From positions 8,597 through 72,596 of the forward strand of contig MHOO01000008.1 in NCBI GenBank assembly GCA_001820095.1: a stretch of 64,000 nucleotides of DNA, in the 5' to 3' direction. Position numbers and translations under genes: made by a program. Shown in pieces: positions 1-64,000 of the stretch; positions within the stretch are counted from its first letter, which is position 1; the number at the start of each line of letters is the position of its first letter. Under the pieces are notes generated by a model. The model was not told the DNA's origin and searched no databases. It saw only the letters and a list, made by a program, of their open reading frames with translations. This DNA is from Candidatus Staskawiczbacteria bacterium RIFCSPHIGHO2_01_FULL_39_25. GTDB taxonomy: Bacteria > Patescibacteriota > Minisyncoccia > Minisyncoccales > Staskawiczbacteraceae.

Positions 1-809
1 TGCAATTCAATGCTTTTAAAGGAGATGCGGGCGAAGTCATTAAAAAATCGCTGGCAGAAAATATCTGGATGATAAACGTCGGCACTAAATATGAAACAAG
101 CAAAAGCGCCGTTGAGTTTGCAGAAAAATATGAGCAAGGCGTGTATGCTGCCATCGGTCTGCATCCTATATATGCGGCAGCTGAATTTATCAAATTAAAA
201 ACCGATGCCAATGAGGGGGAGTTTTTAATTAAAGAACAGAGCTTTGATAGAGAAAAGTATAAGGAACTTGCTCTGCATGCAATCGCTTCAAAAAAATTAG
301 TGGCAATAGGTGAAATCGGGCTAGATTATTATTACAAGCCAAAAACTACGGAAAAATTAGCCCAATTTAAAGCAAAGCAAAAAGAGGTTTTCTTGCAGCA
401 GCTTGATTTGGCAAAAGAACTAAATCTGCCCGTAATATTGCATTGTCGAATGGCGCACGATGATGTTATTGAAATATTGCAATCACAAAAGGGTATAACT
501 GGCGTCATTCATTGTTTTACGGGTACCTTAGAACAAGCCAAAAAATATATAGAAATGGGATTTTATATCGGCATTAATGGAATAATATTTAAATTTAACA
601 TTGATGAGGTAATAAAAAGTATTTCTTTGGATAATATCGTAGTTGAAACCGATTGTCCGTATTTAACGCCACCCATGGCAGAAAGCACAAGGAACGAGCC
701 CATTTTTATCAAACATACTATCCAAAAAATAGCGGATTTAAAGGGCTTGAGTTTTCAGGAAGTATGCGACAGAACCACCCAAAACGCCCGCACATTATTC
801 AATATTTAA
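1..809 (+). CDS. tatD: TatD-family metal-dependent hydrolase/DNase (5' partial; frame is open to the window edge)
   Basis: The frame of ORF 69..809 has no stop back to nt 3. Motifs seen: IGEIGLDYY, VILHCR, VIHCFTG, ETDCPYLTP. Confidence 0.8.
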   Translation, partial: QFNAFKGDAGEVIKKSLAENIWMINVGTKYETSKSAVEFAEKYEQGVYAAIGLHPIYAAAEFIKLKTDANEGEFLIKEQSFDREKYKELALHAIASKKLVAIGEIGLDYYYKPKTTEKLAQFKAKQKEVFLQQLDLAKELNLPVILHCRMAHDDVIEILQSQKGITGVIHCFTGTLEQAKKYIEMGFYIGINGIIFKFNIDEVIKSISLDNIVVETDCPYLTPPMAESTRNEPIFIKHTIQKIADLKGLSFQEVCDRTTQNARTLFNI

Positions 810-816
810 AAGTATA

Positions 817-841
817 AAGCGGTTAGCGCCGCTTTTTTTTA
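817..841 (+). terminator. Rho-independent terminator after tatD
   Basis: AAGCGG-ttagcg-CCGCTT stem followed by a T8 run. Confidence 0.55.
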
Positions 842-871
842 TGCAAGAATTATGATAACATTATTGCAAAT

Positions 872-3247
872 ATGGTTAAATATAATCCGGCCAAAATTGA
901 AAAAAAATGGCAGAAGAAGTGGTATAATTCCACTCTTTTTAAGGCAAAAAATGGTTCAAAGGCCAAGAAATTTTACCTTTTGGTTGAATTTCCGTATCCA
1001 TCAGGCGATGGGCTGCATGTGGGCCACTGCCGCAGCTATACTGCACTGGATATTATTGCCCGCAAACGCCGGATGCAGGGCCAGAATGTGTTATTTCCCA
1101 TGGGGTGGGATGCTTTTGGCTTGCCTACGGAAAATTACGCCATAAAAAAAGGTGTGCACCCTTCGGTGGTAACCAAAAAAAATACCGAAAACTTTAAGAA
1201 GCAGATGAAAAATTTGGGGCTGTCGTTTGATTGGTCACGCGAAATAAATACTACGGACCCTGCCTATTATGCATGGACCCAGTGGATTTTTATTAAATTA
1301 TTTGAAAAAGGCTTGGCCTATAAAGATAACATTAATATTAACTGGTGCCCCAGTTGTAAAATAGGATTAGCTAACGAAGAAGTAGTAGACGGTAAGTGCG
1401 AAAGGTGCGGCACTAAGGTTGAAAAACGGGAAAAAAAGCAATGGCTGATAAAAATCACCAAGTATGCCGATAGATTAATTAAAGATTTGGATTTGGTGGA
1501 TTATCCGGAACGGGTCAAAGACCAGCAAAAAAATTGGATTGGGAAATCAGAGGGCGCAGAAATTGATTTTTTGCTTAACTTCAAAAAAGATCCAAAGCTC
1601 AATGAAAACCGCGGATCTCGCGGTGAACGGGCAGCCATCAAGGTATTTACCACGCGGCCTGATACTATTTTCGGCGCTACTTACTTGGTGCTTTCACCTG
1701 AACATTTATGGGTACAGCTGGCAACCGATGATAACCACAATGTACTGGAAAATAAAGAAGAGGTAAAAGCTTATGTGCAGAGTGTAAAGCATAAACCGGA
1801 GATAGAGCGCATTGCTGAGGGAAAAGAAAAATCCGGTGTTGAAATTAAGGGAGTGGTGGCTATTAATCCGGCGACAGGCAAAGAAATTCCCCTTTTTGTG
1901 GCTGATTACGTGTTAGCGCAATATGGTACCGGCGCGATTATGGCCGTTCCCGCTGATGACAAGCGGGATAAGGAGTTTGCTGAAACATACCGTTTACCGA
2001 TTATAGAAAATTACCAGAAGGCGGGTTTTGAAGATTTTGGTAAAAAGACCGTAAATTATAAATTACGTGATTGGGTATTTTCCAGGCAGCACTATTGGGG
2101 CGAACCCATACCGATGATTTTTTGCGGGCAGTGTGGGTGGCAACCTGTTCCTGAAAAAGATTTACCCGTAGAACTGCCCAAGGTAAAGAAATATCAGCCA
2201 ACGGATACCGGCGAATCTCCATTGTCGGCCATGACAGTATGGGTAAAAGCAAAATGCCCTACCTGCAAAGGGCCAGCAGTACGGGAAACCGACACTATGC
2301 CAAATTGGGCAGGGTCTAATTGGTATTACTTGGCGTATGTAATGCGGGGGGTTTCTAATTTGCAGTTTCCCATGGCCAAATACCGCGAGGCATTAAAATA
2401 TTGGATGCCCGTGGATTGGTATAACGGAGGGATGGAACACACCACCTTGCATTTACTGTACTCCAGGTTTATTTTTAAATTTTTATGGGATATTGGGGCA
2501 GTTCCGCAATCTATTGGGAGCGAACCCTATAAAAAGAGGACTTCCCATGGGGTTATTTTAGGCCCGGGAGGGGTTAAAATGTCCAAGTCAAAAGGAAATG
2601 TGATAAACCCTGATGATGTTGTAAAACAATACGGCGCTGATACCTTAAGACTATATGAAATGTTTATGGGTCCGTTTGACCAAATGATCCCCTGGGACCC
2701 AAAGGGAATTATAGGCGCCAGGAGGTTTATAGAGAAAGTATATGTTATAGCCCATAAAAAAACATTTGCTAAAAAAGGCAATGCTCATGTAAATACATTA
2801 CTTAATAAAACCATCAAGAAAGTTTCAGAAGATATTGAGGCGATGAAATTCAATACAGCAATATCTTCGCTCATGGTTTTGGTGAACAGTTTTTCGGAAA
2901 ATCTAGAACAGGTGACTAAAGAACATATTAAAAATTTGTTATTATTGATATCTCCTTTTGCTCCGCATATTACTGAAGAACTTTGGCAAAATTTAAAATA
3001 TAAAGGATTATGCAGCGCTCAAAAGTGGCCTGTATTTGACAAGGCTGTGGCAAAAGAAGAAAGAGTAGTGCTTATCGTACAAATTAATGGAAAAGTAAGG
3101 GATAAACAAGTGATGAATGCAGGCAGCAGCCAGCAAGACGTTGAGAAAATAGTACTGCAAAGTGAAAAAATTAAAGCATGGATTGCCGGAAAAGAAATTA
3201 AAAAGGTCATTTTTGTGCCGGGCAAATTAATTAATATTGTTATATAG
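872..3247 (+). CDS. leuS: Leucyl-tRNA synthetase
   Basis: HVGH (HIGH) and KMSKS class-I signatures, a TTRPDT editing-domain motif, and a length of 791 aa. Confidence 0.95.
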   Translation: MVKYNPAKIEKKWQKKWYNSTLFKAKNGSKAKKFYLLVEFPYPSGDGLHVGHCRSYTALDIIARKRRMQGQNVLFPMGWDAFGLPTENYAIKKGVHPSVVTKKNTENFKKQMKNLGLSFDWSREINTTDPAYYAWTQWIFIKLFEKGLAYKDNININWCPSCKIGLANEEVVDGKCERCGTKVEKREKKQWLIKITKYADRLIKDLDLVDYPERVKDQQKNWIGKSEGAEIDFLLNFKKDPKLNENRGSRGERAAIKVFTTRPDTIFGATYLVLSPEHLWVQLATDDNHNVLENKEEVKAYVQSVKHKPEIERIAEGKEKSGVEIKGVVAINPATGKEIPLFVADYVLAQYGTGAIMAVPADDKRDKEFAETYRLPIIENYQKAGFEDFGKKTVNYKLRDWVFSRQHYWGEPIPMIFCGQCGWQPVPEKDLPVELPKVKKYQPTDTGESPLSAMTVWVKAKCPTCKGPAVRETDTMPNWAGSNWYYLAYVMRGVSNLQFPMAKYREALKYWMPVDWYNGGMEHTTLHLLYSRFIFKFLWDIGAVPQSIGSEPYKKRTSHGVILGPGGVKMSKSKGNVINPDDVVKQYGADTLRLYEMFMGPFDQMIPWDPKGIIGARRFIEKVYVIAHKKTFAKKGNAHVNTLLNKTIKKVSEDIEAMKFNTAISSLMVLVNSFSENLEQVTKEHIKNLLLLISPFAPHITEELWQNLKYKGLCSAQKWPVFDKAVAKEERVVLIVQINGKVRDKQVMNAGSSQQDVEKIVLQSEKIKAWIAGKEIKKVIFVPGKLINIVI

Positions 3248-3248
3248 C

Positions 3249-4013
3249 ATGCCCATAAAAAAAGTAGTTATTTCAGCGGCAGGACAGGGGACCCGCATGC
3301 TGGAGCTCACTAAAGATAAATCAAAGCATCTTATTACTGTTGAAAATAAGCCCTTTTTGGCATACTTGCTGGATAACATTCTAAAGGCTGGCTACAAGGA
3401 AATTATTATGGTGGTTGGGTTCCGCGAAGATATGATACGGGAATTTTTAAAAACGTATACGTTTGACGGCAAAGCTCCAAATATTAAACTGGTAAACCAA
3501 TTTGAACTATTGGGCCCAAAAGAAAAAGAATATGGAACTGCCTGCCCCTTAAAATGCGTGAAAGATTTAGTAAAAAATGAAAATTTTATTTCCCTGGTGG
3601 GGGATAATTTTTACACGGTTGAAGATTTAAAGCTTATGAATATTGACGATGAATATACCTATGTAGCAGGGCTTGAACATGACCATCCTGAAAAGTTCGG
3701 GGTATTGATTAAAGACGGGGAATTTTTGAAAGAAATTATTGAAAAACCCAAGGAATTTGTGGGAAATTTGATTAACACTAGCCTTTATAAATTTACCCCC
3801 GAAGTGTTTGAAAAGTTACTATTAATTCAAAAGTCCGAAAGAGGAGAATATGAAATTACGGATGTAATTTCCCTATTAGCCAAAGAAAGGAAAGTAAAAA
3901 TAAAAAGAACGAAAAATTATTGGATGGATTTCGGCCGGCCCGAAGATATAGAAAAGTTTTCTAAGTTTATAAAAAATGGAAACGATAGCTCTGTCTCAAA
4001 AAGCACTCGATAA
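3249..4013 (+). CDS. Sugar-phosphate nucleotidyltransferase (GlmU/RmlA-like N-terminal fold)
   Basis: SAAGQGTRM (GxGTR) motif. I chose the ATG at 3249, 2 nt after the leuS stop, over the ORF-track start at 3237. Confidence 0.7.
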   Translation: MPIKKVVISAAGQGTRMLELTKDKSKHLITVENKPFLAYLLDNILKAGYKEIIMVVGFREDMIREFLKTYTFDGKAPNIKLVNQFELLGPKEKEYGTACPLKCVKDLVKNENFISLVGDNFYTVEDLKLMNIDDEYTYVAGLEHDHPEKFGVLIKDGEFLKEIIEKPKEFVGNLINTSLYKFTPEVFEKLLLIQKSERGEYEITDVISLLAKERKVKIKRTKNYWMDFGRPEDIEKFSKFIKNGNDSSVSKSTR

Positions 4014-4578
4014 AGCAATAACCGCTTTACGCGATGGCGATGTAATCATTTTTCCTACTGATACGGTATATGGATTTTTGGCGGATGCAAGCAATAAAAA
4101 AGCGGTTGATAAAATTTACAAAATAAAAAAGAGGCCGAAGTCAAAACCGCTTTCTGTGTTTGTGAAGGATTTAAAAATGGCAGAATCATTGGTTAAAGTA
4201 GATGAACGCCAGGCCAAAATTTTGAAAAAATTTTGGCCTGGCCAATATACGTTTATATTAAAAAGAAAAAAAACCAGTCTTACAAATCCGACGGCCGTAG
4301 GATTTGTAAGACTATATGGACTTAATAAAAAAACTATTGCCATACGCATTCCCAAACACACATTCTTGCAAAAATTGCTCAAAAAAGTAAACAGGCCTTT
4401 AGCGCAAACTTCAGTGAATATTTCAGGCGAGCTGCCATTAATAAACATAGGAGATATTATAGAAAAGTTCGGTAGTGATAAGAATATTCTCATCATTAGC
4501 GCTGGAGACTTAAAAAAGAGCAAACCCTCAAAAATTACTGATTTAACAAATAATACTATTAAAACTCTAAGAAAATGA
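3976..4578 (+). CDS. tsaC: L-threonylcarbamoyladenylate synthase, TsaC/YrdC/Sua5 family, carrying an in-frame palindromic insertion
   Basis: Motifs FPTDTVYGF, KKRPKSKPL, FWPG, IAIRIP and AQTSVNISG. Confidence 0.8.
   Translation: METIALSQKALDKAITALRDGDVIIFPTDTVYGFLADASNKKAVDKIYKIKKRPKSKPLSVFVKDLKMAESLVKVDERQAKILKKFWPGQYTFILKRKKTSLTNPTAVGFVRLYGLNKKTIAIRIPKHTFLQKLLKKVNRPLAQTSVNISGELPLINIGDIIEKFGSDKNILIISAGDLKKSKPSKITDLTNNTIKTLRK
4276..4313. repeat. Family-A palindromic element, copy 1 (inside tsaC)
   Basis: AGTCTTACAAATCCGACGG/CCGTAGGATTTGTAAGACT, 19+19 nt with one mismatch. Related copies lie at 11365 and 11944. Confidence 0.9.
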
Positions 4579-5819
4579 AGCTTAAACAAGGGGATTCTCA
4601 AATATCAAAATTAATTGCATTGGAAACCGAGCGGCAAAAAAATACCCTGCAGATGATTCCATCTGAAAACCATTGTTCGCCGGCGGTGCGCGAAGCTTTA
4701 GGGTCTATTTTGACTGACAAATACGCCGAAGGCTATCCGGGAAAGCGATACTACGGTGGAAACCAGTTTATAGACAAAGTGGAAAGCCTTTGCATTGAGC
4801 GCGCTAAAGAGTTATTTAACACTGAGCATGTGAATGTCCAACCCCATTCGGGAAGCCCGGCAAATGCGGCTGTGTATGTGGCAACCTGCCAGCCAGGCGA
4901 TACCATTATGGGGCTGGCTTTGCCCATGGGCGGGCATTTAACCCATGGAACGAAAGTAAGCTTTTCGGGCAAATTTTTTAATTCCGTGCAGTATGGCGTT
5001 GATGAAAAAACGCATTTGATCAATTATGATGAGCTGGCCAAACTGGTTCAATCGCATAAGCCAAAGCTGATGTGGGTTGGGGCAACGGCCTATCCGCGTA
5101 TTTTTGATTGGGCTAAGCTGGGCGAGATTGCTGATTCTGTTGGCGCATATCTAGCTGCTGATATTGCTCATATTGCAGGATTAGTGGCTGGGAAAGCCCA
5201 CCCAAACCCCGTGCCGTTTGTGCATATCGTAACAACAACAACTCATAAAACATTGCGCGGGCCGCGGGGAGGCATGATTATGGTTACCAAAAAAGGAATT
5301 GAAAAAGATCCCGAATTGCCCAAGAAAATTGATAAAGCAGTGTTTCCCGGACTCCAAGGCGGGCCGCACGAAAATGCCATTGCTGCCATTGCAGTTTGCT
5401 TGAAAGAAGCGGCAACGCCGGCATTTAAAAAATATGCGGCGCAGATTGTGAAAAATGCTAAAGCATTGGCCAGCGAACTGAAAAAATATGATTTTAACCT
5501 GGTTTCCGGTGGAACCGATAACCATTTGCTGCTGGTTGACTTGCGTAATAAAAATATTACCGGGGCCGAAGCGCAAGATTTATTGGAAAGCGCGGGAATT
5601 ACGATAAATAAAAATAGCATTCCTTATGACCCGGCTGGGCCATTTAAGCCATCGGGCATGAGGCTTGGGACCCCTGCCATTACTACGCGGAGCATGAAAG
5701 AAAGTGAAATGAAAAAAATTGCAGGGTGGATTAATCAGGTTATTTTAAACCCGAATTCCGCAGGGAGGGTTAGCGCGGAAATTAGGAAATTTTGTAAAAA
5801 ATTCCCACTTCCAAAATGA
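4575..5819 (+). CDS. glyA: Serine hydroxymethyltransferase
   Basis: TTTTHKTLRGPRGG PLP-lysine motif and YPGKRYYGG. There is an ATGA overlap with tsaC. Confidence 0.95.
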   Translation: MKLKQGDSQISKLIALETERQKNTLQMIPSENHCSPAVREALGSILTDKYAEGYPGKRYYGGNQFIDKVESLCIERAKELFNTEHVNVQPHSGSPANAAVYVATCQPGDTIMGLALPMGGHLTHGTKVSFSGKFFNSVQYGVDEKTHLINYDELAKLVQSHKPKLMWVGATAYPRIFDWAKLGEIADSVGAYLAADIAHIAGLVAGKAHPNPVPFVHIVTTTTHKTLRGPRGGMIMVTKKGIEKDPELPKKIDKAVFPGLQGGPHENAIAAIAVCLKEAATPAFKKYAAQIVKNAKALASELKKYDFNLVSGGTDNHLLLVDLRNKNITGAEAQDLLESAGITINKNSIPYDPAGPFKPSGMRLGTPAITTRSMKESEMKKIAGWINQVILNPNSAGRVSAEIRKFCKKFPLPK

Positions 5820-6412
5820 TTGTTGATGCTGACATATTTTATTTCATCAATGGATTTGCAGGCAAGTGGCAATGGCTGGATTGGCTGGGGATTTTTTTTG
5901 CCCAATACCTCGGCTATATATTGCTTTTTTCTTTGCTGGTATTCCTTCTGATTTACCCGATCAAATTGTCCCGAAAAGCGGGACAACGATTTGCTCTGCA
6001 AATCGTATTTGACCGGGCAGGTTTTAAAAAATATTGGCGCATGGTTGCAGAAGGAGTAGTGGCCGCGCTGTTTGTAAGGTTCGTCTTAGTAGAAATTTTT
6101 TATTGGCTACGTTTTAGAATGAGGCCGTTTGTTGATGGTAATAATAATTTGCTCATATCTTATGATATAAGCAAAACTGCTTTTCCGTCCGGTCATGCGT
6201 CATTTTATTTTGCGCTTTCTACTATTATCTATGGTTATCATAAAAAAGCTGGCATTCTATTTTTCATTGCCAGTTTTTTAATTTCTATAGGCAGGGTTTT
6301 CGTCGGCGTCCACTGGCCATCAGATATTTTAGCGGGAGCTTTGCTGGGGATCATTATGGGTTTGGTTTTAAATAAACTATTCAAAAAAATAAGCATAAAA
6401 AAATCCCAATAG
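5816..6412 (+). CDS. PAP2-family membrane phosphatase (undecaprenyl-diphosphatase-like)
   Basis: PSGHAS and GVHWPSD PAP2 motifs plus multiple hydrophobic helices. Confidence 0.7.
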   Translation: MIVDADIFYFINGFAGKWQWLDWLGIFFAQYLGYILLFSLLVFLLIYPIKLSRKAGQRFALQIVFDRAGFKKYWRMVAEGVVAALFVRFVLVEIFYWLRFRMRPFVDGNNNLLISYDISKTAFPSGHASFYFALSTIIYGYHKKAGILFFIASFLISIGRVFVGVHWPSDILAGALLGIIMGLVLNKLFKKISIKKSQ

Positions 6413-6436
6413 GTATTGGGATTTTTTTAGGATTAG

Positions 6437-6520
6437 TGCCCGAGGTGGGAGTTGAACCCACAATTCTGTAAAGAAACACGATTTTGAGTCGTGCGCGTAT
6501 GCCAATTCCGCCACTCGGGC
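6437..6520 (-). tRNA. tRNA-Leu (anticodon CAA), type II with long variable arm, no encoded CCA
   Basis: The reverse complement reads GCCCGAG-TG-GCGGAATTGGCAT..CACGA-CTCAAAA-TCGTG..long variable arm..GTGGGTTCAACTCCCAC-CTCGGGC-A. The acceptor stem has 7 bp and the loop is CT-CAA-AA. Confidence 0.85.
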
Positions 6521-6553
6521 AATGTCTGATTTTATCATGTTTTGCCCTGTATT

Positions 6554-8272
6554 TCAAGATTGGTGCCACGAGGCATCAATGATTTTTTCGGGGAATTTTC
6601 GGGAAGTTTCTTGGAAAAACTTGCAAGAAGTCTTGTGTACCATGGCGGCATGCTGGCGGGTAAGGTAGGCTTGTATGGAATCCTCTGGCTGTGGCGAACA
6701 GCATTTGGCAAAATTTACCATCATGCCTTTTTGGCCGGCAAGGTACACCTCTTTTGGTTTTCGTATGGGGGCTGCTGGCTCCGGCTTTTTCGGAACACCG
6801 AATATTTTACTCTTTACAAACGAGGGAACGGAAAAAATCGGTGTAATAATTGCGGAAGTCAGTTTTCTAATATGCGACCTCGCAATACTCGTTTTAACAA
6901 ATTTCAGCCAATCATAAGAAGGCTTTTTCTTTTCACTGGTAATAATCTCTACGACATCGCCGTTGGTTAGCGATTGGGAAAGGGGTATGATTTTTCCGCC
7001 AATTTTTGCCGATTCGCAATGGTCTCCGATTTCTGAATGCAAAGCATACGCGAAATCAATGGGTGTTGACCCTTTAGGCAGGGCAATGACGTCGCCCTTG
7101 GGAGTGAAGGTAAAAATCTGGTTCTCAAAGAAATCAATCTTGAAATCTTTGAAAAAATCCGGAACTTCCTTTGACCATGCAAGGTGGGCGATGTCTTTTT
7201 GCAGTTGCAGCTTTTCTTTATAAGCCCAGTGGGCGCAAATGCCATATTCAGCCTCGCGATGCATTTCTTCTGTTTTAATCTGGATTTCAGAAATTTTTCC
7301 AGGTTCTAAAAATACGGTTGTATGCAAAGATTTGTACCCGTTTTCTTTTGGTTTTGCAATGTAATCTTGAATCTGCCCTGAAATTGGCTGGAAGTGCTTA
7401 TGAATAATGCCTAACACCCTGTAACAAGCGGCAACATCTTTGACGATAACTCGCATGGCAACCAGATCATGGAGCTTTTCAAAATTCATGGCATGGCGCT
7501 CTAATTTTTGGTAGGTGCTCCAGTATGATTTTGCCCGATAGTTAATATCAGAAAATTTTATTTTTTCGTGCGATAATATTCTTTTAAATTTGGGAATAAA
7601 TTTTTTAAGGTATTTGGCCCGTTCTTCATATTTTTCTTCTAAGTGCTCTTGCAGCCAGGCAAACTTTTCGGGAAACAGAAATTCAAATGTCGGGTCTTCA
7701 AGCTTCCTTTTTATTTCCCCTAATCCCAAGCGGTTGGCTATAGGCACGAATATTTCAAGCGTTTCTAGGGCGTAAATTCTTTGCCGTTCTTGGGGCAATG
7801 AAGACAACTTTTGCAGTCCGTCAATGCGGGCAGCCAGCTCTATAATAATGACTCGCAAATCTCCGGCTATGGCAAGAAGCATTTTTCGTGCGTTTTCTAC
7901 TTTTTCTTTCTGTAAGAACACTGCTTCATTGGCGTTGCGGTTGAAAAAGTAATATATCTTATTGAGTTCGGCATTCTTGCTTACAATGTTTGCAATATCC
8001 TGCCCGAATTTCTTTTCAATATCATAGAGCACGGCATTTCGCGACTCTGAAATGTTTTGGTTAGCAGTATCATGTAAAAGCCCCGCGGCTACAGTAGTGG
8101 CGTCTAAACCCATATCGCTTAGTATCACAGCAACGTTTACGGCATGCTCAATATATTCCTCTCCTGTAGATCTTTTCTTGTCACCATACGCATTTTTTGC
8201 AAACTCAAAAACCTCCTCCATAAATTGGGGGTCTTTGCTGTGTTTAATTAATTTATTAAACAAGTTCTGCAT
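6554..8272 (-). CDS. rel: Bifunctional (p)ppGpp synthetase/hydrolase, RelA/SpoT homologue (short, ends after the Cys-rich domain)
   Basis: HD domain (LLHDT), synthetase motifs (YKSLHTTV, EIQIKTEEMH), TGS domain (TPKGDVIALPKGSTPIDFAY), and a C-terminal CC..C motif. Confidence 0.9.
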   Translation of the reverse strand: MQNLFNKLIKHSKDPQFMEEVFEFAKNAYGDKKRSTGEEYIEHAVNVAVILSDMGLDATTVAAGLLHDTANQNISESRNAVLYDIEKKFGQDIANIVSKNAELNKIYYFFNRNANEAVFLQKEKVENARKMLLAIAGDLRVIIIELAARIDGLQKLSSLPQERQRIYALETLEIFVPIANRLGLGEIKRKLEDPTFEFLFPEKFAWLQEHLEEKYEERAKYLKKFIPKFKRILSHEKIKFSDINYRAKSYWSTYQKLERHAMNFEKLHDLVAMRVIVKDVAACYRVLGIIHKHFQPISGQIQDYIAKPKENGYKSLHTTVFLEPGKISEIQIKTEEMHREAEYGICAHWAYKEKLQLQKDIAHLAWSKEVPDFFKDFKIDFFENQIFTFTPKGDVIALPKGSTPIDFAYALHSEIGDHCESAKIGGKIIPLSQSLTNGDVVEIITSEKKKPSYDWLKFVKTSIARSHIRKLTSAIITPIFSVPSFVKSKIFGVPKKPEPAAPIRKPKEVYLAGQKGMMVNFAKCCSPQPEDSIQAYLTRQHAAMVHKTSCKFFQETSRKFPEKIIDASWHQS

Positions 8273-10307
8273 AGTCGCAGTCTTTGTTTGAGCATTTTAC
8301 TTTTTTGCTTTTTGTTTCCACTAAGATGGATTTGCATAGTGGGCAGAATTTATTGACCGGCTTATCCCATAGCGCAAAATCACATGTAGGGTAGGTGTCG
8401 CATCCGTAAAATATCTTGCCTTTCCTGGTTTTTTTAGCCCCCATGTGTCCGGTTTTACACTTTGGGCAAGTAATATCCAATTTTTCTGCCTGCATAGAAG
8501 GGTCTTTTATAATTGATTCGGTATGTTTGCATTCAGGGAAACCCGTGCATGCGTAGAATCTGCCGAACCGCCCCATTTTTTCTATCATGGGTTTTTGGCA
8601 CTTAGGGCAGATTTTGTCGGTTTTAATGTCTAGGTTTTCCTTAGGCACATCTTCATATTTTTCTTTCAGGTTTTTTGCAAACGGGCCATAGAAATCTCTA
8701 ACGGTTTTTTCCCAGGTATCTTTTCCTTCTGCAACTTCGTCTAGCTCTTTTTCCATTTTTGCGGTAAATTCAATATCTACAATTTCTGGAAAATTCTTTA
8801 CTAACATCTCGTTTACAATGACACCCATCTCGGTAGGGAAAAATCTTTTTTGCTCATTTTTTTCAATGTAATGTCTATCTTGAATAGTAGAAAGCGTAGG
8901 GGCATAGGTTGAGGGTCTGCCAATGCCGTGTTTCTCAAGCGCTTTAATCAAGCTTGCTTCATTATACCTTGGCGGGGGCTCGGTAAAATGCTGGCTGGGA
9001 TTGATGTTTACTAATTCCACAATTTCCTTTTCTTTCAATTCCGGCATTTCATTTTCAGTGAATTTCATGGGGTATACCTTCAAGAAGCCGTCAAATTTTA
9101 AAATCTGCCCGTTGGCGCCGAAGGTATATTCGTTGGCATTAATTTCAACCGAAGTTGCGTTAAAAACCGCAGAAACCATTTGGCTGGCAATGAACCGCTG
9201 CCATATTAACGTGTACAATTTCAGCTTTGCGGCATCTAAGTTGTTTTTTAATAATTCGGGAGCTTGTTGGGCATAGGTTGGGCGGATGGCCTCGTGGGCT
9301 TCTTGCGCTCCCTTGCCTGCCTTGTACCGTTTTATTTGAGCATAATTTTTTCCAAATGAATCTGTGATGAATTTTTCAGCGTCTGCCAGTGATTGTTGTG
9401 ATAAATTTAATGAATCGGTCCTATGATAGGTGATATGCCCCTCTTCATATAACTTTTGCGCCACTGACATGGTCATTTTTGCGGAATACCCGAATTTATT
9501 GGCTGCGGTCTGCTGAAGCGTGCTGGTAGTAAATGGCGGCAAAGGGTTTTTCCTAGTTTCTTTTTTTTCTACACTCGCTATGTTATATTCTGCCTGTTCT
9601 AAATTTTTTAAAATAGCATCGGCTTCCTCTTTATTTTTAATTGCTAATTTATCAATCGTTTTGCCGTCTTTCTTAATTAAATTTGCTTGAAAGTCTTGGT
9701 TATTGTTTTTTGCTCCTTGTTTTTTCAATAAAGCCATGATTTGCCAATATTCCTGCGCCACGAATTTTTTGATTTCTTCCTCCCGTTCTACCACTAATCT
9801 AACTGCTACTGATTGTACGCGGCCGGCTGAAAGGCCCTTAGCTACCTTTTTCCATAAAAAAGGCGAAATCTTATACCCTACGATTCTATCCAAAATTCTC
9901 CTGGCTTGCTGGGCATCTACCAAACTCATATCAATTTTTCCGGGAGATTGTAACGCATGATCAATGGCTGTTTTCGTTATTTCATGGAATACAATTCTTT
10001 TTGGATTTTTTAGCCCTAAAGCTTCCGCCAAGTGCCATGAAATTGATTCTCCCTCGCGGTCTTGGTCAGTTGCCAAAATCACTTCATCGGCGGCTTTGGC
10101 GTCTTTCTTTAATTCGGCAATCACTTTTTTCGCTTTTGGCGGTATTACATATTTGGGCTCAAAGTTTTTTTCTACGTCAATTCCAAAATCCCTTTTTGGC
10201 AGATCCCTTACATGCCCAAAAGACGCAACTACCTTGTAGTTTTTTCCTAAGAATTTACTGATAGTACGGCTTTTTGTGGGTGACTCAACTATAATTAACG
10301 ACTGCAT
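8256..10307 (-). CDS. topA: DNA topoisomerase I with C-terminal zinc ribbons
   Basis: Toprim N-terminus (IVESPTK), active-site HITYHRTDS, and several CxxC..CxxC fingers. Confidence 0.95.
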   Translation of the reverse strand: MQSLIIVESPTKSRTISKFLGKNYKVVASFGHVRDLPKRDFGIDVEKNFEPKYVIPPKAKKVIAELKKDAKAADEVILATDQDREGESISWHLAEALGLKNPKRIVFHEITKTAIDHALQSPGKIDMSLVDAQQARRILDRIVGYKISPFLWKKVAKGLSAGRVQSVAVRLVVEREEEIKKFVAQEYWQIMALLKKQGAKNNNQDFQANLIKKDGKTIDKLAIKNKEEADAILKNLEQAEYNIASVEKKETRKNPLPPFTTSTLQQTAANKFGYSAKMTMSVAQKLYEEGHITYHRTDSLNLSQQSLADAEKFITDSFGKNYAQIKRYKAGKGAQEAHEAIRPTYAQQAPELLKNNLDAAKLKLYTLIWQRFIASQMVSAVFNATSVEINANEYTFGANGQILKFDGFLKVYPMKFTENEMPELKEKEIVELVNINPSQHFTEPPPRYNEASLIKALEKHGIGRPSTYAPTLSTIQDRHYIEKNEQKRFFPTEMGVIVNEMLVKNFPEIVDIEFTAKMEKELDEVAEGKDTWEKTVRDFYGPFAKNLKEKYEDVPKENLDIKTDKICPKCQKPMIEKMGRFGRFYACTGFPECKHTESIIKDPSMQAEKLDITCPKCKTGHMGAKKTRKGKIFYGCDTYPTCDFALWDKPVNKFCPLCKSILVETKSKKVKCSNKDCDYAELV

Positions 10308-10318
10308 AATTTTTATTT

Positions 10319-11356
10319 TTATTTATCCCTATCCCTTCTTTCAACAAATTTTTTCACCTCTTCATAATTCATCTCCTTTGGCCATAATAAATTTCCCTCG
10401 GCAGAATAAATGGGGATGATATGTTCGGGTTTATTTTTATAAACATCTAATATAGCTTTTTTGGCCATTACCATATACTCCTGTTTTTTAGCTTCTGCAT
10501 CTTCGCTATGGTCAATCATATAAGATACGCTATATTGTTGTTTTTCTTTTTCTGTTGCAATTCTCATGATAGCAGGAATAATAATGCCCAGAAAATACTT
10601 TGCCTTAATGCCAGAGTTTGTTACGAAACCAGTTCCGGGCGCATATGATTCTGTTTCCTGCCCACTTTTCATGGCATCTATAACTACATTAGGATCTTCG
10701 GGCGATGGAGTTACCATATATTGATTACGTTTTAGTCCAGGCGCAGCTATGGAATGAGTTCTTTGATTTTGAGCGTGTTTTAAATAGAAATCTAAATCAA
10801 CTTCTTTTAATAAGAAGGATACATCAAACATAATATTAATTCTACCTGATGAAAAGCGTCCGTAATATACTTGTGGCTTGTCTTTTCCCATTACTGGAAA
10901 GTCGTTAACTTCTTGTTCGTGTATATTTTTAGATCTGCCATTTATATTAAAATAAAGAGTGCCTTTCAATCCATTTTCAAGTATTGATTGTACTGTCTTA
11001 GATCCTTGCTCTATATCTGAAATTTGAGGAGGTAATTGCAAGCCAAATGTCGGCTCGACTCCCGAACGGGCAACTCCTGAATAGGCGAGTCCCTTTTCAT
11101 TAATATCCCGAACTTTTCCCATTATTTTTTCTATAATCTCAGGCGATAATTCTTTTTCATTTGTTTTAGTAGATTTTTCAGGGTAGGGGAATGCCTCTAA
11201 TTCTTTTCGCATTTCTTCTTCTGAAACAATTTGTTCATCAAGAGCTTTTCTCTCCGGGTCTTTGCCAAAATTAATTCCATCTGGAATCTTCTTTTCATTG
11301 ATATCCCTACCTATATTTATTTCATTTGGCACATTCTCCCGTCTTATTTCACTCAT
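10319..11356 (-). CDS. Hypothetical protein (345 aa), no recognisable motif
   Basis: Long ORF with host-like composition and a charged N-terminal third. I see no family signature. Confidence 0.5.
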   Translation of the reverse strand: MSEIRRENVPNEINIGRDINEKKIPDGINFGKDPERKALDEQIVSEEEMRKELEAFPYPEKSTKTNEKELSPEIIEKIMGKVRDINEKGLAYSGVARSGVEPTFGLQLPPQISDIEQGSKTVQSILENGLKGTLYFNINGRSKNIHEQEVNDFPVMGKDKPQVYYGRFSSGRINIMFDVSFLLKEVDLDFYLKHAQNQRTHSIAAPGLKRNQYMVTPSPEDPNVVIDAMKSGQETESYAPGTGFVTNSGIKAKYFLGIIIPAIMRIATEKEKQQYSVSYMIDHSEDAEAKKQEYMVMAKKAILDVYKNKPEHIIPIYSAEGNLLWPKEMNYEEVKKFVERRDRDK

Positions 11357-11364
11357 AAAATTAA

Positions 11365-11402
11365 AGTCTTACAAAACCTACGGCCGTAGGTTTTGTAAGA
11401 CT
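11365..11402. repeat. Family-A palindromic element, copy 2
   Basis: AGTCTTACAAAACCTACGG/CCGTAGGTTTTGTAAGACT, a perfect 19+19 palindrome. Confidence 0.9.
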
Positions 11403-11403
11403 G

Positions 11404-11931
11404 TTACATTTCTTCAATTAAAAATATTTTAACAAATTCATCTAAATTGTACATTTGTAATAATTTTTCTGTTTTATCTGAAACATCGTAAGGGGTTATC
11501 CAGACACTTTGCTGGAACATTTTATATCCCAAATTATGTAACACACTTCTTAATAGGTCTCTTGATTTTCTATATTTTTCTGGAACGTCAAAAATAAGCA
11601 TCGCCCATTTACCATCATCTCGCTTTTTCTTTCCCTCGATAATAAAGCTTGCTTTCAGCACTTTATTTAGTCCTTCCTTGGTGAGCATGACTGCCATATT
11701 GCCTTCCAAATTTTTTATTCTTATATAATTTTTCCTTTTTGCATAATTTACTAAGTTGCTAAATGCTTTTTTGTTTTTGTCTTTTCTATATTTATCAAAA
11801 ACTGGATTTTTAATGCCATGCCAGGAATTATACATAGTTGGTCTTTTAGTTAGAAAAGCCACAATATCGCCTGTTTTATCTAGGATATTGTAAAGATCCC
11901 ATAAAAATTTATCAGTAACGGGAGGCTGCAT
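11404..11931 (-). CDS. PaaX-family winged-helix protein (small, 175 aa)
   Basis: Core W-x-ML-I-FDVPE-x5-R-x-LLR-x2-L-x3-GY-x5-SVWITP matches the PaaX-type W..FDIPE..R..LR..L..GF..WI.P signature. A WH-like segment precedes it. Confidence 0.6.
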   Translation of the reverse strand: MQPPVTDKFLWDLYNILDKTGDIVAFLTKRPTMYNSWHGIKNPVFDKYRKDKNKKAFSNLVNYAKRKNYIRIKNLEGNMAVMLTKEGLNKVLKASFIIEGKKKRDDGKWAMLIFDVPEKYRKSRDLLRSVLHNLGYKMFQQSVWITPYDVSDKTEKLLQMYNLDEFVKIFLIEEM

Positions 11932-11943
11932 AGTCTTGTGATG

Positions 11944-11980
11944 GTCTTACAAAACCGACGGCCGTAGGTTTTGTAAGACT
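11944..11980. repeat. Family-A palindromic element, copy 3
   Basis: GTCTTACAAAACCGACGG/CCGTAGGTTTTGTAAGAC with one mismatch. Confidence 0.9.
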
Positions 11981-12017
11981 GATTTGTATTCTAATTAATT
12001 CTGATTAATTATGATTT

Positions 12018-12896
12018 TTAGTTCAATGAATATACGTTGCCTCCTAAGTTGCGTATCTTACCTGAAATTTCCAGTAAGGCAAGCGTAGTTGCTACCAATG
12101 AAGCCTGCAATTTTGTTTTTTCAATAATATTGTCTATATACATTGCTTCTTCTTTTAAAATATTTAGAATAACCTGTTCTTCGTTGTTTCCGGCTAAAAG
12201 ATCCTTTTGTTCTTTTATTGGCGCTAAATGCAATGCTTCTAAAATATCATTAGCGCTCTCTACAAGCGTTGCCCCGTTTTTTATTAAACCATTGGGCCCT
12301 TTGGAATTTAGAGAGAAAATCGGCCCGGGCATGGCGAATAATTTTTTCTTATGTTGTTTTGCATAATTAGCCGTAATTAACGAGCCGGATTTTTCTTTCG
12401 CTTCAATCACCAAAATTCCCAATGATAAGGCTGAAATAATGCGGTTTCTTCTGGGGAACGTAAATTTTGAACCCTTGGTTCCCGGAGGCAATTCTGAAAT
12501 AAGGCACCCGCCATGTTTGATAATATCCCGTGACAGTTGCATATTAGATTGGGGATAGATGCTTTCTTCGTCTAATCCGCTGCCGAGCACCGCAACCGTT
12601 CTCTTTCCATTTTCAACGCAGGTTCTGTGGGCAAAAGTGTCAATTCCCGGAGCCATTCCTGAAACAATGGTTATATTTGAATCTACTAACCCCTTTGCTA
12701 TGGAAATAGTAGCTTGTTGGCCGTAGGGTGAAGGGCGCCGTGTGCCTACTATCCCCACACAGGCTTCGTTGGCAATAAAATTTCCACGGTAGTACAGCGC
12801 TTTGGGTGCATCGGGAATTTTTTTTAATGATGCCGGATAATTTTTATCGTCTTTTTTTATAATTTTTATTTCTTCCATTAATGCATGATAACACAA
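12018..12896 (-). CDS. dprA: DNA-processing protein DprA/Smf
   Basis: GIVGTRRPSPYG, SGMAPGIDTFAH and a C-terminal WH-like tail. Confidence 0.9.
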   Translation of the reverse strand: MCYHALMEEIKIIKKDDKNYPASLKKIPDAPKALYYRGNFIANEACVGIVGTRRPSPYGQQATISIAKGLVDSNITIVSGMAPGIDTFAHRTCVENGKRTVAVLGSGLDEESIYPQSNMQLSRDIIKHGGCLISELPPGTKGSKFTFPRRNRIISALSLGILVIEAKEKSGSLITANYAKQHKKKLFAMPGPIFSLNSKGPNGLIKNGATLVESANDILEALHLAPIKEQKDLLAGNNEEQVILNILKEEAMYIDNIIEKTKLQASLVATTLALLEISGKIRNLGGNVYSLN

Positions 12897-12969
12897 AACT
12901 TGAATTTTAATAATTTTAAGGTAAGATGTACCCAGCGTTGCTTTTCAGTCCTTTGAAAAGGAGACAGTT

Positions 12970-13293
12970 ATGGAACCCATTGTGTTAACAAAAATTGGCG
13001 AAACCTTAATTGAGGATCCTGTACATCAAGTTAATGAGCAAGATACATTTTCCAAGATGCCAATTGCCGTACTAGGCGTGCATGATATTTGCAAAGGATG
13101 GATTTCTGTAAAAGGTGTTTCAGCAACTCACAATATTATTTATTGCAGGAGTTGCGGCTTGCGGATTCAGTTTCCAAGAGAAATTGATACCTATGGGAAG
13201 TTGCGGCAATGGTGCGCTGATCAGATGAAAGCAGAAAAAAATAGAAACCATGAGATTAATGGATTCTTAACGATGAATCGGCCCATAGGCTAA
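12970..13293 (+). CDS. Hypothetical small protein (107 aa)
   Basis: AAGGAG ribosome-binding site 7 nt upstream, a single CRSC motif, and a downstream terminator. Confidence 0.4.
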   Translation: MEPIVLTKIGETLIEDPVHQVNEQDTFSKMPIAVLGVHDICKGWISVKGVSATHNIIYCRSCGLRIQFPREIDTYGKLRQWCADQMKAEKNRNHEINGFLTMNRPIG

Positions 13294-13304
13294 AAAATAA
13301 TCAT

Positions 13305-13332
13305 AACCAGCGGCTCTCGCCTCTGGTTTTTT
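13305..13332. terminator. Bidirectional terminator between the 107-aa ORF and mfd
   Basis: AACCAGcGGC-tctc-GCCtCTGGTT stem flanked by A-run and T-run. Confidence 0.55.
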
Positions 13333-15271
13333 ATTGTCTCATTTTTTCTACGGCATCCGCCAGCATTTGGCAGTATAAATTTAACCCTATTTTATTGATT
13401 GAGCCAGACTGTTCTTTTCCTAAAATATTGCCAGCTCCCCGTAGTTCCAAGTCTTTGATGGCAATTTGGTACCCAGCTCCTAATTCTTTTGCCTGCGCCA
13501 GCGTTTTTAACCGTTCTTTTGCTAATGGGGTTAGTTTTTTAGGATAAAATAAGTAGGCAAAACTTTTTACGTGGGACCTGCCCACGCGGCCTCGTATTTG
13601 ATAGGCTTGGGAAAGTCCTAATCTTGAAGCATCTTCTATGATAATGGTATTTACATTGGGCAAATCAATTCCATTTTCAATAATCGTGGTTGCCACCAGC
13701 ACTTTTGTTTTTCCTTTCTGGAAATTGTCCATTATGTTTACTATTTCCTTTTCAGGCATTCTTCCGTGAATGCAAGAAAACGTAACATGGGGTATTAATT
13801 TTTTTAATTTTTCTTTGGTTCTTTCTATCGTTTCAACCCGATTATGCAAAAAATAAACCTGGCCTTCTCTTGCTAATTCAGCACGAATTGCTTCTTGAAT
13901 GGCATTTTTATTATAGGGAAGGATTTGTGTATGAATCGCCGTTCTCCCCGTGGGCGGGGTTTGCATCAAGCTTATATTTTTAAAAGAAGAGAGCGCTAAG
14001 TAGATAGTTCTTGGAATTGGGGTTGCCGAAAGGCTTAGCACATCCAATGAAGGCCTTGCCTGCCGTAATTTTTCTTTTTGCTTTACCCCGAAACGCTGTT
14101 CGTCATCAATAATTAAAAGTTGTAAGTTTTTAAATTCAATGTCTTTTGATAAAATCCGATGGGTGCCTATGACTACGTCAATGGTTCCCGTTTGCAGCTG
14201 ATGCAATATTTTTTTCTGTTCTTTTTTTGTTTGCAATCTTGAGATTATTGCTATTTTGACGGGAAGTTTTTCAAACCGTTTTTTAAAATTATTGGAATGC
14301 TGGTTGGCTAAAATGGTGGTAGGGCATATGACGGCAACTTGGTAATTATTTGATACGGCCAACAAAGAACTTCTTATGGCTATTTCTGTTTTTCCAAAAC
14401 CTACATCTCCGCAGACGATTCTATCCATAGGTTTTTCGCCCTGCAAATCCTTTTTTATATCTTCAATGGCTTGTATTTGGTCGGGTGTTTCTTGATGCAT
14501 AAACCCAGAAGCTAACTGGGATTCTAATTCTTTATCAATAGCGTAGGGCTTGCGTGTAACAATTTCTTTTTGACTGTAAAGCGCGAGGAGTTCTTTGGCT
14601 AGCTTTTCTACATTTTCTTTAATGTGCCTTTTTGTCCTTTGCCATAAGGAGGATCCCAGTCGTGAAATAGCAGGGTCGGTAAAGCCCACATACCGTGAAA
14701 GCTTTCTCTCTAATCCAACGGGTACATACAACTTATCTTCTTTTGCATACTCTAACACATAGTATTCTCCGTTATTAATGTTGTTGATTCCAATAAATTT
14801 TCCCACTCCATGGTCCAGGTGAACCAAGTAATCTCCTGATGCGATATTTTTTATGTCAGAAAATAGTTTTTCTGATGTTAACTTTTTCTTTAAAATCTCT
14901 TTTGCTTTTTCCTCATCGGCAACGGTTATATCCAAAAGCACAATGCTTTCAATAATATTCCCTAAAAAATCCAAACGGATTGCTTGATTCATGTTGATAG
15001 GGAACACTTCAATAATGCCTCCTGTTTGCGAGAATTCTCCAGGATCTGAAATCTTGAACACCTTTTCATATCCCATGATGTCAAGTTTCCTTAACAGCTC
15101 TGAACTGCTATAGCGGTCGCTCTGTTTTAAAAATATGATATTATCCTGAAAAAACTGCTGGGTTTTGCTTGATTGTAAAATTTCTTGTAAATTTTCCTGA
15201 AACCAAAAAACCTGCTTTTCTAAAAAGTAGGGAGTGATGCTAGCAATAAGAATATTATCAATTATAGGCAT
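13331..15271 (-). CDS. mfd: Transcription-repair coupling factor, compact form (646 aa)
   Basis: CarD/RID-like LVHLDHGVGKF. Helicase motifs GDVGFGKTE, DDEQRFG and RGRVGR. It lies downstream of pth, as in many bacteria. Confidence 0.85.
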   Translation of the reverse strand: MPIIDNILIASITPYFLEKQVFWFQENLQEILQSSKTQQFFQDNIIFLKQSDRYSSSELLRKLDIMGYEKVFKISDPGEFSQTGGIIEVFPINMNQAIRLDFLGNIIESIVLLDITVADEEKAKEILKKKLTSEKLFSDIKNIASGDYLVHLDHGVGKFIGINNINNGEYYVLEYAKEDKLYVPVGLERKLSRYVGFTDPAISRLGSSLWQRTKRHIKENVEKLAKELLALYSQKEIVTRKPYAIDKELESQLASGFMHQETPDQIQAIEDIKKDLQGEKPMDRIVCGDVGFGKTEIAIRSSLLAVSNNYQVAVICPTTILANQHSNNFKKRFEKLPVKIAIISRLQTKKEQKKILHQLQTGTIDVVIGTHRILSKDIEFKNLQLLIIDDEQRFGVKQKEKLRQARPSLDVLSLSATPIPRTIYLALSSFKNISLMQTPPTGRTAIHTQILPYNKNAIQEAIRAELAREGQVYFLHNRVETIERTKEKLKKLIPHVTFSCIHGRMPEKEIVNIMDNFQKGKTKVLVATTIIENGIDLPNVNTIIIEDASRLGLSQAYQIRGRVGRSHVKSFAYLFYPKKLTPLAKERLKTLAQAKELGAGYQIAIKDLELRGAGNILGKEQSGSINKIGLNLYCQMLADAVEKMRQ

Positions 15272-15809
15272 TCATCGTCTTTTCTAGTCCGTTTTTAATG
15301 AAAAAATCAAGGGCTTCGGCGGTTTTTGCAATAGCGGAATTAATCATTTCCTGTTCCTCATTGGTAAATTTTTTGATGACAAATGTTTCCACTGATTTAG
15401 GTTTGCCTTTTTCCGGGCAGATGCCAATCTTAAATCGTATAAAATCTTTGGTTCCTAATATTTCAATAATAGAATTTACCCCTTTGTGGCCGCCTGATCC
15501 GCTATCTTGTGCAATTTTCAATTTTCCTATTGGCAAATCTATATCATCATGGACGATAACGACATCTGACATTTGACCTTTAACATTTGACACAATTTTT
15601 TTGACGGCGAGTCCAGATTCGTTCATGAAAGTTTGCGGTTTTGCTAAAATAACATTGTTTTTTTCTGAAATCAGCGAGGCATATTTTTTTGATAATTCAA
15701 AATCGGGAAAATTGTTTTTTTGGGCAAAAAAATCAATGGCCGTAAAGCCTGCATTGTGTCGCGTGTTTTTAAATTTTTCTCCGGGATTTCCCATCCCTAC
15801 AATTATCAT
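15258..15809 (-). CDS. pth: Peptidyl-tRNA hydrolase
   Basis: VGMGNPG, TRHNAGF and HDDIDLP motifs. Confidence 0.95.
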   Translation of the reverse strand: MIIVGMGNPGEKFKNTRHNAGFTAIDFFAQKNNFPDFELSKKYASLISEKNNVILAKPQTFMNESGLAVKKIVSNVKGQMSDVVIVHDDIDLPIGKLKIAQDSGSGGHKGVNSIIEILGTKDFIRFKIGICPEKGKPKSVETFVIKKFTNEEQEMINSAIAKTAEALDFFIKNGLEKTMNAYN

Positions 15810-15818
15810 ATTGCAGTT

Positions 15819-15859
15819 ATTACTTTGAATTACGAAAGCATTTCGTAATTCAAAGTAAT
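15819..15859. promoter_or_regulatory. Perfect 19-bp stem / 3-nt loop hairpin abutting the pth start codon
   Basis: ATTACTTTGAATTACGAAA-gca-TTTCGTAATTCAAAGTAAT. Confidence 0.6.
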
Positions 15860-15892
15860 TATACTATTTTTTTGTAATTTTTCCAGAGCGCA

Positions 15893-15920
15893 TTGACATG
15901 TTTTTTTAAAGATATATAAT
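15893..15920 (+). promoter_or_regulatory. Near-consensus sigma-70 promoter (TTGACA-16 nt-TATAAT)
   Basis: TTGACA at 15893-15898 and TATAAT at 15915-15920. Confidence 0.65.
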
Positions 15921-16089
15921 ACACAAAGTGCAAATAGTTCTTTATATGGAAGGGGGTTTTGATGGAGCAATGCTAGGCAGTCTCGTGGGTTCTGGTAATA
16001 GGATCAGAGAAGAGGCACGGAATAGTTAAGAAGCTGTGTCGCTATCCTTTAACCATGGAAATGCATCGGATTGATGCAAAGGAGCGGTT

Positions 16090-16404
16090 ATGAGGGGTTT
16101 CCGCAGGCTGACCAAGTTTGAAGAGGAATATCTCTTTAACGAGATCGACCGCCTCAAAAAAAGCGGTCGCATTCGGGGCAATGTTTCCGACTACGTCGAC
16201 GAATTGAAAAAGCGTCTCGCCGAAAGGTTCGACGCAACCTACGAACCGGTGGCTTTGGCCCGATTCCTAAGGGAATTCAGGCATGTCTTCCAAGAAACCA
16301 ACGGCAATCAGCCGAAAGCTCCCGGAAAGGGTGCGCCACTTTTGACTCGCATCTTTGTGCGTCGCTTCCTGCCGCGTTGCAGGAAAATGGTGTACGTACA
16401 CTAA
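16090..16404 (+). CDS. Hypothetical Arg-rich protein (104 aa) in a GC-rich island; coding status uncertain
   Basis: GGAG 6-9 nt upstream. By my hand count, about 62% of codons end in G/C, versus the roughly 30% I estimate from a short stretch of neighbouring lepB. I recognise no family. Confidence 0.45.
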   Translation: MRGFRRLTKFEEEYLFNEIDRLKKSGRIRGNVSDYVDELKKRLAERFDATYEPVALARFLREFRHVFQETNGNQPKAPGKGAPLLTRIFVRRFLPRCRKMVYVH

Positions 16405-16434
16405 GATCCCTTCTCACATGAACCCACCTAACAA

Positions 16435-16469
16435 AGGATGCGGCAACCGTGCTGCATCCTTCTTTTTTT
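16435..16469 (+). terminator. Rho-independent terminator of the GC-rich unit
   Basis: AGGATGCGGC-aaccgt-GCTGCATCCT followed by TCTTTTTTT. Confidence 0.75.
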
Positions 16470-16574
16470 AGTAGTTTCTAATGATTGGATTAGTATTGAA
16501 CGCCGAGTTGCAATAAATTAAAAAATATGATAAAATGTGCTTATTGAAGTAAGCAACTAAGCTCAATTAAAATT

Positions 16575-17207
16575 ATGGATTATAATTTGTCAAATAACAA
16601 TCAAAAAGAAGAAAATAGAAACACGCCCCCGAATGTCCCAGATAATAAATTTCAGGATTTCATAAAGAAATATCTTCTTGTCGGATGGGACCTTTTAAAA
16701 ATAATACTTATTGCCTTAGTCATAGTGCTGCCTATCCGTTATTTTCTGTTCCAGCCCTTTATTGTAAAAGGCGAATCTATGGTTCCTAATTTCCAATCAG
16801 GAGATTACCTCATTGTAGATGAAATTTCATATAGGATTGGAAACCCCCAACGAGGAGATGTCGTGGTTTTAAAATACCCATTAGACCCTACCCAGCGCTA
16901 TATAAAAAGAATTATTGGCATGCCAGGAGAAACTTTTGAAATCCAGAATGGGAATATCATAATTTCTCGAGATGGTAAAAAATTATTTTTAGAAGAAACA
17001 GGCTACCTGCCGCTTCTTTCAAGTACGGATGGCAACGTGAAAGTTACCCTAGAAGCGGACGAGTATTTTGTGCTAGGTGATAATAGGCAATTTTCTTATG
17101 ATTCAAGGCGATGGGGAGTTTTACCCAGAAAAGATATTATTGGCAAAGCAATTTTCAGAGTTTTCCCTCTATCAATGATGACCTATATTTCTTCTCCTAG
17201 CTACTAA
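16575..17207 (+). CDS. lepB: Signal peptidase I
   Basis: GESMVPN (Ser), IKRIIGMPGE (Lys), GDNRQFSYDSR, and an N-terminal TM segment. Confidence 0.9.
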   Translation: MDYNLSNNNQKEENRNTPPNVPDNKFQDFIKKYLLVGWDLLKIILIALVIVLPIRYFLFQPFIVKGESMVPNFQSGDYLIVDEISYRIGNPQRGDVVVLKYPLDPTQRYIKRIIGMPGETFEIQNGNIIISRDGKKLFLEETGYLPLLSSTDGNVKVTLEADEYFVLGDNRQFSYDSRRWGVLPRKDIIGKAIFRVFPLSMMTYISSPSY

Positions 17208-17299
17208 GTAATCCACGAATACCAACGAATTTTAAAACGAATACCAACGAATTAAATTCGTCGCAATTCGTAAAGCATTCGTTGCCATTAGTGGATTAG

Positions 17300-18619
17300 A
17301 TGATGACTAAACTAAAACTACAAACATTAACCGGAATGCATGATATCTTGCCTGAAGATCAGGTTTATTTTAAAAAGGTTCAAAAATCAGTTGAAAACAT
17401 CACGAACTATTATAGTTTTCAAAGGATAGATGTCCCCATTTTAGAGAATGCCGATGTGTTTTCAAAAGGTACGGGGATAACCACTGATATTGTTGAAAAA
17501 GAAATGTACACCTTTCGCACCAAGGGAGGAGATTTGGTGGCGTTAAGACCTGAATTTACTCCAAGCATTGCAAGAAGCTACATTGAGCATGGCATGCATA
17601 ATATGCCCCAACCGGTGAAATTATGGACATCGGGGCCATGTTTTAGGCACGAAAGGCCTCAAGCAGGAAGGTATCGGCAGCTATTGCAATTTGACATAGA
17701 AGTTCTGGGAGAGCAAAACCCGTCCATAGACGGCCAAATTATCCAGATGAGCTATGATATTTTAAAAGATTTGGCTTTTAAAAATATTGCTATTGAGGTA
17801 AATAGCATTGGGGATTCAGAATGCAAACCATATTTTAAAAAGATTCTTACCAGCTATTTCAGGTCAAAAAGATCTATGCTATGTTCTGATTGCCAGAGAA
17901 GGTTGAAGGAAAACCCCTTAAGGCTTTTAGATTGCAAAGAAGAAAAATGCCAGCGGGTAAAAGCAGGGGCTCCGCAAATTATTGACCATCTTTGCGAAAA
18001 TTGCCACGCTCATTTCAAGCAGGTTCTGGAATTTTTAGATGAGCTAGAACTGCCCTATATTTTAAACCCTTATTTAGTCCGAGGACTAGATTATTATACC
18101 AAAACAGTCTTTGAAATTGTAGAAAAAAGCGATGATGGTGTCAGCCAAGGCAGTTTAGTGGGAGGGGGAAGATATGACGGGCTTGTGAAATTTTTAGGCG
18201 GAAGAGATACCCCTGCGTGCGGGGCTGCAGGAGGCATTGATAGGATTGTAAATCTGATCAAGGCAAGAAATGCAAAGATAGATTCAGCGGGCGGACAAGC
18301 ATCAACTAAGGCCGGCGGTAAACAAGATGACACTAACATATTTTTAGCCCAATTGGGCCAGCTGGCAAAAAGAAAAAGCTTAAAACTTTTTGAAGAATTC
18401 CGCGCCGCAAAAATTCCTGTTGCAGAATCTTTTTCAAAGGATTCTTTAAGAACCCAATTGAAAACGGCAGATAAAATGGGAATACGCTGGGTTTTGATCT
18501 TTGGCCAAAAAGAGGCATTGGAAGATTTTATTACTCTGCGGGATATGAAAAGCGGCGTGCAAAAAGAAATAAAACTTGACAAGGTCGTACAAGAAATGAA
18601 AGCTAAGATTAAATCCTAA
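17300..18619 (+). CDS. hisS: Histidyl-tRNA synthetase
   Basis: LRPEFT, CFRHERPQAGRYRQ and GGGRYDGL motifs, with a C-terminal anticodon-binding domain. Confidence 0.95.
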   Translation: MMTKLKLQTLTGMHDILPEDQVYFKKVQKSVENITNYYSFQRIDVPILENADVFSKGTGITTDIVEKEMYTFRTKGGDLVALRPEFTPSIARSYIEHGMHNMPQPVKLWTSGPCFRHERPQAGRYRQLLQFDIEVLGEQNPSIDGQIIQMSYDILKDLAFKNIAIEVNSIGDSECKPYFKKILTSYFRSKRSMLCSDCQRRLKENPLRLLDCKEEKCQRVKAGAPQIIDHLCENCHAHFKQVLEFLDELELPYILNPYLVRGLDYYTKTVFEIVEKSDDGVSQGSLVGGGRYDGLVKFLGGRDTPACGAAGGIDRIVNLIKARNAKIDSAGGQASTKAGGKQDDTNIFLAQLGQLAKRKSLKLFEEFRAAKIPVAESFSKDSLRTQLKTADKMGIRWVLIFGQKEALEDFITLRDMKSGVQKEIKLDKVVQEMKAKIKS

Positions 18620-18730
18620 TTAACCTAATCAAATCTTAAATCCTAAAATATCAAAATCCCAAAACAAGTTTGAAAATTAGTTATTGATTAGAATAATTAG
18701 AACAATTAGAAATTAGAATAATTCAAAAAC

Positions 18731-18949
18731 ATGACATTAGAAGTAAGAAAAAAAGACAAAGAAAGCTCTCAGAATTTAGTCCATCGTTTTACGAAAGTAG
18801 TTCGTCAATCGGGAATTTTGCTTGAAGTAAGAAGCAAGCAGTTTCGTAAAAGATCTAAATCAATTTTAGCAAAAAAGAGGTCAGCCTTAAGAAGGGTTGA
18901 GATGAGAGCAGAAAAAAAGCGCCAAGAGAAATTGGCAAAACCCAAATAG
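18731..18949 (+). CDS. rpsU: 30S ribosomal protein bS21
   Basis: 72 aa, very basic, with an S21-like RFTKVVRQSGIL..KKRSALRR pattern. Confidence 0.8.
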   Translation: MTLEVRKKDKESSQNLVHRFTKVVRQSGILLEVRSKQFRKRSKSILAKKRSALRRVEMRAEKKRQEKLAKPK

Positions 18950-19030
18950 ACGACATTTAACAATTGACAATTAACAGTTGACAAAGCGAATCGTCGGATG
19001 TCAAAGGTTAAATGTCAATTGTCAATTGTT

Positions 19031-19528
19031 ATGATAAAACAACAAATTCAGCTGGATGCTAACAGTGCTTTAAAATCAGGCGACCAATTCTCTTGCGGAG
19101 TTTTGCGTATGGCTTTGTCGGCAATTAATGCCAAAGAAAAAGAAAAAAGGTATAAAGTTTCCAAGGAAGCGCCGGAATTAGAAGAAGAAGCTTTGCTAAA
19201 AAAATCAGAATTATCCGATGACGAAATTATCGGTGTTATTTCTTCTGAAATAAAAAAGAGAAAAGATGCCATTGCCTTATATGAAAAAGGCAGTCGGCAG
19301 GAATTAGCGGATAAAGAACAAAAAGAGGTTCAAATTTTGCAGAAATACCTGCCAGAACAGTTATCAGAAGAAGAATTAAAAAAGTTAATTGAAGAAAGTA
19401 TTAGTAAAACAGGCGCTCAAGAAATAAAAGACATGGGCAAGATTATGGCGGATCTGATGCCAAAAATAAAAGGAAAAGCAGATAATTCCCAGGTGAGCAG
19501 AGTAATAAAAGAACTTTTGTCTGGATAA
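19031..19528 (+). CDS. GatB/YqeY domain protein
   Basis: MIKQQIQLDANSALKSGD..LRMALSAINAKEKE..LQKYLPEQLSEEEL pattern. I chose the ATG at 19031 because the upstream part of the ORF runs through an intergenic hairpin. Confidence 0.75.
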   Translation: MIKQQIQLDANSALKSGDQFSCGVLRMALSAINAKEKEKRYKVSKEAPELEEEALLKKSELSDDEIIGVISSEIKKRKDAIALYEKGSRQELADKEQKEVQILQKYLPEQLSEEELKKLIEESISKTGAQEIKDMGKIMADLMPKIKGKADNSQVSRVIKELLSG

Positions 19529-19556
19529 ATTGAGAATTCTCTTCTCAATTTTTTGT
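19528..19556 (+). terminator. Rho-independent terminator
   Basis: AATTGAGAA-ttctc-TTCTCAATT followed by TTTT. Confidence 0.65.
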
Positions 19557-19598
19557 TGTATGATAAAATAGATAAAATAATATTAAATCAAAAAACAT

Positions 19599-19874
19599 AT
19601 GCAAGATACCGTAAAATCTATTGAAAAATATTCAGGTAAAATAGCAGGCCAATTGGCCATGTTTGTTAAAAAATATTTTGGAGAGATGCTCACGGTTTCC
19701 GGGTTGGTTATTTTTTTCTATAATATACTTGATTTCAGTTACCGCAGAGTTTCTACTAGTGTGATTGCTTATTACTATAAGCCATCAACATTGCAGTTGA
19801 TAACCATTGGTATTGCATTGCTTACTGTTGGAATTATGATTATGAGGAATAAGGATAAAAATTATGGAAAATAA
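19599..19874 (+). CDS. Hypothetical small membrane protein
   Basis: Two hydrophobic helices and no recognisable motif. Confidence 0.4.
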   Translation: MQDTVKSIEKYSGKIAGQLAMFVKKYFGEMLTVSGLVIFFYNILDFSYRRVSTSVIAYYYKPSTLQLITIGIALLTVGIMIMRNKDKNYGK

Positions 19875-20553
19875 GGCTCTTTTGCTGCCGGTAGGGGATT
19901 TATTTAAAAAAAGCTTTCAAATTTATAAGGAAAAGTACCGGGCCTTTATTGGAATATCTTCTATAAATTTGCCTTTGTTCCTGCTATTCCCCCTATTTTC
20001 TTTTCTTGACTACCATTTTAGGGAACCAATAGTTTCTAACCTAGCCCTGCTTATCATCGCTATTATAGTAATGATCATAGCAGGTTTAACTGGCGCAATA
20101 ATTAAATTATGGTCATTTGCCTCTACGATTTTCTTTATAAGAGAGAGAAATGCAAATGATAATATTAGATATTTTCTGGCGCTAGGATGGTCTAAATTGA
20201 ATGCTTACTTATGGGTTTACCTCTTGATGAGTGTTATTTCAGTGATAGGTTTTATATTATTCATAATACCCGGCATTATATTCAGCGTTTGGTATAGCCT
20301 ATCGTTATATATTTTTGCTAATGAGAATGTAAGGGGAATGGAGGCGTTAAAGAGAAGTAAAGAGTTGGTTGCCGGAAATTGGTGGGCAGTATTCAATAGA
20401 TTTCTTGCTCTGGGGATTATATTGTTAATCATTGCAGTAGTAACCGGGTGGGCTCCCTTAATAGGGTCGTTGGTTAATTTATTTTTTATCATGCCATTCA
20501 GCCTAATTTATGGATACTTGCTCTATGAGGATTTAAAAAGAGTAAAAACTTAA
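19864..20553 (+). CDS. Polytopic membrane protein (DUF975/GDPD-membrane-domain-like)
   Basis: About 5 TM helices. The family assignment is only a resemblance. Confidence 0.45.
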   Translation: MENKALLLPVGDLFKKSFQIYKEKYRAFIGISSINLPLFLLFPLFSFLDYHFREPIVSNLALLIIAIIVMIIAGLTGAIIKLWSFASTIFFIRERNANDNIRYFLALGWSKLNAYLWVYLLMSVISVIGFILFIIPGIIFSVWYSLSLYIFANENVRGMEALKRSKELVAGNWWAVFNRFLALGIILLIIAVVTGWAPLIGSLVNLFFIMPFSLIYGYLLYEDLKRVKT

Positions 20554-20564
20554 TATGACTAATT

Positions 20565-20596
20565 AAAATCCCCGTGGCTAACGGGGATTTTGTTTT
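20565..20596 (+). terminator. Rho-independent terminator
   Basis: AAAATCCCCGT-ggcta-ACGGGGATTTT followed by GTTTTT. Confidence 0.75.
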
Positions 20597-20703
20597 TAAG
20601 CATAATAGGGTATTATAACTCACATAACTCATAACCCATAACATAGAACACATAACAAAAAAACGACTTCGTAGTTTTGTTCCATGTTCCATGTTTGATT
20701 TCC

Positions 20704-21123
20704 ATGAGTAGAATTGAGATCAATAATCTTACTAATTTTGTTGTGGATAAAAAGTTTTTTATAGGGGTTGCAAAAAAAGTCTTAAAAGGCGAAAATAGAG
20801 AAAGAGAAAACTTATCTATTGCTTTTGTCAGTGCTTCAGAAATACATAAGCTGAATAAAAAATATCGGAAAAAAGATAGCCCTACGGATGTGCTTAGTTT
20901 TCAAAGAGTTTCAGCATTTAAAGATGAGTGTTCTGAAGTTATTATCTGTCCTGAAGTGGTAAGAAAGAATGCCCAAGAACCCAAAATGAGTTTAAGGAAA
21001 GAGCTAGCAAGTATTCTCATTCATGGAATACTGCATGCTTTAGGATACGATCATGAGCAGTCAGCAAAAGAAGCAGAGAAAATGTTTGCAAAACAAGATT
21101 ATTATTTTGCAAAGATAAAGTAA
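20704..21123 (+). CDS. ybeY: rRNA maturation RNase YbeY
   Basis: HGILHALGYDH zinc motif. The start at MSRIEINN was chosen over the ORF-track start at 20677. Confidence 0.9.
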   Translation: MSRIEINNLTNFVVDKKFFIGVAKKVLKGENRERENLSIAFVSASEIHKLNKKYRKKDSPTDVLSFQRVSAFKDECSEVIICPEVVRKNAQEPKMSLRKELASILIHGILHALGYDHEQSAKEAEKMFAKQDYYFAKIK

Positions 21124-21248
21124 ATCATAAACTAGAATCTTGAATCTGGTATCTGGTATCTTGAATTGAATTTTGAATTTAGAATCGGCAATTCTTTATT
21201 CTGTATTCTATTCTAGATTCAAGATACGAGATTCTAGATTCAAGCGTA

Positions 21249-22490
21249 ATGGCCAAGGGTCAAATTATTACCGGCTTAGACATTGGAACTCATACGATAA
21301 AAATCCTCGTTGCCCAAAATAATGGGTTGGGATGGGAATTTCTATCTTATTCGCAAATACCTTCCTTTGGCTTGCGAAGAGGAGCAGTGGTAAATGTTGA
21401 AGAAACGGTAAAAAATATACAATTATTGCTGTCGAGTGTTGAAAAAGACTGCGGGCGGAAAATTAATTCTGTTTTCGTGAATATTGGCGGAAGCCATCTC
21501 TATGCCACTCCCTCCGACGGATTAATTTCCGTATCGCGGGCTGACCATATTATTTCCCAAGAGGATATTGAAAGGGTGTTGCAGGCGACACGGGCAATTA
21601 ATATCCCGTTAAATGAAGAGATCCTTGATGTTTTTCCAAGGGAGTTCATTATTGATGACCAAAAGGGCATTAAACAACCCTTAGGTTTGGTGGGCGTCAG
21701 GCTGGAGGCAAAAGTTATTTTACTCTGTTATTTTCAGTCTTATTTTATCAACTTGACGCAGGCAGTGTTAAATGCAAAACTACAGATTGACGATATTATT
21801 CCTTCTTCCTTGGCTGCAGCCCAAGCGGTGCTCACTCCTCAGCAAAAAGAAATTGGAGTTGCGCTCATAGATATAGGATCTGCTACTACCAGCTTGGCGG
21901 TTTTTGAAGAGGGAGATTTGATCCACTTTGCCGTATTCCCCTTGGGGAGCGCAAACATCACTAATGATATTGCTATCGGGCTAAAAACGGAAGTTGCTGT
22001 TGCCGAAGATATTAAAAAACAGCACGGAACCTGCATTATTGCCAAGAACGATAAAGAAAAGAAAGATCAGGCAAAGAAGAAGCTGGAAGTATTTGATAAA
22101 TCGTATCCGCTTTCTTTCACCAAAAAGAACTTAGTGGATATTATAGAGCCAAGAGTTTCTGAAATTTTAGATTTAATGCAGAAAGAATTAAAAAAAATCG
22201 GCCGGAATGAATTGTTGCCGGGAGGCATTGTGTTGACGGGAGGAGGGGCGAAAATCCCCAAGATAAAAGAATTAGCTAAGGAACGGTTAAAACTTACCTG
22301 TGAAATAGGCGTTCCTAGGGGCATTAACGGGCTTGAGCCGGATCCCGCGCTGGCTACGGTCGCAGGATTGGTATTAGGTAGCGCAGATTTTTCCAATTCA
22401 CAAAAAGATGGTATATTGGGTTTGCCATTAGAGTTTATGAAAGGATGGGGCTCAAAAATGAGAAAAATGTTCAGGGTTTTTATACCCTGA
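21249..22490 (+). CDS. ftsA: Cell division protein FtsA
   Basis: Actin-fold motifs GLDIGTHTIK, DIGSATT and LTGGGAKIP. There is a C-terminal amphipathic helix, KMRKMFRVFIP. Confidence 0.9.
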   Translation: MAKGQIITGLDIGTHTIKILVAQNNGLGWEFLSYSQIPSFGLRRGAVVNVEETVKNIQLLLSSVEKDCGRKINSVFVNIGGSHLYATPSDGLISVSRADHIISQEDIERVLQATRAINIPLNEEILDVFPREFIIDDQKGIKQPLGLVGVRLEAKVILLCYFQSYFINLTQAVLNAKLQIDDIIPSSLAAAQAVLTPQQKEIGVALIDIGSATTSLAVFEEGDLIHFAVFPLGSANITNDIAIGLKTEVAVAEDIKKQHGTCIIAKNDKEKKDQAKKKLEVFDKSYPLSFTKKNLVDIIEPRVSEILDLMQKELKKIGRNELLPGGIVLTGGGAKIPKIKELAKERLKLTCEIGVPRGINGLEPDPALATVAGLVLGSADFSNSQKDGILGLPLEFMKGWGSKMRKMFRVFIP

Positions 22491-22501
22491 AAATAATTAC
22501 C

Positions 22502-23422
22502 ATGAATCCAAAAATTAAGGTGGTGGGGGTTGGGGGATCGGGGTCTAATACTATTTCGCGCATTGCGAAATTCAATGTAAGGGGAGTGGATTTAATAGCG
22601 GTTAATACCGATGCCCAGGCATTGCATTTTTGCAAAGTTCCCCAAAAGATTTTAATTGGAAAAAATATTACGAAAGGATTGGGAGCCGGTATGGATGTAT
22701 CGTTAGGAAGGCAGGCAGCTCAAGAAAGTCAAGAAGAAATAACCGAGGCATTACGAGGAGCTGATATGGTTTTTATTACTTGCGGATTAGGAGGGGGAAC
22801 GGGAAGCGGGGCCGGGCCTATTATTGCGGAATTATCCCAAAAAATGGGTATTTTAACCATAGCCGTGGTTACTACTCCTTTTTCATTTGAAGGTGAACAG
22901 AGGAAGCAAGTGGCAAAAAAAGCTATGGAAGATTTAACGGGAAAGGTGGATTCTTTATTAATAATTTCTAATGATAAGCTTCTCAAAATCATTGATGAGA
23001 AGACAACCGTTTCTAACGCTTTTGAAATTTGCGACGATACGTTAAAACAAGCGGTCCAAGGCATCACTGATTTAATTTTAGCTCCGGGAATCATCACTAT
23101 TGATTTTGCTTCAGTTATTTCTATTATGAAGAATTCCGGACAGGCGTTGTTTGGCACCGGAAAGGCTCAAGGAGCAAATCGCGCCGTTGAGGCTGCGACA
23201 AAGGCAATTAATTCCCCATTGTTAGATTTTTCCATAAAAGGCTCTAAGGGCATTTTATTTAATGCATCAGGCAATGATACAACTCTCAACGAAATACAAG
23301 AAGCTGCAAAAGTCATTACCGAGAATGCTGATCCGAGGGCGCAAATTATTTTTGGGGCGGTAAAGGATGATATGTTAAAGAAAGGGGAGTTAAAAATAAC
23401 TGTGATTGCCACAAAATTCTAG
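22502..23422 (+). CDS. ftsZ: Cell division protein FtsZ (306 aa, ends at globular core)
   Basis: GVGGSGSN, GLGGGTGSGAGP and NTDAQAL motifs. The protein ends ..ITVIATKF-stop. The start at 22502 lies after the ftsA stop. Confidence 0.95.
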   Translation: MNPKIKVVGVGGSGSNTISRIAKFNVRGVDLIAVNTDAQALHFCKVPQKILIGKNITKGLGAGMDVSLGRQAAQESQEEITEALRGADMVFITCGLGGGTGSGAGPIIAELSQKMGILTIAVVTTPFSFEGEQRKQVAKKAMEDLTGKVDSLLIISNDKLLKIIDEKTTVSNAFEICDDTLKQAVQGITDLILAPGIITIDFASVISIMKNSGQALFGTGKAQGANRAVEAATKAINSPLLDFSIKGSKGILFNASGNDTTLNEIQEAAKVITENADPRAQIIFGAVKDDMLKKGELKITVIATKF

Positions 23423-23488
23423 AAAAGTATAAATTATTAGGTATCAGGTATGCAAAATACTTAATACCAAATATGAAATACTCGTTGC

Positions 23489-25036
23489 ATGACTCCGTCT
23501 AAAGCGCTCTTTTATTTTTGCCTTTCTTTCATCATAGGAATATTTTTTGCTTCACTTATTGAAATTCCCCAGGTTATTTCTTGGGGTTTTTTGTTGACGG
23601 GAATTCTCATGATTTTTACTCCATTCGTGATTCGTGTAAATTCATCAGCCATTCGTGAAAGTTCGTTAATTACGTTCAACGGCTACCACGCCGTGGTAGC
23701 CGTTGAACGTAAGTTAATTATTGGATTTTGCATATTATTTTTAGTGGTGGGTGTTGCCAGGTTCCAAATTGCTGAATTTGCCATTGCCAATGACCAGTTA
23801 GTTAAACTAAACGATACGCCGGATAATATTGCGCTTACAGGCCGAATCATTGATGCGCCCGATATTCGGGATACATCCCAGAAATTAAAAATTAAAGTTG
23901 ATAGAACTAAGAGCATGGTGCTGGTTACCACTCAACGTTTTCCCGAATACCACTATTTAGATGAGGTAAAATTGACCGGAAAGTTGAAGAAGCCGCCCGA
24001 ATTTGAGGATTTTAATTATAGAAATTATTTATTAAAAGATGGAATCTATTCTATTATGAGTTTTCCAAAGATTGAATTAACTTCACAAGAACATCATTAC
24101 ACAGTGGTTACTTTTTTATATAGCAGGATTTTATTGCTAAAAGAAGTATTCAGAACATCAATCAGCCAAAACTTTTCTCCTCCGCAAAGCGCTCTTTTAG
24201 AGGGCATTATGCTGGGGAACACTTCTGGCATGAGCCGCGAGGTAAAAGATAAAATGTCAGCTACCGGCTTAACCCACCTTACGGCAATTTCCGGTTCTAA
24301 CATCGTAATTCTAAGCTTAATTTTACTTCATGTTTTGCTCTTTTTAGGATTTTGGCGCGGCCAGGCTTTTTATATTACCGTGGCATTCATCTGGATTTAT
24401 ATTATTATGACCGCTCTCCCTCCTTCGGGCATACGGGCTGCTATCATGGCAACTATTTTCTTATTAGGGCAAAAATTAGGAAGGCAAAATACCAATTCAA
24501 GGGTTATTGTGATAGCGGCTGCATTGATGACCGTGCAAAATCCTCTGCTTTTAATATATGATGTGGGTTTTCAGCTTTCTTTTCTGGCTTTATTGGGAAT
24601 TATACATTTAAAACCAATTACCGATGCCTTATTCATTAAAGTTAAGTATAAAGAAGCAAAGAATTTGTTAGCTATAGTTTCTATGACGCTCGCTGCCCAA
24701 ATCTATACCGCTCCTATTATTATGTATAACTTCAAGCAAATTTCTTTGGTCGCCCCTATTACCAATCTTTTAGTGATCCCGGCTATTACCTGGATAATGG
24801 TTACGGGGTTTATTGCAATTGTTTTCGGGATTTTTTCAACTACATTGGGATTCATTTTTTCTCTGCCTTGCTGGATACTGCTGACATACTTTTTAAAAAT
24901 AATGGATGTTTTTTACCAGCCGTGGTCCGTTATAGCCATGCAGAATGTTTCTTGGATTTGGGTTGCCTTTTATTATTTAATCCTCGCATGGCTGGTGTGG
25001 CTTCTTCATAAAAGACAACAGCCGAAATTTTTATAG
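23489..25036 (+). CDS. comEC: ComEC/Rec2 DNA-uptake channel (no metallo-beta-lactamase domain)
   Basis: N-terminal TMs, an OB-like DUF4131 region and a competence domain (GLTHLTAISGSNI), 515 aa in total. Confidence 0.8.
   Translation: MTPSKALFYFCLSFIIGIFFASLIEIPQVISWGFLLTGILMIFTPFVIRVNSSAIRESSLITFNGYHAVVAVERKLIIGFCILFLVVGVARFQIAEFAIANDQLVKLNDTPDNIALTGRIIDAPDIRDTSQKLKIKVDRTKSMVLVTTQRFPEYHYLDEVKLTGKLKKPPEFEDFNYRNYLLKDGIYSIMSFPKIELTSQEHHYTVVTFLYSRILLLKEVFRTSISQNFSPPQSALLEGIMLGNTSGMSREVKDKMSATGLTHLTAISGSNIVILSLILLHVLLFLGFWRGQAFYITVAFIWIYIIMTALPPSGIRAAIMATIFLLGQKLGRQNTNSRVIVIAAALMTVQNPLLLIYDVGFQLSFLALLGIIHLKPITDALFIKVKYKEAKNLLAIVSMTLAAQIYTAPIIMYNFKQISLVAPITNLLVIPAITWIMVTGFIAIVFGIFSTTLGFIFSLPCWILLTYFLKIMDVFYQPWSVIAMQNVSWIWVAFYYLILAWLVWLLHKRQQPKFL
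23670..23712. repeat. Family-B palindromic element, copy 1 (in frame inside comEC), flanked by direct repeat GTTAA
   Basis: TTACGTTCAACGGCTACCACG-c-CGTGGTAGCCGTTGAACGTAA (21+1+21). GTTAA occurs at 23665-23669 and 23713-23717. Confidence 0.9.
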
Positions 25037-25059
25037 TACTGATTTTTAGCAAAAAAAAT

Positions 25060-25081
25060 GCCGTAGGGAAAACCCTGCGGC
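25060..25081. terminator. Bidirectional terminator between comEC and the convergent GC-rich gene
   Basis: GCCGTAGGG-aaaa-CCCTGCGGC with an A8 run before and a T-rich stretch after. Confidence 0.65.
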
Positions 25082-25097
25082 TTGTTTGTTTGAATTG

Positions 25098-25559
25098 CTA
25101 CGCAATGGCAGCAAAGTACTGTGTTGGCAACGATGAAATTTCTCTGGGCATGCAGTGGTCGTTAATCCATAGGAGGATAATTTTTACCTCAAAATTCAGG
25201 CGGAATGACCTGATGATCTTTTCAACAGTTCTGCGCGCGCGCCGCAATTGTTTAATTTGGCGCTTGCGGGTAGTAGGATTTCCCGCACATTGATGATGGG
25301 CGGCAATGGCAACAATCCTAGATCCGTGGTTCTCAATCGAAGTTTTTAGCATATCGGTCACTTCTAGCATCCAGTATAAATGCCTTAAATCTTCCCGGTC
25401 AACTTTTTGCGAAAGCTTTCTGACCGGACCCTTGGCGGTTATTTTATCTACGTGCGTAAGGCCGTACTTCCTTTTCATGAACTTGCGCACAGCGCCCTGA
25501 ACGCTTCCGTCCATACAGTTAATTGCGGTTCCATATCTCCTAGTCATCGCACTGGTCAT
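25098..25559 (-). CDS. Hypothetical protein with beta-carbonic-anhydrase-like Cys/His motifs (CMDGS .. HHQCAG)
   Basis: 153 aa with a strong GAGAGGAG ribosome-binding site. It looks richer in G+C than its neighbours by eye. The spacing of C-x-D and H-x-x-C recalls beta-CA zinc ligands. This is a resemblance only. Confidence 0.4.
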   Translation of the reverse strand: MTSAMTRRYGTAINCMDGSVQGAVRKFMKRKYGLTHVDKITAKGPVRKLSQKVDREDLRHLYWMLEVTDMLKTSIENHGSRIVAIAAHHQCAGNPTTRKRQIKQLRRARRTVEKIIRSFRLNFEVKIILLWINDHCMPREISSLPTQYFAAIA

Positions 25560-25607
25560 CGGTTCTCCTCTCTACGTCTTGTAAAGGTACTGGTGGGTTT
25601 ACGTCCT

Positions 25608-25674
25608 GTTGACACCATGTCAACATCATGCTCGCCCAAGAGTTATCATATCAATAATAAGAACATCTTGTCAA
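25608..25674 (-). promoter_or_regulatory. Promoter (TTGACA-18 nt-TATGAT on minus strand) plus leader inverted repeat GTTGACA-n3-TGTCAAC
   Basis: On the minus strand, the -35 maps to plus-strand 25669-25674 and the -10 to 25645-25650. The IR lies at 25608-25624 in the roughly 85-nt leader. Confidence 0.5.
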
Positions 25675-25718
25675 TATTTTTAATAGTATCTTAATAATTG
25701 CACAGTACTTGAAAAATA

Positions 25719-27062
25719 GTGTATAATTTAATGAATACACTATTTGAATATACCGTTATTATGCTAGAAAAAGATTCTATTCATAAAAAGGCCTGGGTTG
25801 TGGCAGCGGACATGGGCTATGGCCACCAAAGAACCGCGCATCCCTTAATGGGGATTGCTTTTGGCAGAAAGATCATCAATGCCAATAACTACCAAGGCAT
25901 TACGGTAAAAGACAGGAATTTTTGGCAGATGACGAAGTCTTCTTATGAGTTTATTGCAAGATTCAGGCGCATTCCTTTTATCGGGGAAAAAATTTATTTA
26001 TTTTTTGACAGTTTCCAGAAAATCCTAGGATATTATCCCCAGCGCGATTTATCAAAATCAAATTTCGGCGGCAGGATTATTTACTATTTTATAAAACGGG
26101 GGTGGGGCAAAAACCTGGTAGCAAGGTTGCAAAGAACCCCTTTGCCGCTTATCACGACTTTTTTCACTCCTGCGTTTATGGCAGAAGAATTTGGCTACCT
26201 TAACCAGGTTTACTGCGTTATTTGCGATGCCGATATTGCGCGGGCGTGGGTGGCCTTAGATCCCAAAAAAAGCAGGATTAAGTATTTTGCCCCATGCACC
26301 TGGGCGCGGGACCGGTTAAAGCTCTACGGGGTAAAGCCGGAAAATATTATCCTTACGGGGTATCCTTTGCCAAAAGAGAATCTTGGGGGAGAAAATCTTC
26401 AAACGCTAAAAAAAGATTTATCGTATCGCCTTCTAAATCTTGATCCCAATGGCAGGTACCGCAGACTGTATGCCCCCTTAATTAAAGGATACTTTGGAGA
26501 GCTTCCTAAAATTTCCAATCATCCTTTAACGATATTATTTTCTATTGGAGGAGCTGGCGCCCAGAAAGAGATAGGGGTGAAAATAGTAAACAAGCTGGCA
26601 GGTAAAATTAGAGCGGAAAAATTGAGGGTTATCATTTCGGTGGGCATGCGGGAAGAATTAAGGAAATATTTTGCTGACCATATCAAAAATTTAAAATTAG
26701 ATGGGTGGGTGCATATGCTATCTGGAAAAACGGTCACCGAATATTTTGAGAAATTTAACCAAGCGCTAAGAACCACAGATCTCTTATGGACAAAACCTTC
26801 AGAACTTTCTTTTTATGCCGCATTGGGCATACCTATCATTCTTGCCCCTTCCATGGGTTCGCAGGAAGATTTTAATAGGAAATGGCTTTTGCATGTTGGC
26901 GCCGCAGTTCCCGAAGAAGACCTTAATTATGTTGATGAATGGCTGTATGACCTGCTTTTAGCCGGAGATTTTGCGGAAATGGCTATGCAGGGATTCATTG
27001 AAATGGAAAAACTGGGAACTTATAATATTGAGCGGGAAGTAGCCAAAATAAACCATGCATAA
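25719..27062 (+). CDS. Hypothetical protein, possible GT-B-fold glycosyltransferase-like (start uncertain: GTG 25719, ATG 25731 or 25761)
   Basis: N-terminal AADMGYGHQRTAH resembles the G-x-GH motif of the MGDG-synthase/MurG-like gene at 28069. It also has a central IGGAGAQ. Confidence 0.35.
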   Translation: MYNLMNTLFEYTVIMLEKDSIHKKAWVVAADMGYGHQRTAHPLMGIAFGRKIINANNYQGITVKDRNFWQMTKSSYEFIARFRRIPFIGEKIYLFFDSFQKILGYYPQRDLSKSNFGGRIIYYFIKRGWGKNLVARLQRTPLPLITTFFTPAFMAEEFGYLNQVYCVICDADIARAWVALDPKKSRIKYFAPCTWARDRLKLYGVKPENIILTGYPLPKENLGGENLQTLKKDLSYRLLNLDPNGRYRRLYAPLIKGYFGELPKISNHPLTILFSIGGAGAQKEIGVKIVNKLAGKIRAEKLRVIISVGMREELRKYFADHIKNLKLDGWVHMLSGKTVTEYFEKFNQALRTTDLLWTKPSELSFYAALGIPIILAPSMGSQEDFNRKWLLHVGAAVPEEDLNYVDEWLYDLLLAGDFAEMAMQGFIEMEKLGTYNIEREVAKINHA

Positions 27063-28056
27063 CATTTTTAAAATGTTTTTATTAGTTTTTACTCTCATAT
27101 TTTTATTTTTTCTGTACTACTTTTTTATTGCAAAAGCTCCAAAACAGGAAAAAATAATATGGGGGGTTAACTTCTCCCAAATGCAAGCAGAGGCATTAGG
27201 GTTAGATTGGAAAAAAACCTACTTAGCTATATTAAAAGATTTGGGGGCAAAAAATATAAAACTGCTTACCCAGTGGGATTGGGTTGAGGGCAAGAGAGAT
27301 GATTTTTATTTTAACGATATTGATTGGCAGGTAGAGCAGGCAAAAATACATGGGGTTAAATTAATCTATGTGGTGGGAATGAAAACGGGCCGCTGGCCCG
27401 AATGCCATGTGCCCGAATGGGCTGGCAACCTTTCTAAAAACGACCAGCAAGAAGAATTGTTGCAATATATCACAGCAGTGGTAGAAAGATATAAAAATAG
27501 CGATACTATTGTCGCTTGGCAGGCGGAAAACGAACCCTTATTTATTTTTGGAAAATGCCCGTGGTACGACAAGAAGTTTTTAATTAAAGAAGTTGCCCTT
27601 ATAAAATCGCTTGATGCAACGCGCCCGGTTATTGTTTCAGATTCAGGCGAGCAGTCATTATGGATTACCGCCGCAAGAATTGGAGATATTGTGGGAACTA
27701 CTATGTACAGAAAAGCCTGGTTTCATATTATAGATGGGTTGGGATTTTACGGCAGTTTTCCTATTCCGCCGGTTTTCTATTGGCATAAGGCTCAAATGAT
27801 AAAATACTTATTTAATAAAGAGGTAATCAGCGTGGAGCTTCAGGCCGAACCATGGGGTTCAAAACTTATTTATGACATACCCCTTGCAGAACAGGAAAAA
27901 ACGATGGATTTTAACCAATTTAAAAAAAATATTGCTTATGCAAAAGCCACCGGCCTAAAAGAGTTCTATCTATGGGGCGCCGAATGGTGGTATTGGCTCA
28001 AAGAAACCCAAAACAAGCCTGGTATATGGAACGAAGCGAAAAAAATGTTCCAATAA
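27055..28056 (+). CDS. Membrane-anchored clan GH-A (GH5-like) glycoside hydrolase
   Basis: N-terminal TM segment, WQAENEP catalytic-acid motif, and a TIM-barrel-like pattern. Confidence 0.55.
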   Translation: MHNIFKMFLLVFTLIFLFFLYYFFIAKAPKQEKIIWGVNFSQMQAEALGLDWKKTYLAILKDLGAKNIKLLTQWDWVEGKRDDFYFNDIDWQVEQAKIHGVKLIYVVGMKTGRWPECHVPEWAGNLSKNDQQEELLQYITAVVERYKNSDTIVAWQAENEPLFIFGKCPWYDKKFLIKEVALIKSLDATRPVIVSDSGEQSLWITAARIGDIVGTTMYRKAWFHIIDGLGFYGSFPIPPVFYWHKAQMIKYLFNKEVISVELQAEPWGSKLIYDIPLAEQEKTMDFNQFKKNIAYAKATGLKEFYLWGAEWWYWLKETQNKPGIWNEAKKMFQ

Positions 28057-28068
28057 TTCAAAGTAAAT

Positions 28069-29169
28069 ATGATTTCTAAAAAGAAAAAAATCCTTATTAT
28101 TTCCATGACCGGAGGGTTCGGCCACCTGCGGGCCGGCCAAGCCCTCTTTGATTATGCAAAAGAAAATTTGCCTGATATAGAGCCCGAGCATATTGATATT
28201 GCGAGCATTAACCCTTCTCTCAAAAAATTCACCATAAAAGCGTATGATTTTATCAGTAGAAAAATTCCTTTTATCTGGGGAGGGGTATATAACCTCTTTG
28301 ACGTAAAGCCGATTGCCTCGGCCTTTAAAAAAATAGGAATGGTAAACTGGTCGCTTAAAGAGAATGTGGAAAACTACCTCTATAGCAAGAAACCCGATGG
28401 CATTATATTCACCAATGTGGTACCTCTGCCTTTTATAGCTAAAGATTGCCGCAAAATGTTTCCGAATATCAAAATGGGATTAGTGGTTACCGATTACCAT
28501 GGCCATTCTTATTATTATTTTACTTTCATTGATTATTACTTTGTCGCCAATGCCCAAGTGGCAAGCGATTTAGAGAAAGTTGGAATTGCCAAAGAGAAAA
28601 TTGTGGTTACGGGCATTCCCATAGATCCCAAGTTTTATCTAGAACATAATATTCAAGGCTTAAAATTGAAATATGGCATAAAAAATAATTTTCCGGTTGC
28701 ATTATTAATGGCATCGTTTAAAATATCAAAAAAAGACCTAATTGCCCTTGTAAAAAAACTTTTGAGCCATACGCCGGAGATTAATGTAATATTCATTGCC
28801 AATGGAAATAATGAACTTTATGAGTCTGTAAAAAATATATTTTTTGGCGCCGAAAGATTTTTAGCCGTTAAGTGGACGGATGCCATAGAAGAGTATATGA
28901 CAATATCAGACGTAGTCATAAGCAAGGCGGGCGGGTTAACCGTTTCAGAATGCGTAACTTTGAAAAAACCCATGATCATGGTAAATCCCATACCGGGCCA
29001 AGAGGAATACAATGCAGAATATGTTAAAAAAAATAACTTTGGAGTAAAGGTAGAAAAGCTAAGTGAAATTACGGAATTATTGTCTAAAATCCTTTCTGAA
29101 AAAAATAACCAACCAGAGCTTTTGCTAAAAGAAAACCCTTCTAAAAAGATATTCCAATATTTTGAGTAA
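28069..29169 (+). CDS. Diacylglycerol glycosyltransferase (MGDG synthase / UgtP-like, GT28)
   Basis: GGFGHLRAGQAL at the N-terminus and ISKAGGLTVSEC..PIPGQEEYNA at the C-terminus. Confidence 0.75.
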   Translation: MISKKKKILIISMTGGFGHLRAGQALFDYAKENLPDIEPEHIDIASINPSLKKFTIKAYDFISRKIPFIWGGVYNLFDVKPIASAFKKIGMVNWSLKENVENYLYSKKPDGIIFTNVVPLPFIAKDCRKMFPNIKMGLVVTDYHGHSYYYFTFIDYYFVANAQVASDLEKVGIAKEKIVVTGIPIDPKFYLEHNIQGLKLKYGIKNNFPVALLMASFKISKKDLIALVKKLLSHTPEINVIFIANGNNELYESVKNIFFGAERFLAVKWTDAIEEYMTISDVVISKAGGLTVSECVTLKKPMIMVNPIPGQEEYNAEYVKKNNFGVKVEKLSEITELLSKILSEKNNQPELLLKENPSKKIFQYFE

Positions 29170-29180
29170 TTTGAGGCGCA

Positions 29181-29213
29181 TTGAACGGCTACCACGCCGT
29201 GGTAGCCGTTCAA
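29181..29213. repeat. Family-B palindromic element, copy 2 (intergenic)
   Basis: TTGAACGGCTACCACG-c-CGTGGTAGCCGTTCAA. The outer stem is TTGAAC/GTTCAA, versus TTCAAC/GTTGAA in copy 1. Confidence 0.9.
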
Positions 29214-29244
29214 ATTTCAAAATTCAAATTTAAAATTCAGAAAT

Positions 29245-30537
29245 ATGTACGATTTACCGCAATTTAATTTCAATAGTTTTAAGGAAAAAGCTTCTCAAAT
29301 TTTACATAATAAAATTTTACAGGCTCTTGTTTTGGTAGCCATTATTATTATTGCAATCGGTTTTTCCGTAGGAACAATATCGGTAGATCGGGTAAAAAAA
29401 GAAGTGAATGCCCTTTTCTTAAGGATAGAAAAGAATCTGCCATTTGCCGATGAAAAAGGAGTCCAGGATGAAAAATACATTTCACATGTTTCTTATGAGC
29501 AGGCGATCATAGATTCAGTAAGGTCCGCTTCGCCTTCGGTAGTAAGTATTATTATATCCAAAAATCTTCCGGTATACGAAGAACAATTTATAAATCCATT
29601 TGAAGATTTCCCTGGGTTTGGGCCTCCTAATTTTCAAATTCCCCAGTATATTGAAAAAGGCACAAAATTACAGGAAGTAGGAGCTGGTTCTGGGTTTATT
29701 GTTTCAGAAGATGGCTTGATTTTAACCAATAAGCATGTAGTGTCGGATAAAAAGGCAGATTACACCGTTATCACCAATGATAGCCAGAAGTATTCTGCCA
29801 AAGTGTTAGCATTAGATCCGGTCCAAGACCTGGCGATTATAAAAATCCAGAGCGATAAAAAGTTTCCTGCCATAAAAATCGGCGACTCTTCGGGCATCCA
29901 GATTGGCCAGGGCGCTATTGCCATTGGAAACGCCTTGGGCCAATTCAGCAATACGGTTTCGGTGGGAGTGGTTTCCGGCCTTGGGAGAACGGTTAGCGCC
30001 TCTGACCAACTGGGGACATTTTCTGAAACGCTTGAAGGCATTATTCAAACCGATGCGGCTATTAATGCGGGAAATTCAGGGGGGCCGCTTATAAATTTAA
30101 GGGGAGAGGTAATAGGCGTTAATACGGCCATGGCGCAAGGGGCTCAATCAATTGGATTTGCCATACCCATTAATATCGCTAAAAAAGATATAGAGCAGAT
30201 CATAAAAACTAATAAGATAGTGTATCCATTTTTAGGGGTGCGGTATGTGTTAGTAGATTCAAATGTGAAAAGCAAATACAATTTGCCGGTAGATTATGGC
30301 GCACTTATTTTGGCCGGCACTGATGGAGAACCGGCCATTACGCCAGATTCGGCTGCAAAGAAAGCTGGCTTGAAAGAAGAAGATTTAATTTTAGAATTTA
30401 ATTCAGAAAAAATAACTCAAGAGAATTCAATGTCAAAAATCATTGTAAAATATAATCCGGGGGATAAGGTTATCTTAAAAGTATTGCGCGACGGCAAAGA
30501 AATAAACATAGAGGTGATTCTGGGTGAAAGAAGCTAG
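29245..30537 (+). CDS. htrA: HtrA/DegP-family serine protease with PDZ domain
   Basis: The triad context is intact: TNKHV, DLAIIKI, GNSGGPL. It has an N-terminal TM and a C-terminal PDZ-like region. Confidence 0.9.
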   Translation: MYDLPQFNFNSFKEKASQILHNKILQALVLVAIIIIAIGFSVGTISVDRVKKEVNALFLRIEKNLPFADEKGVQDEKYISHVSYEQAIIDSVRSASPSVVSIIISKNLPVYEEQFINPFEDFPGFGPPNFQIPQYIEKGTKLQEVGAGSGFIVSEDGLILTNKHVVSDKKADYTVITNDSQKYSAKVLALDPVQDLAIIKIQSDKKFPAIKIGDSSGIQIGQGAIAIGNALGQFSNTVSVGVVSGLGRTVSASDQLGTFSETLEGIIQTDAAINAGNSGGPLINLRGEVIGVNTAMAQGAQSIGFAIPINIAKKDIEQIIKTNKIVYPFLGVRYVLVDSNVKSKYNLPVDYGALILAGTDGEPAITPDSAAKKAGLKEEDLILEFNSEKITQENSMSKIIVKYNPGDKVILKVLRDGKEINIEVILGERS

Positions 30538-30561
30538 TGCTACTACTCGCTATTATAATAA

Positions 30562-30588
30562 AAAAGCAGATACTAAGTATCTGCTTTT
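30562..30588. terminator. Bidirectional terminator
   Basis: AAAAGCAGATACT-a-AGTATCTGCTTTT. Confidence 0.7.
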
Positions 30589-30591
30589 GAA

Positions 30592-30723
30592 TTAAGGAGC
30601 GTCTTTTTCTTTTTTATGTAAGTCATTTTCTGACCGATTGCTGATCCTGATTAACATATAAATAACAATGGGAATCACTATCTGTGTTAAAAGTAAAAAA
30701 GTGATCAAAAATAATAAAGTCAT
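30592..30723 (-). CDS. Unlisted small hydrophobic protein (43 aa): MTLLFLITFLLLTQIVIPIVIYMLIRISNRSENDLHKKEKDAP
   Basis: Hand translation. GAGGGGGGAA ribosome-binding site directly upstream of the ATG at 30723. One TM helix with a basic/acidic tail. The ORF ends at the terminator. Confidence 0.4.
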   Translation of the reverse strand: MTLLFLITFLLLTQIVIPIVIYMLIRISNRSENDLHKKEKDAP

Positions 30724-30893
30724 TTCCCCCCTCTTTTTGTGAAAGGACTATGAGTGTGTTCAAAGTAATTGTATAAAATAGGCTTAGTAAGTCAAGAATT
30801 TGCCGTGTATTTCGTCATCTATGTTAAATAAAATGCCACTTGATTTATAGTGTCATTTAAGGTAAAGTAAGAGTGTAAAAATTTATTAAATGT

Positions 30894-33608
30894 ATGAACG
30901 GAGGAGGAGCAAATTTTACTAATAAGGCCCAGGATGCAATATTGTCAGCGCAATCCATTGCGCAAGAGAGGGGCCAGCAACAAATAGATGCTTTGCATCT
31001 GCTTTACGCTTTGCTTTCCCAGGAAAACTCGGTGGTTTTGACGATCATGCAGAAGTTGGGGGTTGATGTTGATAACCTGAAAAAGAAGGTAGAGTCTCAA
31101 ATATCAAAAATTGCAACCATCTTAACCCCTACTGCTTTCGGCCAGTTTTATTTAACGCAGGACATGGCCAAGGTATTGGAAAGGGCGCGCCAGGAATCTA
31201 TGAAAATGCAAGATGATTTTATTTCCGTAGAGCATCTGTTTTTGGCATTGCTGGATACCAAATCAATGGCTAAGGATGTGCTGGAAAAAATAAACTTTTT
31301 AAGTTCTGGAGCTGATGCGAACACTTTGAAATCAGCAAAACTGGATTATGAGTCCGTCTTAAAAATTTTATCCCAGATCAGGGGAGGCCAGAAAATTACC
31401 GATCCCGAGCCCGAGTCTAAGTACCAGGTCATTGAAAAATATACCAGGAATTTAACTGATTTAGCTGCGGCAGGAAAAATTGACCCCATTATCGGCAGGG
31501 ATAATGAAATACGAAGGTTAATGCAGATTATTTCCCGCAGGACAAAAAATAATCCGGTGCTTATCGGGGAGGCCGGGGTAGGAAAAACTGCGATTGTTGA
31601 AGGGTTTGCCCAACGGATTGCCAGGGGAAATGTACCTGAATTTTTAAAAAACAAAGAAGTGATTTCTTTGGATTTAGGAGCGATTATTGCCGGCACCAAG
31701 TATCGCGGAGAATTTGAAACAAGAATCAAGGCTTTATTAAAAGAAATAGGCAGGGCTTCAGATAAATACGTACTGTTTATAGACGAACTTCATACGCTGG
31801 TCGGGGCGGGAGCCGCAGAAGGGGCCATTGATGCCTCTAATTTGCTAAAACCCGCGTTGGCCCGCGGCGAACTTCGGGCTGTCGGGGCTACGACACTCAA
31901 AGAATACCAGAAATACATTGAAAAAGATCCTGCCCTTGAAAGGAGGTTCCAGCCCATTTATGTGCAAGAGCCTTCCACTGAAGACGCTACCGCTATTTTA
32001 CGGGGCATTAAAGAAAAGTACGAAGTCCATCATGGGGTAAGGATAAAAGATTCCGCAATTAAGGCAGCCGTTGAATTAAGCTCCCGCTACATTTCTGACC
32101 GGTTTCTGCCTGACAAAGCAGTTGACTTAATGGATGAAGCGGCTTCCGCGCTGCGGCTGGAAATTGAATCAGAGCCCCAGGAACTGGAAAAATACGAGGA
32201 GGAAATCACCAAATTGGAAATTGAAAAACAAGCGCTCAAAAAAGAAAAAGATTCTGAAAGGAGGTTAAAGGCTATTGCAAGGGAATTAGCTGACATTAAA
32301 GAGAAAACCAAAGAGCTTTCGGCAAAATGGAATGCGGAAAAAGAGCTGATTAATAAAATAAAGGGCATCAGGGAAAAAATTAATGCTTTGTCTTACCAGA
32401 CAGAAATTGCCCAACGGGAAGCTGACTTGGAAAAAGTGGCTGAAATAAAGTATGGAAAAATTCCACAGCTTCTCAAAGAGCAGAAACTGGTTGAACAAAA
32501 ACTGATTAAATTGCAAAAGACCCACCATTTCTTAAAGGAAGAAGTTACTGAAGAAGATGTTGCCAGAGTGGTATCGCGCTGGACCGGTATTCCCGTGATG
32601 CGATTAATCACTGAAGAAGCCAAAAAACTGGAAACTATGGAAGGGACATTAAATAGGAGAGTCATAGGCCAGGAAGAAGCCATTAGCGCTATTTCACGGG
32701 CCATACGGCGGGCAAGGGCCGGCATTTCAGAAGAAAATAAGCCGTTGGGGTCATTCTTGTTTTTGGGCCCTACGGGCGTGGGAAAAACAGAAACCGCGCG
32801 GGCTTTAGCAGAGTTTTTATTTGACGATGAAAGGGCCATGATACGGCTGGATATGTCAGAGTACATGGAGCGCCACACTGTTTCTAAAATTATCGGTTCG
32901 CCTCCAGGATATGTGGGCTATGAAGAGGCTGGCCAGCTTACTGAAAAGGTGCGAAGAAGGCCTTATTCGGTGATTTTACTTGATGAAATAGAGAAAGCCC
33001 ATTCGGAGGTGTTTAATATCCTTTTGCAGATTTTTGAAGATGGCAGGCTTACGGATTCAAAAGGCAGAATGGTCTCGTTTAAAAATACCATTATTATTAT
33101 GACGTCCAATGTGGGGTCAGATTATATCAACAAAATGTCTTCCATTGGTTTTAATACCAAATATGAAATTGCCGAACGCGAATCTATGAAAGACAAGATA
33201 ATGGATTCCTTAAAAGACCAATTCAGGCCGGAATTTTTAAATAGAATTGATGAAATTGTGATATTTAATTACTTAAAGAAAGAAGAAATTAAGAGAATTG
33301 TTGACTTGGAGCTGTCAAAAGTGGAAAAGCGGCTGGGCGCAAAAGAAATTAGCATTAATATTACCGAAAAAGCCAAAGATTTCTTGGCAAAAGAGGGTTT
33401 CGATCCAAACTTGGGGGCAAGGCCGTTAAAGCGGGTCATCCAGCGGTTAATTCTTGATCCCTTATCCATTAAAATTGTTACTAATGAAATTGCCGAAGGC
33501 AGCAGAATTATCATTGATGAAAAGAATGGGAAAATAGCGTTTGAAACGCCAAAATTGTTGCCAAAAATCAAAGAGCCGGAAAAAATAGGGGGAAGAAAAA
33601 ATAACTAA
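30894..33608 (+). CDS. clpB: ATP-dependent chaperone ClpB
   Basis: Two AAA+ modules ([18 protein letters not shown]), a long middle coiled coil and a Clp N-domain. Confidence 0.95.
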
Positions 33609-33622
33609 TGATACTTTGAATT

Positions 33623-34336
33623 ATGATAAAATTTATCTTTACTACTATTTGGGCTTTTATTGTCGGAGTTCTTGGAGCTCTGGTGTTTGTGGTATTTTTG
33701 CTGCCATATCTGTTAACAGATTCTTCCTTTGAAAATTTCCAGTTTGTGAAGGATTTTAAAGAAGGTAAAATAGTCGTCAATCAAAAAGAGAGCATATATA
33801 TCCAGGAAAATTTTGCCATAGAGGAAGCTATAAAAAGGGTTGATACATCAGTAGTAACCATCCAAAGCTCGGCTTTTGGATTAAGATCCGGGCTGATTGT
33901 CACTTCAGATGGATTAGTGGTAACGCTGGCGAATGCAATTCCTCTGAATGGCAATTTTAAAGTTTTTTTGGAGGGCGAATCGGTAGCATTTACGGTGGTA
34001 AAGGTAGATTCTAAAAATAATCTGGCGCTGCTGAAAATTGACAAAAATAACCTGCAGACGGTTGGGTTTGCCAATATTGATAAGGTACGTTTAGGCCAAA
34101 AGGTTTTTCTCTTGGCTTCTATGTCAACAGCTCAGGATAATTGGATTGCCAATGAGGGGATTATACGGAAAATGAACGAAAATAGCATACAAACCAGCAT
34201 TACTGAAAGCAAAGTTGTGGTTGGGGGGCCGTTATTTAATGCTTCTGGCGAATTAGTCGGATTAAATTTTATTGATGCAGAAGGAAAAATTTCAGCAATC
34301 CCCATAAATAAAATCCAAAGCTTGCTAGGCCTATAA
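33623..34336 (+). CDS. Membrane-anchored HtrA/trypsin-like protein with all three catalytic residues substituted (pseudoprotease)
   Basis: Aligned by eye to the htrA at 29245: TNKHVV->TLANAI, QDLAIIKI->NNLALLKI, GNSGGPL->VVVGGPL. Confidence 0.6.
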   Translation: MIKFIFTTIWAFIVGVLGALVFVVFLLPYLLTDSSFENFQFVKDFKEGKIVVNQKESIYIQENFAIEEAIKRVDTSVVTIQSSAFGLRSGLIVTSDGLVVTLANAIPLNGNFKVFLEGESVAFTVVKVDSKNNLALLKIDKNNLQTVGFANIDKVRLGQKVFLLASMSTAQDNWIANEGIIRKMNENSIQTSITESKVVVGGPLFNASGELVGLNFIDAEGKISAIPINKIQSLLGL

Positions 34337-34359
34337 TTACAGACTCCCGGAGTCTGTAA
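34337..34359 (+). terminator. Terminator hairpin (first of three consecutive hairpins up to 34460)
   Basis: TTACAGACTCC-c-GGAGTCTGTAA. Next comes ATCCACATA-tt-TATGTGGAT+TTTT (34365-34388), then AACCAATG..CATTGGTT+T-run (34427-34460). Confidence 0.6.
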
Positions 34360-34508
34360 AAGTTATCCACATATTTATGTGGATTTTTGTTGCATGAAAT
34401 TATAAAATAAAATAGTAAGGTTTTTGAACCAATGCGCTTATACGCCATTGGTTTGTTTTTTAAGATTATATAGATCGCTACTGCAATTTATATTATTTAC
34501 TCATAATT

Positions 34509-35138
34509 ATGAAAAAAATATTTACTATAGTGCTTTGGGTAATCATAGGATGTATTATCGTATTTACCGGGTTTGCATTGCTAGGGTTTTGGCGCCAGCA
34601 GGATCTTAAAAAGACAGCTGATGCCGTTGAACGTATAAATTCCAGGAAGATTACATTAGATGATGTAATGGGAAAGAATTTGCCTTCTCCGCCTGATCAA
34701 ACAGTAAATGATTCAACGGTTGCCGGCATTGATGCAAATAATAACGCTATACGAGACGATGTTGAGCTTGAAATTTTCAAACGATATCCCAATTCGGCAA
34801 GAATAAGAGCAGCAATGTTGCAATATGCCCAGGCTTTACAGTTGGAATTAACCGAAGTTTTCAATTCGGAGACGTTAGTTAAAGTTTTGCAAAAAAGAAG
34901 TTATGCTAGGTCTTGTATTGATCAAACTGGTCCAGAAATAAATTTAAAAAGTTCCCATGAAGAAATATTAAATGATATGAACATTGGTGATAATAGAAAA
35001 AAAGAAATTGATAATCTTGTTATAAATATACATATTCGTGAAAAAAAACAATCTGATGGTTTAAATTATATGACTACTTACTCAATACCATCGGATCAGC
35101 TAGATTGTGATATAAAGTTACTTTCCTTACCTAATTAA
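34509..35138 (+). CDS. Hypothetical membrane-anchored protein (209 aa)
   Basis: N-terminal TM segment and no recognisable motif. Confidence 0.45.
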   Translation: MKKIFTIVLWVIIGCIIVFTGFALLGFWRQQDLKKTADAVERINSRKITLDDVMGKNLPSPPDQTVNDSTVAGIDANNNAIRDDVELEIFKRYPNSARIRAAMLQYAQALQLELTEVFNSETLVKVLQKRSYARSCIDQTGPEINLKSSHEEILNDMNIGDNRKKEIDNLVINIHIREKKQSDGLNYMTTYSIPSDQLDCDIKLLSLPN

Positions 35139-35146
35139 TTGAATAA

Positions 35147-38100
35147 ATGAGAAAGTTTAGTTTTATTGTATTTATCACCCTACTTTTGTTGCCTGTTTTT
35201 GCTTTTGCTGATTGTAGTAATAAGGGTTATACGATTATCTATGTTAATGGAATTTTTACAGATAAAAATATAGCAAGATTAGATAAAGATTCTCTTAAAG
35301 AAAAATTTAAAAAAATTACTAAAAATGATACCGTAAATTTTATTAATGGTTATAACTCTTCTCATTTAGGTGGCATCGGTGATCTCTTAAAATCCACCAT
35401 TCAAGCATATAAAGGAGGAGCTTTGGACTATGATCTTGAAAATATACTAACTCAAATACACGGAGAGCTTGCTACCAGGAAAGTGTTGCTGGTAGGGCAC
35501 TCGCAAGGCACGTTCTATACTAATGCGGCATATGACTATTTAATAAACAATGGAGTCCCAAAGGACTCCATTTCTGTTTATAACGTAGCTACTCCCGCAG
35601 ATGAGGTTGCCGGCGATGGGAATTATGTAACCTCAAGCAATGATAAAGTGATTAATTCAATTGTAAAAGAGATTACAGCCCTTGGATTTGCCAGAAAACC
35701 CTTATCGGCAAATATTGATATTCCTCTTTTGCCCGAAGAAGCAAATGATCCTTTTGCCGGCCATTCTTTAAGCGGAGTATATTTGCAAGGCGCTCCGGAA
35801 CGGGTGATTGGCGACATCCAAAAAGGGCTGGAAAATTTAGCCGACAGTAATGATGGCGCACCATCAGAAGGATGTTTTGATAAGCCAAAAACCACCTTAA
35901 TCCATCAATCCAAAGATGTTGTCTTTAAAGTGGCCGATAAGTCTATAGCTACAGCCCAAGCCGCATATAATTTTGGGCAATCTGCCAAAGAAAAAGTATA
36001 TTTGGCAATCAGTAATTTTGGGGAAAATATTGCTGCCAAAGTAGTCAAAATACTGGATAATTATAATCTTTTTGAGGCTTCAATAAGCTTGGCAGGCAAG
36101 CCATCTGGTAACCAAAATTTACCGAGCGTAGATTTAACCAGCACTCAAAATACGCAAAATATTCAAGATAATAATTCAGGCACCCAGATTATCCAAAATG
36201 AAAATTTGGACGAGCTTTTGGATAATTCAAATGAAACACAAGAAGAAATAGACGATATTTTAGAAAGAATTGATATTCTACAAGCGCAATTAATAAAACA
36301 AAATAGCGTAAGCCTGCCAAATACTGGAAACAATGCGTATACTGATAAAAATTCACCAGTTAACGAAGATAATGAAGCTAAAGAAGCAGAACAATCTAGC
36401 GTATCACTTCCAACGCAAAATGTAGTAACAGCAGCATATGTCGCCAGTAGCGCAAGCAGCGCTGCAAATGTCATATACCCTAAAATTTTAATTTCAGAAG
36501 TGCAAATTGAAGGCTTAGATGATGCTAAACAGGAATTTGTGGAATTGTATAATCCCAACAGCCAAGAGGTTAGCTTAACAGATTGGTATTTGCAGAGAAA
36601 GACAAAAACGGGGTCTAGTTATGCAACATTTGCCTCAAATACCTTATTTTCTGGCAAGAAGATACGCGCCAATAGCTACTTTTTAATTGCCCGGGAAGGT
36701 TCAAGTTTTGCAAGCCAGGCGGATATTATCATAGATAACCCGCTGACCGAAGATAATAGTTTAATTTTAAAAAATCCCGGCGGGGAAATTGCTGACAAAG
36801 TAGGCTGGGGCCAAGCCCAAGAGTATGAATTATTACCGTTTCAAAATCCAATTCCCGGAAAAAGCATTGGCAGGCAATTGATTCTGCTTGTAGAGCAGGA
36901 TACTGATAATAATTCAATAGACTTTTTAATTAATAGCCCGACTCCAAAGGCAAATAATACTGCTTATGTGGCTCCGCTTATTATCACTGATAATACTACT
37001 ACTATTGAAGCAAAAGATGAAAAAGCGCCCCAAGCGGTATTTACAGTTGATGAAATCCAAAAGAATATTGCTTTTACCATACATTTTGAAATTACCGATC
37101 CTGTTGGCACCGTAACGCCGTCAGGCATTTATAGCTATATATTTAGATGGAAATTAGAAGGAGGCAGCTGGCAAGAAGAGCCCTCAACGCATGTTAATAA
37201 TAATCCGTCAGTCTTTTCAGGGGCCAGAGATTTCATAGGAGACGATGAAAAAAGTTATTACTTTCAAGTAAAAGCAAAGGACCTAGCCGGAAATGAATCA
37301 GACTGGCAGTCGGAAACGCCAGTAGCAGTAAAAATTAGCATCTCAAAGAAAATTTTAATTAACGAAATTCAAACCGCGGGAGTTACTACCAAGGATGAAT
37401 TTATTGAATTGTATAATCCCAATGGAGTAGATATAAATTTGGCAGGTTTTAGTTTAAAAAAGAAAACTTCCGGCGGCGCGGAAAGCAATTTGGTAAGCGT
37501 AAGCGCCTTTTTAGGCACAATAAAAGCTTTTGGATATTTTCTGGTTGCTCCAGAGGCAGATGATAACGGCACTGAAAATTATACGGGTTTGGCAGCCCCT
37601 GATATATACTATTCTGGAAAAACTTTTTCCATAGCTGCAAATAATACGGTTTTGCTTTATGATAATGCTGGCGCTCTCTTAGATAAAGTTGGTTTTGGAA
37701 CAGCAAAAGACTTTGAAACAATTGCCGCCCCAAACCCTGAAACTGGCAAAAGTATTGAGAGGAAAAAACTGGGAGCAGATACCGACAATAACCAGAACGA
37801 CTTTAAAATTTCTGATGAAATTACTCCCAAGGGAACTTTTCCAAAATCTGTTATAGAAGATGCCACTGATTATGCCAATAATCCAAGCAGCAATGTGCCG
37901 GGGGCTCCTGCGTATAGTTTCTTAATTAAGTGGAAAAGCGCAGCTGCTAACATAGATTTTTTCCAGGTTCAATATAAATTAGGCGAGACAGACTGGAAAG
38001 ACTGGCTGCCATCAACGCCAAAAACAGAAGAATATTTTCAGGGAAATTACTCGCTATTTAATGATAATGTTTACTATTTTAGGGTGGCAGCTACCGATAC

Positions 38101-40288
38101 CGATGGCAATAAAGGGCCGTGGGCAGAAATTAAAATTGATGTTACAAATCCCGTGGTCATTAATGAAGTTGGCTATGCGGGCACTAACGCTGATGAAAAA
38201 GACCAATGGATAGAGCTTTATAATAAGTCAGATAAAGATATTGACTTAACAAATTGGAAAATTGTTTCTGGTTCGCTCAACATTAATCTTAAAGGCACTA
38301 TTCTATCTAAGGGATATTTTATTTTGGAAGCAAGCGATGACGATGCATTATCTGATGTGTTAGCTGATCAAATTTTTATAGAACCCTTAGGTAAAAACCG
38401 TTTATATTTACGCGATAAAAACAATAGATATGTGGATGAATTTTACACGCCGCCAACCGGCTTGGAGGTCAGCAGTTTTATTAAAGACAGCAATCATTAT
38501 TCAATAGAAAGAGTCAGCGCTTATTCTTTTGGCATGCATGAGAAAAATTGGAAAATTAATAATGGCAATATTATGAACGGAAAAGATAGGGACGAAGGCC
38601 AGGTTTATGGAACTCCGGGAAGCAAAAACAGCGTTAACCAACTATATACCTACTACGCTTCAAGTTTTATTCAGGACACGGTTTTAAAAAAAGATTTAAG
38701 CCCGTATCTATTTGAAGGAATGAACGCGCATGTATTTACAGATATTACGTTGTCAATTGAGCCGGGAGTTATAATCAAGTTTTACCATAACCAGTCAAAC
38801 CTAACTATCCAGGGGACTTTAAAAGCCGTAGGCACCGAAACAGAAAAAATTGTTTTTACCTCTTTTCATGATGATGAATACGGCGGAGACAGCGATAAAA
38901 CCGCGGATCCCTTATTGCCTAAACCCGCCGATTGGCTGGGGTTGCGCTTTACCAAAGATGGCAACAATTCGGAACTAGAAAATGTTATGGTACGCTATGG
39001 AGGGGCGGTAATAGGTTCTTCTCCTATTGAATGGGGCAACGCAGTATGGGTTGAGCATACTTCTATTACCCTGAAAGATTCTATTATTGAAAACAATAAA
39101 AACAGGGGACTGCGGCTTATTAATTCTAATTCTATAGTGGATTCTATATCATTTTTAAACCAAAATACGCATGATTATCCCCCTGGACTTAATGAATCAA
39201 AAGCAATATACATTCAAGGCGGAAGCCCGGAAATCAAAAATTCTTACTTTGAAAATAATTCTTTTGGCATGTATGTGGCCTCTTTCTTTGATGAGATAAA
39301 CAATAAAGATATTTTGTCTCTCCCTTCATTAGAGGGCAATAACTTTGTTAAGAATGAATACCCTATTTGGTTTGAAAAGTTTTCATATGCTTCGCTTGCA
39401 AACAATACGGCAACAGACAATACCTTTAATGCCATTGTTCTCCCATCTGAATTTTCCCAGGATACAACCCTAAAGCCAGACTTGCCCTATCTGGTAAAGA
39501 ATATCACTAAAATTCCAGAGAATGTAACGCTTATTTTAGATCCTGGCGCCATCATCAGCTTCCAGAGCAATTTTTCAGGGTTGCAAATTGAGGGGACATT
39601 ACAGTCGATTGGCTTGCCGGATAACAAAATTATTTTCAGGCCATACTATTATGATAAAGATTCCATACTTCCTGGCAGCTGGCTGGGTTTGCGTTTTACA
39701 AAAAGCAGCAAAAATTCAGTGTTAGATAACGTAGATATTTCTTATGGGGGCGCTTTTCATGGCAATCCAGGCAATGAAGATTTTACCGCGGCGATAAAAG
39801 TTGAAGAATCTGCTATTTCATTAAAAAACGCTACCCTGCGTAATAATGCCAATAATGGAATTTGGCTGGTTAATTCAGCATCAGTGATAGATTCAGTAAC
39901 ATTTTTAGAAAACTCGCAATCGGCTCTTGCTCTTGAAGCTAAAGCACTCTATGTCCAAGGTGGAAACCCAGTCATTAAAAATTCTCATTTTAGAAATAAT
40001 ACCTACGGAATTTACATGGCTGACTTGAGCGGCCCGAATGGCAACATACCGGCTTTGCCGGATTATTCAGACAATAACCAATTTGACGGAAGCATCGCCG
40101 CAGATATTTTCCCGCTTCCTCTTCCTCTGCCTCCAGCCATAGAACCAGAGCCTGAATCCTTACTAGAACCCGATGCTGAATTGCCACCGGAACCTGTTCT
40201 TGATCCTGCTCTGGAACCAACCCCGGAACCAGAACCGGAACCAGAACCGGAACCGGAACCGGAACCAGACTTTCTCAATGTACCTTAA
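35147..40288 (+). CDS. Giant secreted multidomain protein (1713 aa): alpha/beta-hydrolase (GHSQG) + 3x lamin-tail domain + FN3-like modules + 2x parallel beta-helix module + Pro/Glu tail
   Basis: Signal peptide. LLVGHSQGT nucleophile elbow. LTD signatures ILISEVQ..EFVELYNP (nt ~36482), ILINEIQ..EFIELYNP (~37350) and VVINEVG..QWIELYN (~38151). A duplicated WLGLRFTK..YGG beta-helix module (~38640-39420 and ~39420-40080). (CCRGAA)n encodes PEPEPE at 40223-40264. Confidence 0.8.
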   Translation: MRKFSFIVFITLLLLPVFAFADCSNKGYTIIYVNGIFTDKNIARLDKDSLKEKFKKITKNDTVNFINGYNSSHLGGIGDLLKSTIQAYKGGALDYDLENILTQIHGELATRKVLLVGHSQGTFYTNAAYDYLINNGVPKDSISVYNVATPADEVAGDGNYVTSSNDKVINSIVKEITALGFARKPLSANIDIPLLPEEANDPFAGHSLSGVYLQGAPERVIGDIQKGLENLADSNDGAPSEGCFDKPKTTLIHQSKDVVFKVADKSIATAQAAYNFGQSAKEKVYLAISNFGENIAAKVVKILDNYNLFEASISLAGKPSGNQNLPSVDLTSTQNTQNIQDNNSGTQIIQNENLDELLDNSNETQEEIDDILERIDILQAQLIKQNSVSLPNTGNNAYTDKNSPVNEDNEAKEAEQSSVSLPTQNVVTAAYVASSASSAANVIYPKILISEVQIEGLDDAKQEFVELYNPNSQEVSLTDWYLQRKTKTGSSYATFASNTLFSGKKIRANSYFLIAREGSSFASQADIIIDNPLTEDNSLILKNPGGEIADKVGWGQAQEYELLPFQNPIPGKSIGRQLILLVEQDTDNNSIDFLINSPTPKANNTAYVAPLIITDNTTTIEAKDEKAPQAVFTVDEIQKNIAFTIHFEITDPVGTVTPSGIYSYIFRWKLEGGSWQEEPSTHVNNNPSVFSGARDFIGDDEKSYYFQVKAKDLAGNESDWQSETPVAVKISISKKILINEIQTAGVTTKDEFIELYNPNGVDINLAGFSLKKKTSGGAESNLVSVSAFLGTIKAFGYFLVAPEADDNGTENYTGLAAPDIYYSGKTFSIAANNTVLLYDNAGALLDKVGFGTAKDFETIAAPNPETGKSIERKKLGADTDNNQNDFKISDEITPKGTFPKSVIEDATDYANNPSSNVPGAPAYSFLIKWKSAAANIDFFQVQYKLGETDWKDWLPSTPKTEEYFQGNYSLFNDNVYYFRVAATDTDGNKGPWAEIKIDVTNPVVINEVGYAGTNADEKDQWIELYNKSDKDIDLTNWKIVSGSLNINLKGTILSKGYFILEASDDDALSDVLADQIFIEPLGKNRLYLRDKNNRYVDEFYTPPTGLEVSSFIKDSNHYSIERVSAYSFGMHEKNWKINNGNIMNGKDRDEGQVYGTPGSKNSVNQLYTYYASSFIQDTVLKKDLSPYLFEGMNAHVFTDITLSIEPGVIIKFYHNQSNLTIQGTLKAVGTETEKIVFTSFHDDEYGGDSDKTADPLLPKPADWLGLRFTKDGNNSELENVMVRYGGAVIGSSPIEWGNAVWVEHTSITLKDSIIENNKNRGLRLINSNSIVDSISFLNQNTHDYPPGLNESKAIYIQGGSPEIKNSYFENNSFGMYVASFFDEINNKDILSLPSLEGNNFVKNEYPIWFEKFSYASLANNTATDNTFNAIVLPSEFSQDTTLKPDLPYLVKNITKIPENVTLILDPGAIISFQSNFSGLQIEGTLQSIGLPDNKIIFRPYYYDKDSILPGSWLGLRFTKSSKNSVLDNVDISYGGAFHGNPGNEDFTAAIKVEESAISLKNATLRNNANNGIWLVNSASVIDSVTFLENSQSALALEAKALYVQGGNPVIKNSHFRNNTYGIYMADLSGPNGNIPALPDYSDNNQFDGSIAADIFPLPLPLPPAIEPEPESLLEPDAELPPEPVLDPALEPTPEPEPEPEPEPEPEPDFLNVP

Positions 40289-40318
40289 ACTATTATTACG
40301 ATATTAACTCTAAAAAAA

Positions 40319-40352
40319 GTACCTTGAAACAACGATCGTTGTTTCAAGGTAC
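40319..40352. terminator. Family-C perfect 34-nt palindrome; bidirectional terminator
   Basis: GTACCTTGAAACAACGA/TCGTTGTTTCAAGGTAC with A7 before and T5 after. Confidence 0.8.
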
Positions 40353-40372
40353 TTTTTGCTATAGATTATACG

Positions 40373-40939
40373 TTATAAATTAAAGTGCCTTTTTAGTCTA
40401 AGGTCATCATGTATTGTATCTGCAATAATAATATTAATAAAAGAACTTATATTAAAAAATTCACATAAAAACTGAATTTCTTTCTCGCAAGGATAAGGAC
40501 AAACCAAAACACTTTTTTGTAATTGATAAAAATTTAATTTTTGTAATTTTTGTCTTAATGCATCCCTGCCATATCTTCTTCTTTCTGGGATATCGAAGGT
40601 TATAATACGCCATTTTTTATCCCAAGTGTTTTGTTTTTTGATCTCTAGCCTTTCGATGTTAATTTCTTTAACTTTCCTTTTCCCCTTTTCTGTAATTTGA
40701 ACTAAACAATCTCCATTTTCTTTTTCCTTTAAGATAATAAAATTATTTCTTTTTAATCCCCTCAAAGATCTGGCTATTTTTTCTTCATTGATTTTATTTT
40801 TATTATATCTCTTATTTTTTATAATTGCTTTTGCTATGTTTGTTAAAAAATACGGAGACGTAGAAGCAACAATAACGATTCCGGTTAAAGCAATAGTTAA
40901 AAGAATTTCTTTAGTTATGCTATTGTATTGCCCTTTCAT
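40373..40939 (-). CDS. PaaX-family winged-helix protein, second paralogue (188 aa, N-terminal hydrophobic helix)
   Basis: W-x-K-K-W-RIITFDIPE-x5-R-DALRQKL-x3-NF-x5-SVLVCPYP matches the same signature as 11404..11931. Confidence 0.55.
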   Translation of the reverse strand: MKGQYNSITKEILLTIALTGIVIVASTSPYFLTNIAKAIIKNKRYNKNKINEEKIARSLRGLKRNNFIILKEKENGDCLVQITEKGKRKVKEINIERLEIKKQNTWDKKWRIITFDIPERRRYGRDALRQKLQKLNFYQLQKSVLVCPYPCEKEIQFLCEFFNISSFINIIIADTIHDDLRLKRHFNL

Positions 40940-40961
40940 TCATATAGCATATACCAAAAAT

Positions 40962-40995
40962 GACGCTTGAACAAACGATTGTGGTTTAAAGGTAT
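40962..40995. repeat. Family-C element, degenerate copy (25/34 identical to 40319-40352 by hand alignment)
   Basis: GACGCTTGAACAAACGATTGTGGTTTAAAGGTAT. Confidence 0.6.
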
Positions 40996-41000
40996 ATTTT

Positions 41001-41080
41001 ATATCTACATAGGTCTATATATGTCTCCATATGTTTCTATGTGCTCATATGCGCCTATACAGATATCCACAGGTGATATT
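41001..41080. repeat. Array of ~8 degenerate 10-bp tandem repeats in helical phase
   Basis: atatctacat aggtctatat atgtctccat atgtttctat gtgctcatat gcgcctatac agatatccac aggtgatatt. Confidence 0.7.
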
Positions 41081-41108
41081 TGAAAATAATTATGTTAAAA
41101 TAAAAAAA

Positions 41109-41156
41109 TTGACTTCTAAAATATTTTTTGTTAATTTAACCCATTAGGTTAAATTA
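41109..41156 (+). promoter_or_regulatory. Promoter (TTGACT-17 nt-TGtTAATTT) overlapped by a 10-bp inverted repeat TAATTTAACC-n5-GGTTAAATTA that ends at the ATG
   Basis: -35 at 41109-41114, extended -10 at 41129-41137, IR at 41132-41156, start codon at 41156. Confidence 0.55.
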
Positions 41157-41764
41157 TGGAAGACAATTTTGTAAAAATAACCAATGCGGTTTATAAGCTT
41201 TTAGATTTCTTTCCGGATTCAGATCCGTTGAAAAACAAGGCAAAAGAAAAAGCATTGGCAATATTGGATAACTTGACGTTGATTTCCAATAATCATGGGT
41301 GGGTTTCTTTGCAAAAAGAGAAAGCTTCAGCACAATTACTAGACGACATAGGGATGCTGGAAAATTACCTTGCTATTGGCAAGCATCAAGGTTGGATAGG
41401 CCATATAAATTTTCTTATCATTGTCAAAGAGTATCGCCAGATTATGAATGAGATTAGCCCTCCAAAAGGATCCCTAAGAAGAAATATCCAGATTGCCTCC
41501 GCTATTGCAAAAGACGTTCCAGAAGTTCTTAACAATGCTCCAAAAAGCATTGAAATTAAAGATGATGCATCGGGGTATTCAGAAAGGCAAACAAAAATAT
41601 TGAAAATACTCTCTGAAAGAGAGAAAGCCCAGGTTTCAGACTTTATAAAAGAGCTACCAGATATTACTAAAAGAACAATTAGGAGAGACTTAGATGATCT
41701 GCTAAAAAGGGGCAAAGTAATAAGGATAGGAGAATGGAACCAAGTTTTCTACAAAACTAGATAG
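41156..41764 (+). CDS. Transcription regulator with C-terminal DeoR-type HTH, helical N-terminal domain
   Basis: C-terminus RQTKILKILSEREKAQVSDFIKELPDITKRTIRRDLDDLLKRGKV fits the DeoR HTH pattern (..TIRRDL..L). Confidence 0.6.
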   Translation: MEDNFVKITNAVYKLLDFFPDSDPLKNKAKEKALAILDNLTLISNNHGWVSLQKEKASAQLLDDIGMLENYLAIGKHQGWIGHINFLIIVKEYRQIMNEISPPKGSLRRNIQIASAIAKDVPEVLNNAPKSIEIKDDASGYSERQTKILKILSEREKAQVSDFIKELPDITKRTIRRDLDDLLKRGKVIRIGEWNQVFYKTR

Positions 41765-41837
41765 GACATTTCAAATGTCCTATCAATACGAACAATTGTC
41801 CTATCACTTAAGCTTGTTCCCTTGATTTTGTCCTATC
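41760..41837. promoter_or_regulatory. TGTCCTATC motif x3 direct plus one inverted (GATAGGACAT-n5-ATGTCCTATC palindrome) upstream of the ECF sigma gene
   Basis: Palindrome at 41760-41784. Direct copies at 41776-41784, 41797-41805 and 41829-41837. Confidence 0.7.
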
Positions 41838-41862
41838 TTTGTGATAAAATTTAACCTTATAG

Positions 41863-42372
41863 ATGAATAATTTAAACGAACAATTTAGCCTTATTTACGA
41901 CCAATATATTGAAAAAATATATAGGTACGTTTACATCAAGGTAAATTCTCAAGAAATAGCCGAAGATATCTCATCTAAAGTCTTTCTAAAAACGTGGGAA
42001 GCCTATCAAAAAGATCAGGGCAAAATTGATAATCCCAAAGCATTTTTATACCAGGTGGCTAGGAACATGGTTGTAGACCACTATAGGGAAAAGGGTAGGA
42101 CACAGATAGTATCCGCCGATCATATTGGCCAAATTCAAGACCATAAGACAAATTTGTACGAGAAAGCCGCATTACATTCAGATATTGAAGTGGTAAAATC
42201 AGCCATTCAGAACATAAAAAAAGAGTACCAGGATGTTCTTATTTGGCATTACTTAGAAGATATGCCCGCGGACCAAATAGCCGCTATCTTGGATAAGCCA
42301 ACGAGTACGGTACGGGTAATGATACACAGAGGCCTTAAAGCTCTTAAGGGGGAATTATCTCAAGAATCATGA
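41863..42372 (+). CDS. ECF-type sigma-70 family factor
   Basis: 169 aa with region 2 (IYRYVYIKV..EDISSKVFLK) and region 4 HTH (PTSTVRVMIHRGLKALK). Confidence 0.85.
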   Translation: MNNLNEQFSLIYDQYIEKIYRYVYIKVNSQEIAEDISSKVFLKTWEAYQKDQGKIDNPKAFLYQVARNMVVDHYREKGRTQIVSADHIGQIQDHKTNLYEKAALHSDIEVVKSAIQNIKKEYQDVLIWHYLEDMPADQIAAILDKPTSTVRVMIHRGLKALKGELSQES

Positions 42373-42410
42373 GGAGTTAGGCTATTAGAGTTAGGCTTAG
42401 CCTAACTCTA
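42373..42410 (+). promoter_or_regulatory. GAGTTAGGCT 10-mer x2 direct + 1 inverted (alternative hairpins) between sigma and downstream gene
   Basis: gGAGTTAGGCTattaGAGTTAGGCTtAGCCTAACTC followed by the AAAGGGGG ribosome-binding site. Confidence 0.6.
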
Positions 42411-42452
42411 AAAGGGGGTGTAACAAAAAACGGCATTTTGCGTCATCATTGT

Positions 42453-43265
42453 ATGACAGAAAAGGAACTCATTTCTAAGCTAAAGGACTTGAATAGCATA
42501 AAACCCAGAAAAGAATGGGTGTTTTCGGTTAAGATGCAGATCCTAGGTTCCGGAGGAAATGTAGTACCAGATAAGGCAACCTATAAAGAAAGATTATTCG
42601 ATGGATTTAAAAGCCTGTATCCTTTAAGCTACCAAAGAAAGTTAGCATACTCATTTTCAGTGCTTATGCTGACATTTGTAGGGGTTCTTGGGTTTGCCCA
42701 GTATACGGTTCCGGGCGATGTGCTTTTTTCAGTCAAAAAAATTACCGAGCAGGGCCAGGCATCTTTGACCGGGGAAAGTGAAATAAAGGCCAGCGTGGAG
42801 AACTTTAAGAAAAGATCGCAAGATTTGGCAGAAATAGTGAAAAACAAAAAAGAAACCAATATCCCTTCAGCCGTACAAGAAGTTAAAGACGCCGCAAAAA
42901 GTTTAACTGACGCTTTGCAAAAAGATCCCAAGCTAGCCAAAGAAATTGCCTTGGAAATCAAAGAAAATAAAACATTCTTGGATCTTTCTGGCGAAGCAAA
43001 TATAGAAGCAGATATAAAGGAAGCTTCAGATATCCTTTATAAAACCATTGACGCCCAAATGATTGCAGACCTGGAAGCAACAACGCTGACAGAAGAACAG
43101 CAAGTGCTATTGGAGGAAATTAAAGATTTATACAGCCAGGATAAATATTCTGATGCATTGGAAAAAATACTTTTGATTAGTGTGAACAGCGAGGCAAAGG
43201 TTGATGTGGGAAGTAATGTGCAGAGCGAACCAGAAAACACTACACAAAACGAGGTAAAAGAATAA
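42453..43265 (+). CDS. Single-pass membrane protein downstream of ECF sigma (putative anti-sigma / DUF5667-like)
   Basis: Its position, one TM (LAYSFSVLMLTFVGVLGFA) and a helical extracytoplasmic domain. The ATG at 42453 was chosen over the TTG at 42438. Confidence 0.45.
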   Translation: MTEKELISKLKDLNSIKPRKEWVFSVKMQILGSGGNVVPDKATYKERLFDGFKSLYPLSYQRKLAYSFSVLMLTFVGVLGFAQYTVPGDVLFSVKKITEQGQASLTGESEIKASVENFKKRSQDLAEIVKNKKETNIPSAVQEVKDAAKSLTDALQKDPKLAKEIALEIKENKTFLDLSGEANIEADIKEASDILYKTIDAQMIADLEATTLTEEQQVLLEEIKDLYSQDKYSDALEKILLISVNSEAKVDVGSNVQSEPENTTQNEVKE

Positions 43266-43290
43266 ATAATTAAACTAATAAATTTACGTA

Positions 43291-43339
43291 CCCGCCCTCT
43301 AAACTGCTTCAAAAATATTGGAACAGCTTAGAGGGCGGG
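43291..43339 (+). other. GC-rich 16-bp hairpin (possible terminator, no U-tail)
   Basis: CCCGCCCTCTAAaCTG..17 nt..CAGcTTAGAGGGCGGG. Confidence 0.5.
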
Positions 43340-43452
43340 ATTCACATTAAAAATTTGATAAGTCGCTTTTCGTGCCTACTACGTAAAGTCGCGAAAGAAA
43401 TGGTCGACCGATGGTAATAAAAAAAACAAACAATTAACTTACTAATAAAAAA

Positions 43453-46400
43453 ATGAATATAAGAAAAACAATTATCACAGCCGCTGTTGCGTTAACAACG
43501 GTTGCAATGATTGCTCCTATGTCTGCTGGCGCATTAACCGCTGCGGAATTACAGGCTCAGATCAATGCCTTGATGGCCCAATTACAAGCTTTGCAAGGGC
43601 AAAGCTCTGGCTCTCCTGCAGTCTGCGCTGGCATTGTATTTTCAAGAAATTTGACCGTTGGCTCAACAGGTTCAGATGTAAAGTGCTTGCAAGCGCTTTT
43701 GAACACTTCAGCCACAACTCAAGTTTCATTGACAGGAGCAGGCTCGCCCGGTAACGAAACAACTTACTTTGGTTCAAGAACCTTAGCAGCTGTTAGAGTT
43801 TACCAGGCACAGCAAGGATGGACGCCTGCAAACCAGGTAGGTCCTTTGACACGAGCAAAATTAAATGCGTGGTTGGCTGGGACAACCCCAACACCAACCC
43901 CAACCCCGACCCCAACACCTACTCCAACCGGAGCGGGACTTTCAGTAATGCTGGCTTCAGATAATCCAGCCGCTGGGACCATTGTTGACGGTCAGGCATT
44001 AGCCCCATTGGCAAAATTCACCTTTACCAACGGCGATAACGCTGAAGTTAAGGTTACCGGATTAAAGTTAAAGAGAATTGGCGTTTCAGCCGATGCTTCT
44101 TTGACGAACGTCTATTTGTTTAATGGAGCGATAAGAATAAGCGATGGAGCGGCAGTTTCAAGCACTATGGTTAATTTCACCAATAGCGCGGGAATCTTTA
44201 CCGTACCTTCAATGGGTTCAGTAACCATTTCCGTATTATCTGATATTAACGGAACGTCTGGAGAAACCGTCGGCATGCAGCTTGTTGCATCAACCGATGT
44301 TTCAACCAATGCCAGCTCTGTAAAAGGAACATATCCAATTACCGGAAACTTGATGACATTGGCAACCGGCACGTTGGCAGGAGTAGAGTGGAATGCTACG
44401 ACACAGCCTTCATCAGCTTCCGATGTTGACCCTCAAGATGCTTTCAGGGTTTTCGAAAACAGCATTATTGTCACAACCCGCGCGGTTGATATGACAAGAA
44501 TCAGCTTTAAGAAAACCGGAAGCGCTTCCAATACCGATTTGCAAAACTTCAAACTTTATGTTGATGGAGTGCAAGTTGGCTCAACAATGCAATTGTCCAC
44601 ATCTACCGTATTAGATGCGGGAAGCTATGTAACTTTTGACTTAACCGGAGCTCCAAAAAGGTTGGAGGCTGGAACAAGGGTTATTAAATTGTTAGCCGAC
44701 ATTGTTGGAGGCTCAAGCTTGAACTTCACCATGCATTTGTGGAATTCAGCTGATGTTACCTTTGTTGATACTCAATATGGGGCAAATGTATTGTCTGACT
44801 TAATTGCAGACGCCTCATTTACCAAGAGGTCAACCGCAGAACAGACTATTAGCTCCGGAACTCTGACTATCACCAAGATGTCAGATTCTCCATCAGGAGA
44901 TATTGTTGACGCAGCCTCAAACGCTTTATTGGCTAAATTCCAATTAAAAGCGGCCGGCGAGAAAGTAAAGGTTGAAACTCTTTACATTTCAGCAAACGTT
45001 AACACAGCGAGTGTCAGCGGATTAAGGAATGGCGCAATTTATGCTAACGGAATTCAAATCGGAAGCACCACTACGCTATATGACCCAGCTGACTCAAGCT
45101 TTGACTACACGACGTTCAATTTGGGTTCATCTTTGATAGTTGAACCGGGAAGCCCGGTAATATTGACTGTTAGAGCCGATATTTACGACACAGGAACTTC
45201 AGATACCACCAATAACATTGTTTCAGGCAGCACCATTCAAGTTACGCTTGAAGGCGCCAGCACTAACAATAATGCTACGGGATTGGTTTCTGCGACAACT
45301 CTAGATGTCCCAGCAGCTGACGTAAGCGGAAATTCTTTGACGGTTGCCCAGGGTACCTTGGCATTGTCATTAGACCCTGCTTACACGGCTCATTCAGTGG
45401 TTGCTCCTTTAACTGCTTACAAGGTGGCTGATTACAATTTGTTTGCCAGCACATCAGAAGCGGTTAATATTTCAACCATCAACGTTGTGCTTGACGAAGT
45501 AAGCTCATACGCAACGAACTTGTATGTTAAGTACGGCACGCAGATGACAACGGTAAAACCGACTGTTGCCGCTACCAACACCTGGTCAATTAACTACATG
45601 CTTGCAGCGGGAGTGACTATCCCTGTAGAAGTTTACATGGACGTTTCAAACTTGATGACAAGCGGCACCGGAACTGTTGTAACAGACTTTGACAGCACAA
45701 CTGCTTCTTCAGCGGTTGCTGCCAACTCTGCGGAAGTTACCGGCCAGGCGTTAACCTACACTACTGGTACGCTTGCAAAGTCATTTGCCAGCACGCCTCA
45801 AAACCAGGTGGTTTCAGGAAACCAGGAAATTGAAATTGGACGATGGAAGCTCACTTCTTCTTACCAGGCGTTTAAGGTAACAGAATTGAAGCTTGACCCA
45901 GATGTTTCTTCTTCGTCTTCCGATAACGCTGAAGACGCTATTAGCAGCGTTACGCTTTGGGATGGAAGCACCCAGGTTGGTGTTGCAGAAAGCTTCAACA
46001 ACATCAATACCGACGGTTCTACCGGAGGATACTTCTTCACCGGTTTGAGCCTGATGGTTCCTGCCAGCACGACAAAAACGCTGACGGCTAAAGCCACCCT
46101 TGCTATTCCATCAGCAACCAACGGTACTTCAGGGTTGAGAACTGTTCCATCTTTGACATGGGTTCAGTACGAGGATCCAGATGGAGCCGTATCAACCATT
46201 GATGCAGATACCGACGGAAACAGCACGTATGTGTACAAGACAGTTCCAAAGCTTGAAAAAGTTGAGATCACTACTAACACCTTTATCAACGGTGAAGTTG
46301 TTGACTTGTATAAGTTTAAGCTTACCGCTCCGGCTCAAGGAGAGGTAAATGTTAAGCAGTTCAAGCTTGACTTGTCCTGGTCTGACATCAATACGGTAGC

Positions 46401-46917
46401 CCTTGAATTAGAGTCATTGAAGCTCTTAAAGGATGGAGTTGATATTACTGACTCAGTAACCATCAGGGAAAACATTGTTGGCGCTTCAGTTGAAGGTACG
46501 AATGGAGTAACCGAAGATACTACTAAGATTGTAGTAACTTGGGATGGCGATACTGAAGACACCATTTCGGCAGGAGGTTCAACCACTTACACGGTAAGAG
46601 GTACACCTCAGGCCTTTGGTTCTAGTTCCACCGGAAAAGACAGTGTTGCCTTGGCGTTCAATGCAGATACTGCTGATGTAGCATTTGGCAGTACTACCGT
46701 TGACTTCATTGGCTACCTGAACGTTGGCACATCGTTAACCAGCATTATGAAGCTGTACAGCGCTGCAGCAGCTAATGCTTCAGCTGACGATGCTAATCTG
46801 ATCTGGTCAGACAATTCAGCAGTTGCTCACTCTGCTTCAACAACGGCCAGCACCGGAGACTGGACAAACAGCTATCTTATAAAAGATACGCTGACCTCTG
46901 AAGCCTGGTCAAGATAA
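43453..46917 (+). CDS. Large secreted cell-surface protein (1154 aa): signal peptide, coiled coil, PG_binding_1-like domain, (TP)n linker, ~1000-aa Thr/Ser/Ala/Val-rich beta region; S-layer-like
   Basis: AELQAQINALMAQLQALQ. LTVGSTGSDVKCLQALLN..RTLAAVRVYQAQQGW. TPTPTPTPTPTPTPT at nt 43882-43929. Long 5' leader and double terminator. Confidence 0.6.
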   Translation: MNIRKTIITAAVALTTVAMIAPMSAGALTAAELQAQINALMAQLQALQGQSSGSPAVCAGIVFSRNLTVGSTGSDVKCLQALLNTSATTQVSLTGAGSPGNETTYFGSRTLAAVRVYQAQQGWTPANQVGPLTRAKLNAWLAGTTPTPTPTPTPTPTPTGAGLSVMLASDNPAAGTIVDGQALAPLAKFTFTNGDNAEVKVTGLKLKRIGVSADASLTNVYLFNGAIRISDGAAVSSTMVNFTNSAGIFTVPSMGSVTISVLSDINGTSGETVGMQLVASTDVSTNASSVKGTYPITGNLMTLATGTLAGVEWNATTQPSSASDVDPQDAFRVFENSIIVTTRAVDMTRISFKKTGSASNTDLQNFKLYVDGVQVGSTMQLSTSTVLDAGSYVTFDLTGAPKRLEAGTRVIKLLADIVGGSSLNFTMHLWNSADVTFVDTQYGANVLSDLIADASFTKRSTAEQTISSGTLTITKMSDSPSGDIVDAASNALLAKFQLKAAGEKVKVETLYISANVNTASVSGLRNGAIYANGIQIGSTTTLYDPADSSFDYTTFNLGSSLIVEPGSPVILTVRADIYDTGTSDTTNNIVSGSTIQVTLEGASTNNNATGLVSATTLDVPAADVSGNSLTVAQGTLALSLDPAYTAHSVVAPLTAYKVADYNLFASTSEAVNISTINVVLDEVSSYATNLYVKYGTQMTTVKPTVAATNTWSINYMLAAGVTIPVEVYMDVSNLMTSGTGTVVTDFDSTTASSAVAANSAEVTGQALTYTTGTLAKSFASTPQNQVVSGNQEIEIGRWKLTSSYQAFKVTELKLDPDVSSSSSDNAEDAISSVTLWDGSTQVGVAESFNNINTDGSTGGYFFTGLSLMVPASTTKTLTAKATLAIPSATNGTSGLRTVPSLTWVQYEDPDGAVSTIDADTDGNSTYVYKTVPKLEKVEITTNTFINGEVVDLYKFKLTAPAQGEVNVKQFKLDLSWSDINTVALELESLKLLKDGVDITDSVTIRENIVGASVEGTNGVTEDTTKIVVTWDGDTEDTISAGGSTTYTVRGTPQAFGSSSTGKDSVALAFNADTADVAFGSTTVDFIGYLNVGTSLTSIMKLYSAAAANASADDANLIWSDNSAVAHSASTTASTGDWTNSYLIKDTLTSEAWSR

Positions 46918-46970
46918 TTCCTGAATGACGCCCTTGTTCGTTTGGTAAACGAACTTAAGGGAAAAACAAA

Positions 46971-47000
46971 AAACCCGCTTTCGCGGGTTTTTTGTTTTTT
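46971..47000 (+). terminator. Strong rho-independent terminator (preceded by a second hairpin at 46931-46961)
   Basis: AAACCCGC-tttc-GCGGGTTT followed by TTTGTTTTTT. Confidence 0.8.
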
Positions 47001-47074
47001 ATGTTTTACGTTATGTTATAATACAACCGTAAGGGTCGATATTATAATTAAATAATTAAAAATTAAAAAATCTT

Positions 47075-48295
47075 ATGAAAATAAAAAATCTTTTATTAGT
47101 AACACTCTCACTTTTAATTGGTAGTTTAGTAAGCGGCGGCGTTGCTTTTGCAGTGCCTGGCTTCTTTGCTCAAGGTGGTAGCTCTTTTTTAGAAAACGCA
47201 TTTTTGGGCACCAACGACAATTTCCCATTAATTATTGAAACCAATAATATAGAAAGGGCGCGCTTTGATACTAATGGCAATCTTGGCATTGGCACAAGTT
47301 CTCCATCTTCACTGTTATCTTTAGGGTCTGCCTCAACAACTACCGGAAGTTTATCTTTAGCTAATTCATCAAGCGCAAGTTTATTAACTTTAATTTCTGG
47401 CAACAATAGTTCTCCCTGGACATTAACATTCCCAATTTCAGACGGCAATAGCGGAGAAGTTTTAAAAACAGATGGCTCTGGAAATACTTCATGGGGATCA
47501 GTAGCAGATAGTGAACTATCTCTTTCCGATATTACTACCAACAACGTTTCAACCTCAAAGCATGGTTTTGCCCCAAAAGCTCCCAATGATGCGACTAAAT
47601 TTTTTGATGGAACAGCTAATTACGATACGGTTAAAGATTCTGACCTTTCCCTTTCAGATATCACCACGAATGATGTATCAACTACCAAGCACGGATTTGC
47701 TCCTAAAGCTCCCAATAATACTACTAGATTTTTGAGAGGAGATGCTACATGGTCAGCATTGCCATCACCTCATACTACGGTATCAACCTATATTCCAAAA
47801 CCAGCTGGGCTAGAAGGTGTTGCTACAAATGCTCTTAATAGTAATACCACGATGCTTGTTGGTCAAATTTATATTCCCTTTAAAATTATCGCTAACAAAA
47901 TTTCTTTTAGAAACGAAGGTGCAGCCACCTCTGGGACAGCTGACATTACAATGTATTCAGAAGACGGACAAAATCAAATTTTTACAGTCACAACAGGAAC
48001 GATAAATGCGGAGTCCATCATTACTACTTCTTTATCATCAGAAACCACTATTAATCCAGGAGTTTACTACATAGCTATTAACCCCAATAGTACTACAGAT
48101 GTTCAACCTTGGCTTTGGACGGCAGGATCAGGTCCCTTTATATGGACAGGGAGTATCTTGTCTGATGTAGCATCTGAACCAGTTTTAGCAGGAACACTTA
48201 CAATTACTGCAGGAACTCCTCCATCAACAATTACACCAAATTCAATTACCGAATCAAGTGGCCCCGCAACATTAATATTTAGATTAGATAATTAA
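47075..48295 (+). CDS. Secreted tail-fibre-like protein (406 aa) with a 43-aa tandem repeat
   Basis: Signal peptide. ERARFDTNGNLGIGTSSP motif, as I recall from phage tail-fibre-type proteins. D-S-[ED]-LSLSDITTN-x-VST-x-KHGFAPKAPN occurs twice. Confidence 0.5.
   Translation: MKIKNLLLVTLSLLIGSLVSGGVAFAVPGFFAQGGSSFLENAFLGTNDNFPLIIETNNIERARFDTNGNLGIGTSSPSSLLSLGSASTTTGSLSLANSSSASLLTLISGNNSSPWTLTFPISDGNSGEVLKTDGSGNTSWGSVADSELSLSDITTNNVSTSKHGFAPKAPNDATKFFDGTANYDTVKDSDLSLSDITTNDVSTTKHGFAPKAPNNTTRFLRGDATWSALPSPHTTVSTYIPKPAGLEGVATNALNSNTTMLVGQIYIPFKIIANKISFRNEGAATSGTADITMYSEDGQNQIFTVTTGTINAESIITTSLSSETTINPGVYYIAINPNSTTDVQPWLWTAGSGPFIWTGSILSDVASEPVLAGTLTITAGTPPSTITPNSITESSGPATLIFRLDN
47507..47750 (+). 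repeat. 129-nt tandem duplication inside the 406-aa gene
   Basis: Repeat units start at 47507 and 47636. Confidence 0.75.
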
Positions 48296-48319
48296 TAGTA
48301 TTTAGCGAAAAATGCTTTA

Positions 48320-48354
48320 AATCAAAAGCCCGCAATTTTTGCGGGCTTTTGATT
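48320..48354. terminator. Bidirectional terminator, perfect 16-bp stem
   Basis: AATCAAAAGCCCGCAA-ttt-TTGCGGGCTTTTGATT. Confidence 0.8.
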
Positions 48355-48374
48355 CGCATTCTACATTCTTAAGC

Positions 48375-51017
48375 TTATTTCTTATCTCGTATCGTTTCTA
48401 CGTACCTAGGCCAATAGTTTCCTGGGAATGTGCTGATAAACTCTTCTACCTGTTTTTCTAAATCAGGCTTCAATCGTATCGTGGCAAGGGCTTCTTGGTA
48501 AGCGCTTTCATATTCTTTTAGCTCGTAGTAAATGTTGGCTAGACCCCAATGATAATCCCAATTATTGTAATCATTGCGGAGCAGTTGCACATAAATATTT
48601 TTGACAATTAAAATTTCCTTCAGCGCTTTTTCTTCCTGACCAACTTGCCGGTAAATATAGGCTAACGATGAATGAATGGCTGGATTATTTGGGCTTAACC
48701 CAAGCAATGCTTGAATAAATGGTACGATTTCCGGGTTTTCAGGCTGGGCTTTAAACACTTTTAATGCTTCTTGGCTGGCGCTGGTGTAATCTCCGGCTTG
48801 CCGGTATAAAAAGGCAAGCGTAGCATGGTGGCTGGCTGCCGAAGCCGGATTGGTTGGTATATCAATTCTTTCATAGGCTTTTACGGCTTCCTGCCAATTT
48901 TTTTGGCTCATGTAGGCCACGGCCAGCTGTTTGTAGACGGGGTTTAAGTAGCCGTTTTCCCGTGATAATGCTATATTTTTGGCGCCTTCTTTCTGCTCTC
49001 CTAAAAATATTTGGGCAATTCCCAAATACCAGTAGCACTCTCCAAGGCTTGGGTCAATGGCAACACAATCTTTGCCTATTTTTTCCATCATGATATAGTC
49101 TTCAGCCACCATATAATTCTTTTCCATTTCCATAAGCATTTCTTGCCGTTTCGGACTTAGTTTTATTGCTTCATTCAAATAACCTCTGGCTTCTGCTAAG
49201 AGAGCATCTTTTCTTTCAGGGTTTTTCTCTCTCGCCGCTAATACATTGGCGAATGATCCCTTAAAGAGCCAGGTTCTTGAGTGTTTTGGCTGTACCTTGG
49301 AGGCAAATTCCAGCAAAGAAAGGGATTTTTTTGAATACTCTACCTCTTTTTCCGGTTCAGCGAATGTGCACTTTCTTATAACATCAGAATGTTTTAATGC
49401 CGCGTATGATATTAATATCCCTGATTTCTCCCAATTTGATCCATTAGTAACCTCTAACGCCTTTTTGCATTTTTTTGCATCCGCAAGGTTATCGGCAAGC
49501 ACAATTTTTTCATTGAGGTAGAGCGGCTTTACCCCCCAGAACCAAAAGAAGATGACAACCAATGCCAAAAAGGCGATTGACGCAGGTTTTATGAAGGGCA
49601 TTGCTTTTGGAAGGGGCGCAATTTCTAATGTTTCGCTGTCTAAAGATATTAAGTGCAAAGCGTATCCTATGAAGAAAAAAGAAATCAGGTAAGTTGAAAA
49701 ATAATCAAAATTAAAGGAAAGGACGACTAAGTATCCAATGAACATTGCCTGCAGTCCATGGGCTGTATGGGAATTTTTGCTGTTGTCGGGGCGATATTTT
49801 ACTCTTTGAAGCTGCCAGAGGAGAATAACCCAGAATGCCACATATGATAAAAGCGCAAAAATGCCCGAGTTTGCCCAAATTTCCAAAAAGATATTATGGG
49901 GCCTGTCCCACCACAATTTTTGAAGGCTTGGGGGAAGGGTAGGGTCAAAGTATTTTTCAAAGCCGATATAAAAATTTTCCGGCCCCCAGCCCAGCCAGGG
50001 TTTTTCTTTAATGGCCTGCCATGTGATTTTCCATGCTGAAAGCCTGGTTCCTGCCAGGTCTTCAGCTACCAAATCAAAGGAAAGCCTGTTATTAATAAAG
50101 TAAGAAAGCTGCTGGTTGTTTTCAATGAAGCCAGGGAGTTTTGGGGTGGTGTTTACGTATACTAATGCAATCAAAAATAGTAGTATGAAAAGCGCTGACA
50201 CTATCTTAAATACCTTTAATCTTTTTGGATTAATAAATGTTATAAATCTATCTTCAGTTTTTGCGAATTTTGCGGGATAAAATAAGAAGTAAAAGGCAAA
50301 TGCAATGAATATTCCAAGATAAGCGGCTCGGGACCCCGTAATAAGCGCCGTAAGGAGGAAAAAAAGCGCCAAAGCCCCGTAAAATATCCTTCTATTTTTA
50401 TCTTTTTGTTCAAGGAAAACGGTAAAGCAAGAAAAGACCATAAAAACCAGGTAAATGGCTAGCGCCGTGGAGTTGCCGAAAAATGATGGGGGGCCTCCGG
50501 CTTCCCATCCTAAAAATATATCCTTAAAAAGGCCGAGATATTGGACTATGGCAAATACGCCGGCCAATACTCCAACGATGAAGTTTGTTTTAATAAGCCT
50601 ATCCCATGTACTTCCTTTAAGGAAAATAGTAATGATGGCCGTAAAGATAAGGTAAAAAAGCATATTGAGCATGCCTCCTGCCCTTGACGGCGACCCAAAA
50701 ATGCTGAACCGGATGTCTTCTGAGGTTATGGTTGAAATAATTAAGACAACAAAAAAGCCAAAAAAAGCGATAATAGGCAAATAAAAATACCAGTTTTTTT
50801 TCGGCAACGAAAAAGAAATGTCTCTTTTATAGAAAAATCTAAAAAGAGTATAACAGGTTAAAACGGTGATAATACCCCTGAATAAAATTGTTCTCGTCCA
50901 ATCAGAGGGCTGGAAGTTTGGCAGGAGAAGCGTTATGGGTAAAAATAAGGCAATACAGACTCCCCAATAAATCCAAGAGGGCATTTTTTCTAGGTAGGAA
51001 GCATTATTGTTTTTCAT
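48375..51017 (-). CDS. O-antigen-ligase/Wzy_C-domain polytopic membrane protein fused to C-terminal TPR repeats (880 aa)
   Basis: About 12 TM helices with ITGSRAAYLG (Wzy_C-like). The C-terminal ~350 aa contain repeated TPR-like A..Y......A....Y..A units. Confidence 0.75.
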   Translation of the reverse strand: MKNNNASYLEKMPSWIYWGVCIALFLPITLLLPNFQPSDWTRTILFRGIITVLTCYTLFRFFYKRDISFSLPKKNWYFYLPIIAFFGFFVVLIISTITSEDIRFSIFGSPSRAGGMLNMLFYLIFTAIITIFLKGSTWDRLIKTNFIVGVLAGVFAIVQYLGLFKDIFLGWEAGGPPSFFGNSTALAIYLVFMVFSCFTVFLEQKDKNRRIFYGALALFFLLTALITGSRAAYLGIFIAFAFYFLFYPAKFAKTEDRFITFINPKRLKVFKIVSALFILLFLIALVYVNTTPKLPGFIENNQQLSYFINNRLSFDLVAEDLAGTRLSAWKITWQAIKEKPWLGWGPENFYIGFEKYFDPTLPPSLQKLWWDRPHNIFLEIWANSGIFALLSYVAFWVILLWQLQRVKYRPDNSKNSHTAHGLQAMFIGYLVVLSFNFDYFSTYLISFFFIGYALHLISLDSETLEIAPLPKAMPFIKPASIAFLALVVIFFWFWGVKPLYLNEKIVLADNLADAKKCKKALEVTNGSNWEKSGILISYAALKHSDVIRKCTFAEPEKEVEYSKKSLSLLEFASKVQPKHSRTWLFKGSFANVLAAREKNPERKDALLAEARGYLNEAIKLSPKRQEMLMEMEKNYMVAEDYIMMEKIGKDCVAIDPSLGECYWYLGIAQIFLGEQKEGAKNIALSRENGYLNPVYKQLAVAYMSQKNWQEAVKAYERIDIPTNPASAASHHATLAFLYRQAGDYTSASQEALKVFKAQPENPEIVPFIQALLGLSPNNPAIHSSLAYIYRQVGQEEKALKEILIVKNIYVQLLRNDYNNWDYHWGLANIYYELKEYESAYQEALATIRLKPDLEKQVEEFISTFPGNYWPRYVETIRDKK

Positions 51018-51083
51018 GTGTTTTTGTGATATGTTGTAATAGACCTGTTGCTTAATATATAAAAATACAATTTTTTTTAACGA

Positions 51084-51524
51084 ATGTCAAAAAAAGTAGT
51101 TATTACATCTGGATATTTTAACCCAATCCATATCGGCCATATTAATTTAATAAAAGAAGCTAAGAAATTGGGCGATTTTTTAGTAGTGATTGTCAATAAT
51201 GATGAGCAGGTGAAAATCAAGAATTCCGTTAATTTTATGCCCCAGCAAGAAAGGATGGAAATAGTAAAGGCGCTAAAGTACGCCGACCACGTTTTTTTAT
51301 CGGTTGATAAGGATAAGAGCGTTGCCGAAAGCCTAAAGGCTGTGGCAAAATTATACCCGGGAGAATTATTTTTTGCGAAAGGAGGGGACAGGAACATAGA
51401 TAATATTCCCGACCAGGAAAAGAAGGTGTGTGAAGAATTTTCCATAAAAGTAATCAGCGGAGTGGGCGGAGATAAGATACAAAGCTCTTCTTGGCTTTTA
51501 AATAAGATAAAATCATCCTCATGA
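51084..51524 (+). CDS. Cytidylyl/adenylyl-transferase of the HIGH-motif family (TagD / RfaE-domain-II-like)
   Basis: SGYFNPIHIGHINL motif in a 146-aa protein. Confidence 0.7.
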   Translation: MSKKVVITSGYFNPIHIGHINLIKEAKKLGDFLVVIVNNDEQVKIKNSVNFMPQQERMEIVKALKYADHVFLSVDKDKSVAESLKAVAKLYPGELFFAKGGDRNIDNIPDQEKKVCEEFSIKVISGVGGDKIQSSSWLLNKIKSSS

Positions 51525-52273
51525 AAAAAAAGAAAGCTCTACAACACAGGGCGGGAATTTTAGGGCACGGAGAAGTTGGCCAGGCAATTGCCAAATTTTA
51601 TAGAAAGCCTTTGATTAAGGATTTGCAGCGGGATGACGGCTTGCAAGGCGTTGATATTTTGCATGTATGCATACCGTGGAGCGATAGCTTTATAAATACC
51701 GTAGAAGAGCAAATACAGCATATTCAGCCGAAATTAACCATTATCCATTCTACGGTGCCTCCCGGCACTACTAAAAAAATTGCGGACAAATTTTTGGGCA
51801 TGGCAGTTCATAGCCCTATACGAGGAGTGCATCCAAATTTATATGAAGGAGTAAAAACATTTGTTAAATATATTGGGGCCGATGATAAAAAAGCAGGCCT
51901 TCTGGCAAAAAAGCATTTGGAGAGTTTAGGTATTGCAACAAAACTTTTCCCTTCTTCGGCAACTACTGAAATAGGAAAACTTCTTGATACAACGTATTAT
52001 GGGCTTGCCATAGCTTGGCACGGCGAAATGAAAAAAATTACCGATGCCTTGGGAGTTGATTTTGACCACGCAGTAACTGATTTTAATAAAACTTATAATG
52101 AAGGGTATAAAAAATTAGGCAAGCACCATGTGGTAAGGCCCGTGCTTTCCGCCCCGAAAGGCCATATTGGCGGCCATTGCATTATTTCAAACACAAAATT
52201 ACTAAAGAAACATTTAGATAGCAAGGCTATTGATTTTATTTTAGATTATGAGCGCAAAGTACAGGAAAGTTAA
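51521..52273 (+). CDS. NAD(P)-binding protein, short nucleotide-sugar-dehydrogenase-like
   Basis: GILGHGEVGQAI Rossmann loop. The TEIGKLLDTTYYGLAIAW..GVDF central-domain-like segment and GGHCI give only a moderate resemblance. Confidence 0.4.
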   Translation: MKKKKALQHRAGILGHGEVGQAIAKFYRKPLIKDLQRDDGLQGVDILHVCIPWSDSFINTVEEQIQHIQPKLTIIHSTVPPGTTKKIADKFLGMAVHSPIRGVHPNLYEGVKTFVKYIGADDKKAGLLAKKHLESLGIATKLFPSSATTEIGKLLDTTYYGLAIAWHGEMKKITDALGVDFDHAVTDFNKTYNEGYKKLGKHHVVRPVLSAPKGHIGGHCIISNTKLLKKHLDSKAIDFILDYERKVQES

Positions 52274-52280
52274 AAATGTT

Positions 52281-52922
52281 ATGGCAAAGATTACCTCTAA
52301 AGATTACCATGATTACGTTATCAAAAATGGTAAGTTCATAGGTGAATTTGAGCAGATGTATCAAAACGTAAAAGACCCATGGAACCATGGCGCTGCCGAT
52401 ATTTCTTCTTATGATATGGCACTGTACTTAATGGATAAATATAATATTTGCAAAAAAGGCGGCGCCATATTTGACATTGGATGCGGAAAAGGAGCTTTTA
52501 CCCATAGGATAAAAAAAGCGTGCCCGAAAGCTAAAATCCTAGCGGTAGATATTTCTGAAACTGCAGTAAAAAAAGCAAAATCCCAGCATGGTAACAGCAG
52601 CATCGATTTTAGGGTAATGGATATACAAAAAGAATATAAAAGTATTGCCGGTAAATTTGACTTGATCGTAGTATCAAATGTCATGTGGTACATTCTCCCT
52701 GATTTTTCAAAAATAATGAACTACCTGAAGGGTAGTTTGAAAAATAATGGGTATGTATTGATACGGCAAACATTTTATAAAAAAGGAGAGCAAAAATATG
52801 GTAATAACATCATTTCATCGCCAGAAGATATGGTTTCTTTGCTGTCCTATAACCTTGTTGAGTTAATTGAATTAAATAGGACGACTGTCTATGAGGCAGT
52901 CGTTCTTTTGCAAAAAAATTAA
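52281..52922 (+). CDS. Class I SAM-dependent methyltransferase
   Basis: IFDIGCGKGAFT motif I. The start at 52281 lies after the upstream stop. Confidence 0.75.
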   Translation: MAKITSKDYHDYVIKNGKFIGEFEQMYQNVKDPWNHGAADISSYDMALYLMDKYNICKKGGAIFDIGCGKGAFTHRIKKACPKAKILAVDISETAVKKAKSQHGNSSIDFRVMDIQKEYKSIAGKFDLIVVSNVMWYILPDFSKIMNYLKGSLKNNGYVLIRQTFYKKGEQKYGNNIISSPEDMVSLLSYNLVELIELNRTTVYEAVVLLQKN

Positions 52923-52923
52923 T

Positions 52924-53808
52924 ATGAAGTGCACCCTTTGCGGCAGGGAAAAATTCAATATAGTAAAAAAGAGGATTAGGGATTCTCACGTACACAGCGT
53001 AGTAACCTGTAAAAAATGCGGCCTTGTACAATTATCACCCCGGCCTTCTTTAAAAAAAGAGCAAGAATTTTATGACAAGAATTTACAGTCAAAAAATATT
53101 CTCTCTCCCACCGATATAAAAACAATTACCTTAAATTCGCTGCATGATACCAACAGGCGCGCAGATTTTGTTGGCAAACATTGCAATAAAAAAAGCCATA
53201 TTTTAGACATAGGATCAGGCGATGGTTTGTTTTTAAAGGAAATGGAGGGCAGGGGATATAACATTACAGGACTGGAAGTATCAAAGGAAAGGCGGGAAAC
53301 TTCAAAAAAGGTTGCAAAAGCAAAAGTATTAGATATTAATCTTTTAAAAGACCAGCCGCCGGCAGATTTTAAAAAATTTGATGGTGTAACCTTAATTCAT
53401 GTTTTAGAGCATATTATTGACCCCGTATTATTTTTACAAAATATCGCAAAGAATTTTCTTAAAAAAGATGGCAGCATTATTATAGAGGTTCCAAATCTAG
53501 ATGATTTACTCGTTGTTGAAAATAAACAGTATGATGCATTTTATTGGCAAAGGGGGCATGTATTTTATTTCAATAAAAAAACTTTAACCCAAGTAGTCAA
53601 AAAAGGCGGGTTCTTAATAAAAAGCTTTGAATATGTCCAGCGGTATGGCTTAGAAAATTTTATGCATTGGCAGGTAAAAGGCAAGCCACAAATTGACAAG
53701 CCGACGTTTCAAATTGAAGGTGAATATAAATGGCTGGAAGATTACTATAAAAGTTACCTTTGCAAAATCGGCAAATCCGATACCATGATCATAGTGATAA
53801 AACCTTAA
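52924..53808 (+). CDS. Class I SAM-dependent methyltransferase with N-terminal zinc ribbon
   Basis: CTLCG..CKKCG ribbon, ILDIGSGDGLFL, and GSIIIEVPN. Confidence 0.75.
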   Translation: MKCTLCGREKFNIVKKRIRDSHVHSVVTCKKCGLVQLSPRPSLKKEQEFYDKNLQSKNILSPTDIKTITLNSLHDTNRRADFVGKHCNKKSHILDIGSGDGLFLKEMEGRGYNITGLEVSKERRETSKKVAKAKVLDINLLKDQPPADFKKFDGVTLIHVLEHIIDPVLFLQNIAKNFLKKDGSIIIEVPNLDDLLVVENKQYDAFYWQRGHVFYFNKKTLTQVVKKGGFLIKSFEYVQRYGLENFMHWQVKGKPQIDKPTFQIEGEYKWLEDYYKSYLCKIGKSDTMIIVIKP

Positions 53809-53911
53809 GGGTTAAGTAACTATAAAAGGCATAACTCTTTTTAAAAAACACCAATAACGGTGTTTTTACGGTATTGCTAAATAGTAAAAATATAGTAGTA
53901 TAATAGCAACT

Positions 53912-56173
53912 ATGCAAGAGCCTAATCCATACAAAATTCCTTGGTCAGGCAGGTCGGTAGAATATACTTCCGCAGAAATTGATGCGGTAGTAAATGCCAT
54001 GAAAACGGCCGACCCTTTGACGCAAGGGAAATACTTAAAGGAATTTGAAAGCAAATTTTCAGAGTATCTAGGCGTTAAAAATTCTTTTGCGGTATCTTCG
54101 GCTACCGCGGCTTTAGAATTGGCGGCTATTTTAACCAGGGTTGGCAAAGGCGATGAAGTGATTATTCCTGCCCATACCTTCTGCGCTACAGCCATTCCTT
54201 TTGCCAGAACGGGAGCCAAAGTTGTATGGGCTGATATAGATAGGGATACCAGAATCGTAACCGCTAAAACTTTGGAAAAATGCATCACGAAAAACACAAA
54301 GGTAATAGTAGTAGTGCACTTATACGGATTAGTGGCTAATATGCCAGAAATTATGGCATTGGCGCAAAAGTATAACATTTTAGTGGTTGAAGACTGCGCC
54401 CAAGCCATCGGAGCAGAATATCAAGGAAAAAAAGCCGGTGCTTATGGGGACTTTGCCTGTTTTAGTTTCCATTGCCAAAAAAGCATAAATACGTTAGGGG
54501 AAGGGGGCATGCTGGTGGTTAAGTCAGATGAGAAAGCAAAACTAGTCCCCGGGCTTCGCCATAATGGGGTAAAGCCGTACCCAGCTGGCAGGGACAGGTA
54601 TTGGGTGCCGGCCATGAGCAATGTTGATTTTGATATTGAAGGGTTTTTCCCCTACAACTTTTGCATTGGAGAGGTGCAGTGCGCCTTGGGCATAGAAATT
54701 TTAAAGACCATTGACGCCCAAAACCAAAAAAGAAAAGAACGGGCTAAAAAATTAATAGATGCTTTGAAAGAGTACCCGGAATTATCTTTTCAGAAGGCAG
54801 AAGACGGGCAGGGGAAAATGCATGTATATCATTTGCTGTCAGCGCAGTATGACGGGAAAAAATTCGGCAAAACAAGAAATGATCTTATTGAATTGCTTGC
54901 CGTAAAATACCAGATAAAAACGGTAGTGCAATATTATCCGTTATATAGATATCCGCTTTTCCAAAAAACCGGATTTGGAACTGCCGATTGCCCGAATACC
55001 GATGAATTTTTTGATAATATGATCTCTTTCCCGTTTCATATTTGGATGCCAGATGCCGATTTTGAATATCTCATTGACTCAACCAAAAAATCCCTTGAAG
55101 AGCTAAGAGCCCAGAAAATAATGAAAATGGTGCCAAAAATTGTCTTTGGCGAAGGAAAATTTGATGCGTTGCATCCCATAGCTGAAGAAATATTCAGCCT
55201 AGGGCAGGGATATATAGTGTACCTTATTGATTCAGTGCACCAAAAAACAGGGCTAAAAAATAGGTTAGTTCCAAGAAACCAGGATATGGTTATTGATATT
55301 GATGTTTCTTTGCACGAGCCGAAAACGGAACAGGTAGACCAGATAAAAGACCAGATTTTAGCTAAAAAAAATGCCTTGCCTCACCTTGTTGTTGGCATTG
55401 GCGGGGGATCAGTCATGGATATTGCCAAAGGAGTATCTATTATGCTGACTAACAATAGCTCCTCGGCTGATTACCAGGGCTGGGACCTTCCCAAAAATAA
55501 GGCCATTTTTAAAATGGCGGTTCCCACGCTTTCTGGTACTGGTTCTGAAGCTACCAGGACGGCGGTGCTAACCAGCTTAACCAAGAAACAAGGCATTAAC
55601 AGCGACCAAAGTATTTTTGATGCTGTAGTGATGGACCCTGAATTAATCAAAACGGTTGACCTCGAGCAGGAATTTTTTACCGGCATGGATTGCTTTATCC
55701 ATTGCGTGGAATCACTGCGGGGCACGTTTATCAATGAATTTGCAAGAAGCTTTGCCAAAACTTCAAAACAGGATATTGAAGACTTTTTCCTGAAAGAGAA
55801 AAATTATGGCAAGCTGATGATGGCTTCTTACTTTGGTGGGTCTTCCATTGCAAGCTCGGAAGTGGGCGTCTGCCATGCCTTGAGCTACGGATTAAGCCTG
55901 GTATTAGGATTCAGGCACGGCATAGCCAACTGCATTGTATTTAATCAACTGGACGAATTTTATGATACCGATGTTGTCAAAATGCGCGAGATGATGAAAA
56001 AAAATAACATTGAATTGCCAAAAAATGTAACTAAAGGATTAACTCCAGAAGACATGGAAAAAATGGTTCACATGGCCTTTAAGATGGAAAAACCTTTGAT
56101 CAATGCTTTGGGAAGCAATTGGAGGAATATATTAACCAAAGAAAAAGTGATAGAATTGTATAAGAAGATGTAA
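53912..56173 (+). CDS. Fusion protein: DegT/DnrJ/EryC1-type PLP aminotransferase (N, ~390 aa) + iron-containing alcohol dehydrogenase family (C, ~350 aa)
   Basis: N-terminal half: SSATAALE, DCAQAIG, FSFHCQKSI (PLP Lys). C-terminal half: GIGGGSVMDIAKG, PTLSGTGSEATR, and His-rich metal-site segments FIHCVESL and CHALSYG. Confidence 0.8.
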   Translation: MQEPNPYKIPWSGRSVEYTSAEIDAVVNAMKTADPLTQGKYLKEFESKFSEYLGVKNSFAVSSATAALELAAILTRVGKGDEVIIPAHTFCATAIPFARTGAKVVWADIDRDTRIVTAKTLEKCITKNTKVIVVVHLYGLVANMPEIMALAQKYNILVVEDCAQAIGAEYQGKKAGAYGDFACFSFHCQKSINTLGEGGMLVVKSDEKAKLVPGLRHNGVKPYPAGRDRYWVPAMSNVDFDIEGFFPYNFCIGEVQCALGIEILKTIDAQNQKRKERAKKLIDALKEYPELSFQKAEDGQGKMHVYHLLSAQYDGKKFGKTRNDLIELLAVKYQIKTVVQYYPLYRYPLFQKTGFGTADCPNTDEFFDNMISFPFHIWMPDADFEYLIDSTKKSLEELRAQKIMKMVPKIVFGEGKFDALHPIAEEIFSLGQGYIVYLIDSVHQKTGLKNRLVPRNQDMVIDIDVSLHEPKTEQVDQIKDQILAKKNALPHLVVGIGGGSVMDIAKGVSIMLTNNSSSADYQGWDLPKNKAIFKMAVPTLSGTGSEATRTAVLTSLTKKQGINSDQSIFDAVVMDPELIKTVDLEQEFFTGMDCFIHCVESLRGTFINEFARSFAKTSKQDIEDFFLKEKNYGKLMMASYFGGSSIASSEVGVCHALSYGLSLVLGFRHGIANCIVFNQLDEFYDTDVVKMREMMKKNNIELPKNVTKGLTPEDMEKMVHMAFKMEKPLINALGSNWRNILTKEKVIELYKKM

Positions 56174-56182
56174 TATTTTGGT

Positions 56183-56818
56183 ATGATAAAAAGCAAAAAA
56201 ATATTAGCGGTGATCCCAGCCAGAGGAGGCAGCAAAACAATTCCCAGAAAAAATATCAAATTAATTCATGGCAAGCCGCTAGTGGTGTGGAGTATTTTAG
56301 CAGCAAAGAATTCAAAATATCTAGATAAGATTATTGTTTCCACAGATGACAAGGAAATCGCAAAGATTGCCATAAAGGCAGGAGCCGAAGTGTTGGATAG
56401 GCCTAAAAAATATGCTACTGACAAGGCAACTACGATTTCTGTTTTGCAGCATGCAATAAAAGAAGTTCCAGGGTATGATGCTATTGTGCTATTGCAGCCA
56501 ACTTCTCCCTTAAGGACAGGAAAGTTGATTGATAAAGCCGTAGAACGGTTTATCAAGAGCAAGGCAGATACCTTAGCTACGGGCTACATTTGCAAAGAAT
56601 ACGAATGGGGGACTACCAATAATATCCCCCGCCAAAAATTGAAAGGGTGGTTCTATGACGATGGTAATATTTATGTCCAAAGCGCAGAACATCTCAAAAA
56701 AGGCCAATGGACTGGAAAAAAATTAGAAAAGATGGTCATAGAGAAGCATTATAATTTTGAAATTGATGACGAAAATGATTTTTATATCGTAGAACAATTA
56801 ATGAAAAGGTACCTATGA
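56183..56818 (+). CDS. CMP-ulosonic acid synthetase (acylneuraminate cytidylyltransferase / NeuA-KdsB family)
   Basis: IPARGGSKTIPRKN and LLQPTSPLR motifs. Confidence 0.85.
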   Translation: MIKSKKILAVIPARGGSKTIPRKNIKLIHGKPLVVWSILAAKNSKYLDKIIVSTDDKEIAKIAIKAGAEVLDRPKKYATDKATTISVLQHAIKEVPGYDAIVLLQPTSPLRTGKLIDKAVERFIKSKADTLATGYICKEYEWGTTNNIPRQKLKGWFYDDGNIYVQSAEHLKKGQWTGKKLEKMVIEKHYNFEIDDENDFYIVEQLMKRYL

Positions 56819-57381
56819 TACCAGGAAACATACAAGATAAATTAAAAGAAGTTAAGGCGGTAGTTTTTGATGGCGACGGAGTCTTCTTCACCGGCAGAGT
56901 TTTCGTACATCCTGAAACCGGTGAAATGCTAAAAGAAAGAAGCCATGTGGATGGCCAGGGAATTTCCCTGTTAAGGGCCATTGGCATCAAAGTTGCGTTT
57001 GTAACGGGAGAAAAAACTGGATTTCTGGAAGCGATATGCAAAAAATTAAATTCCTTGCCTTCTGTTCAAAACGGGGGATGGCCTGCCATTGCGCTGTTTA
57101 CTGGCCAGCAGGGAGATAATAAGGTAAAGGCAATAGATAGCTGGCTTTCACAAAATAATATTAGCTGGAGCCAAACCGTGGCCATGGGTGATGATATTAC
57201 TGACTATCAGCTATTGCAAAAAGCCGGCATTGTAGCAGCTCCGGCCCAAGCAGAAGAAGTTATCAAGAATATTGCAGACTATGTAACTTTGCGCAAAGGG
57301 GGAGACGGGGCAATACGGGATCTTTGCAATACAATTTTAGAGGCAAGGAATATAGATTTAATTTCTTTAAAAAAGCGGTAA
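56815..57381 (+). CDS. HAD-IIIA KdsC-family ulosonate-phosphate phosphatase
   Basis: VVFDGDGVFF (DxD), VTGEKT, MGDDITD and GGDGAIRDL motifs. Confidence 0.8.
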   Translation: MIPGNIQDKLKEVKAVVFDGDGVFFTGRVFVHPETGEMLKERSHVDGQGISLLRAIGIKVAFVTGEKTGFLEAICKKLNSLPSVQNGGWPAIALFTGQQGDNKVKAIDSWLSQNNISWSQTVAMGDDITDYQLLQKAGIVAAPAQAEEVIKNIADYVTLRKGGDGAIRDLCNTILEARNIDLISLKKR

Positions 57382-57390
57382 TTTGAAACC

Positions 57391-58242
57391 ATGATAGATT
57401 TTAATAAACTGGAAAAACCTTATTTGATTGCTGAAGTGGGAATTAACCATAATGGCGATATGCAAATCGCCAAGCGTTTGATTTCAGCGGCGTTTGGCAG
57501 CCAGTGGGATTGCGTGAAATTCCAGAAAAGGGTTCCTGAAATAGCCACTCCGGAAGCCCAAAAAAACATTATGCGCGATACGCCATGGGGCAGGATGACC
57601 TATTTGGAATATAAGAAAAAATTAGAATTTGGCAAACCAGAATACGACTACATTGACAAGTATTGCAAGGAAAAACCTATTGATTGGACGGCCTCGGTGT
57701 GGGATGTGCCAAGCCTGGAGTTTATCATGCAGTATGATGTGCCGTTCTTAAAAATCCCTTCAGCTAAAATTACTGAGAAAGAACTGATTGCTGCAGTAGC
57801 GAAAACAGGCAAACCAATTATCCTTTCAACAGGCATGAGCACCTTGGAAGAAATTGACGAAGCCGTAAAAATATTAAGAGATTATAACGCCAACTTTTTG
57901 CTGCTTCACTGTAATTCCGCCTATCCTTCTAAAAAAGAGGACTTGAATATAAGGGCTATGCATACGTTAAAAGAACGATATGGGTGCCCGGTAGGATATA
58001 GCGGCCATGAATATGACTTGGAGCCTTCAGTATACGCAGCTGTTTTGGGGGCTAAAGTAATTGAGCGCCACATTACCATTGACCATAACCTTTGGGGCAC
58101 TGACCAGGCGGCCAGTTTAGAGGTAAGCGCCATGGATATGTTAAGAAAAAGGCTTCAAGACGTGAATATCGTATTAGGGGACGGGGTGAAAAAAATTGCA
58201 GAATCGGAAAAAGCAATCAGGGAAAAATTACGAGGATACTAA
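57391..58242 (+). CDS. NeuB-family (sialic/KDN/legionaminic-type) ulosonic acid synthase, short form without SAF domain
   Basis: LIAEVGINHNGD, VKFQKR, KIPSA and YSGHE motifs in a 283-aa protein. Confidence 0.85.
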   Translation: MIDFNKLEKPYLIAEVGINHNGDMQIAKRLISAAFGSQWDCVKFQKRVPEIATPEAQKNIMRDTPWGRMTYLEYKKKLEFGKPEYDYIDKYCKEKPIDWTASVWDVPSLEFIMQYDVPFLKIPSAKITEKELIAAVAKTGKPIILSTGMSTLEEIDEAVKILRDYNANFLLLHCNSAYPSKKEDLNIRAMHTLKERYGCPVGYSGHEYDLEPSVYAAVLGAKVIERHITIDHNLWGTDQAASLEVSAMDMLRKRLQDVNIVLGDGVKKIAESEKAIREKLRGY

Positions 58243-58247
58243 AACCA

Positions 58248-59705
58248 TTATAGAACTTGTTCAGCCTTAAAAAGATTCTTAAAAAATAATAATTCTTTTT
58301 TTCCAAAGCCCTTAAATAAGATAATGAGAATACCGTAAATAATGACTCCAGCTGCAATGGCAATAAGGGTGGACATCAATCCTTCTGGGTTAAGCCATGC
58401 AAGCGCCATAGCCATTATTGCAGAGGCCAATATGCTTTTGAGGATAAACATTACATCAATTTCAAAGGGCAGGTATTTTAAAGAAAAATAGCTGCATACG
58501 ATAATGACAAATAAATATGAGGCAAGGGTATTAATTGCGGCAGCTATAATTCCAAAATGAGGGATTAAAGCAAGATTTAAGGCCAAATTTAAGCAGGTGG
58601 CGCCAATCCATATTTTCCCTAAGATTAAGGTCTTTTTTACCAGCACTAACCCTTGCAGCATTACTCCGTAGAGCCCGTACAATATCATGCTTAAGGCCAT
58701 AAAGGGAATCAGCATGTGCCCCTTTTCTACAATTTCCTGGGTAGAGAAAATGGTCAGCAACTGCTTTGATAATATTGATAGCCCGAAAAAAGCAGGGATC
58801 GTTACCATTAAAAGATATTTAAGAGAATATTTTAAATATCTTTTTACTTGGCCTAGGTTGTTTTCGTCATACAGCTTTGAGAGCACCGGAGGAAGAAGGA
58901 AAGAAAGGGGAGTTTCAAAAAATGCGATGACTCCGGCAATGGTGTAAGCCGGGACATAGTATCCTACAAACAGGGCCCCAAAAAAATAACCGATCAAAAA
59001 CCGGTCATTAAAGTGCACTAGCCAATTGGATATGTTTTCTGGTATGGTGGGCAGGCCAAACCGCAAATAATTTTTTGTTTTAGAAAACACAGGAATTGTT
59101 ATGCCAATTTTTCTGATGATAATACATGCGGTAATCAGAAAATTAATAACCCGTATAGCCAAGAGTCCCGCCATTGCTCCGAAAAGCCCTAACCCCAGCC
59201 AAATAAAAAATACGATTAATGCTATTTCTCCTAACCCTTGAAAGATGATGAAGAAAGAATACTGCTTAATTTTCCTAAATGCGCGCAATGTATTAAGGCA
59301 AACCTGGTTTAAGCATTCAAAAATGATGATAATGGCTAACATTTGAATAAGAATGGCTTGGCATTGCAGGAAATTGGCAATTGGCGCTGCAAGAAAAAAT
59401 AGAAGAAAAGAAATAACCAGGCTGAAGGCAAAAACCAAAATTGCTACCGAATAAATGCCATCCTGTATTTCCTTTTGGTCTTTCTCTCCTGATATGAATC
59501 TTACTAAGGCATAGGGAAGCCCTAATACAATAATGGGGCTTACCAATGAAACAATGACTACTAATTGCGCCCAAATGCCGTATTCTCGTGCCCCTAGGAT
59601 TTTAGTTATAATAGGCAGCAAAATAATGGCCCGTAAGGCCATTATTGAGTTTGTACCTGCCACTAAGGCAACTTCTTTGGTGAATTTCTTATATGACATA
59701 GGCAA
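58248..59705 (-). CDS. Wzx-type (MOP superfamily) oligosaccharide flippase
   Basis: 485 aa with about 12-14 TM helices and a typical polysaccharide-biosynthesis-protein layout. Confidence 0.75.
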   Translation of the reverse strand: MPMSYKKFTKEVALVAGTNSIMALRAIILLPIITKILGAREYGIWAQLVVIVSLVSPIIVLGLPYALVRFISGEKDQKEIQDGIYSVAILVFAFSLVISFLLFFLAAPIANFLQCQAILIQMLAIIIIFECLNQVCLNTLRAFRKIKQYSFFIIFQGLGEIALIVFFIWLGLGLFGAMAGLLAIRVINFLITACIIIRKIGITIPVFSKTKNYLRFGLPTIPENISNWLVHFNDRFLIGYFFGALFVGYYVPAYTIAGVIAFFETPLSFLLPPVLSKLYDENNLGQVKRYLKYSLKYLLMVTIPAFFGLSILSKQLLTIFSTQEIVEKGHMLIPFMALSMILYGLYGVMLQGLVLVKKTLILGKIWIGATCLNLALNLALIPHFGIIAAAINTLASYLFVIIVCSYFSLKYLPFEIDVMFILKSILASAIMAMALAWLNPEGLMSTLIAIAAGVIIYGILIILFKGFGKKELLFFKNLFKAEQVL

Positions 59706-59760
59706 AATACCGATTATTTGGCTCCCTTTACGGAATCGTTATTTTATATTAAACTAAAAT

Positions 59761-61191
59761 ATGCAAAAAAGGAAAGAGGTAAGAGTAAATTTCAAAGAAG
59801 GTTTCAAAAAATTGGCGGATTTAGAGGTGCAGTATGATCTTTTTTCCATATTCTATGAAGGGATTCCCTTATGGTTATACGCTCGCGATAGAGCCCTTAA
59901 TATTATCAGCGGGATTACTTCCTACGAAGGCCAATCAATTTCTTCCCACGCCATACGTCCCGTAAATCTTGTAAAAAGGGTTTTTTACTGCATCCTCAAT
60001 TTTTATAAGATATTCAATAACGATATCATTATTTTCACCAATGAAAGGCACCTTGAAAAAGATTTGCAGACGGGAGAATATTATAACCCCTTTGCAGAAT
60101 TGGCAGTAAGGCAAAACCCTAATGCCAAGAAATTTTTGATATTTGAGTTTCCCATACCCATGACGGTAAAATATCAAAAAGTAAACTATCAGAATTACAT
60201 GCTCTTGGATGTATTCCTTTTTTTCAGGCAAATTTTTTCTCCGCTCTCATTATTCTACTATAGGAAGATAAAGAAAGTATTTGAACCAAAATTCAAAGCG
60301 TCTGGCTTATTTACAGAATCAGAAATTAAAGAACTTTTAAGGCGTTGTTATTATTCTGCGTATAGCATGGTATGCTATGGTATTTTTTTAAAATTCATCA
60401 AGGCAACAAATCCTCATGCTAAGTTAATTTACAGCTGTATGGGGGGGTATGACAAGTTTCCCGGGGTCATAGAAATACAACCAGCCCTAATCATTGATAA
60501 CCAGTCGGTATATATCTATCCTGAGACAAAATATACGCAAAACTATTTAAAAACTAAGAAAATGATTGTTTTTTCAGAGCATGCCAAAGATCTTTTAGCT
60601 AAAAATGGCTATACGCAGGAAAATATTTCCGTACAGGGCAATTCGAAAATTAAATTTTATTTTATTAAAAATATAAATGATACTATACTAAAAAAGGTAG
60701 AAAAAGTTGATAATAAAATTGTCATTATAGGAAACTGGGGCGGAAGTTTTTTAAAAATTATTAAGAATCTTGTATTGGATATAGAAAAAAATAATGAGCT
60801 ATTTAAAAATTGGGACATATCATTGGTATTGCACCCGGCCGAGGATAATACATATAAAAAACTGCATTTAACCAAGGTTAAGGTATTTGAAAATCACCAG
60901 GTGTCCCTATGGGGGATGCTATCAGAGGCGGTCGCCACCATTAACATTGCGTCTACGGTTCTTGAAGAGTCAACCTATTTTGGATGTTACAATATTATAT
61001 TGAAAGATATAAAATTCAGCGATCAAACGGATTTTGTTAATGCCTTATGCGGATCGTATCCTTATAAAGCAATAGTTGATCCTGAAAAATTTATCCATTG
61101 GTTTGAAGAAAACCAAAGCAATATCAAAAACCATGCTATTCAGAAAAATAAAATCATTAAAGAAAATTACGAATATTTCTTAAAAAATTAA
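59761..61191 (+). CDS. Hypothetical protein, possible GT-B glycosyltransferase (candidate ulosonic-acid transferase)
   Basis: The C-terminal pattern LVLHPAED..(40 aa)..AVATINIASTVLEESTYFG recalls the x-HP ... V-x-TinS-x-x-lEA pattern I associate with capsule Kdo-transferase-type enzymes. The evidence is weak. Confidence 0.3.
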   Translation: MQKRKEVRVNFKEGFKKLADLEVQYDLFSIFYEGIPLWLYARDRALNIISGITSYEGQSISSHAIRPVNLVKRVFYCILNFYKIFNNDIIIFTNERHLEKDLQTGEYYNPFAELAVRQNPNAKKFLIFEFPIPMTVKYQKVNYQNYMLLDVFLFFRQIFSPLSLFYYRKIKKVFEPKFKASGLFTESEIKELLRRCYYSAYSMVCYGIFLKFIKATNPHAKLIYSCMGGYDKFPGVIEIQPALIIDNQSVYIYPETKYTQNYLKTKKMIVFSEHAKDLLAKNGYTQENISVQGNSKIKFYFIKNINDTILKKVEKVDNKIVIIGNWGGSFLKIIKNLVLDIEKNNELFKNWDISLVLHPAEDNTYKKLHLTKVKVFENHQVSLWGMLSEAVATINIASTVLEESTYFGCYNIILKDIKFSDQTDFVNALCGSYPYKAIVDPEKFIHWFEENQSNIKNHAIQKNKIIKENYEYFLKN

Positions 61192-61201
61192 ATAAAAAAC
61201 C

Positions 61202-61921
61202 ATGGCAGCAACAGAACAAGAAATCAAACAGTGGTATAACGAAAGGCATATAAGGACTAAAGAGCATTCATGGCGCCTGCCAGAGGCTTATTCGCTTATT
61301 TTGGATTACTTTAAAGAATTTGGCATCAAGCCAGGCCAAAAAATATTGGATATTGGCTATGGGTCGGGATATTTTTTAAAGGCGGCCGATGAAGCGGGGC
61401 TTGATACGTATGGCATTGATATTTCAGAAGAAGGCATGAAAATTGCCCAAAAAAGTTCACCAAATTCCAAGCTATATGTGGGCAAGGGGGAAGATTTGCC
61501 ATTTGAAGATAATTTTTTTGACCATGTAGCCTGCATTGGGGTGCTGGAGCATTTTATGGATATAGAAAAGGGAATTAAAGAAATGAAAAGAGTTATCAAG
61601 CCTGGGGGAACACTTTTAATACTGGTGCCAAACATTAATTTTATCTATTGGAAATTCCAGAAAAGCAAGGGAACTGAACAGAAGGATATCAGCGAAGCAT
61701 TAATGTCACTGGAGCAGTGGAGGGATAAATTCATTAAAGAAGGGCTGGAAGTCATAAAAATAGACAAAGATGATTGGTTTTCTAAGGAACCTATTGTATT
61801 TACGCCTTTTTCTTTGCCGGTACTGTTAAGGGGCATCAAGAGAATGATTTACAAGGTGATTTGGGTTTTTGTCCCTCTAAGATATACCTACCAATTTATT
61901 TATATCTTGAAGAAAAATTAA
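61202..61921 (+). CDS. Class I SAM-dependent methyltransferase
   Basis: ILDIGYGSGYF and PGGTLLILVPN motifs. Confidence 0.75.
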   Translation: MAATEQEIKQWYNERHIRTKEHSWRLPEAYSLILDYFKEFGIKPGQKILDIGYGSGYFLKAADEAGLDTYGIDISEEGMKIAQKSSPNSKLYVGKGEDLPFEDNFFDHVACIGVLEHFMDIEKGIKEMKRVIKPGGTLLILVPNINFIYWKFQKSKGTEQKDISEALMSLEQWRDKFIKEGLEVIKIDKDDWFSKEPIVFTPFSLPVLLRGIKRMIYKVIWVFVPLRYTYQFIYILKKN

Positions 61922-61939
61922 TCGGTTGTTTCAGTAAAA

Positions 61940-63403
61940 ATGGAAAAATACGAAAAAATTTTAGTAATTATCATTTCTGCAATCCTTGCATTGGGAGTAG
62001 TATCTTTTTTAGATAAAACTTTAATGGCTGGCATGCTGTTCTCTCTGCTGCTGGGAACTGCGACACTATTATTTTTATCTAAACTAGGAATTGAAGATAA
62101 AAAAATAACCACATTTTTTGTGGTTGTTTTTATTATTCATACCGCCGTGGTGGTGGCTATGCACTATTCTAATTTCCAGCCATTTGCAAATGGAGCAGGA
62201 GATTTTGTTGAATACCATAAAAATGCCATAGAGATCTATACAAGGCTCCAGCACGGAAATTTCTCAGTTATGGGTTTAGAGCGGGCAAGCCATTACTATC
62301 CTGTTTTAATAGGATATATTTATACTTTTACAGTGCCTAATATGCTCATGGGGCAATTATTAAACGCCTGGTTAATGTCGCTGACTGCTTTGGTATCTTA
62401 CTTTATCGTTACTGCAATTAAAGGATCCAAAAAGGGGGCATTGCTGGTTGCAACCATGGTAGCTTTCTATCCTAGCCTGCTATTTTTTGGGGGATTAATG
62501 CTCAAAGATGCCCTTATTGTCTTTTTAAGCTTACTAGGAATATTAATTACCATTCAATTAATTCAAAAATTCCAATGGGGATTATTTGCGCTTTTATATT
62601 TAATACTTGGGTTTACCATCCATTTTAGGTTTTACATAGGTTTTGCCGTTTTGCTTACCTTTATTATTTCCTGGTTATTATTCTCAAATATATATTTTAA
62701 AAAGCGCGCTATGTATTTCTTAGTGATGGTAGCGCTTTTTGGTTTTTTGCCCCAGCTATTTATGGTTGATGATGCCGGATATTGGGGGGCTAAATTATTT
62801 AAACAATATCTAAATCAGAAAACTATTTCTTATTATCGGGAATCAGCTTATGTAGCCGAACCGCAGTATGCAAAAAACGTTACAACTCCGGTTGTTACTA
62901 CTTCTGTTGCTAACCAAAAAGAGCCTGTTATAATTCCTGCCGCTCTTGAAGAAGAAGATACTGCCGGCTCTACGTTTGCGGTGAAAACAGAATTTAATAA
63001 TTTTTTTAAGTTTATTGGGAACTATATAGTATCTTTTATTTATACTATTTTTGGGCCGTTTGTATGGCAAATAAAGTATAAGCGCCAACTTCTTTCTTTG
63101 ATAGAAGTAATACCTTGGTACTTTTTGCTGTTTTTTATCGTAAAAGGAGCCATAAAAGAATTTGGCCGTTATTACAAAAATAATTATAAAATATATGCTC
63201 CGCTTTTGATATTTACCGTATTAGTGCTTAGCAGTATCGCCCTTTTTTTCAATAATTTTGGGATTATTACCCGAATTCGCATCCCAGCCATTATATGTCT
63301 GCTATGCTTCTTGCCTTTTAGCTTAAAAGAGGATAGTGTAATATATCAATATTTTGAGAAAATATATTCTAAAATATCCTTGAAATGGAATCAAAAAAGG
63401 TAG
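61940..63403 (+). CDS. Polytopic membrane protein (GT-C-like glycosyltransferase or polymerase candidate)
   Basis: About 11 TM helices with a central soluble loop. No diagnostic motif seen. Confidence 0.45.
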   Translation: MEKYEKILVIIISAILALGVVSFLDKTLMAGMLFSLLLGTATLLFLSKLGIEDKKITTFFVVVFIIHTAVVVAMHYSNFQPFANGAGDFVEYHKNAIEIYTRLQHGNFSVMGLERASHYYPVLIGYIYTFTVPNMLMGQLLNAWLMSLTALVSYFIVTAIKGSKKGALLVATMVAFYPSLLFFGGLMLKDALIVFLSLLGILITIQLIQKFQWGLFALLYLILGFTIHFRFYIGFAVLLTFIISWLLFSNIYFKKRAMYFLVMVALFGFLPQLFMVDDAGYWGAKLFKQYLNQKTISYYRESAYVAEPQYAKNVTTPVVTTSVANQKEPVIIPAALEEEDTAGSTFAVKTEFNNFFKFIGNYIVSFIYTIFGPFVWQIKYKRQLLSLIEVIPWYFLLFFIVKGAIKEFGRYYKNNYKIYAPLLIFTVLVLSSIALFFNNFGIITRIRIPAIICLLCFLPFSLKEDSVIYQYFEKIYSKISLKWNQKR

Positions 63404-64000
63404 ACAACGTGTGTGTTATTGGATTGGGATACGTGGGGCTCACGCTGGCGGTAACTTTAGCTGAAAAGGGGCTTACGGTTTTTGGCATAGAAAAGAATGA
63501 AAAAATACTCGGCGATCTGAAAAAGGGCAAGTCGCATTTCCATGAAAAAGGCCTTAATGAATTGATCCAAAAGACTAAAGGAACTACGTTATTACTTTCA
63601 AAAGAAATTCCAGCAGGCAAAGCCATAAACTGTTTTATTATCGCCGTTTCCACCCCCATAGATGCCATAACTAAACTGCCTAGAATAGATTACATTGAAA
63701 AAGCGACCCAAGAAATCGTGCCTCACTTGCAGCCCGGCCAGCTTGTGGTACTGCGCAGCACCATTCCGGTGGGGGCTACCAGAAATGTGGTACTGCCCAT
63801 ACTGCAAAAAAAGTGCAGCGGATTTTATTTAAGTTTCTGTCCGGAAAGGACTGCAGAAGGAAAGGCATTAGAGGAATTAAAAACATTGCCCCAGGTAGTA
63901 GGAGGCCTAGATGAAGCAAGCACCGATGCCGCTGTTGAATTATTTTCTAAAATAAGTCCATTGATTGTAAGAACAGAATCTTTGGAAGTTGCTGAAATTG
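63385..64000 (+). CDS. Nucleotide-sugar dehydrogenase (UDP-glucose/GDP-mannose dehydrogenase family), 3' partial
   Basis: Hand translation: MESKKVDNVCVIGLGYVGLTLAVTLAEKG..FCPERTAEG... The frame is open to the window end. It is absent from the ORF track because it has no stop. Confidence 0.85.
   Translation, partial: MESKKVDNVCVIGLGYVGLTLAVTLAEKGLTVFGIEKNEKILGDLKKGKSHFHEKGLNELIQKTKGTTLLLSKEIPAGKAINCFIIAVSTPIDAITKLPRIDYIEKATQEIVPHLQPGQLVVLRSTIPVGATRNVVLPILQKKCSGFYLSFCPERTAEGKALEELKTLPQVVGGLDEASTDAAVELFSKISPLIVRTESLEVAEI

Follow-up and report, generated by a model that had tools for sequence, protein, structure and literature searches.

What does a polypeptide do that carries a sugar-type aminotransferase at one end and an iron-containing alcohol dehydrogenase (Fe-ADH) at the other, and on which sugar would it act? 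The window analysed here, a 64,000-nucleotide stretch of contig MHOO01000008.1 from Candidatus Staskawiczbacteria bacterium RIFCSPHIGHO2_01_FULL_39_25, a groundwater ultra-small CPR bacterium, contains such a gene at 53912..56173 (+ strand), in which a DegT aminotransferase is joined to a KdnB-like Fe-ADH in one protein of 753 aa. A reading of the DNA letters by themselves (referred to as the sequence-only reading) had likened the fusion to the KdnA/KdnB pair of Shewanella. In that pair, according to the summary of Gattis et al. 2013 in PMC4402001, free Kdo is turned into Kdo8N by KdnB and KdnA, and CMP activation comes afterwards.

Recognition of microbial surfaces is shaped by nonulosonic acids (sialic, legionaminic and pseudaminic acids, KDN), and glycobiology has gained new ground with every new backbone. 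The locus is also a pointer to the surface glycans of CPR/Patescibacteria, bacteria whose attachment to their hosts is poorly understood.

Architecture and origin of the fusion

The gene is a single uninterrupted ORF with an ATG start and a lone stop codon at its end. Pfam places DegT_DnrJ_EryC1 at aa 21-390 (E=2.6e-93), Fe-ADH at aa 409-576 (E=2.3e-26) and ADH_Fe_C at aa 590-692, confirming that two enzymes share one 753-aa frame. The motifs quoted in the sequence-only reading are all found (FSFHCQKSI at aa 184-192, GGGSVMDIAKG at aa 497-507 and PTLSGTGSEATR at aa 538-549), and the catalytic residues of both domains are intact (K190 and D161; GGGS, D593, H597, H655 and H669). The AF2 model has a mean pLDDT of 87.8, and its pTM of 0.64 leaves the relative orientation of the domains undefined and a defined inter-domain channel unsupported.

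The junction (...LRAQKIMKMVPK..., aa 398-409; 55103..55138, + strand) was delimited by AF2 and by comparison with the unfused locus L004 and the fused locus L001. About 8 residues separate the two domains, with no added linker relative to the unfused neighbours, and in the AF2 model a helix (381-400) is followed by a strand (409-412). The nearest relatives are unfused, their two genes lying 1-20 bp apart. In L004 the aminotransferase ends in ...LRK-TAG; 1 nt past this stop, in the +1 frame, is a possible ATG start of the KdnB gene (MQKIMKMVPR), and the start annotated in the database is the third ATG, 20 nt past the stop. Relative to L004, the stop, spacer and start are gone from the window; the junction of the fused orthologue in L001 reads ...LRNKPKIMKMIPR, and comparison of the unfused junctions of L004 and L107 with that of L001 shows a zero-linker merger. 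In the KdnB tree the two fused proteins are sisters (95% bootstrap) nested among unfused relatives. The fusion thus arose once and recently, when adjacent aminotransferase and kdnB-like genes lost the intervening stop codon, spacer and start codon.

The sequence-only reading had raised the concern that the junction might be a frameshift artefact, and it is extremely improbable that two separate genes have been joined here by a frameshift or by an error of assembly or gene calling. The genes of the nearest unfused relatives are so close that a minor indel error might suffice to join them, and one database version of the fusion (P0001) is evidently aberrant, with an 81-aa internal gap. However, the identical 753-aa protein, deposited as OGZ64138.1 and OGZ73955.1 (Candidatus Staskawiczbacteria, annotated 'hypothetical protein' at NCBI), occurs in two MAGs and 8 contigs from independent sources. 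An orthologue with 76% identity (P0002), in a syntenic locus, is also fused in frame, with a different junction sequence, in at least 5 contigs. Passing from the unfused to the fused layout moreover requires loss of a stop codon together with a net 4-nt change, which is beyond a single-base error. The artefact was rejected on the repeat occurrence, the fused orthologue and the junction comparison.

The C-terminal half

The KdnB-like Fe-ADH domain occupies aa 402-753 (55115..56170, + strand) and was assigned from PDB sequence matches, Foldseek and a phylogenetic tree. It aligns collinearly with KdnB (PDB 5k8c) over the full length at 47% identity (346 bits, E=2e-102) and scores 355 bits against 3rf7, whereas the other solved Fe-ADHs reach at most 73 bits in the same PDB sequence comparison. 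KdnB is also the top Foldseek match, with a target TM-score of 0.94 and an rmsd of 1.7 Å. The GGGS motif lies at aa 497-500 (nt 55400-55411) and the predicted metal ligands are D593 (55688-55690), H597 (55700-55702), H655 (55874-55876) and H669 (55916-55918). The Asp/His/His/His set, GGGS, the Pfam Fe-ADH and ADH_Fe_C matches and the fold similarity place the half in the Group III Fe-ADH fold. The family to which the sequence-only reading had compared this half is thereby upheld: judged by sequence and predicted fold, it is a genuine KdnB-family enzyme and not a generic Fe-ADH.

The KdnB family, including the window domain, is monophyletic with 100% bootstrap against an Fe-ADH outgroup. Within it the window domain falls in clade B (93%), sister to the bona fide KdnB clade A (100%), and is thus not an orthologue of Shewanella KdnB in the sense of sharing its subclade. 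Shewanella KdnB scores 430-600 bits against its type-1 orthologues and 350-397 bits against the type-2 proteins. GGGS and the four metal ligands are conserved in 74/74 sequences compared (61 type-1, 13 type-2), and only 9 positions, whose interpretation calls for a ligand complex, distinguish the two types in this set, so that sequence by itself is no proof of a change of substrate.

The window domain also resembles KdnB in its place directly after the aminotransferase: in about 60 genomes that carry true KdnA-KdnB pairs, kdnB as a rule has an aminotransferase gene immediately 5' of it, and the order within the fusion matches that of L004 and the approximately 60 type-1 loci, where the genes are adjacent. 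It differs from KdnB in being fused, in its CPR host and in its genomic setting, where a NeuB/NeuA cluster takes the place of the LPS-core/Kdo context.

The N-terminal half

The aminotransferase domain (aa 1-400; 53912..55111, + strand) matches PF01041 with 313.6 bits and contains the catalytic PLP lysine K190 (within FSFHCQKSI; nt 54479-54481), which identify it as a PLP-dependent DegT/fold-type-I enzyme; D161 lies within VVEDCAQA (nt 54392-54394). AF2 pLDDT across the domain is mostly above 90, and the stand-alone aminotransferase of L004 is 76% identical to it.

The comparison with the Kdn pair does not hold for this half as it does for the other. It scores about 120-133 bits against KdnA (S. 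oneidensis 8-amino-3,8-dideoxy-manno-octulosonate transaminase, PDB 5k8b), compared with 480-640 bits among true KdnA orthologues; KdnA ranks 17th among its PDB sequence matches and is not among its top 50 fold matches. The best PDB sequence match is 7b0d (186 bits), and the half is closer to the Archaeoglobus/oil-field 'sugar transaminases' (7b0d, 7b0m), perosamine synthase and ArnB than to KdnA. PseC is the best NCBIfam model, at 263 bits against a cut-off of 423.5, and LegC also matches, with 167 against 420; the nearest characterised relatives (PseC model, perosamine synthase, ArnB) are nucleotide-sugar aminotransferases. The similarity to KdnA that remains is the shared DegT/fold-type-I superfamily, the position upstream of the oxidase and a putatively equal role in transaminating the aldehyde that a KdnB-type enzyme produces. 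On sequence comparison the N-terminal half is no KdnA orthologue and belongs to a separate DegT lineage that recurs beside KdnB-like genes in NeuB clusters, and this gene context suggests that it prefers a free aldehyde.

The gene cluster

Downstream of the fusion, the CMP-transferase, phosphatase and NeuB-like synthase noted in the sequence-only reading are all present and contiguous (56183-58242), with gaps of -4 and 9 nt. The NeuA-type CMP-ulosonate cytidylyltransferase (211 aa; 56183..56818, + strand; CTP_transf_3) starts 9 nt past the stop codon of the fusion. Its NCBIfam score for PseF is 135 bits (cut-off 206), compared with at most 67 for KdsB, and in the PDB it scores 114 bits against 6ifd, a CMP-Neu5Ac synthetase, compared with 37 for KdsB. 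The next gene, overlapping it by 4 nt, encodes a KdsC/KDN-9-P-phosphatase-type C0 HAD phosphatase (188 aa; 56815..57381, + strand), whose NCBIfam scores are all below cut-off (KdsC 93 against 208, YrbI 89, KDN-9-P phosphatase 85 against 180) and whose PDB matches give 80 bits for KdsC-type structures and 57 bits for BT1713 (3e81). A short NeuB-family ulosonate synthase without a SAF domain follows (283 aa; 57391..58242, + strand; Pfam NeuB 245.7 bits), also below the NCBIfam cut-offs (NeuB_NnaB 253 against 400, PseI 190 against 340), with 6ncs, a short NeuB of 290 aa, as its best PDB match.

Upstream of the fusion on the same strand lie a NodS-like SAM methyltransferase (224 aa; 52248..52922; Pfam NodS 49.6 bits, Methyltransf_31) and a second SAM methyltransferase (305 aa; 52891..53808; Methyltransf_23 78.9 bits), which is also found in L004 (412 bits). 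The NodS-like gene is kept in L001 and L004 (269-279 bits), has weaker homologues in L005 and L089, and in L004 and L107 directly follows the gene for the KdnB-like enzyme; its product is a candidate N-methylase of the new amine. Further upstream (51084..52273, + strand) are a cytidylyltransferase-like gene (146 aa) and a 250-aa ORF (51521-52273) that weakly resembles NDP-sugar dehydrogenases in their central domain, both kept in L001 and L004.

The flanking genes include a Wzx-type flippase (58248..59705, - strand; Polysacc_synt_3, Polysacc_synt; syntenic in L001, L004 and L107) and an 880-aa Wzy_C (O-antigen ligase/polymerase-like) protein with TPR repeats (48375..51017, - strand). The segment 59761..63403 (+ strand) holds a conserved 476-aa ORF (59761-61191) unmatched in Pfam, together with genes for a methyltransferase of 239 aa and a PMT-like GT-C glycosyltransferase of 487 aa; this segment and the Wzy_C gene are syntenic in L001 and L004. 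The window cluster contains no KdsA, KdsB or KdsD, no 4,6-dehydratase, N-acetyltransferase or NDP-sugar hydrolase, and no evident supplier of hexose-6-phosphate. Rfam finds one tRNA in the whole window and nothing near the fusion locus.

Recurrence of the module

A window-type aminotransferase lies beside a KdnB-like or other Fe-ADH, together with NeuB and a CMP-transferase, in nine loci of unrelated lineages with varying gene order (L004, L005, L009, L087, L088, L089, L093, L095 and L103). The unfused module is widespread, and no description of it was found in the searchable literature. In L106, from another Staskawiczbacteria genome, the KdnB-like enzyme, HAD phosphatase, NeuB and CMP-transferase are kept and the aminotransferase belongs to class III. 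This recurrence across phyla reinforces the oxidise-then-transaminate logic put forward in the sequence-only reading as the probable role of the paired genes.

Proposed chemistry and alternatives

We hold, with moderate confidence and on the strength of homology and gene context, that the fusion would be a bifunctional enzyme converting the CH2OH terminus of a free 3-deoxy-2-ulosonic acid to CH2NH2 in two steps. The metal- and NAD-binding KdnB-like domain would oxidise the terminal primary alcohol to the aldehyde, and the PLP-dependent DegT domain would transaminate it. Fusion would couple the unfavourable oxidation to transamination, and less of the reactive aldehyde would escape. Channelling, as the sequence-only reading had supposed, would be plausible.

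The nearest precedent would have the fusion make Kdo8N from Kdo, the Kdo itself coming from arabinose-5-phosphate through the NeuB-like synthase and the KdsC-like phosphatase. The 47% identity to KdnB and the very few type-specific positions speak for such a route, as do the KdsC models and structures that give the HAD phosphatase its best scores; since these are slightly better than those of KDN-9-P phosphatase, an 8-carbon substrate is possible. The route is nevertheless unlikely, because the cluster has no KdsA, KdsB or KdsD, the CMP-transferase resembles NeuA rather than KdsB, the C-terminal half lies outside the bona fide KdnB clade, the synthase is of the NeuB family and the host belongs to a CPR group that reportedly lacks LPS. 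All characterised NeuB-family members known to us produce 9-carbon acids. Synthases for C9 and C8 acids are contrasted in PMC6200933. Kdo, the substrate of the Shewanella pair, is on these grounds probably not that of the fusion.

The two halves might alternatively serve steps that are not consecutive, the N-terminal half being a PseC/LegC/perosamine-synthase-type enzyme acting on an NDP-4-keto-6-deoxy sugar of a Pse/Leg-like pathway, the Fe-ADH acting on another intermediate, and the fusion providing co-expression only. This arrangement accords with the PseC and LegC matches, with the nucleotide-sugar aminotransferases that are the nearest solved structures, and with the PseB-like dehydratase or second DegT gene found in some type-2 loci (L005, L009 and L087). 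It is nonetheless quite improbable, since both model scores fall far under their cut-offs, the dehydratase, N-acetyltransferase and hydrolase are missing from the window cluster, and the presence of a KdsC-type phosphatase implies phosphorylation at the terminal position, which 9-deoxy Pse/Leg acids cannot carry. We know of no class III aminotransferase that uses nucleotide sugars, and the replacement of DegT by class III in L106 fits a step defined by an aldehyde substrate rather than a nucleotide sugar. An aminotransferase::CMP-transferase fusion (P0004) likewise implies that the aminotransferase product is a free acid for CMP activation.

Returning to terminal amination of a free ulosonic acid, the NeuB/KdsC-type/NeuA-type context without KdsA or KdsB, in bacteria whose lineage reportedly lacks LPS, makes a 9-amino-9-deoxy nonulosonic acid the likeliest product, rather than Kdo8N. 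The set of NeuB-family synthase, KdsC-family HAD phosphatase and CMP-sialate-type synthetase is shared with the KDN/Neu5Ac-9-phosphate route of B. thetaiotaomicron (BT1713/BT1714), Prymnesium and vertebrates, which implies a 6-phosphosugar start and a 9-phosphate intermediate; such NeuB-plus-phosphatase routes yield the 9-phosphate and hence a free 9-OH (PMC6200933). The short NeuB would accordingly convert hexose-6-phosphate and PEP to a nonulosonate-9-phosphate, the HAD phosphatase would free the 9-OH, the fusion would form the 9-oxo and then the 9-amino-9-deoxy acid, and the NeuA-type enzyme would make its CMP-sugar. The Wzx, Wzy_C and GT-C proteins would place the sugar in a CPR surface glycan or glycoprotein, and the sugar may be modified by the methyltransferases, the NodS-like one among them. 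The window differs from the known route in the oxidase/aminotransferase step that it would insert between phosphatase and CMP activation, and in that its enzymes score below every equivalog cut-off.

In the searchable literature no natural 9-amino nonulosonic acid was found, and nothing relevant linked a nonulosonic acid with Fe-ADH or CPR. It is possible, though we put it forward tentatively, that the module makes a new nonulosonic acid class (9-amino-9-deoxy, possibly N-methylated, KDN-/Neu-type) on the surfaces of CPR and scattered Desulfobacterota, Chloroflexi and others. NeuB-context lineages are found in the basal clade of the KdnB tree as well as in the window clade, which suggests that terminal nonulosonate amination may be the ancestral role of the KdnB family and Shewanella-type Kdo8N synthesis a later offshoot.

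The locus thus leads to the prediction, open to test, of a nonulosonic acid with a terminal amino group, and would extend the KdnA/KdnB paradigm, exclusive to Shewanella in the literature, across many phyla, with bacteria that lack LPS among them. If the prediction is true, the Staskawiczbacteria fusion is a natural 'Rosetta stone' tying the two enzymes together. 9-amino sialic acids are at present made chemically, as probes, and one recombinant protein with both predicted activities would be handy for assay or for their chemo-enzymatic synthesis.

Spread of the fusion and related fusions

The survey of how widespread the fusion is, as proposed in the sequence-only reading, shows it in the window protein and its 76% orthologue. 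An exhaustive phmmer scan of 1.84 billion representatives, in which the best 150 matches were inspected, gave no other DegT::Fe-ADH fusion among those 150, and a metagenome scan found 17 related loci, fused in 0/17. Neighbouring steps are linked in other ways in P0004 and in L086, a CMP-transferase::HAD fusion. The two-stretch matches of about 770 aa among the best 150 are DegT::DegT or DegT::GFO/IDH/MocA proteins. GFO/IDH/MocA oxidoreductases act at ring positions of nucleotide sugars, whereas the oxidoreductase of the window is an Fe-ADH, predicted to act on a terminal alcohol; the DegT::GFO/IDH/MocA fusions (P0361, P0265) nonetheless resemble it in combining, in one polypeptide, an oxidoreductase that makes a carbonyl and the DegT aminotransferase that uses it.

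The fusion gene and its cluster

The fusion gene (53912..56173, + strand) runs from an ATG start through 753 codons to one stop at its end. Pfam places a DegT/DnrJ/EryC1 aminotransferase at residues 21-390 (313.6 bits) and an iron-containing alcohol dehydrogenase (Fe-ADH) at residues 409-576 and 590-692, so that the single two-enzyme ORF proposed in a sequence-only reading is borne out, with its three quoted motifs at residues 184-192, 497-507 and 538-549. Directly 3′ lie a CTP_transf_3 cytidylyltransferase (CMP-transferase, 56183-56818), a KdsC-type HAD phosphatase (56815-57381) and a NeuB-family synthase (57391-58242), all three as that reading had described; because the successive spacings are 9, −4 and 9 nt, the four genes probably form one operon. 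The cluster also contains conserved ORFs of 250 aa (51521-52273), weakly resembling NDP-sugar dehydrogenases in their central domain, and of 406 aa (47075-48295) and 476 aa (59761-61191), the latter two having no match in Pfam. The remainder of the window (G+C ~38%) holds ordinary chromosomal genes (LeuRS, SHMT, RelA/SpoT, TopA, Mfd, HisRS, FtsA, ComEC and ClpB). An antisense 180-aa ORF across the 5′ end of the fusion gene (53866-54408, − strand) is most likely a chance ORF.

AlphaFold2 models both halves confidently (mean pLDDT 87.8), with ~8 residues between the last aminotransferase helix (381-400) and the first Fe-ADH strand (409-412); at a pTM of 0.64 the relative orientation of the halves is undefined.

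Reality and origin of the fusion

That the junction might be an artefact joining two genes is countered by independent copies. The identical 753-aa protein occurs in two Candidatus Staskawiczbacteria MAGs (OGZ64138.1 and OGZ73955.1, both deposited as "hypothetical protein"; UniRef100_A0A1G2HQH7) and its exact sequence on 8 contigs, and at least 5 contigs carry a fused orthologue, P0002, with 76% identity and the same two-domain layout, its locus (L001) being syntenic with the window. A 673-aa database entry, P0001, is 99% identical to the window protein and lacks 81 residues across the junction, and probably reflects an error of protein-level assembly or of the gene model.

The nearest relatives among the loci listed, L004 and L107 (the latter carrying P0121), have the same cluster with the aminotransferase and Fe-ADH as two genes. 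In L004 these encode 397 and 349 aa, with 76% and 74% identity to the N- and C-halves respectively. The L004 junction reads ...LRK-TAG-A-ATG-CAG-AAA-ATA-ATG..., and the Fe-ADH frame can start 1 nt past the stop, giving MQKIMKMVPR; in the database the gene is called from the third ATG, 20 nt past the stop. Comparison with the junction residues of the window (...LRAQKIMKMVPK...) and L001 (...LRNKPKIMKMIPR...) therefore shows that the fusion arose when stop, spacer and start were all lost, a net change of 4 nt, and on this alignment no linker is added. A bootstrapped neighbour-joining tree pairs the two fused proteins as sisters (95%), nested within unfused relatives (96%), which indicates a single recent fusion event.

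A survey of the spread of the fusion, suggested in the sequence-only reading, found both domains together, in 5.8 billion clustered proteins, only in P0002 and in the protein cluster to which the window's fusion belongs. An exhaustive HMMER search of 1.84 billion 50%-identity representatives gave no two-domain match in its best 150, where long two-stretch matches were DegT::DegT or DegT::GFO/IDH/MocA, and none of 17 related metagenome loci had the fused version. Other fusions of the pathway genes do occur: aminotransferase::CMP-transferase (P0004, P0005; L005 10001-11884), GT2::aminotransferase (P0016-P0026; L088 8001-9836), CMP-transferase::HAD phosphatase (L086 9026-10249) and NeuB::xylose-isomerase-like TIM barrel (L009 5423-7687).

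Relationship of the two halves to KdnB and KdnA

Shewanella oneidensis KdnB (5k8c) aligns with the C-half over its full length (346 bits, E=2e-102), and the S. denitrificans homologue 3rf7 scores 355 bits, the next best solved Fe-ADH reaching 73 bits. KdnB is also the best fold match of the whole fusion model (target TM-score 0.94, rmsd 1.7 Å, 47% identity). GGGS 497-500 and the predicted metal ligands D593, H597, H655 and H669 are kept in 74 of 74 compared family members. In the neighbour-joining tree the KdnB family is monophyletic (100%) and comprises clade A, the bona fide KdnB and Bacteroidota forms (100%); clade B, that of the window (93%) and sister to clade A (74%); and a basal clade C from NeuB contexts (L087, L088 and L103; 100%). 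The proposed likeness to KdnB thus stands at the level of family, but the C-half belongs to a sister subclade outside bona fide KdnB.

Judged by its catalytic K190 and D161, the N-half is a bona fide DegT enzyme. The KdnA likeness proposed for it failed the orthology test: KdnA (5k8b) ranks 17th among PDB sequence matches (133 bits), behind the Archaeoglobus sugar transaminase 7b0d (186 bits), perosamine synthases, BtrR-type enzymes and ArnB, and is not among the top 50 fold matches of the fusion model. The top NCBIfam model, PseC, scores 263 bits, far under its cut-off of 423.5.

Comparative gene context

A KdnB-alignment scan over species-representative genomes gave at least 80 loci, and reciprocal phmmer scoring of all their ORFs against the window halves and Shewanella KdnA/KdnB distinguished two arrangements among them. 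Type 1 (~60 among the loci listed, from Shewanella, many Desulfobacterota, Sulfurivirga, Cloacimonadota and Chitinophaga) has a true KdnA orthologue (scoring 480-640 bits against Shewanella KdnA and 100-130 against the window N-half) directly upstream of a true KdnB orthologue (430-600 bits), and no NeuB was found near these ~60 pairs. Type 2 (the window, L001, L004, L005 and L009) pairs a window-type aminotransferase (446-716 bits against the N-half and 94-140 against KdnA) with a KdnB-like protein (398-606 bits against the C-half and 350-397 against Shewanella KdnB), alongside NeuB, CMP-transferase and usually HAD phosphatase.

More distant window-type aminotransferases (52-58% identity) keep similar neighbours. 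L087 has the order Fe-ADH, GT2, aminotransferase, NeuB, CMP-transferase; L088 has Fe-ADH, a GT2::aminotransferase fusion and NeuB; and L089, L093, L095 and L103 carry the same gene set in different orders. In L086 (Chloroflexi) an aldo-keto reductase replaces the Fe-ADH, with a short NeuB and the CMP-transferase::HAD fusion; there, at 3846-6004, the aminotransferase lies between a DHDPS/NanA-like lyase and the aldo-keto reductase, with a sulfotransferase and PMT-like gene close by, on a contig recurring in many samples. L106 (6522-7880, with 9001-11498), from another Staskawiczbacteria genome, keeps the core of KdnB-like, HAD, 282-aa NeuB and CMP-transferase genes with a class III (PF00202) aminotransferase in place of DegT beside the KdnB-like, HAD and NeuB genes, a non-orthologous replacement of the aminotransferase partner.

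A third arrangement occurs in Flavobacteriia (L084 8502-11607; also L075 and L085), where a KdnB-clade gene has as flanking genes a full-length KdsB-like cytidylyltransferase, HAD hydrolase and PlsC-type acyltransferase, with no aminotransferase beside it. Around the Desulfobacterota KdnB-like genes of clade B (L006, L007 and L008), neither DegT nor NeuB occurs within 10 kb; in L007 the opposite strand encodes a class I/II aminotransferase and an aldehyde dehydrogenase.

Proposed pathway and substrate

In the account of Gattis et al. 2013 given in PMC4402001, KdnB and KdnA convert free Kdo to Kdo8N ahead of CMP activation. By analogy, the C-domain would oxidise the terminal primary alcohol of a free 3-deoxy-2-ulosonic acid to an aldehyde, which the N-domain would transaminate to an amine. 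That KdnA-type DegT, window-type DegT and class III enzymes replace one another while the KdnB-like enzyme stays constant agrees with a step defined by an aldehyde substrate, and the aminotransferase::CMP-transferase fusion fits the order oxidase, aminotransferase, CMP activation.

The sequence-only reading had Kdo as substrate and 8-amino-Kdo as product, which is not favoured here. Characterised NeuB-family synthases make C9 acids, and the host lineage is reported to lack LPS; the cluster CMP-transferase scores 114 bits to NeuA versus 37 to KdsB, and Kdo-8-P synthases form a family distinct from NeuB (PMC6200933). A 9-carbon acid is favoured because of the NeuB-family synthase, the NeuA-like CMP-transferase and the host lineage, although phosphatase scores are ambiguous as to the acid backbone. 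A KdsC-type phosphatase points to a route that starts from a 6-phosphosugar and yields a terminal phosphate (PMC6200933), which rules out 9-deoxy Pse/Leg-type acids; its removal would free the hydroxyl required by a KdnB-type enzyme. The predicted product is a 9-amino-9-deoxy nonulosonic acid. A NodS-like methyltransferase (52248-52922) is conserved across CPR clusters, and in L004 and L107 it directly follows the KdnB-like gene; since NodS itself methylates nitrogen, the amine may be N-methylated.

The chemistry is thus the known part, shared by analogy with KdnA/KdnB, and the fused architecture, non-orthologous aminotransferase, NeuB context and CPR host are new; in the searchable literature, no paper was found that ties Fe-ADH/KdnB-type enzymes to nonulosonic acid clusters or CPR bacteria. 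In itself a curiosity limited to one lineage, the fusion is Rosetta-stone evidence for a widespread, undescribed sugar-acid pathway, for which one recombinant protein would suffice as a direct test.

The searchable literature describes Kdo8N as confined to Shewanella or as its hallmark (PMC4402001, PMC6357163). Adjacent kdnA-kdnB pairs orthologous to those of Shewanella (430-640 bits) are present in roughly 50 non-Shewanella species among the loci listed (within L010-L083; e.g. L013, L018, L022, L028, L032, L037, L060 and L083), in Desulfobacterota, Sulfurivirga, Cloacimonadota and Chitinophaga.

Export and assembly of the product would fall to the neighbouring Wzx, Wzy_C-TPR and PMT-like GT-C proteins. 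Upstream of the glycan cluster lie two very large ORFs: the first, of 1713 aa (35147-40288), carries a beta-helix as well as three lamin-tail domains, and the second, of 1154 aa (43453-46917), has a weak peptidoglycan-binding domain as its sole feature; these may be surface proteins and candidate glycan carriers.
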